DNA of 21,471 nt from Nostoc sp. (GTDB lineage: Bacteria; Cyanobacteriota; Cyanobacteriia; Cyanobacteriales; Nostocaceae), in assembly GCF_036916575.1 (NCBI RefSeq), contig NZ_JBALGC010000105.1, positions 1 to 21,471 on the forward strand, given 5' to 3'. The notes beneath the pieces are model-generated. The model worked only from the letters and a program-made list of their open reading frames with translations. It had not been told where the DNA came from and did no database searches. The stretch's first letter is position 1, and the number at the start of each line of letters is the position of its first letter. Shown here piece after piece: positions 1 to 21,471 of this stretch. Both the position numbers and the translations under genes were made by a program.

Positions 1-1400
1 CACCAAGCGTTTGTCTCCTGGTTGATACTCTTGAGCAATGACCGCACTTTCCTGAACTTGTGGGTGTTGAGTGAGTACAGCTTCGATTTCTCCTAGTTCA
101 ATGCGGAAACCTCGCACTTTGACTTGATGGTCGATGCGACCTAGAAACTCGACATTGCCGTCCGGTAAGTACCGAGCTAAGTCACCTGTTTTGTAAAGGC
201 GTGTTCCTGGTTCTTGAGAAAAAGGATCTGGAATAAAGACCTTAGCAGTTTGTTTTGGATTGTACAAATAGCCGCGACCATTACCGATACCTCCAACATA
301 TAATTCACCAACAACTCCAATTGGTATGGGTTGTAGCTGGGTATCAAGAACATATAAGCGCATATTTTGTACCGGACGACCAATCGGTGTAATAAACACA
401 TGTGCTGTAGGAGGTTGGTAGATCAGGTAGTGCGCTACATCGTCGGAACACTCAGTCGGACCATAGGCATTTAAGATGGGGATAGCTGGGTAATAGTCTA
501 ACCACCGACGAGATAAATTAGGCGGTAACACCTCACCAGTAAGTATCAATAAACGTAACTTGGGTAAGTTAGGTTGCTCTGGACGACTCACCTCTATCTC
601 TTCGAGCATCATCCGCAACAGTGATGGTACAATCTCAAGAAAGGATATTTCTTGGCACCTTATTTCTTTAAGAAGTTGTGCAGGGTCGCGAGCGACTTCA
701 TCGTTGAAAATGCAAACGCGGGCACCAATAAGTAGTGCAGCTAAAAATTGCCACACTGAGATATCAAAACTTTGATTGGCATTTTGCGCTACAGTATCGG
801 CATCTATTAACTTTAAATCCAAAATTTTTGCGTACAGATGATTTAACATCCCCCTATGTTCAATAGCCACCCCTTTTGGCATACCTGTCGAGCCAGAAGT
901 GTAGATTACATAAGCAAGATTTCTTGGGGTAACGGATACAGAAAGGTTTTCCTCAGACCGCTCTTGCTGCAATAACTCTTCGATGAGCAAGATCCGCACT
1001 TGTTGTTCTGAAGGTATTTTTTCCAGTGCTTGTGATAAAATAGGCGCAAACTTGCTGGTAGCCAGAACCAAGGAGGTTTTGCTTTGTGATAACACTTGGC
1101 GCAAACGTGGGGCTGAATGATATAAATCAAGTGGGAGGTAGGCACCACCAGCTTTAAATACTGCCATCATTGCGGTTAAGAAGTCGATGCTACGCTCGGC
1201 AAGCAAAGCGACAATAGTATCTGGTTTAACTCCTTGCTCCACCAAAAGCTTAGCTAGACGGTTGGCTCGACGGTTTAACTTCTCGTAAGTTAACTGTTGC
1301 TTTTCAAATGCTACCGCTACTGCATCGGGTGTTCTTTCTACCTGCTTCTCAAATAACTGATGGATACATTTGTTTTCGGGGTATATATTAATAGTGTCAT
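1..1400 (-). other. Domain: NRPS adenylation domain, truncated after core A8 by the window edge
   Basis: Motifs LTYEKLNRRANRLA, LAYVIYTSGSTGMPKG (874-921), FDISVWQ, NAYGPTE, GELYVGG, YKTGDLARYLPDGNVEFLGRIDHQVKVRGFRIELGEIE (last part 82-141). A9, A10 and the PCP are not in the window. Confidence 0.9.
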
Positions 1401-4400
1401 TCCATTGCACCAACAACTGATGGCGTTCTGCTTCACTTAATAGTGGTAATTCACTTACTTCTTGTGAAGGATTTTCTACAATCGCTTTACATAAGTTCTG
1501 GAAATGCCTTAACCAGCGGTTAATTGTTGCAGCATCAAACAAGTCTGTATTGTATATAAAATCTAAAACAAAATTATCATTTATTTGGGTAATATTTAAA
1601 TTAATATCGTAATCAGTAAAGCTAATTGGTTGAACGAACAAGTCTGTTTCCAATTCAAACATTTTTGGTATGGCTACAGGTCGCTCCATGTTAAATGTTG
1701 TCGATACAATAGAAGAAAGACTTATTTTGTTATTAGTTTTCAAATTTTCATATAAACTAATAAACGGATAATCTTGGTGTTCGTAGGCGTCTAATAATAC
1801 GTCTCTGATTTTTTTTACATGTTTCAAAAATGCTAAGTTACTGACTACTGGATTTCGTAAAAGTAGTAAATTAGAACAATATCCTATCAGCCCTTCACTT
1901 CCCAGAATTGAGCGTCCGCCATAAAGAATACCTACCACAATTTCATCTTGATTTGTTAACCGGGAAAGTAAAACAGTATACACTGTCAAAAAAGTCATAA
2001 ACAGAGTACAACCGTTTTGTGTACTTAGCTGCTTCAGTTGACGACAAAGATCGATATCAAGCTGTATCGTTTGCCTATTACCTCGATAAGTCTTTATCGG
2101 CGGGCGAAAACGATCAGTTGGTAGGTCTAAAACAGGAATTGATCCCGTAAATTTTGCTAACCAGTAAGATTCATGAACAGCCATTTTTTCTGTTTGAAGT
2201 TGCTGTTCACACCAACTGACGTATTCCCTGAATTGTTGAGGTGATGAGATCTGACAAACAACGCCCTGACACTCTGTTGAATACAATTGAGCTATTTCTT
2301 GTACAATAATGCTCATAGACCAGCCATCAGTAATAATATGATGCGCTATCAGAACTAGCAAATGTAGTTCCTCTTCTAGTTTAAGAATCTGAGCGCGAAA
2401 CATAGGTGGTGTAGCAAGGTCAAAAGGTTTTAAGTTTTCTTGTTCAAACCACTGTGTTACTTGAAAATCGCGATCACTTGCATCAGATAAATCAATTAGC
2501 GAAATATCTATCTTTAGAGATGGCAAAATTTGTTGAAAATTACCCTGACTGTCGATTTTTGTCCGTAAAGCCTCATGGCGGTCTACAACTTGCTGTACGG
2601 CTCGACTCATCGCTCCCAGATTTAATAAACCTTTTAACTGCAGACTGAGCGAGATTTTGTAAGCGAGCGTGCCATCGTCTCCCATCTGATCTAAAATCCA
2701 GAGTTGCTTTTGAGCCTTAGTTAAAGGAACTATGCCCTCAACTCCAGAATTTATTTCTTTAGTAGAAGATGTTGTCAAAGATGAAAGTATCTTTTTTTGG
2801 AGACTATTTTCTACTTTGTTATAGTGGTCTTGTAGATAATTGAAATTTTGGAAATTCTCCAAAACTTTACTATTTAATTGTACACTTTTAGGTGTTTTAT
2901 CAAGATTTAATACCTCATCTTTAGTCTGTACTAAATTACTAGATTGTTCTTGTACCTTTATTAAAGGGATTTGCCACTGTTTCTTATAGTGTTTTTTCAG
3001 TAAATTTAAATGAGATAATCCTTCTAATACAGAATCACTATCTACTCCAAAATCAACAAAGCAGGCAATTTCATCAACCCCAATTTCTATTAACTTGTTA
3101 ATGATAGGTAAACACAAAGAAGGAGTGCCGATAAGAGCACTTGTCTGTACATAACGCTCATAAGCTTTTGAAAGGATGTAATTAGTATCTTCCTGAGAAA
3201 TTTTTTCTACGTCTATTTTCAGCCCTTGGCTCTTCACTAAATTTTGAAAAATTCCAATAGTTGACTGTAGATAATTGTAAAAAGGTTGACGAGCTTTTTC
3301 GCGAACAGTATCAACGTTTTCTCCAACAAATGTGTGCAGTAAAACTGTTACATTACCTAATTCTGGATCATAACCGTGCTTAGACAGAGACTCGCGATAA
3401 AGAGATATGTTATGAGCCAAATCTTCAATAGTCTGCCCCATTAAGTTAGTTAAAACACCTGCGCCTATTTCACCTGCTTTTATATAGGTGTCTGGGTTAT
3501 TAACGATTGTGATCCAAATTGGCACATCAGGCTGCATTGGCATAGGAAAAAGCTTAACATTTATGTCGCTTCCTGCGCCGTCTCGAACTTGAAGTGATTC
3601 ACCCCGCCACAGTTTTTGCACTGTTTCAATTTCTTGAAACATCAGTTCGCGATGTTTACCGTAAGACTCTGGTGCAAACACAAAATCATTTGCATGCCAA
3701 CCGGAGGCAAAGGAAATTCCTACTCTGCCTTTTGATAAATTGTCAACTATTGACCACTCTTCAGCAACTCGGATCGGGTGATGTATTGGCAAGACAACGC
3801 TACCAGCACGTATTTGGATATGCTTCGTCTCTCTAGCAAGTGCTGCACCAATTACTGATGGATTTGGTGAAAATCCTCCAAAGGGATGAAAGTGACGTTC
3901 AGGTATCCACAAAGCTGTAAAACCCTGCTCATCAGCAAATTTTGCCCCTTCAAATAGGAGGTTATACTTGTTTGGATCAAATTCAGATTCATAGTTGCCG
4001 AAATAATACAGGCTAAAGGAAATTCCTTTGCTTGTATCTCGTTTTGCTCTTCTTACCGTATTTTGACTGAGATTGATATTGGGTTTATGAGTTCTTCTTC
4101 CCCAAAACCCTGGTTCTACTTGAGTAGCATTTGTAATTTCTGTGATACTCGTAGAAGGCATTGTAGTCATTTGTTGTAAAGTAGCAGCTTCAGGAGTAAA
4201 ACTTTCAGCTAAGAATGAATTCGTCGAATTGCTAGAAGATTCATTCAAGCTGAGTGAACTTTTGGGTAGAAAATCTCCTGCTTGCATTTGGGATATGCTA
4301 TCTTTTACAGCTTGAATTATATACTGAATATCGGCATCTGTATGCGCTGTGGACAAAAAACAATTTCGCCCTTCCCAAATATAAATTCCCTTTTCGAGCA

Positions 4401-7400
4401 AATGATAAAATAATAAGTCCATATTGCTCGAAAAAGCAAAACGGAACAACGAGCCAAAATAAACGATACGAATGGGTAAATTCTCGCCTTCAAAATAAGC
4501 ATTCAGCATGGCGGCTAACTTAGCTGTGCGCTGATTCAAATTCTCTTGCAAAGTAGATCCGCGCATCTTTATTTCTCTGAGGACAGCACTCGCAGTAGCT
4601 AGAGCTAGAGGATGTTTGCAGAAAGTGCCAGCAAAAAATGTCGTCTCTGCTTGAGGATAGGATGCATCTTCATAGTTCCACATGCCACCGTCAAGACTAT
4701 TCATATAAATAGCTTTACCAGCAACGACACCAATAGGCATTCCCCCCCCGACAATCTTGCCGTAGGTAGCAATATCTGCATCAATACCAAACCATGCTTG
4801 CGCTCCACCAGGATGAATGCGAAAACCAGTAATCATTTCATCAAATATCAATGCAATTCCCTTTTCTCGCGTTAATTGTCTCAGTTGGTGGAGAAATTCC
4901 CTCGGTTGGAAATCGGGTCGGCGGCTTTGTACTGGTTCGACTAAAACTGCTGCCAGTTCATGTGCGTGAGTTTCGAGTATCTCTAAGGAATGAGGATTGC
5001 CATAATCAAGTACTAAAACATCTACGACTGTATTCGATGTAATCCCTGGAGCAATTGGTACTACATTTAAATTATCATTTAAACTCTCATTGCTCGTTTG
5101 AGCCATTGCCAAAGTTCCATCAAAGTGACCGTGATAAGAACCAGTGAACAAAGCAATCTTTTGACGACCTGTAACTGTACGTGCCAAGCGCAGTGCTGTC
5201 ATCACCGCTTCGGTTCCAGAATTACAAAAAGTAATTCGTTCCATTCCCGTAAGTTGGCAAATTAACTGCGCTACCTCGAAAGCCAGACGGGTTTGGGGAC
5301 CAATTTGTATTCCTCGATCAACCTGCTTCTTTAAAGCGGTGATCGCAAAATCTGGCTGGTGTCCAAACAGATTTGCCCCAAATCCCATTGTCAAATCTAA
5401 GTACTCATTTCCATCGACATCCCAAATTCTCGAACCCTGAGAACGTTCTCCCACAATCGGGTATAGCATTTCTTTGGTAGAGAAACGAAAACCCGCCGAA
5501 GCCCTATTGTCTGCCAAAATTGGTCGATAGGTTTGCGTTAGTTGTTTTGAGGTTTGAGTGCGCTGAGTATAACGAATGATAAGATCTTCTAAGTGACGCT
5601 GTTGTTGCGGGTTGAGTCCTTGATGGCGAATTTCGCTAACTTTCCAAGGGGGCAAGGGCGAAAATGTTTCTTGAGCCATTGGTTTGGGTGGTGCTGGCTT
5701 GAGTGTCTCAACTGCGGGTTTTGAGTGTCCGTTGTGGGTAGAAAAATTGGGAACTGTGGATAAACCATTACCCCGCATCACTTCTAATTGCTGAGACATA
5801 AGCTGAAGCTGCTGCTGAATAATTGCTTCCATCGCTTTATTGGATCCCATCTGTTGCTCTACTGTCGCTCGCTCGCTTGGTTGTGATATTTGTGATCGCG
5901 ACAGTACCTCAGTTTCTGTCTCATTTAAAACAAAATCTTCTGGGACGATCTGCTCGTTTAGATAATTTGCTAAGGCATCAAGGGTCGTCAACTCCTCAAA
6001 TAATTGGCGAATAGTAATTTTTATTCCATAGGTTGCTTCAATTCTGTTAACTGCATCAATAAGAATTATAGAATCAGCGCCCATTTCTAAGAAAGGGACG
6101 TTTATATTCATCTCAGATGGTTCTATTTTAAATAAATTTACAACCAGAGTTCGCAAGGTTGTGAGAATTGTTTCTTTTTGGTTAGTTTTGGTAAATGTAG
6201 TCAAAGCAGGATTTAAACCGTTAGTAGCGATCGCGTTCGTCTTCATAGGTTTCTGGTTTGATATAGTGCTTTGGTCTTGAATCCAGTAGCGTTTTCTTTG
6301 GAAAGAATAGGTGGGAAGCGAAAGTATGCGACGTGAATAATCTCGATCAAATCCCAGCCAGTCAATCTTTACTCCGCTTATGTATAATGCAGATAAACTT
6401 TCCAGCATCACTCGCCAATCCTCTTTCTGCGGTGCTAGAGAAGGTAGCCAAACTGCCCTTTCCTCTTGTTGACAGCGTTTACCTAAGCTCGACAGGATTG
6501 GTTTGGGACTAATTTCTAAAAATAGTTCGTATCCTTGTGTGAATAGAGTTTTTATCCCTGCCATAAATTGCACTGTTTGGCGAGTGTGTTGTCGCCAATA
6601 TTTGGCATCGGGGATAAACTCAGAGTACATCATTTGCCCCGTCAAATTGGATATTAGGGGAATACTAGGAGCGCGAAATTGGATTTGACTGGTTTGTAAC
6701 TCAAAGGCATTCAAAATATCATCTATTAAAGGAGAGTGAAAGGCATGAGAAACTTTTAAGCTTCGAGTTTCAATTCCTCGTGCTTCCAAGGCATCAGCGA
6801 TTGAGGCGATCGCTGGTATACGCCCAGATATCGTAATATTTTTGGGGGCGTTGATGGCGGCGATCGCTACTTCTGAGGTGTAAGGTTGAATGGCTGTTGC
6901 TACTTGTGCTTCATCAGCAAATACAACTAGCATCTTACCTTGAGGAGGCAGTGTCTGCATCAATTTTGCCCGTTCGGAAATCAGTTTGAGTCCGTCTTCC
7001 AAGCTGAATACTCCCGCTACACATGCAGCGACATATTCACCCACACTATGACCCATAACTACATCTGGAATTATCCCCCATGATTTCCATAACTCAAAAA
7101 GTGCGTATTCTAAAGCAAATAATGCTGGTTGAGTATAAATTGTTTCATTTAGTAAAGAATCACTTTCTGATTCGGGATATAAAATTGATAATAGCGGTTT
7201 TTCCAAATAAGAAGACAGAATTTCTTGGCAGTGGTTTAAACAGTTGCGGAAAGTAGGTTGAGTTTGGTAAAGTTGTCGTCCCATCCCTAGATACTGGGAA
7301 CCCTGACCACTAAACAAAAAGGCAATTTTAGGAGACTTTTGACCAAGTGAGCGATTACTTGATACCTCAGAATTCTCCTTGCCAAGAATAAAAGCATTCA

Positions 7401-10400
7401 ATGCCGTTTGCAATTGCTGTCGTGATTCAACGATCACACTCAATCGATGCTCAAAATGCATTCGTCCAGTATTGGCTGTGAAGCAAACATTTGCTAAAGA
7501 CTCTTGAAGATTTTGTTCTAGATGAGTTTGATATTTTTCTACTAACTCCTGCAAAGCCGATTCATTTTTTGCCGAGAGAGTCAATAAATGTTTGGGGCGT
7601 TCGCGTAGCGATTCCTGTAGAGAATCCCTTTCTGTAATAGAAAGGAAAGGATTGGAAATAGGTGCTTCTTGCAAAATTATATGAGCATTAGTGCCGCCAA
7701 AGCCGAATGAAGATACACCAGCAAGACGTTGCTCTTTATCATGTAACCACGGCTGAAATTCTGTAGCGATCGACAATGAAGTGCTTTCAAGAGAAATATG
7801 AGGATTTATCTGTTTTAAATGTAGATGAGGAAACTTCTCTTTATGAAGTAAAGATAGCACTACTTTAATTAAACCAGCAATACCGGCAGCAGCCTCTAAA
7901 TGACCTATATTGGTTTTAACGGAGCCAATCGTGCATAATTGTCGATGCGAACATTCCTGAGTAAACACTTCTTTAAGAGAATTCAGTTCTATGGTGTCTC
8001 CTAAAAAAGTGCCAGTACCATGAGTTTCTACATAACTGATTTGTGCTGATGTTACACCAGCATTGGCTAAAGCTTGACGAATGACCGCTTGTTGAGCAGC
8101 ACCGTTAGGAGCTGTAAGTCCATTACTGCGACCATCTTGATTGACTGCCGAACCTTTAATGATCGCCAGAATTTTATCTCCATCTCTAAGCGCGTCAGAC
8201 AGACGTTTGAGAACCACTACACCACAACCTTCTCCACGAACGTAACCATCCGCATTCGTATCGAAGGTTTTACAGCGACCGTCAGCAGCCATCATTCCTG
8301 CTTGATCGAAAGAGATAGTCAGTTGGGGAGTGAGAATGAGATTGACTCCTCCAGCTAATGCTAGCTCGCATTCTCCTTGGCGCAAGCTTTGAGAAGCCTG
8401 ATGAACTGCCACTAGAGATGAAGAGCAGGCTGTATCTACTGCCCAGCTTGGACCCCGCAAATCTAGAAGATAAGATAGGCGATTAGCGGCAATACTAAAA
8501 GCATTACCAGTTCCAAAATAGGCATCCAATCTAGTCTTCAAGTCGAACTGTAATTGAGAATAATCAAAGTTGCTGATGCCAAAGAAAACCCCAGTCTGAC
8601 TTCCTGCTAACTTATCTGGTGCCTTCCCAGCGTGTTCTAGAGCTTCCCAGCTTACTTCTAGTAGCAGACGCTGTTGGGGATCCATACTTTCTGCTTCACG
8701 CGGGGATATTCCAAAAAACTGCGGGTCGAACTGATCCACTTGCTCCAAAAAACCACCATAGCAAGCATAGTTGTCCCAACGCGATGCGGGTACCTCGGCG
8801 ATCGCATCGACTCCGTTGCGTAATAGCTGCCAGAAAGCATCTGGATTGTTGGCTTTTGGGAAACGACAACCCATTCCAACGATCGCGATCTCTTCAGTTT
8901 CTTTCCTGCTTTCAGTTTTAATTTGTTGGGGAGCAAAACCTTCAGAAGCAGAAGTTTCATCTGCTAGATGTCGAGCCAAGCCTTCAAGGGTAGGATAATC
9001 GTATAGTAAGGTGGGAGAAAATTCGCGTCCAAGCCATTCTTGTAGTTCGCCCGAAATTCTTACTGCTGCCAGAGAATTTAAACCGTATTGAGCTAGAGGT
9101 TGGCGAATATCTATCTCCACAGGTGATACTTGCAGATATTCGCCAATTTTTGCCAGTAACCAAGCTTCAATCGCCTCTACACTTTTAGATTTTGGTAGAT
9201 CGTTGAGTCCTGGTAGGCGATCATTTGTACTCTCTGAAGAGTTGGCTGACAAATTATCCGTTTGCAGTTTTTGCCACAGGGATTCTATTTCTGATTCCAG
9301 ATGCCGAAAATGGTTTTTGTATTGGGGATTTACACTCCAATCTGCCAATACATCCAAACTGCCAGCCAGAAAACCTTCTCGACAAGCCCTACGCCGCACT
9401 TTCCCAGAAGAAGTTTTTGGAAGCGTTCCAGTTTTGAGGAGCAAAATCGCGTAAGCTTGTAAATCGTGCTCTTCTGCCACTGCTTTGCGAATTGCCGCGA
9501 TCACATCATTGCCATTTAACTTCCGCAGGTGAGTTCGTTCTACCTCTTGGACGATCACCAATTGTTCTACACCAGCAATTTCGACAGAAAAAACCGCTCC
9601 ACAACTAGGACGCAGTGCTGGGTGGCTTTGTTCTACTGTTAGTTCGATATCTTGAGGATAATGATTGCGACCCAAGATAATAATCAAATCTTTCAACCGA
9701 CCCGTAACAAATAGCTCGCCATCCTGCAAAAACCCTAAATCTCCGGTGCGTAGATACGGTTCTTCATCCCTGTCAAGATAAGCATGAAAAGTATCTTTTG
9801 TCTGCGATGGTTGATTCCAGTAGCCACTAGCCACACTCGGACTAAATACCCAAATCTCTCCCACTTGTCCATCTGTAAGCCGAGTTAAAGATTCGGGTTC
9901 AACAATTGCGATTTTTGTATCCGACCAACTCCGACCACAGCCGACAATTTTTTGAATATTCGAGCGAGCGTCAGTCGCAACTATTGCTTTGTTTTTTTCG
10001 AGAGCAGTTCCCTCAATTTGGCAAATTACTGGAGGTTGCGTTTTCAAGCCTCCAGAGATAAATAAAGTTGTCTCAGCCATCCCATAGCAGGGATAAAATG
10101 CTTCGTGGCGAAAGCCGCAATCGGCGAAAGTGCTAGTAAAACGCTCTAGTGTGTCGGCTCGGATTGGTTCGGCTCCGCTAAAAGCCACTTCCCAACTACT
10201 TAGATCGAGTTGATCGCGCTGTTCGGAAGTAATTTGGCGAACGCAAAGCTCGTAAGCAGAATTAGGACCTCCACTAGTAGTTGCCTTATAGCGTGAAATT
10301 GCCTGTAGCCAGCGAATTGGTTTTTGCAGAAATGCTACAGGCGACATGAGAAAACACGGTATTCCCAAATATAGGGGCTGTAACACATTGCCAACTAGTC

Positions 10401-11049
10401 CCATATCGTGGAATAAAGGCAACCAACCGGTAAAAATAGTATTGTGCGTATGTCCAAATGCTTTTTGAATTATTTGCTCGTTGTGCAAGAGATTGCCGTG
10501 AGTGACCATTACTCCTTTCGGCATTCCGGTAGAACCTGAAGTGTACTGGAGAAAAGCGAGAGTGTCGCTGCTCACAGTTGGATCTTGCCAGTCTGATGCA
10601 CAGTCGCTGCTAATCTTATCGATAGCTAGCCAGTGTATAGCAGATAATTTTAGATTCTGAACCAATTGACTTTCCATGCTAGTCAATTCAGATGTTGTAG
10701 TAAGCGCCATCGATGCTTGGGCATCCGATACAATCGCTTGCAGTCTGGATATTTTTTGATTGCGTCGAGGCGGATAGGCGGGAACGGCGACACACCCAGC
10801 GTATAAACAGCCAAAGAAAGCAGTAATAAAATCTAGACCTGGTGGAAACAGCAACAAGACTCGTGAACCAGGAACTTTAACTCGCTCTTGAAGTCGAACG
10901 GCGATCACTCGTGCTTTTCGCTCCAATTCTTGATAAGTAAGACTTACGCTTTCTGTTTCTCCGTTTATTAAAAAGGTATAGGCAATTTGTTCCGACTGAT
11001 GTATTGCTCGGTATTGCAAAATATCTAAAAAGGTTGAAAAATTATCCAT
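1..11049 (-). CDS. Hybrid PKS/NRPS lipopeptide-initiation megasynthase, 3' end beyond window (FAAL-ACP-KS-AT-ACP-aminotransferase-luciferase-like monooxygenase-C-A...)
   Basis: The minus-strand frame is open for all 3,683 codons from the ATG (complement of 11047-11049) to position 1. It is absent from the ORF track only because no stop lies in the window. Hand translation starts MDNFSTFLDILQYRAIHQSEQIAYTFL and ends ...QEYQPGDKRLV at position 1. Catalytic motifs of nine domains occur in colinear order (see domain entries). Every ORF-track ORF inside 1-11049 is in another frame or antisense. Confidence 0.93.
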   Translation of the reverse strand, partial: MDNFSTFLDILQYRAIHQSEQIAYTFLINGETESVSLTYQELERKARVIAVRLQERVKVPGSRVLLLFPPGLDFITAFFGCLYAGCVAVPAYPPRRNQKISRLQAIVSDAQASMALTTTSELTSMESQLVQNLKLSAIHWLAIDKISSDCASDWQDPTVSSDTLAFLQYTSGSTGMPKGVMVTHGNLLHNEQIIQKAFGHTHNTIFTGWLPLFHDMGLVGNVLQPLYLGIPCFLMSPVAFLQKPIRWLQAISRYKATTSGGPNSAYELCVRQITSEQRDQLDLSSWEVAFSGAEPIRADTLERFTSTFADCGFRHEAFYPCYGMAETTLFISGGLKTQPPVICQIEGTALEKNKAIVATDARSNIQKIVGCGRSWSDTKIAIVEPESLTRLTDGQVGEIWVFSPSVASGYWNQPSQTKDTFHAYLDRDEEPYLRTGDLGFLQDGELFVTGRLKDLIIILGRNHYPQDIELTVEQSHPALRPSCGAVFSVEIAGVEQLVIVQEVERTHLRKLNGNDVIAAIRKAVAEEHDLQAYAILLLKTGTLPKTSSGKVRRRACREGFLAGSLDVLADWSVNPQYKNHFRHLESEIESLWQKLQTDNLSANSSESTNDRLPGLNDLPKSKSVEAIEAWLLAKIGEYLQVSPVEIDIRQPLAQYGLNSLAAVRISGELQEWLGREFSPTLLYDYPTLEGLARHLADETSASEGFAPQQIKTESRKETEEIAIVGMGCRFPKANNPDAFWQLLRNGVDAIAEVPASRWDNYACYGGFLEQVDQFDPQFFGISPREAESMDPQQRLLLEVSWEALEHAGKAPDKLAGSQTGVFFGISNFDYSQLQFDLKTRLDAYFGTGNAFSIAANRLSYLLDLRGPSWAVDTACSSSLVAVHQASQSLRQGECELALAGGVNLILTPQLTISFDQAGMMAADGRCKTFDTNADGYVRGEGCGVVVLKRLSDALRDGDKILAIIKGSAVNQDGRSNGLTAPNGAAQQAVIRQALANAGVTSAQISYVETHGTGTFLGDTIELNSLKEVFTQECSHRQLCTIGSVKTNIGHLEAAAGIAGLIKVVLSLLHKEKFPHLHLKQINPHISLESTSLSIATEFQPWLHDKEQRLAGVSSFGFGGTNAHIILQEAPISNPFLSITERDSLQESLRERPKHLLTLSAKNESALQELVEKYQTHLEQNLQESLANVCFTANTGRMHFEHRLSVIVESRQQLQTALNAFILGKENSEVSSNRSLGQKSPKIAFLFSGQGSQYLGMGRQLYQTQPTFRNCLNHCQEILSSYLEKPLLSILYPESESDSLLNETIYTQPALFALEYALFELWKSWGIIPDVVMGHSVGEYVAACVAGVFSLEDGLKLISERAKLMQTLPPQGKMLVVFADEAQVATAIQPYTSEVAIAAINAPKNITISGRIPAIASIADALEARGIETRSLKVSHAFHSPLIDDILNAFELQTSQIQFRAPSIPLISNLTGQMMYSEFIPDAKYWRQHTRQTVQFMAGIKTLFTQGYELFLEISPKPILSSLGKRCQQEERAVWLPSLAPQKEDWRVMLESLSALYISGVKIDWLGFDRDYSRRILSLPTYSFQRKRYWIQDQSTISNQKPMKTNAIATNGLNPALTTFTKTNQKETILTTLRTLVVNLFKIEPSEMNINVPFLEMGADSIILIDAVNRIEATYGIKITIRQLFEELTTLDALANYLNEQIVPEDFVLNETETEVLSRSQISQPSERATVEQQMGSNKAMEAIIQQQLQLMSQQLEVMRGNGLSTVPNFSTHNGHSKPAVETLKPAPPKPMAQETFSPLPPWKVSEIRHQGLNPQQQRHLEDLIIRYTQRTQTSKQLTQTYRPILADNRASAGFRFSTKEMLYPIVGERSQGSRIWDVDGNEYLDLTMGFGANLFGHQPDFAITALKKQVDRGIQIGPQTRLAFEVAQLICQLTGMERITFCNSGTEAVMTALRLARTVTGRQKIALFTGSYHGHFDGTLAMAQTSNESLNDNLNVVPIAPGITSNTVVDVLVLDYGNPHSLEILETHAHELAAVLVEPVQSRRPDFQPREFLHQLRQLTREKGIALIFDEMITGFRIHPGGAQAWFGIDADIATYGKIVGGGMPIGVVAGKAIYMNSLDGGMWNYEDASYPQAETTFFAGTFCKHPLALATASAVLREIKMRGSTLQENLNQRTAKLAAMLNAYFEGENLPIRIVYFGSLFRFAFSSNMDLLFYHLLEKGIYIWEGRNCFLSTAHTDADIQYIIQAVKDSISQMQAGDFLPKSSLSLNESSSNSTNSFLAESFTPEAATLQQMTTMPSTSITEITNATQVEPGFWGRRTHKPNINLSQNTVRRAKRDTSKGISFSLYYFGNYESEFDPNKYNLLFEGAKFADEQGFTALWIPERHFHPFGGFSPNPSVIGAALARETKHIQIRAGSVVLPIHHPIRVAEEWSIVDNLSKGRVGISFASGWHANDFVFAPESYGKHRELMFQEIETVQKLWRGESLQVRDGAGSDINVKLFPMPMQPDVPIWITIVNNPDTYIKAGEIGAGVLTNLMGQTIEDLAHNISLYRESLSKHGYDPELGNVTVLLHTFVGENVDTVREKARQPFYNYLQSTIGIFQNLVKSQGLKIDVEKISQEDTNYILSKAYERYVQTSALIGTPSLCLPIINKLIEIGVDEIACFVDFGVDSDSVLEGLSHLNLLKKHYKKQWQIPLIKVQEQSSNLVQTKDEVLNLDKTPKSVQLNSKVLENFQNFNYLQDHYNKVENSLQKKILSSLTTSSTKEINSGVEGIVPLTKAQKQLWILDQMGDDGTLAYKISLSLQLKGLLNLGAMSRAVQQVVDRHEALRTKIDSQGNFQQILPSLKIDISLIDLSDASDRDFQVTQWFEQENLKPFDLATPPMFRAQILKLEEELHLLVLIAHHIITDGWSMSIIVQEIAQLYSTECQGVVCQISSPQQFREYVSWCEQQLQTEKMAVHESYWLAKFTGSIPVLDLPTDRFRPPIKTYRGNRQTIQLDIDLCRQLKQLSTQNGCTLFMTFLTVYTVLLSRLTNQDEIVVGILYGGRSILGSEGLIGYCSNLLLLRNPVVSNLAFLKHVKKIRDVLLDAYEHQDYPFISLYENLKTNNKISLSSIVSTTFNMERPVAIPKMFELETDLFVQPISFTDYDINLNITQINDNFVLDFIYNTDLFDAATINRWLRHFQNLCKAIVENPSQEVSELPLLSEAERHQLLVQWNDTINIYPENKCIHQLFEKQVERTPDAVAVAFEKQQLTYEKLNRRANRLAKLLVEQGVKPDTIVALLAERSIDFLTAMMAVFKAGGAYLPLDLYHSAPRLRQVLSQSKTSLVLATSKFAPILSQALEKIPSEQQVRILLIEELLQQERSEENLSVSVTPRNLAYVIYTSGSTGMPKGVAIEHRGMLNHLYAKILDLKLIDADTVAQNANQSFDISVWQFLAALLIGARVCIFNDEVARDPAQLLKEIRCQEISFLEIVPSLLRMMLEEIEVSRPEQPNLPKLRLLILTGEVLPPNLSRRWLDYYPAIPILNAYGPTECSDDVAHYLIYQPPTAHVFITPIGRPVQNMRLYVLDTQLQPIPIGVVGELYVGGIGNGRGYLYNPKQTAKVFIPDPFSQEPGTRLYKTGDLARYLPDGNVEFLGRIDHQVKVRGFRIELGEIEAVLTQHPQVQESAVIAQEYQPGDKRLV
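1440..2740 (-). other. Domain: NRPS condensation domain (boundaries approximate)
   Basis: VPLTKAQKQLW near the start. His motif AHHIITDGWS with HHxxxDG at 2323-2343. Confidence 0.88.
2990..4030 (-). other. Domain: luciferase-like (flavin-dependent) monooxygenase embedded in the assembly line (boundaries approximate)
   Basis: Motifs ISFSLYYFGNYESEFDPNKYNLL, GFTALWIPERHFHPFGGFSPNPSV, GRVGISFASGWHANDF and LIGTPSLCLPIINKLIEIGVDEIACFVDFG. This pattern fits the natural-product luciferase-like monooxygenase domain class, as in the MOX domain of MtaG/MelG. Confidence 0.8.
4290..5630 (-). other. Domain: PLP-dependent class-III aminotransferase (AMT, glutamate-1-semialdehyde aminomutase-like; boundaries approximate)
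   Basis: Motifs LNPQQQRHLEDLIIRYTQRTQTSKQ, LADNRASAGFRF, FCNSGTEAVMTALRLAR (about 5181-5231) and ATYGKIVGGGMPIG (candidate PLP Lys codon 4756-4758). The position after the KS-AT-ACP unit matches the AMT of MycA/ItuA-type synthetases. Confidence 0.85.
5960..6180 (-). other. Domain: acyl carrier protein 2 (boundaries approximate)
   Basis: Motif VPFLEMGADSIIL, with the Ser codon at 6070-6072. Confidence 0.85.
6400..7340 (-). other. Domain: acyltransferase, malonyl-type (boundaries approximate)
   Basis: Motifs IAFLFSGQGSQY, MGHSVGEYVAAC (Ser codon 7045-7047) and VSHAFHSPL. The HAFH motif is the established marker of malonyl-CoA specificity. Confidence 0.88.
7660..8900 (-). other. Domain: ketosynthase (boundaries approximate)
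   Basis: Motifs EEIAIVGMGCRFP, VDTACSSSLVAVH (active-site Cys codon 8425-8427), YVETHGTGT, IGHLEAAAG and GFGGTNAHIILQEA. Confidence 0.93.
8990..9200 (-). other. Domain: acyl carrier protein 1 (boundaries approximate)
   Basis: Motif LAQYGLNSLAAV, with the phosphopantetheine-attachment Ser codon at 9073-9075. Confidence 0.85.
9340..11049 (-). other. Domain: fatty acyl-AMP ligase (FAAL)-type adenylating loading domain (boundaries approximate)
   Basis: The N-terminus MDNFSTFLDILQYRAIHQSEQIAYTF is typical of FAALs. The adenylate-forming core LQYTSGSTGMPKGVMVTH lies at about 10503-10556. The C-terminal motif TSSGKVRRRACRE lies at about 9381-9420. A carrier domain follows directly. Confidence 0.85.
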
Positions 11050-11249
11050 TTTATTCTCACTTTTACAAAGAATGATTTTGTCAATTAATTATATCTTTTA
11101 AAAAAAGTCTGGTACTACGCAAATTAAAATTAAATCCTGCTCTAATAAGGTTAGTAATACATGTATATTATCTACTCATTCACTTATAATTGCAGAGATA
11201 AACTCATCTTTAGCGGTTATCAGTTGGATGCAGTACAGTAACCACAATA

Positions 11250-12230
11250 TTTAAACCAACCAAAAATGTTACTTAAATTGATAGTTTATAAAGCATTTGT
11301 AATCGCTTTACCACGTATCAGGATAAGTTGTTGTTTCTTTTGAACGTAAAAATTCTTGAACTTGTGACCCAAAATTCTCGCGCTTACAAAAAGTCTGGGG
11401 AATATTAATAAATAAATTAAATTATCCCAAATATATTCAATCGTTTCTCTAATTCCTGACACCTTATGAGATCTAAAATTATCGATGACTACACACGCTC
11501 CTTCCCATAAATTCGGAACTAATACTTGATAAATATAAATAGAAAATGCATTTTTATCATTTCCACCCTTAAAACTCATCGCCCCAACAATCCCATGTAA
11601 AGTGATCGCCCCAATGATGGTTACATTTTTACCATGTTTGTTGGGACGAGAGCCGTGCGTTCTTTTTCTTCTTAGTGCTTTAGCATAAAGTCTAGTCATA
11701 GCTATATTTACCCCCGAATCATCAACAAAAACTAAATTATTCAGGTCAAATGTACGGATAATTTCCCAAAACTCTTGTCTCAATTTTTTAACTGTATCCG
11801 TGTCTTGCTCCGCTGCGTGTCAAGTTTTTTTTCGGGTCAATTTGAGCTTTTATAACGTTTTACTCATTCCTGAGCTACTAATTTTTCTCTGAGGAAAGTA
11901 ACTCCATTTTTACACATAATTCTTTTAAGGTTGCATCGTTATTCTCTTCTATCAATTTTTGTAAAATTGGATAATGTTCTTCTTTTATTTGGGGTGGGTT
12001 ACTACTCTTATGTGGTAATGGTTCTATACTTTCTATTTCTAAATAGCGACCTAGTAAAGTTTGTATAAAACTGAGACTTACATGAAAGCGTTTTGCCAGC
12101 TTTCGCTTACGAGCCTTCTCAATTCCGAAAGGCATCAACAATTTTTTGACGCAGAGCTTGGTCGTCAGCCTTCATAAAAATCTGATTAATATACTCTGGT
12201 CAAATTTTAACCAGAGCGTGTTGGTTTCAA
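11250..12230 (-). mobile_element. IS630/Tc1-mariner-family insertion sequence relic (ends approximate)
   Basis: Contains the decayed transposase listed in the next entry. Candidate imperfect terminal inverted repeats are TTTAAACCAACC (11250-11261) and TGTTGGTTTCAA (12219-12230), matching 10/12 as reverse complements. The boundaries are weakly supported. Confidence 0.55.
11286..12175 (-). pseudogene. IS630-family DDE transposase, multiply frameshifted and stop-interrupted
   Basis: ATG at the complement of 12173-12175 gives MKADDQALRQKIVDAFRN. The frame then shifts to the HTH part ...KLAKRFHVSLSFIQTLLGRYLEIESIEPLPHKSSNPP...NNDATLKELC (ORF 11878-12141). The linker has in-frame stops (SKTL*KLKLTRKKT*HAAEQ). 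The DDE core follows: LVFVDDSGVN...GKNVTIIGAITL...VVIDNFRSHK (ORF 11286-11783). The C-terminus is scrambled. Confidence 0.85.
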
Positions 12231-12411
12231 CTTTGAACCACTATATTTACTTTATTATAAGTAGGTAAGTACAATAAAATCAAACTATATAAACTTATAT
12301 AAAGCAAAAGCAACAGAAACGCTTTGAATATAGAACCCATTTGAGATCTTTTTAGGCGATCAAGTAGAATCGGCAGAAGTAGTTGGAATTGCTGGCAGGA
12401 CAGGGTTAAAA

Positions 12412-12543
12412 ATGGGGTATTCGAGCGACGTGACAGACAAAGAGTAGGAAATAATTGAGCCATTATTGCCTATTAAAAAGAAAACAAGACCCCCAGTGTG
12501 GACAAAACGACAAATTTTGAACGGGATATTGTATCAACTCAAG
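12412..12543 (+). pseudogene. IS5-family transposase N-terminal scrap (about 44 codons, in-frame TAG)
   Basis: Translation MGYSSDVTDKE*EIIEPLLPIKKKTRPPVWTKRQILNGILYQLK. This is the typical N-terminus of IS5-group transposases (DxEWxxIxPLLP...TxRxxLNGILYxLK). TAG at 12445-12447 replaces the conserved Trp codon. Similarity stops at about 12543. Confidence 0.7.
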
Positions 12544-12654
12544 CTTTGTTTTATCCAATTGATGCTCAAACGACTTGCTGTAGCTAGAAAAAGATATAAA
12601 ATGGGTTCTATAAAACTGGTCAAACAATTTATCAAATTATTTAGTCCAGCAACT

Positions 12655-12895
12655 AAAACGCCCCGATGTTCCCATGTTTATTGCCTAGTTGTTTGGCGCG
12701 CGGCACGGCTACACCGCGCCATTGCTTGTGACAGTTGCGTAAGTCCTGATATGGTATCATCGGGCGCGCAAATCCAAGGCATCGATTTTCCCTTACCCAG
12801 TCCGGCATTAATTCCTTTGTCCCTGACAACGAGTGAACGAACTTACAGCAATCAGTTTCGGCACGGCGACGCCGCGCCTTCAATATTAGCCGGGG
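12655..12895. other. Unassigned GC-rich island with a 20-nt imperfect direct repeat and candidate RNA stems
   Basis: The island is locally much more GC-rich than its AT-rich flanks. CGGCACGGCTACACCGCGCC (12701-12720) recurs as CGGCACGGCGACGCCGCGCC (12859-12878), matching 18/20. CCCGATG (12662-12668) can pair with CATCGGG (12757-12763). A local hairpin CCTGAT...ATCGGG sits at 12745-12764. No credible coding frame is present. Confidence 0.3.
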
Positions 12896-12977
12896 TCTTA
12901 AAAAAGAAAATGTAAGCCAAAAAGCAAATTTTACAATTCTTAAAATAAATTGAGGAGAACAAATTTTATATATAATA

Positions 12978-13122
12978 AGAGGATGTTTTAAAAGTCCTGG
13001 AAGGTATAGTTTTGCCGTTCAGACTTAGGTTAACTCTGACGAAAAATCAAGGTTTCAGTCATGTACTGGGATGCTTGGCAGTGCTCATTATGAGAGCAAA
13101 AGACTCTTTTAAAACATCCTCT
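12978..13122. repeat. MITE-like element, copy A (145 bp)
   Basis: Terminal inverted repeats AGAGGATGTTTTAAAAG (12978-12994) and CTTTTAAAACATCCTCT (13106-13122), 17/17 as reverse complements. No ORF inside. Same termini, length and orientation as copy B. Confidence 0.8.
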
Positions 13123-13237
13123 AAGATCAGAATTAAGTAACTGTGCAAAATTAGTTTCATATTCGCATCGCCTGAAATACTTGTCACAAGGTCATTCCAG
13201 GTAAAATAAATGTGTAATTAATTTTGCGTGAGTACTT

Positions 13238-13573
13238 ATGGCAAAAACGGGAAGATATTGCAAAGCCTGCTTGCTCAAGCAGCTACGTGAGTTTTCTCTA
13301 TGGACTGAGCATCTTGAAAACGTCAGAAAAGAAAACCAACAGGTTGATGGAAATGTTGTGGAGGTAGAAAGGAAGCTAACCGATGACAATTTTCTTTTTT
13401 TGCAAGAAAATTATGTAGTAACAGATGGCATTATCAAAGATGATATTTTCATCTTTGATAACGTAACTCCTGAATGGAAAGAATTTTGTCAAACCAAACT
13501 CTTGTACGAGATTCCAGTTGACGAACCTTTTGAGATAAAACCCTCAGCAGGTAAAGATAATGCCAACTCATAG
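13238..13573 (+). CDS. Hypothetical protein (111 aa), function unknown
   Basis: ATG-initiated ORF with an in-frame TGA 9 nt upstream. Non-repetitive, acidic sequence (…FLFLQENYVVTDGIIKDDIFIFDNVTPEWKEFCQTKLLYEIPVD…). Co-oriented with and 42 nt upstream of the next ORF. I recognise no family. Confidence 0.5.
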   Translation: MAKTGRYCKACLLKQLREFSLWTEHLENVRKENQQVDGNVVEVERKLTDDNFLFLQENYVVTDGIIKDDIFIFDNVTPEWKEFCQTKLLYEIPVDEPFEIKPSAGKDNANS

Positions 13574-13615
13574 CAACTTTGGTTAAACAAGTAGAAAAGG
13601 ACTTTGGAGACTGCC

Positions 13616-13942
13616 ATGAACGAGCTAGTACAAAGATTATCACAAGGGGATCATCCTGTTGAGGCAAGCTTAAAACCTGAAAAAACGGTTACAGCCTTCA
13701 AAGAGAGTATTGACCGTGGATATGTTCACATTAAATTTACAAATACTAAGGGAGGCACTGATCTCGGTGTCAGACTTGATCAAGAAGCTTCCAATTTGAA
13801 CGAGGCCGACTTCGACCATCAAGCGGGAAAGGTTCACCTGGTTGGTAACTTGACGCTTAATTACGAGAAAGTTCGATGTATCGCAGATATTGACCTAGAA
13901 ACACTTGAAGGCAAAGGACATCTTGAGTCAGTAGAAGAGTGA
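13616..13942 (+). CDS. Hypothetical protein (108 aa from ATG 13616; track uses TTG 13604), function unknown
   Basis: GGAG at 13606-13609 lies 6 nt before ATG 13616. Sequence is acidic and looks beta-strand-rich (…GYVHIKFTNTKGGTDLGVRLDQE…GKVHLVGNLTLNYEKVRCIADIDLETLEGKGHLE). I recognise no family. Confidence 0.6.
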   Translation: MNELVQRLSQGDHPVEASLKPEKTVTAFKESIDRGYVHIKFTNTKGGTDLGVRLDQEASNLNEADFDHQAGKVHLVGNLTLNYEKVRCIADIDLETLEGKGHLESVEE

Positions 13943-13993
13943 GATTCGCCTGTAGAGTAAAATTCATACACTCAGAACCGTATTGGAGCTGTT

Positions 13994-14178
13994 CTTAGCT
14001 CGACTTTATCCATTTTTTGACAACGCTCAAGCTGACGCCCAAACCTTTGCGGTCCGGTAGTTTTACTTTTTCGATTTCACCGATAATCAGTGACATGGAA
14101 AAAGTTTTTGCCAAAAAGCCAGGGTTTTTGCCATATCAAGAGAACCAAGTTCTTAATTTTGGATAAAGTCGAGCTTAG
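13994..14178. repeat. Inverted-repeat (MITE-like) element C, about 185 bp, abutting MITE copy B
   Basis: AGCTCGACTTTATCC (13997-14011) and GGATAAAGTCGAGCT (14161-14175) are perfect 15-bp inverted repeats, extendable to about 18 bp with one mismatch. No ORF inside. The right end touches the first base of MITE B. Confidence 0.6.
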
Positions 14179-14321
14179 AGGATGTTTGAAAAGTCCTCCA
14201 GCGTGTGTTTCACTACCCTAGCTACCGAGAAGCTGCTACGAAAAAATCGGAGTTTTAGGATTTGAGACCCCACCTCTGAGTCGCACTTGAGGCTCAAGGC
14301 GACCCTTTTCAAACATTCTCT
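14177..14321. repeat. MITE-like element, copy B (145 bp)
   Basis: Termini AGAGGATGTTTGAAAAG (14177-14193) and CTTTTCAAACATTCTCT (14305-14321), 16/17 as reverse complements. Same family as copy A. Both carry an internal ACGAAAAA(A)TC block at the same offset, and the interiors are otherwise diverged. Confidence 0.8.
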
Positions 14322-14367
14322 TACAAGAGGTGCCAGACAGTACTAATAAACTCACAAGGGATGACTA

Positions 14368-14598
14368 ATGACTAGAGACGACCAAGAGGAAACAACGATC
14401 TATAAAGTTGTCGTGAATCACGAAGAGCAGTATTCCATCTGGCCATCTGACCGAGATAACCCTCTCGGCTGGCAGGATGTAGGCAAAACTGGTCTTAAGT
14501 CAGAATGTCTGGAATACATTAAGGAAGTGTGGACTGACATGAGACCACTCAGTCTCCGGAAGAAGATGGAAGAAGCAGCAGGCCAGACAACCACCTAG
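14368..14598 (+). CDS. MbtH-like protein (NRPS adenylation-domain chaperone), 76 aa
   Basis: Diagnostic pattern [52 protein letters not shown], with the three conserved Trp residues and the WTDMRP box. AAGGGA lies 7 nt upstream of the ATG. Confidence 0.92.
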
Positions 14599-14658
14599 CC
14601 TCATCCGGTAGAACTCTGAAGAGACATTTGGGTGTAGGGGTGTGGGGATGTAAGAGTT

Positions 14659-14772
14659 AACCCGGATGGTCGTAGCAATGGACTCACATCTCCTAACGGA
14701 CTTTCCCAACAAGCCGTCATCCGTCTGGCTCTAGTTAACGCTGGGGTCACACCTGCCCAAATTAGCTATTAG
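14659..14772 (+). pseudogene. Ketosynthase-domain scrap (37 codons plus stop)
   Basis: Translates [37 protein letters not shown]. This matches 30/37 to [37 protein letters not shown] of the resident KS (about 8047-8157, minus strand). It ends exactly where the KS motif should continue VETHGTGT. Confidence 0.85.
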
Positions 14773-15055
14773 GTGCTTTTGCAGCAGGCAGAGAAACAGC
14801 AGGACTGGTTAGTTGTAAAGTACATAGTAATGTACATCTTGTCAATTGCACCAAATCAATTGCCTTTGTCAAATTTCCTAGAGCGCTTTCCTGATCAACC
14901 CTGAGGGTGTTTTTCTTGGATGCTTGCTTTTTGAAGCTATCAAACCGACAGGGTTGTAAAAGCTTTGCGGAATTCACATTCCAACTCATACATACTGTGC
15001 ACTATTTGTTTGTCAACACCTTTTACTTGATCGCAGCAATTCTAAATTCAAAAAA

Positions 15056-15616
15056 TCAAGAGGTATTATGCGCTTTCCAAGGTGTTGATTCCGAGAGCAT
15101 AAACTCGATTAAATGGTGCCAGTTATCAAATAACAAGTAGGTGGTTAGAGTACGGATGTCGTTGAAGAAAACTTTTCTGGTTCCTCGGCGTTTTCGGATT
15201 TACTGATAGGACTGGTCTAGCAACTGCAACACAGTATGAAAGAGAAATGCCAACAAGTTGAACGTAACTAGGATGCTGGAAAGATGTTTTTGACCATGAC
15301 CAAAATTATGTTCTAAGTGATAGCCCTTGGTTTTGAGTACGTTGTTATTCTAGTTCTTCACTTTCCACCGAGCACGTCCAGCAGCAATAACGTCGGCGAC
15401 GTTATCGGCTTGAATCTGATGTCGAGTGATAAAGGCATTGCGATAAATTACCGAATGATCAGAACTGTTGGTGAGAGTAAGTTCACACCAGTTAACCAAC
15501 AAAGCTGGTTGGGTATCGCGTAGGGGAATTTGGTTGACGTAGCGATAGTGGTAAATCTCTTGATAACGATCATTCCATGGATGCTGTTGAGTAGTTTTGA
15601 CGAATAGCGATCTCAA
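15056..15616 (-). pseudogene. DDE (IS4-like) transposase C-terminal relic, 5'-truncated with in-frame stops
   Basis: One minus frame reads …WNDRYQEIYHYRYVNQIPLRD…NVADVIAAGRARWKVKN*NNNVLKTKGYHLEHNFGHGQKHLSSILVTFNLLAFLFHTVLQLLDQSYQ*IRKRRGTRKVFFNDIRTLTTYLLFDNWHHLIEFML…. In-frame stops lie at 15350-15352 and 15200-15202. The RWK(V/I)EN...LK block is typical of DDE_Tnp_1-type transposases. Non-coding element DNA probably continues to about 14773. Confidence 0.75.
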
Positions 15617-15649
15617 TGGAATTTATTAACTTTTAACAGGAGTAAAAAA

Positions 15650-16666
15650 ATGCAAAGTCTTATAGAAGAATCTTTAGAGTCAAAGTATATTCCGTCAATA
15701 AATGAGGGAATATTAACGACAATCGGTAATACGCCATTGCTGAAATTAGAACGCATTCTCAAAAATACTCAATTTCAACTTTTTGCAAAGATGGAAATGT
15801 TTAATCCCGGAGGTAGCATCAAAGACCGTACAGCCTTTAACATAATCAAAAGTGCTTGTGAGAAAAATCATATTCGTCCTGATACTACAGTTATCGAATC
15901 TAGCTCAGGAAATTTAGGTATCGGGCTTGCACAAGTATGTGCTTTTCTGGGTTTATATTTTATATGTGTAGTCGATCCTAAAACAACCAAACAAAATATT
16001 AAAATTATGAAAGCGTATGGGGCAGAAATTGATATTGTGAGAGAACCAGATCCAATCACAGGTGATTTTTTATTCGCACGCATTAACCGAGTGAAATCAT
16101 TGCTCAGTTCTATTTCCAATAGTTTTTGGTGTAACCAGTATGCGAACTTGGATAATCCACGCGTTCATCATCAAACAATGCACGAGATTGTAACAGCCTT
16201 TAATGGACAACTGGACTACTTATTCTGCGCTACTAGTACTTGTGGTACACTCCGTGGGTGTTCTGAATATGTAAGAAATAACAATCTTAAAACAAAAATT
16301 ATTGCTGTTGATGCTGTGGGAAGTGTCATTTTTGGTGATCAACGAAGAAAACGGCTCATACCTGGGCATGGTGCGGGGCGAGTCCCAGAGTTGTTTCAGC
16401 CCGGACTAGAGGATGCATATGTGCATATATCTGATTTAGACTGTGTTGTAGGCTGTCATCGTTTACTCCGTCACGAGGCAATATTAGCTGGAGGCTCATC
16501 AGGGGGAGTCATAGCGGCAATTGAAAAAAAGAGAGAGGAGATACCTAATAGCGCAACTTGCGTTGCCATTCTTTGCGATCGCGGTGAGCACTACCTTGAC
16601 ACAATTTATTCAGATAGTTGGATCGAAGAAAACTTTGGTAATATTTTTTATCTTTGGGATAATTAA
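15650..16666 (+). CDS. sbnA: SbnA-type PLP-dependent N-(2-amino-2-carboxyethyl)-L-glutamate synthase (first step of L-2,3-diaminopropionate synthesis)
   Basis: 338 aa. AGGAG at 15638-15642 lies 7 nt before the ATG. Blocks are colinear with S. aureus SbnA as I recall it: IGNTPLLKL, FAKMEMFNPGGSIKDR (PLP Lys), VIESSSGNLGIGLA, CVVDPKTT, WCNQYAN, IIAVDAVGSVIFGD, IPGHGAGRVPEL, LAGGSSGGVIAAIE, LCDRGEHYLDTIYSDSWIEE. Confidence 0.9.
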   Translation: MQSLIEESLESKYIPSINEGILTTIGNTPLLKLERILKNTQFQLFAKMEMFNPGGSIKDRTAFNIIKSACEKNHIRPDTTVIESSSGNLGIGLAQVCAFLGLYFICVVDPKTTKQNIKIMKAYGAEIDIVREPDPITGDFLFARINRVKSLLSSISNSFWCNQYANLDNPRVHHQTMHEIVTAFNGQLDYLFCATSTCGTLRGCSEYVRNNNLKTKIIAVDAVGSVIFGDQRRKRLIPGHGAGRVPELFQPGLEDAYVHISDLDCVVGCHRLLRHEAILAGGSSGGVIAAIEKKREEIPNSATCVAILCDRGEHYLDTIYSDSWIEENFGNIFYLWDN

Positions 16667-16691
16667 ATCTAAAAATAGGGATGATTTTAAC

Positions 16692-17726
16692 ATGACTAAC
16701 AGTGACATAATCCTCTTAAACGGTGATGAGATTACAGAGCTTTTCAAAAACCGCGAACAGGAAATAATGCAAACTGTAAAATTAGCTTATCAAATGCATA
16801 GTCGAGGATATACAACGTTACCTCATTCTAGTTTTTTGCGTTTCCCAAATAATGAAAAAGATAGAATTATTGCTTTACCAGCTTACTTGGGTGGCGAGTT
16901 TGATACAGCAGGCATGAAGTGGATTGCTTCTTTTCCAGGCAACTTAGCCTTGGGCATGGAGCGAGCATCAGCTGTTTTACTACTAAATTCGACACAAACT
17001 GGTCATCTACAAGCGATTATGGAAAGCTCTGTAATTAGCGCTAAACGCACTGCTGCTAGCGCTGCACTGGCTGCTCATTATTTGGGAGGAGAGCAATTAT
17101 TAGCCACAGTGGGTATAATTGGCTGTGGCTTAATTAATTTTGAAACCGTTCGCTTTCTCTTAGCCGCCCGCCCTGAAATAACAAATTTGTTCATTTATGA
17201 TTTAAGCTTGGAAAGAGCAGAAAAATTCAAAATTAAGTGCCAGCAATTATCTGAGCAGGTGGAAATTACAATACTTGAAAGCCTTAAGGCCATTTTTAAA
17301 AATGTTTCTGTAATTTCCTTTGCGACAACTGTAATTAAGCCACACATATTCGATATTTTGGAGTGGCATAACGATAATGGTATCATTTTGCACATTTCTT
17401 TACGAGATTTATCACCCGAAATAATGGTATTGGCTGATAACATCGTTGATGACATAGACCATGTCTGCCGCGCTCAAACATCCATCCACCTTACCGAACA
17501 ACAAATAGGAAACAGAGATTTTATTAGATGTACCATTGGTGAGATTCTCAATGGCATTGCCCCACCACGGCAAAAAAATAAAACTGCTATATTTAGCCCT
17601 TTTGGGCTTGGTATACTTGATCTTGCTTTAGGGCAGTTAGCCCATACATTAGCTCTTGAGCAAAACAAAGGAACTATGATCAAATCACTATTACCAGTCC
17701 CTTGGTTACAACAAGAAGAAAAGTAA
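16692..17726 (+). CDS. sbnB: SbnB-type NAD-dependent dehydrogenase of the ornithine cyclodeaminase/mu-crystallin family (second step of L-2,3-diaminopropionate synthesis)
   Basis: 344 aa from ATG 16692, with AGGGA at 16677-16681. The track start TTG 16521 would overlap sbnA by 146 nt. Blocks resemble SbnA's partner SbnB: DRIIALPAYLGGEFDTAGMKWIASFPGN, GMERASAVLLLN, ESSVISAKRTAASAALAA, VGIIGCGLINFETV, ISLRDL, VDDIDHVC, IFSPFGLGILDLAL. It lies 25 nt downstream of sbnA. Confidence 0.88.
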   Translation: MTNSDIILLNGDEITELFKNREQEIMQTVKLAYQMHSRGYTTLPHSSFLRFPNNEKDRIIALPAYLGGEFDTAGMKWIASFPGNLALGMERASAVLLLNSTQTGHLQAIMESSVISAKRTAASAALAAHYLGGEQLLATVGIIGCGLINFETVRFLLAARPEITNLFIYDLSLERAEKFKIKCQQLSEQVEITILESLKAIFKNVSVISFATTVIKPHIFDILEWHNDNGIILHISLRDLSPEIMVLADNIVDDIDHVCRAQTSIHLTEQQIGNRDFIRCTIGEILNGIAPPRQKNKTAIFSPFGLGILDLALGQLAHTLALEQNKGTMIKSLLPVPWLQQEEK

Positions 17727-17892
17727 TGGTACTTCACTAAAGACTGTACGTTCGCTCATTTTTGAAGGACAAGGGGAATTAATGCCTAACTGTGTAAGGT
17801 TTCAAGGTGATTGTGGAGATCCTAAAACCATTACCGTGTGATACTTAGCAGACGAATGAAAAAGAAAAAGAAATAACCAGAGAAAGACCAAT

Positions 17893-17902
17893 AATTATAA
17901 CC
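17893..17902. repeat. Target-site duplication, left copy (AATTATAACC)
   Basis: Perfect 10-bp direct repeat of 19531-19540, immediately outside IR-L of the IS4-family element. Confidence 0.85.
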
Positions 17903-19530
17903 GAATGGCACTGAGATAAGACAAAACCCTTGAATGGTAAGGGCTGGTAAAGAAATGAAATACAAGTTGTAATAAAGCTGTGGAGAGCGTTTTATAAGCA
18001 ACGTTAATGCTAAGGTAGCGATTATGTAGGCAAGCGATCGTTTAAAAAATTGTTCTGTACAAAGAAAAAGCTCCCAAGTCCTGTAAAAAAGAATTGGACG
18101 ATTGGAAGCTAATATGACTACTACTACTGTGCCAAATCGTGTACAAGTTCTCAAGACAAAATTTACTACTAGTCTAGGATTACCATTTCGAGAGCTTTTA
18201 CCAGAGTTAGAGATTCAAAGCGCGATTGACGAATTAGAAATTAAATATCGTCGGCGGAAGTTTTATCCGTTTATCACCTTGTGGGTATTTCTATCACAAG
18301 TATTAGATGTTGATAAAAGTTGTGAGAATGCAGTGTCACGAGTAACTGCATGGTTAGCAAGCGAAAGTGTAGAAATTCCGTCAACAGATACAAGCGCTTA
18401 TTGTAAAGCACGTAAAAGATTGCCAGAAAAACTATTGGAGAAACTTTTTATCTCGATAGCTGAGAAATTACAAAATAAAGTAATGCCCAAACAATTATGG
18501 TGTGGTCGCCAGATCAAAGTAATAGATGGCTCAACAGTGTCAATGGCTGATAATATTGAAAATCAAAAATCCTACCCTCAGCCTAGTAGTCAACAGCCAG
18601 GTTGTGGCTTTCCCATCGCTAAAATTGGTGTAGTATTTTGTCTAGCTACAGGCGCTGCTATTGCTTTAGCTATCGACGTTTTGAATACTCATGACATTAA
18701 ACTTGCTAGGAGATTAGCTCAATTTCTTCACAAGGGAGATGTACTTTTAGGGGATAGAGCTTTTTGTGCTTACGCTGATTTAGTTTTCATCAAAAATATG
18801 GAATGCGATGCCGTATTTCGTAAACATCAATCCCGAAAGACCTCTATGCGTCGAGGTAAAATTGTTGGAGCGTGTGACAAGTTAGTTACTTGGTATAAAC
18901 CGAAAAAATGCCCAGAAGGTTTAAGTCAATCAGATTTTGCTGCTCTACCCAAAATTTTGATTGTTCGAGAGATTTATTATTATATTTTTATTCCTGGGTT
19001 TCGGACTACTAATGTCAGTTTGATTACAACTTTATTAGATTCCGAAACTTATACCACTTTAGAAATTGTTAGGCTTTATGACTCTAGATGGGATGTTGAA
19101 GTCAATTTAAAACATTTAAAAACGACTTTGGGTATGGAGGTATTACGTGGTAAAACTCCTGAAATTGTACGAAAGGAAATTTACGCTTTTTTGTTAGCTT
19201 ATAACCTGCTGCGTACATTAATGTGGCAGGCTGGGATGACTTTCGGTGTTCCTCCACTGCGCTTATCGTTGCAGAGAACTCGTCATCACTTAGATAACTT
19301 TATTCCGGAATTATTAGCTAGTACTGACAAAAAACGCGATCGCATTTATCAAACTTTGCTCCTCATTATTGTTTACAAACCAGTTCCTGACCGCCCTGGT
19401 CGAGCTGAACCCAGAGTTAGAAAACGCCGTCCCAAAGCTTATCCATTAATGAAACAACCTAGAAATCAATTGCGCCGTCAATTACAGACTGCTTGATTTC
19501 ACTGTATCCTAGCTTATTTCAGTGCCATTC
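17903..19530 (+). mobile_element. IS4-family insertion sequence, apparently intact (1,628 bp)
   Basis: IR-L is GAATGGCACTGAGATAAG (17903-17920). IR-R is CTTATTTCAGTGCCATTC (19513-19530). They match 17/18 as reverse complements. One uninterrupted transposase ORF lies inside. Perfect 10-bp direct repeats flank the element. Confidence 0.9.
18102..19496 (+). CDS. IS4-family DDE transposase (464 aa from TTG 18102; first ATG at 18114)
   Basis: Uninterrupted ORF. Candidate DDE residues lie in VIDGSTVSMAD, LLGDRAFCAY and the IS4-family Y(2)R(3)E(6)K signature YDSRWDVEVNLKHLK. Confidence 0.92.
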   Translation: MEANMTTTTVPNRVQVLKTKFTTSLGLPFRELLPELEIQSAIDELEIKYRRRKFYPFITLWVFLSQVLDVDKSCENAVSRVTAWLASESVEIPSTDTSAYCKARKRLPEKLLEKLFISIAEKLQNKVMPKQLWCGRQIKVIDGSTVSMADNIENQKSYPQPSSQQPGCGFPIAKIGVVFCLATGAAIALAIDVLNTHDIKLARRLAQFLHKGDVLLGDRAFCAYADLVFIKNMECDAVFRKHQSRKTSMRRGKIVGACDKLVTWYKPKKCPEGLSQSDFAALPKILIVREIYYYIFIPGFRTTNVSLITTLLDSETYTTLEIVRLYDSRWDVEVNLKHLKTTLGMEVLRGKTPEIVRKEIYAFLLAYNLLRTLMWQAGMTFGVPPLRLSLQRTRHHLDNFIPELLASTDKKRDRIYQTLLLIIVYKPVPDRPGRAEPRVRKRRPKAYPLMKQPRNQLRRQLQTA

Positions 19531-19540
19531 AATTATAACC
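19531..19540. repeat. Target-site duplication, right copy (AATTATAACC)
   Basis: Perfect 10-bp direct repeat of 17893-17902, immediately outside IR-R. Confidence 0.85.
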
Positions 19541-19558
19541 AAAGGATATTCTCGAATT

Positions 19559-20620
19559 ATGAATACACTTCTCATCACACCTGAAGATATTCAGAAAGTG
19601 GTTAATCGGGTCGGAATAGATACACTAATGGACATAATGATCGCAAAGCTAACCGAGGCATTCAAGGAAGCTTCTTTGGGTATCGGTGAATTGCGACCTC
19701 GTGCTGGGTTTTGTAATCAGCAGTCACCCTCTGTCTTAGAGTGGATGCCCTATAAGCAGCATATCGATCAGTCTGTGTCGATTAAGGTTGTCGCTTACCA
19801 GCCACGCAATATATCAGTTGGTCTACCGACAATCGTTGCAAGTACAAGCCTCTATGACTCCACTACAGGTCATTTAGTAGCGTTGTCGGATGGTGTGTTT
19901 CTCACTGCTTTGCGAACGGGAGCTGCCTCAGCCATTGTTAGCAGTATTCTTGCTCATCCTAATAGTATAACTGTGGGACTAGTGGGAGCCGGGGCGCAAG
20001 CTATTACTCAGTTACACGCTCTAAGCCGAGTGTTTCCACTGCTGTCGGTACTAGTTTATGATCTTAACCGTGATACTGCTCAATCATTCTTGAGTCGTGC
20101 TGCCTTTATGAATTTGCCAGTCAAAGTCGCTCCTCTAGATGAAGTCGAACGGGAAGCCGATATTCTTTGCACTGCTACGACTGTTGCACAAGGAAAGGGT
20201 GCAGTAATTATAGGTGAATCTCTCAAGCCTCATGTTCATATCAATGCAATTGGTTCCGATCTCCCTGGAAAAACTGAGCTACCACTATCACTACTCAAAA
20301 CGAGCTTAGTGTGTCCAGATTTTCCTGAGCAAGCTAAGTTTGAAGGTGAATGCCAACAGTTGACAACGGAAGAAATCGGGCCAGATTTATTAAAACTGGT
20401 GCGACGACCTGAAGATTTTCACATTTGGAGGGAGCAGCGAACGGTTTTTGATTCAACAGGTATGGCGCTTGAGGATCATGTAGCTTTGGTAAGCTTACTG
20501 AAATTGGTACAAGAATACGGGCTAGGTCAGCTAGTTCAGCTAGAGTATTTCCCCACTGATCCACATAATCCATACGATATGATAAAAAATTCTATGCCAA
20601 TACCATTGGTGACAAGTTAA
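19559..20620 (+). CDS. Ornithine cyclodeaminase-family enzyme, RapL/FkbL-like (lysine cyclodeaminase giving L-pipecolate, or ornithine cyclodeaminase giving L-proline)
   Basis: 353 aa from ATG 19559, the first start outside the IS. The track start TTG 19493 lies inside the IS. AAGGA at 19542-19546. Blocks: LEWMPY, LPTIVASTSLYD, FLTALRTGAASA, VGLVGAGAQAITQLHALSRV, HINAIGSDLPGKTELP, EGECQQL, VFDSTGMALEDHVAL, DPHNPY. These are colinear with cyclodeaminases. GAGAQA.TQ.HALSRV and VFDSTG resemble RapL as I recall it. Confidence 0.85.
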   Translation: MNTLLITPEDIQKVVNRVGIDTLMDIMIAKLTEAFKEASLGIGELRPRAGFCNQQSPSVLEWMPYKQHIDQSVSIKVVAYQPRNISVGLPTIVASTSLYDSTTGHLVALSDGVFLTALRTGAASAIVSSILAHPNSITVGLVGAGAQAITQLHALSRVFPLLSVLVYDLNRDTAQSFLSRAAFMNLPVKVAPLDEVEREADILCTATTVAQGKGAVIIGESLKPHVHINAIGSDLPGKTELPLSLLKTSLVCPDFPEQAKFEGECQQLTTEEIGPDLLKLVRRPEDFHIWREQRTVFDSTGMALEDHVALVSLLKLVQEYGLGQLVQLEYFPTDPHNPYDMIKNSMPIPLVTS

Positions 20621-20790
20621 GCTTGTATGCCTTAATTAAGTCAAAATTTCGCCACCAATATCAGAATTCCGAAACAACCCTAACTCTTACCTGAGAGGCC
20701 GATAGTATTCGGGAAAAAGAGGGAGCAAGTCCTGAAAGATTCATCAATCCAGTGGTGCTCAGGACAAATTTAACCGAAGAGGTGAACTAC

Positions 20791-21033
20791 CTACACTGCT
20801 GCTAGGCGGTCAGTGTAAACTTCTGGCGTTCCATCAACACTGCTTTTAGACAAAATGCGGTCAAATGGTAAGGATAATTCGTCTGCAACAGCATCTCCCA
20901 AATCCACTAAAACAGCATAAAATAACCAAGTAGCCCAGACTTGTAGCTTGATACCATTAATAGAACCAGTCCATAAATAAGATAGCCCCAGCAAGCGTTT
21001 TACTGTGTAGAAAGCTTCTTCAACTGTAAGGAT
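20791..21033 (-). pseudogene. IS4-like transposase C-terminal scrap
   Basis: Minus frame reads ILTVEEAFYTVKRLLGLSYLWTGSINGIKLQVWATWLFYAVLVDLGDAVADELSLPFDRI…, a typical C-terminal region of IS4-group transposases. The N-terminal about 80% is missing, and the tail after FDRI looks frameshifted. Confidence 0.65.
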
Positions 21034-21079
21034 TCAGGTCTAATACAATACGGTTCAGTTAAGGCTAGAATAGCTGTAA

Positions 21080-21471
21080 AATGGGCATTGTTTCCAAAAA
21101 TGGAAATCAAGCACGGTGCATCTCAAAGAATTATCATTAGTGTCTCCCAAAATACAAAGTACGGAGATATTCAAAGCGATAGAGGTCGCTATCCCAGCGA
21201 CTTCAATCGAACAAGCGATCGCTAAAACTAAAGTAGAAGAGGAACGCCATCGTTCGTTACCAGCACATGTGTCATTTGTCTAATAATAGCAATGAGCCTG
21301 TGGTCGAGAAATTCAATGCGAGATGTACTAAAAAATCTCATTGATGGTCTTTCAGAGGCATGGGTAAAAGTTGGTAAATATTGGCGTATCCCTTGTAAAT
21401 CAGCTATCACCCAAGCCAGACAGCGACTAGGTGCAGGGGTAATGACGCAATTGTTTCATCAGTTGGTGCGA
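21080..21471 (+). pseudogene. IS4-like transposase N-terminal part, frameshifted, continues beyond window
   Basis: One frame reads …HLKELSLVSPKIQSTEIFKAIEVAIPATSIEQAIAKTKVEEERHRSLPAHVSFV* (stop 21281-21283). Another frame continues CVICLIIAMSLWSRNSMRDVLKNLIDGLSEAWVKVGKYWRIPCKSAITQARQRLGAGVMTQLFHQLVR to 21471. Together these look like the IS4 N-terminal domain with a 1-nt frameshift near 21265-21270. Confidence 0.7.

Follow-up and report, generated by a model that had tools for sequence, protein, structure and literature searches.

A single-chain PKS-NRPS loading protein of Nostoc with a predicted 3-amino-2-hydroxy acyl product, encoded near genes for L-2,3-diaminopropionate synthesis

The window analyzed here is a stretch of 21,471 bp that represents one whole contig of a Nostoc metagenome-assembled genome (MAG). 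Its minus strand is free of stop codons from base 11088 to base 1, a distance of 3,696 codons. From the first ATG, at 11049, the gene for a loader protein extends over 3,683 codons to the left end of the contig, where it is truncated. An earlier note on this DNA had described a single open frame of this length running off the left edge, and our check of the frame, which revealed no stop, agrees with that description. The note also considered the gene to be hidden from the ORF track. It is indeed missing from the ORF list, but this is merely a consequence of the contig end, because the ORF lister skips frames that touch an end. The frame cannot have arisen by chance, given 11 kb without a stop codon at approximately 41% GC and domain E-values of 1e-30 to 1e-155.

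Pfam and NCBIfam profile searches place the domains FAAL-ACP-KS-AT-ACP-AMT-LLM(Ox)-C-A in this order on one chain. The aminotransferase (AMT) and the natural-product luciferase-like monooxygenase (LLM, here Ox) are thus found between ACP2 and the C domain, which is the domain order that had been proposed from inspection of the sequence. Coordinates of the domains, as well as those of accessory genes on the opposite strand, are given in the table.

Table. Domains of the Nostoc loader protein and accessory genes within the 21,471-bp window.
Feature	Residues	Position (strand)	Profile match and motif
FAAL	5-602	9244..11037 (-)	NCBIfam fatty-acyl-AMP ligase models, 490-520 bits
ACP1	630-695	8965..9162 (-)	PP-binding, 59.7 bits; Ser659 in GLNSL
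KS	719-1078	7816..8895 (-)	Pfam ketoacyl-synt, 321.7 bits; Ketoacyl-synt_C, 140.8 bits
KS-AT linker		7381-7806 (-)	CurL-like and RhiE-like linker models (Pfam)
cis AT	1244-1559	6373..7320 (-)	Pfam Acyl_transf_1, 201.9 bits
ACP2	1631-1697	5959..6159 (-)	PP-binding, 53.3 bits; Ser1660 in GADSI
Class-III PLP aminotransferase (AMT)	~1812-2264	4258..5616 (-)	Pfam Aminotran_3, 184 bits
Luciferase-like FMN monooxygenase (Ox)	2340-2686	2992..4032 (-)	TIGR04020 seco_metab_LLM, 530.6 bits (cut-off 244.45)
C domain	2771-3213	1411..2739 (-)	Pfam Condensation, 327.5 bits; HHIITDG at 2903
A domain	3233-3683, cut	1..1353 (-)	TIGR01733, 590 bits, profile positions 1-409 of 409
MbtH-like protein, probable A-domain helper		14368..14598 (+)	Pfam MbtH, 82.2 bits; MEH1834788.1
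sbnA homologue, PLP enzyme of L-2,3-diaminopropionate synthesis		15650..16666 (+)	TIGR03945, 441.7 bits (cut-off 349.95)
sbnB homologue, NAD-dependent dehydrogenase of L-Dap synthesis		~16692..17726 (+)	TIGR03944, 393.8 bits (cut-off 326.9)

All catalytic motifs of the loader protein are intact. The FAAL consists of a Pfam AMP-binding domain followed by a DIP2-like C-terminal domain, and its best solved relatives are of the FAAL type (7R7E-G, 670 bits; 3KXW, 505 bits; FadD32, approximately 350 bits), with far lower scores against solved McyG-type and amino-acid A domains. The KS has its catalytic Cys875, His1010 and His1050 within the motifs DTACSS, HGTGT and GHLEAAAG. GHSVGE at 1333 and HAFH at 1435 of the AT are markers of malonyl-type acyltransferases, as had been noted before. 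The PLP lysine of the AMT is Lys2098 in TYGKIVGGG, and the best solved relatives of this domain are structures of the MycA AMT (PDB 6KFM/6KFR/6KFU; 544 bits, 54% identity). The Ox domain, which also matches Pfam Bac_luciferase (134 bits), has as its best solved relative the Ox domain of PuwE (PDB 6KET; 565 bits, 69% identity over 347 residues). At the contig edge, the A domain ends approximately 20 residues past core A8.

No reductive domain was detected. For residues 1560-1870, PP-binding was the sole match in a permissive Pfam search (E up to 10), and the same kind of scan of the inter-domain stretches uncovered no missed KR, DH, ER or MT. A KR, DH or ER cannot fit between AT and ACP2, because the spacing there is only about 70 residues. 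The linkers between AMT and Ox (2257-2344) and between Ox and C (2685-2770) contained no carrier in the permissive scan, and ACP2 is thus the sole carrier for the KS, the AMT, the Ox and the donor site of the C domain. The earlier note had named three observations that would count against its reading, these being the lack of an AMT or Ox domain, a hidden reductive domain, and a stop in the frame; each was looked for and none was found.

The accessory genes include an adjacent sbnA and sbnB pair, both members of which score above the NCBIfam equivalog cut-offs, located 4.6 kb upstream of the loader gene. The sbnA product is also named SbnA in the NCBI protein record (MEH1834791.1). For sbnB we use the start from the gene call made on the Logan contig. 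The mechanical ORF begins at 16521. Homologues of the MbtH-like gene also adjoin four related loci (L001, L009, L019 and L024). No halogenase or methyltransferase was found among the ORFs of the window, and an Rfam scan of the window gave no match. The remainder of the biosynthetic cluster lies off the contig; a scan of JGI metagenomes yielded no extension of the contig, only PuwE-like relatives (L082 and L109).

In its fused FAAL-ACP loader, the Nostoc protein resembles the Bacillus proteins MycA, ItuA and BamA of the iturin family, in which a FAAL-ACP likewise stands at the N-terminus of one chain with KS, carrier, AMT, C and A domains. These proteins make a beta-amino fatty acid starter. 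In contrast to the Nostoc loader, they lack both a cis AT and an Ox domain, and because of the missing Ox domain the iturin-family product carries no 2-hydroxyl. Two Bacillus loci in our survey (L028 and L031) read FAAL-KS-(ACP)-AMT-C with no AT match, consistent with the view that MycA and ItuA are served by an AT in trans. Given its cis AT and its LLM domain, we reject membership of the Nostoc loader in the iturin family proper. A cis AT is found in the chitinopeptin-type loaders of Chitinophaga (L014, L018 and L021), which are single-chain proteins of the order FAAL/CAL-ACP-KS-AT-ACP-AMT-C-A. Like the Nostoc locus they have sbnA/sbnB sub-clusters, and they bear the Dap code DIWELTADD. However, these loaders of Bacteroidota lack an Ox domain and so make a 3-amino fatty acid that has no 2-hydroxyl; domain by domain, they are no more than 28-60% identical to the Nostoc protein.

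From the KS onward, the Nostoc protein corresponds to PuwE, from the puwainaphycin/minutissamide pathway of Cylindrospermum alatosporum, which was described in 2014 and has KS-AT-ACP-AmT-Ox-C-A-PCP in one protein (PMC4219810). PuwE and the Nostoc loader have in common a non-reducing KS-AT-ACP followed by AmT, Ox, C and A domains in one polypeptide, with the AMT placed directly after the carrier and a PuwE-like Ox before the C domain. In both, a predicted 3-amino-2-hydroxy acyl chain is handed to the first amino acid, and the Nostoc locus shares the bidirectional layout of the puw cluster. In the puw cluster, however, the FAAL (PuwC or PuwI) and the ACP (PuwD) are encoded by separate ORFs, the pathway opens with an extra reducing and methylating PKS (PuwB), and Val is incorporated as the first amino acid (PMC4219810), whereas in Nostoc the FAAL-ACP is fused in front of the KS and the A domain is of the Dap type. 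Considering this fusion, the non-Val code and the absence of a PuwB-like gene within the 21,471-bp window, membership of the puw cluster proper was rejected. The microginin (mic) cluster of Microcystis and Planktothrix also has separate genes for FAAL and ACP, with an LLM domain annotated in micD (PMC9594780). Membership of this cluster was likewise rejected, based on the fused FAAL-ACP, the Dap-type first A domain and the absence of a halogenase or methyltransferase from the ORFs of the window. We know of no microginin that contains Dap.

To determine how widely the fused arrangement occurs, the nine Nostoc domains were mapped onto loci and open frames drawn from one genome per species and from JGI metagenomes. 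For a census of fusions we used 50%-identity representatives combined with domain BLAST, as the matches in a 90%-clustered database were all of approximately 1,550 residues or less and were unfit for detecting fusions. Single chains of the order FAAL-ACP-KS-AT-ACP-AMT-C-A that lack the Ox domain are common, and comprise the three Chitinophaga loaders as well as loci L020, L030 (Pseudoalteromonas rubra), L050 and L051 (Aquimarina), L055 and L086. PuwE-like units (KS-AT-ACP-AMT-LLM-C-A) were present at five loci (L002, L003, L006, L082 and L109). A chain identical in order to that of Nostoc, with both FAAL and LLM, was found in a single ORF of more than 3,341 codons in a Burkholderiales MAG (L001, JAMFSK010000113). 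Among 1.84 billion 50%-identity representatives there were 5,197 matches at E ≤ 1e-30; according to domain BLAST, at least eight of the best 135 of these have the same compact chain (P0254, P0256, P0286, P0294 of Burkholderia, P0296, P0298, P0300 and P0329), and a further three are longer variants (P0309, P0314 and P0326). The AMT-LLM portion begins at approximately residue 1800-1860 in six of the eight compact proteins, as it does in Nostoc, and earlier, at approximately 1570-1680, in P0300 and P0329. The named single-chain members belong to Burkholderia, Kitasatospora and Streptomyces, and so to phyla other than that of Nostoc. Judged by predicted domain content, the fused FAAL-to-A arrangement is thus recurrent and taxonomically wide. 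The novelty that the earlier note implied for the all-in-one chain was overstated, since PuwE is known and the whole fused chain is present in other genomes.

The single-chain relatives are nevertheless distinct from the Nostoc protein, with an AMT-LLM identity of only 50-61% and with different A-domain codes, such as the Gly-type DILQLGLIW of P0256; a near-Dap code (DVWEITADD) was found in P0300 only among the compact chains. The closest cultured relative in the scan of species representatives is Calothrix sp. HK-06 (L005), with identities of 61-77% for the domains from FAAL through AMT, 54% for C and 44% for A. In Calothrix the parts are split over three ORFs (FAAL-ACP-KS-AT, ACP-LLM, and one beginning AMT-C-A), and the Ox domain lies ahead of the AMT. 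The relatives also bear on the integrity of the Nostoc gene. The Nostoc gene is unlikely to be an assembly chimera, since each of its junctions has a counterpart in independent genomes: Calothrix shows those of FAAL-ACP-KS-AT, L082 and PuwE those of ACP-AMT-LLM-C, and L001, P0256 and P0296 those of the entire chain. According to Pfam, P0256 (3,732 aa) and P0296 (3,753 aa) both read FAAL-ACP-KS-AT-ACP-AMT-LLM-C-A-PCP and end after the PCP. Since full-length proteins with this architecture stop after a single PCP, the Nostoc protein is probably short of only about 150-190 residues, representing the A9-A10 cores and a PCP, and the further NRPS genes of the pathway would sit off the contig.

Taken together, these comparisons make it likely that the loader stands first in a hybrid PKS-NRPS line for a lipopeptide, in which a MycA-style FAAL-ACP is combined with a PuwE-style KS-AT-ACP-AmT-Ox-C-A unit and for which a 3-amino-2-hydroxy acyl product is predicted. 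The FAAL would adenylate a free fatty acid (Cn) to the acyl-AMP and then load it onto ACP1. The cis AT would place malonate on ACP2, and condensation by the KS would produce a 3-keto-C(n+2)-acyl-ACP2, in which the 3-keto group should persist because KR, DH and ER are absent. While the chain is bound to ACP2, the Ox domain, using FMNH2 and O2, would hydroxylate C-2, and the PLP-dependent AMT would convert the 3-keto into a 3-amino group. Because the alpha carbon of a beta-keto thioester is more acidic, hydroxylation before transamination would be chemically easier and is the order we favor; domain order does not fix the reaction order, given that Ox precedes AMT in Calothrix. The C domain would then join the 3-amino-2-hydroxy-acyl chain to the amino acid held on the PCP, most likely L-Dap supplied by SbnA and SbnB. 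The Ox domain would need a flavin reductase from elsewhere, as none is encoded within the 21,471-bp window. We infer the chemistry of the starter steps from PuwE and MycA, the homologies themselves being evident in the alignments. The earlier proposal of a 3-amino-2-hydroxy fatty acyl starter built in cis gains support from the resemblance of the Ox and AMT domains to these two proteins, with the product still a prediction.

The specificity code of the A domain was examined for information on the first amino acid. Nine positions are readable and give DIWEITADD; the tenth, that of Lys517, is off the contig. The mapping of the code is considered valid because applying it to further A domains of the surveyed loci gave canonical codes (DAWQFGLID, DLTKIGHVG, DFWNIGMVH, DVGEIGSID and others). 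Eight of the nine readable positions equal those of the chitinopeptin L-Dap code DIWELTAD(D)K, position 517 being off the contig, and the lone difference is a conservative one at position 299 (Ile for Leu). In chitinopeptin, a module with the code printed as 'DiWeLtaDK' incorporates (2S)-Dap, proven by NMR and Marfey analysis, and the authors read all modules with this code as L-Dap (PMC9248904, Table S7). They also found sbnA/sbnB homologues in all four clusters of the chitinopeptin family, save that sbnB is missing in cis in C. eiseniae (PMC9248904). A full-text search of the literature for the code string returned nothing, the code being found only in the supplement of that paper. Within our own survey, the DIWELTADD code occurs in the A domains of the three Chitinophaga loaders, one of which (L018) adjoins sbnA/sbnB, and the same or nearly the same code as in Nostoc follows AMT-LLM units in P0262, P0285 and P0300. 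The Nostoc A domain is 50-56% identical to the A domains of these three proteins, compared to approximately 30-40% for those with other codes. The Dap-type code, together with the sbnA and sbnB genes nearby, suggests that L-Dap is the likely substrate of the first module, in which case the chain leaving the loader protein would be 3-amino-2-hydroxy-acyl-Dap. The acidic pocket of the A domain could also fit Dab or Orn.

Other readings of the Ox domain and of the first amino acid were considered. The Ox domain might have a role other than hydroxylation of C-2, such as a Baeyer-Villiger-type insertion or hydroxylation of the first amino acid, or it might be inactive, and one would then expect a plain 3-amino acyl starter, as in iturin or laxaphycin, or a differently oxidized one. 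The TIGR04020 family does occur in several contexts. At three loci (L065, L072 and L080) the LLM is inserted within an A domain, a context that we take to be MtaG/MelG-like, and the 45-54% identity of these inserted domains overlaps the 46-61% found for AMT-adjacent LLMs of non-cyanobacterial loci. Our literature search also found no biochemical work on the PuwE Ox domain or on the MycA AMT structures. However, the Nostoc Ox is 69% identical to the Ox domain of PuwE, whose puwainaphycin product bears the 2-hydroxyl, and it shows no truncation over the 347 residues aligned to the solved domain, making a different role or loss of activity very unlikely. For the amino acid, we consider it less probable, but by a smaller measure, that the module activates a different small residue of basic or polar character (Dab, Orn or Ser) and that SbnA and SbnB supply a later module or another pathway. 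The substitution at position 299 and the unreadable Lys517 position leave room for such a residue, as do the remaining modules located off the contig, and the predictor used in the chitinopeptin paper gave only 'hydrophilic' for this code (PMC9248904). Against it stand the agreement of all other readable positions with a code tied to verified L-Dap, the presence of both Dap synthesis genes in the same window, and the recurrence of the code after AMT-LLM units in proteins with similar A domains.

Another possibility considered was decay or silencing of the locus, with a cluster broken by insertion sequences and a gene that is unexpressed or without partner genes. Degenerate fragments of an IS630 transposase lie at 11286-12141, that is 240-1100 bp upstream of the loader start codon, and in the accessory operon sbnB is separated from a second OCD-family gene by a copy of IS4, whose 48-nt terminal inverted repeats occupy 17873-17920 and 19513-19560. 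With insertions at these two positions, expression of the loader could be impaired. Promoter-like sites upstream of the loader gene were no more frequent than in shuffled sequence, and the contig stops inside the loader gene, as often happens at repeats. On the other hand, NRPS genes are routinely split at contig breaks in short-read MAGs, and 3,683 codons with intact catalytic motifs and neither a stop nor a frameshift would not last long without selection. The sbnA, sbnB and MbtH genes are likewise intact. Decay of the locus is thus unlikely.

In terms of predicted domains, every part of the Nostoc loader and the same fused arrangement are already known, and the protein is ordinary for its class. 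An AmT/Ox pair placed after a non-reducing PKS module is a recognized route to 3-amino-2-hydroxy acyl units, and with the fused FAAL form present in many genomes, the protein adds little for enzymology. As a compact unit of approximately 11.5 kb in a single gene, it may nonetheless serve as a source of 3-amino-2-hydroxy fatty acyl building blocks, and the single-gene loader could be employed to establish whether hydroxylation or transamination comes first. The 3-amino-2-hydroxy acyl group is the pharmacophore of metalloprotease inhibitors resembling bestatin and microginin. It is conceivable, at a little under an even chance, that the locus represents an undescribed lipopeptide family in which such a zinc-protease warhead is joined directly to L-Dap, with a dedicated Dap supply by SbnA and SbnB in the Nostoc cluster. 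If true, this would be a concrete case of 2,3-Dap supply by SbnA/SbnB inside a secondary-metabolite cluster of Nostoc, and proteins of other phyla (P0262, P0285 and P0300) may have the same Ahxa-Dap junction. Within the cyanobacteria, sbnA/sbnB have been reported in a limited subset, and 2,3-Dap is a proposed precursor of the neurotoxin BMAA (PMC9414260). The link to Dap points to a Nostoc lipopeptide, and a genomic context for 2,3-Dap synthesis bears on the debated origin of BMAA. The residual interest of the locus thus resides in its probable Dap junction, in the Nostoc product, and in what may be a one-gene factory for 3-amino-2-hydroxy acyl chains.

The closest relative of the megasynthase gene was found in Calothrix sp. 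HK-06 (MRCD01000078, 4425-17803; locus L005), where the organization differs in several respects. The single open frame of the Nostoc contig is represented in Calothrix by three ORFs (FAAL-ACP-KS-AT, ACP-LLM, and AMT-C-A...), and the monooxygenase (LLM) precedes the aminotransferase (AMT), unlike the AMT-Ox order of the window. The first adenylation domain of the Calothrix locus also carries the code DVENIGAIT, which is not of the Dap type found in the megasynthase.

The window contains equivalogs of sbnA and sbnB, placing these genes within an NRPS/PKS cluster of a Nostoc. Among cyanobacteria, sbnA/sbnB have been reported in only a limited subset, and their product, 2,3-Dap, has been proposed as the precursor of BMAA (PMC9414260). 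The 21,471-nt window contains no N-methyltransferase. The second gene of the ornithine-cyclodeaminase (OCD) family is distinct from sbnB; its top model was ornithine cyclodeaminase, with a score of 184.7 bits that lies under the cut-off of 350. This gene could provide a later module with a cyclic imino acid, either proline or pipecolate. The start of the gene adjoins the right arm of an IS4-family element.

Features located in the window
Feature	Position	Strand	Remarks
IS630-family transposase, two fragments	11286-12141	-	weak matches, far under cut-off
17-nt repeat, four copies	12978-12994, 13106-13122, 14177-14193, 14305-14321		
Small protein	13604-13942	+	NCBI start ~13616, 108 aa
sbnA + sbnB equivalogs	15650-17726	+	L-2,3-diaminopropionate synthesis
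IS4-family element	17873-19560		between sbnB and next gene
IS4 terminal inverted repeats	17873-17920 and 19513-19560		48 nt, imperfect
IS4-family transposase ORF	18102-19496		
Second ornithine-cyclodeaminase/mu-crystallin family gene	19493-20620	+	

The two IS630-family transposase fragments are found 240-1100 bp ahead of the start codon of the megasynthase, where they may have displaced the promoter region that was there originally. In the intergenic region that separates the megasynthase from the MbtH gene, the 17-nt sequence AGAGGATGTTT(T/G)AAAAG is present in both orientations, its copies making two hairpin-capable pairs with 111 nt between the members of each. The small protein encoded in the same interval is named 'MbtH domain protein' by NCBI, and matches the Pfam family CBF_beta at 40.9 bits (cut-off 25). 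CBF_beta is the eukaryotic core-binding factor beta family. The protein has 710 homologues, each of about 108 aa and approximately 80-90% identical, which span Nostocales, Stigonematales-type genera, and Pleurocapsales.

In three other loci (L065, L072 from Myxococcus sp. CA023, and L080), the LLM interrupts an adenylation domain (A-LLM-A), resembling the MtaG/MelG context; these LLM domains are 45-54% identical to the Ox domain of the window. Very many proteins of about 1,500 aa or more begin directly with ACP-AMT-LLM-C (P0021-P0081 and the ACP-AMT-LLM-C-A proteins of the domain BLAST). Many of these proteins come from Methylacidiphilales/Verrucomicrobiota, Acidobacteriota, and Streptomyces. 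Hence the AMT-Ox unit is widespread well outside the cyanobacteria, in pathways that mostly have no known product.

Follow-up and report, generated by a model that had tools for sequence, protein, structure and literature searches.

In the Nostoc contig studied here, the adjacent genes sbnA and sbnB probably form a two-gene cassette supplying a precursor to a hybrid PKS/NRPS lipopeptide pathway, in which L-2,3-diaminopropionate (Dap) would be adenylated by a module with the specificity code DIWEITADD. The stretch of DNA analysed (21,471 nucleotides, hereafter the window) is an entire contig of a Nostoc sp. MAG, and its features are collected in Table 1. The original prediction, made from the letters alone, had placed the pair in a cyanobacterial NRPS locus, which agrees both with the source of the contig and with the NRPS domains found in its megasynthase. 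GenBank already names the two proteins SbnA and SbnB, and Mantas et al. (2022), as described in PMC9414260, surveyed SbnA/SbnB across 130 cyanobacterial genomes in the context of the neurotoxin BMAA (3-N-methyl-Dap), so that the Dap/BMAA idea for these genes is not new. The locus leaves our knowledge of SbnA and SbnB themselves unchanged. It represents one more cyanobacterium predicted to be able to make L-Dap, a proposed BMAA precursor, and it also names a specific candidate consumer, the NRPS module that directly follows the predicted 3-amino-2-hydroxy fatty acyl starter.

Table 1. Features of the window, with positions counted from its first nucleotide.
Feature	Position	Strand	Description	Evidence
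Hybrid PKS/NRPS megasynthase	1..11049	-	At least 3683 aa, runs off the left contig end	Pfam and NCBIfam domains, core motifs
Megasynthase FAAL	11037-9355	-		
Megasynthase first ACP	9162-8965	-		
Megasynthase KS	8895-7816	-		
Megasynthase AT	7320-6373	-		
Megasynthase second ACP	about 6162-5950	-		
Megasynthase class-III aminotransferase	5466-4282	-		
Megasynthase FMN luciferase-like monooxygenase	4017-2998	-		TIGR04020
Megasynthase C domain	2739-1411	-		
Megasynthase A domain	1353-1	-	Candidate L-Dap-loading domain, cut off at the contig end	Code DIWEITADD
Two small conserved ORFs	13238..13942	+	111 and 112 aa, role not assigned	
MbtH-like protein	14368..14598	+	76 aa, likely A-domain chaperone	PF03621, 82.2 bits
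sbnA	15650..16666	+	Predicted PLP-dependent N-(2-amino-2-carboxyethyl)-L-glutamate synthase, 338 aa	TIGR03945, PF00291, PDB 5D84, MEH1834791.1
sbnB	16692..17726	+	Predicted NAD+-dependent OCD/mu-crystallin-fold dehydrogenase, 344 aa	TIGR03944, PF02423, PDB 4M54, MEH1834792.1
IS4-family insertion element	17873..19560	+	Transposase 18102-19496	NF033592, 205.6 bits
Lysine-cyclodeaminase-like gene	19559..20620	+	Second OCD-family gene, 353 aa	PDB 5GZI, 5YU0

The two genes are co-oriented neighbours, as had been described, with a spacer of 25 nt (16667-16691) between reading frames that are both intact and full length. sbnA starts with an ATG preceded by AGGAG 8 nt upstream, and sbnB also starts with an ATG. 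A mechanical ORF search would begin sbnB at a TTG at 16521, a start that we rejected since alignments with homologues begin only at the ATG at 16692, which is also backed by a separate gene call on another contig (L001, Logan). Compared with the 92%-identical cassette of the closest sbnAB relative (L002), sbnA and sbnB have dN/dS values of 0.30 and 0.26, respectively, which indicates that the pair is under purifying selection. The identical SbnA protein was found in one further contig only, a 7-kb Logan assembly that holds nothing beyond the sequence of the window, and sbnA was partnered by sbnB in every sbnA locus with neighbouring genes listed.

The first gene is, by family assignment, an SbnA orthologue rather than an ordinary cysteine synthase. 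Its product matches the equivalog TIGR03945 with 441.7 bits (E=1.2e-132), well over the curated NCBI cut-off of 349.95, while the competing curated models of the outgroup families (CBS 223.4, cysKM 222.9, cysK 205.7, and cysM 177.1 bits) all remain under their own cut-offs, leaving a margin of about 220 bits. In the PDB the top match is Staphylococcus aureus SbnA (5D84, 273 bits, 43.6% identity), followed by a best non-SbnA match of 181 bits. In the alignment, K58 corresponds to S. aureus Lys47, the lysine that forms the Schiff base with PLP, and is invariant across 14 homologues, and R144, Y164, and S196 align with S. aureus R132, Y152, and S185, the residues to which selectivity for O-phosphoserine is attributed (PMC12414870). 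The position of Ser185 is occupied by Gly in some cyanobacterial homologues and by Ser in the Nostoc protein.

The second gene is likewise assigned as an SbnB orthologue and not a cyclodeaminase. It scores 394.6 bits against the equivalog TIGR03944 (E=3e-118, curated cut-off 326.9); the next-best model reaches 110.3 bits, and NF005762 for ornithine cyclodeaminase only 42.7 bits. The OCD/mu-crystallin fold is recognized by PF02423 (114.1 bits), the glycine-rich dinucleotide-binding motif IIGCGLI is identical in the Nostoc and S. aureus proteins, and the top PDB match is S. aureus SbnB (4M54, 141.7 bits, 30.8% identity) versus 104 bits for an alanine dehydrogenase. The identity of only about 31% to the characterised enzyme counts against the model proposed here. 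Overall, the original identification of the pair stands, since both proteins exceed the SbnA and SbnB equivalog cut-offs with the outgroup families far lower, and the SbnA residues tied to O-phosphoserine selectivity are kept.

In the established pathway, the PLP enzyme SbnA joins O-phospho-L-serine to L-glutamate, whose amino group displaces the phosphate, giving the ACEGA adduct, which SbnB oxidizes with NAD+ to release L-2,3-diaminopropionate and 2-oxoglutarate. The same chemistry is predicted by orthology for the Nostoc enzymes, which would then provide free Dap from O-phospho-L-serine and L-glutamate. The likely destination of this Dap is the divergently transcribed megasynthase, where every domain of a PuwE/MycA-type initiation set (FAAL, ACP, KS-AT-ACP, aminotransferase, and flavin monooxygenase, then C-A) is present and in order, including a monooxygenase domain with 530.6 bits to the MupA/Atu3671 model TIGR04020 (cut-off 244.45). 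The FAAL-ACP-KS-AT-ACP-aminotransferase-monooxygenase portion would build a 3-amino-2-hydroxy fatty acyl starter, and the free Dap would be adenylated by the first NRPS module, probably assisted by the MbtH-like protein, and then condensed onto this starter. The DIWEITADD domain is the sole A domain in the window, and its acidic positions E278, D330, and D331 would be expected to fit a short cationic side chain. Pipecolate may be a second special building block, as suggested by the lysine-cyclodeaminase-like gene downstream, which in the PDB is much closer to lysine cyclodeaminases (5GZI, 291 bits; 5YU0, 287 bits) than to OCD (1U7H, 127.7 bits). With the contig breaking off inside the A domain, the final product cannot be named. 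A search with the monooxygenase-C part of the megasynthase retrieved no close orthologue, the best full-coverage match being a Microcystis protein with 53% identity; the aminotransferase-monooxygenase-C-A architecture with a DIW-type code was also seen in three other loci (L130, L132, and L160) and partly in a fourth (L153).

The assignment of Dap to this module has to be weighed against the code itself, which departs from that of an A domain of PvdL at one of nine positions and, taken alone, predicts L-2,4-diaminobutyrate (Dab) and not Dap. PvdL incorporates L-Dab, supplied by PvdH, and in the PDB nothing matches the specificity region better than its A domain (113 bits, code identical at 8/9 positions); from the acidic code and pocket and the position of the domain in the PDB fragment, we infer that it is the Dab module, and it is the only characterised match to the DIWEITADD pocket found. 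A search of the literature for the A-domain code strings gave no match. Being nearly identical to this presumed Dab module, the Nostoc code makes Dab a possible substrate, made elsewhere in the genome, with Dap going to a later module past the end of the contig or to some other use. We consider this unlikely, given the company that the code keeps. Among the other cyanobacterial sbnAB loci, five yielded an A domain, and in all five DIWE[IL]TADD lies within a few kb of sbnAB; it also appears beside sbnAB in loci of Desulfobacterales, Pyrinomonadaceae, and Chloroflexia, that is, in three other phyla (loci with a code of the DIWEITADD type beside sbnAB are L006, L007, L009, L011, L012, L014, L020, and L089). 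In the Nostoc window itself the distance is larger, with 14 kb between sbnA and the A domain, opposite strands, and IS fragments between, which counts against the coupling. The linkage was also examined in reverse with 79 metagenome loci chosen only by their similarity to the Nostoc A domain, 11 of which carry an SbnA/SbnB-like match, namely seven with a match to SbnA or SbnB above 55% identity (both genes in four of them, one partial) and another four with a divergent SbnA-like match (with an SbnB-like neighbour in three). A stand-alone class-III aminotransferase was present in a single one of the 79.

The code and sbnAB thus co-occur in both directions of the test, neither the window nor the cyanobacterial loci linked to sbnAB encode a Dab-forming aminotransferase, and these linked loci contain no further A domain with an acidic pocket able to take Dap. 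Cyanobacterial, acidobacterial, and Chloroflexia sbnAB loci have codes of the form DIW[E/T]xTADD, and actinomycete ones DAWQxATID or DALQFATxD. From their code alone, and given the PvdL match, the DIW[E/T]xTADD domains would probably be read as Dab-specific, but their association with SbnA/SbnB in Cyanobacteria, Acidobacteriota, Chloroflexia, and Desulfobacterales makes Dap the probable substrate in these groups. The pairing across phyla supports an NRPS use of Dap, in line with the original suggestion that L-Dap is most likely destined for NRPS incorporation.

A different concern is that the locus could be a decaying, IS-riddled remnant in which an intact sbnAB persists outside any working pathway. 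There are fragments of an IS630-type DDE_3 transposase at 11286-12141, and the IS4 element, bounded by imperfect 48-nt inverted repeats (17873-17920 and 19513-19560), separates sbnB from the cyclodeaminase gene, which probably serves L-pipecolate supply and was probably once co-oriented directly downstream of sbnB. The sequence on either side of the cassette bears no relation to that around the 92%-identical cassette of L002; the PhyH and CmlA-like genes of this relative are missing, and no remnants of them were detected in the window. The two small ORFs are 49 and 62% identical to a pair located behind an NRPS-TE gene in the same relative, and the second of them matches Pfam CBF_beta (40.9 bits). 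Two further points count against the Dap-supply model itself: similarity to L002 ends 50 nt upstream of sbnA, leaving the native promoter uncertain, and promoter-like sites in the region are no more frequent than in shuffled sequence. A terminator scan was likewise at or below shuffled expectation, and no RNA family was found in an Rfam scan of the window. Against decay, the 3683 codons of the megasynthase frame contain no stop, none of sbnA, sbnB, the MbtH gene, and the cyclodeaminase gene is truncated, and sbnAB are under purifying selection, so we regard decay as quite improbable and retain the supply of Dap to the megasynthase as the preferred reading.

Uses of Dap outside an assembly line appear very unlikely. 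The characterised SbnA/SbnB belong to an NRPS-independent siderophore pathway, and Dap has been proposed as a BMAA precursor (as described in PMC9414260), so the pair might serve a siderophore of the staphyloferrin B type or yield free Dap to be methylated to BMAA. However, NRPS genes are the neighbours of sbnAB in all the cyanobacterial relatives, and the window contains neither IucA/IucC-type synthetase genes nor methyltransferase genes, ORFs of at least 100 aa being otherwise accounted for or without family match. A role in a staphyloferrin-type siderophore was rejected for lack of IucA/IucC-type (SbnC/E/F) NIS synthetases near sbnAB in the window. The pathway is an ordinary, already annotated one and nothing at the locus links sbnAB to BMAA; the original prediction rightly treated that link as only a hypothesis. 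The accompanying statement that no N-methyltransferase is present in the window is literally correct, as domain and ORF searches of the whole contig found no such domain or gene, but it carries little weight. The A domain stops at ...GDKRLV, 34 residues past the A8 motif and no more than about six residues short of the site between A8 and A9 that, in related sbnAB-linked A domains (L089, L117, and L129), is occupied by an inserted methyltransferase of about 420 aa; since the sequence breaks off there, the negative result conveys little information. Such embedded methyltransferases occur in some non-cyanobacterial DIW[E/T]xTADD domains and show that assembly-line formation of N-methyl-Dap tied to sbnAB exists in nature. 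None of the methyltransferase-bearing loci has the approximately 40% G+C of the Nostocales loci. It would be a long shot that the Nostoc domain continues in the same way and makes a peptide-bound N-methyl-Dap, which after hydrolysis might be scored as BMAA or one of its isomers. If so, such an assembly line would offer a specific genetic lead to the BMAA signal whose presence in cyanobacteria is disputed.

Among known systems, the S. aureus SbnA/SbnB pair of staphyloferrin B biosynthesis (5D84 and 4M54) is, like that of Nostoc, adjacent and co-oriented, with the same folds and equivalog families. At identities of 43.6% (SbnA) and 30.8% (SbnB), the equivalents of K47, R132, Y152, and S185 are kept and the predicted chemistry is identical, but the Nostoc pair lies in a PKS/NRPS locus without NRPS-independent siderophore synthetases and hence would have another consumer of Dap. 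In this respect it resembles SzoB/SzoJ of sandarazol, the ala cluster of L-alanosine, and CmnB/CmnK of capreomycin, likewise precursor-supply pairs beside an assembly line (NRPS-feeding SbnA/SbnB homologues are described in PMC8048970 and PMC8264950). CmnB and CmnK were detectable as more distant relatives in the PDB searches with SbnA and SbnB (168 and 73.5 bits, respectively), and the Dap A domain of sandarazol has a serine-like code (PMC8048970), unlike the DIWEITADD of Nostoc. The closest solved pocket is that of the presumed module 4 of PvdL from the pyoverdine pathway (DIWELTADD; PDB 9UP2 and 9LCO), where the Dab substrate is made by the aminotransferase PvdH, whereas the linked supply genes in Nostoc are predicted to make Dap. 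Finally, PuwE, which builds the 3-amino-2-hydroxy acyl starter of puwainaphycin (PMC4219810), and MycA of the iturin family share with Nostoc the order KS-AT-ACP-aminotransferase-monooxygenase-C-A. The FAAL and the first ACP are part of the same polypeptide in Nostoc and MycA, unlike in PuwE, and for Nostoc a diamino acid, rather than valine, is predicted in first position.

The original prediction of an sbnA-sbnB pair for L-2,3-diaminopropionate (Dap) synthesis gave coordinates, a common orientation and a 25-nt spacer that were all exact when the open reading frames were checked, and an AGGAG lies 8 nt ahead of the sbnA ATG. On TIGR03945, an equivalog model of NCBIfam, SbnA reached 441.7 bits (cut-off 349.95), with the competing models CBS (223.4), cysKM (222.9), cysK (205.7) and cysM (177.1 bits) each under its own cut-off, and SbnB scored 394.6 bits on TIGR03944 (cut-off 326.9), followed by the next family at 110.3 and the ornithine cyclodeaminase model at 42.7. 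With the SbnA and SbnB models scoring far higher, the first gene does not fall with cysteine synthases nor the second with cyclodeaminases. The top solved-structure matches were the Staphylococcus aureus proteins, SbnA 5D84 (273 bits, 43.6% identity; next family 181) and SbnB 4M54 (141.7 bits, 30.8% identity; next 104). In S. aureus SbnA, Lys47 is the PLP Schiff-base residue and selective O-phosphoserine binding is credited to Arg132, Tyr152 and Ser185 (PMC12414870); these align with K58, R144, Y164 and S196 of the Nostoc protein, all kept. On sequence grounds, both genes are orthologues of the characterised pathway genes; the observation of the pair is confirmed, and its interpretation, that the strain can make Dap, most likely for NRPS incorporation, is supported.

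The finding is correct but not new, since GenBank already names both proteins (SbnA, MEH1834791.1; SbnB, MEH1834792.1) and a survey of cyanobacterial SbnA/SbnB has been published. According to a review (PMC9414260), a search of 130 cyanobacterial genomes by Mantas et al. (2022) for ways to make Dap and BMAA turned up nothing but SbnA/SbnB, confined to a limited set of species, and its authors discussed a siderophore role. The presence of sbnAB in cyanobacteria and its possible relevance to BMAA are, then, already on record for this lineage. Among heterocystous cyanobacteria, SbnA homologues with 68–87% identity are common, and where the source gives a name it is mostly SbnA too.

Features of the window and their positions
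Feature	Position	Strand	Remarks
Hybrid PKS/NRPS megasynthase ORF	11049 to beyond left end	-	at least 3683 codons, without stop
Broken IS630-type transposase pieces	11286-12141	-	DDE_3 match covers 11286-11780
Small ORF 1 of pair	13238-13573	+	
Small ORF 2 of pair	13604-13942	+	Pfam Core-binding-factor beta match
MbtH-like gene	14368-14598	+	
88-aa ORF directly upstream of sbnA	15350-15616	-	without family match
sbnA	15650-16666	+	TIGR03945
sbnB	16692-17726	+	TIGR03944
IS4-family element	about 17873-19560	+	transposase 18102-19496
Lysine-cyclodeaminase-like gene (OCD/mu-crystallin)	19559-20620	+	closest solved structures are lysine cyclodeaminases

Insertion sequences have reshaped the locus but left its genes intact. 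The cassette (15600–17708) is 91.9% identical to positions 9951–12059 of the comparison locus L002 (GCA_000315585.1), with a similarity that runs from about 50 nt ahead of sbnA to the sbnB 3' end and breaks off sharply on both sides, between flanks that are unrelated and IS-rich in both, and the pair appears to move or to be kept as a unit. The dN/dS values between the two loci, 0.30 for sbnA and 0.26 for sbnB, point to purifying selection. Beyond the cassette, the only genes in common are the small ORF pair, which in L002 comes after the NRPS-TE gene (identities 49% and 62%), whereas the PhyH and CmlA-like hydroxylase genes of L002 are absent from the window. The match of the second small ORF to a eukaryotic family (40.9 bits, cut-off 25) was unexpected. 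The IS4 element has imperfect 48-nt inverted repeats, and its right end falls at the cyclodeaminase ATG; a 70%-identical copy lies upstream of sbnAB in another Nostoc locus (L005). Other sequence may have taken the place of the native promoter region of sbnA. The cyclodeaminase-like product resembles lysine cyclodeaminases (5GZI, 291 bits; 5YU0, 287 bits) much more than it does SbnB or ornithine cyclodeaminase (127.7 bits), and from this similarity would probably supply L-pipecolate to the same pathway.

The only A domain of the window carries the code DIWEITADD, extracted by alignment to a GrsA-PheA reference segment, itself validated by recovery of the known PheA code DAWTIAAIC, and confirmed by direct reading of the motifs FDISVWQ, LEIVPS, LILTGE and NAYGPTECSDD. 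The best solved match to its pocket region is the pyoverdine synthetase PvdL (113 bits, code DIWELTADD), in a fragment that we infer to be the module for L-2,4-diaminobutyrate (Dab), because the acid-rich pocket cannot be that of the Glu or of the Tyr domain and the A-domain position fits an E-C-A-T fragment. Dap and Dab are one methylene apart, and the near-match to PvdL predicts Dab on the code alone, whereas genomic linkage argues for Dap as the substrate. When loci were fetched through SbnA homologues and their A-domain codes read, DIWE[ILV]TADD adjoined sbnAB in all five other cyanobacterial loci with an A domain (L006, L007, L009, L011, twice, and L012), as well as in Desulfobacterales (L014), Pyrinomonadaceae (L020) and Chloroflexia (L089); actinomycete sbnAB loci have DAWQxATID or DALQFATxD in its place.

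In the reverse direction, all 79 metagenome loci chosen solely by similarity to the window A domain had DIWE- or DIWT-xTADD-type codes. Seven of them had, within 10 kb, an SbnA or SbnB match of more than 55% identity (both genes in four, SbnA alone in two, partial SbnB in one), a test of low sensitivity, since many contigs are short and the window's own A domain is 14 kb from sbnA. In four further loci the SbnA-like match was divergent, and in three of those it had an SbnB-like gene next to it. These divergent PLP/OCD pairs, 36–39% (SbnA) and 26–28% (SbnB) identical to the window proteins, adjoin DIWTITADD A domains (L092, L116, L139 and, partially, L112), and for the L116 pair the SbnA and SbnB models are still the best (347.4 against a cut-off of 349.95, and 216.1 against 326.9). 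A stand-alone class-III aminotransferase potentially able to make Dab was present in a single locus; the resulting 11:1 ratio of SbnA/SbnB-like loci to aminotransferase locus is the informative number of this comparison. What carries over to other systems is the linkage, seen in several phyla, of a Dab-like code with genes for Dap synthesis.

The actinomycete code is conserved as DAWQ[FCA]ATID or DALQFAT[IV]D, some 2 kb downstream from the sbnB gene (L038, L041, L042, L044, L047, L048, L050, L054, L055, L057, L062 and others), often followed by DLPKVAEVG, and these A domains are probably a separate Dap-loading lineage.

Regarding BMAA (3-N-methyl-Dap), family searches found no methyltransferase encoded in the window, which is one complete GenBank contig (21,471 nt) of a Nostoc sp. 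MAG and ends inside the A domain. The original prediction is right on this absence, but the sequence stops, at ...GDKRLV, 34 residues past the A8 motif, a few residues ahead of the point at which some DIW-type domains have an insert. This insert, of about 420 aa and placed after ...LVAYVV, is present in nine or ten of the 95 DIW-type domains examined; seven of these have a SAM-binding-type motif, and the insert of L129 matches Pfam methyltransferase families. Loci with such an insert between A8 and A10 of a DIW-type (Dap/Dab-like) domain include L089, L117, L129, L103, L121, L137, L138 and L142. Insert-bearing A domains would be expected to give a peptide-bound N-methyl diamino acid. The embedded N-methyltransferase of an NRPS would normally act on the alpha-amine, giving an isomer of BMAA. 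All insert-bearing loci are non-Nostocales, with a G+C of 55–73% vs about 40% for Nostocales loci, and among the DIW-type domains examined no cyanobacterial relative has the insert. Methylation of Dap while attached to a multienzyme complex has been proposed earlier (PMC9414260). The window itself neither supports nor excludes a BMAA link, which is a low-probability hypothesis; of wider use is that sbnAB-linked, methyltransferase-bearing A domains exist outside cyanobacteria (L089, L117 and L129).

Several cyanobacterial loci (L007, L009, L011/L169 and L012) form a recurrent cluster type, in which an NRPS directly after sbnA-sbnB has the code DIWE[LI]TADD in its first A domain and a Tyr-like one, DASTIAGVC (DASTTAGVG in L011), in its second. 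This pairing of diamino acid and tyrosine is reminiscent of Dab and Tyr in the pyoverdine chromophore. The window megasynthase has the order FAAL, ACP, KS, AT, ACP, class-III aminotransferase, MupA/Atu3671-type FMN monooxygenase, C and A. The same aminotransferase-monooxygenase-C-A(DIW..) arrangement was seen in the metagenome loci L130, L132, L160 and partly L153, with domain identities of 55–71%, L132 being the nearest (71% and 67%), which points to a broader group of 3-amino-2-hydroxy-acyl lipopeptides with a diamino acid first. The megasynthase follows the logic by which the puwainaphycin synthetase PuwE makes a 3-amino-2-hydroxy fatty acyl starter; like MycA of the iturin family, it includes FAAL and ACP in the same polypeptide (PMC4219810).
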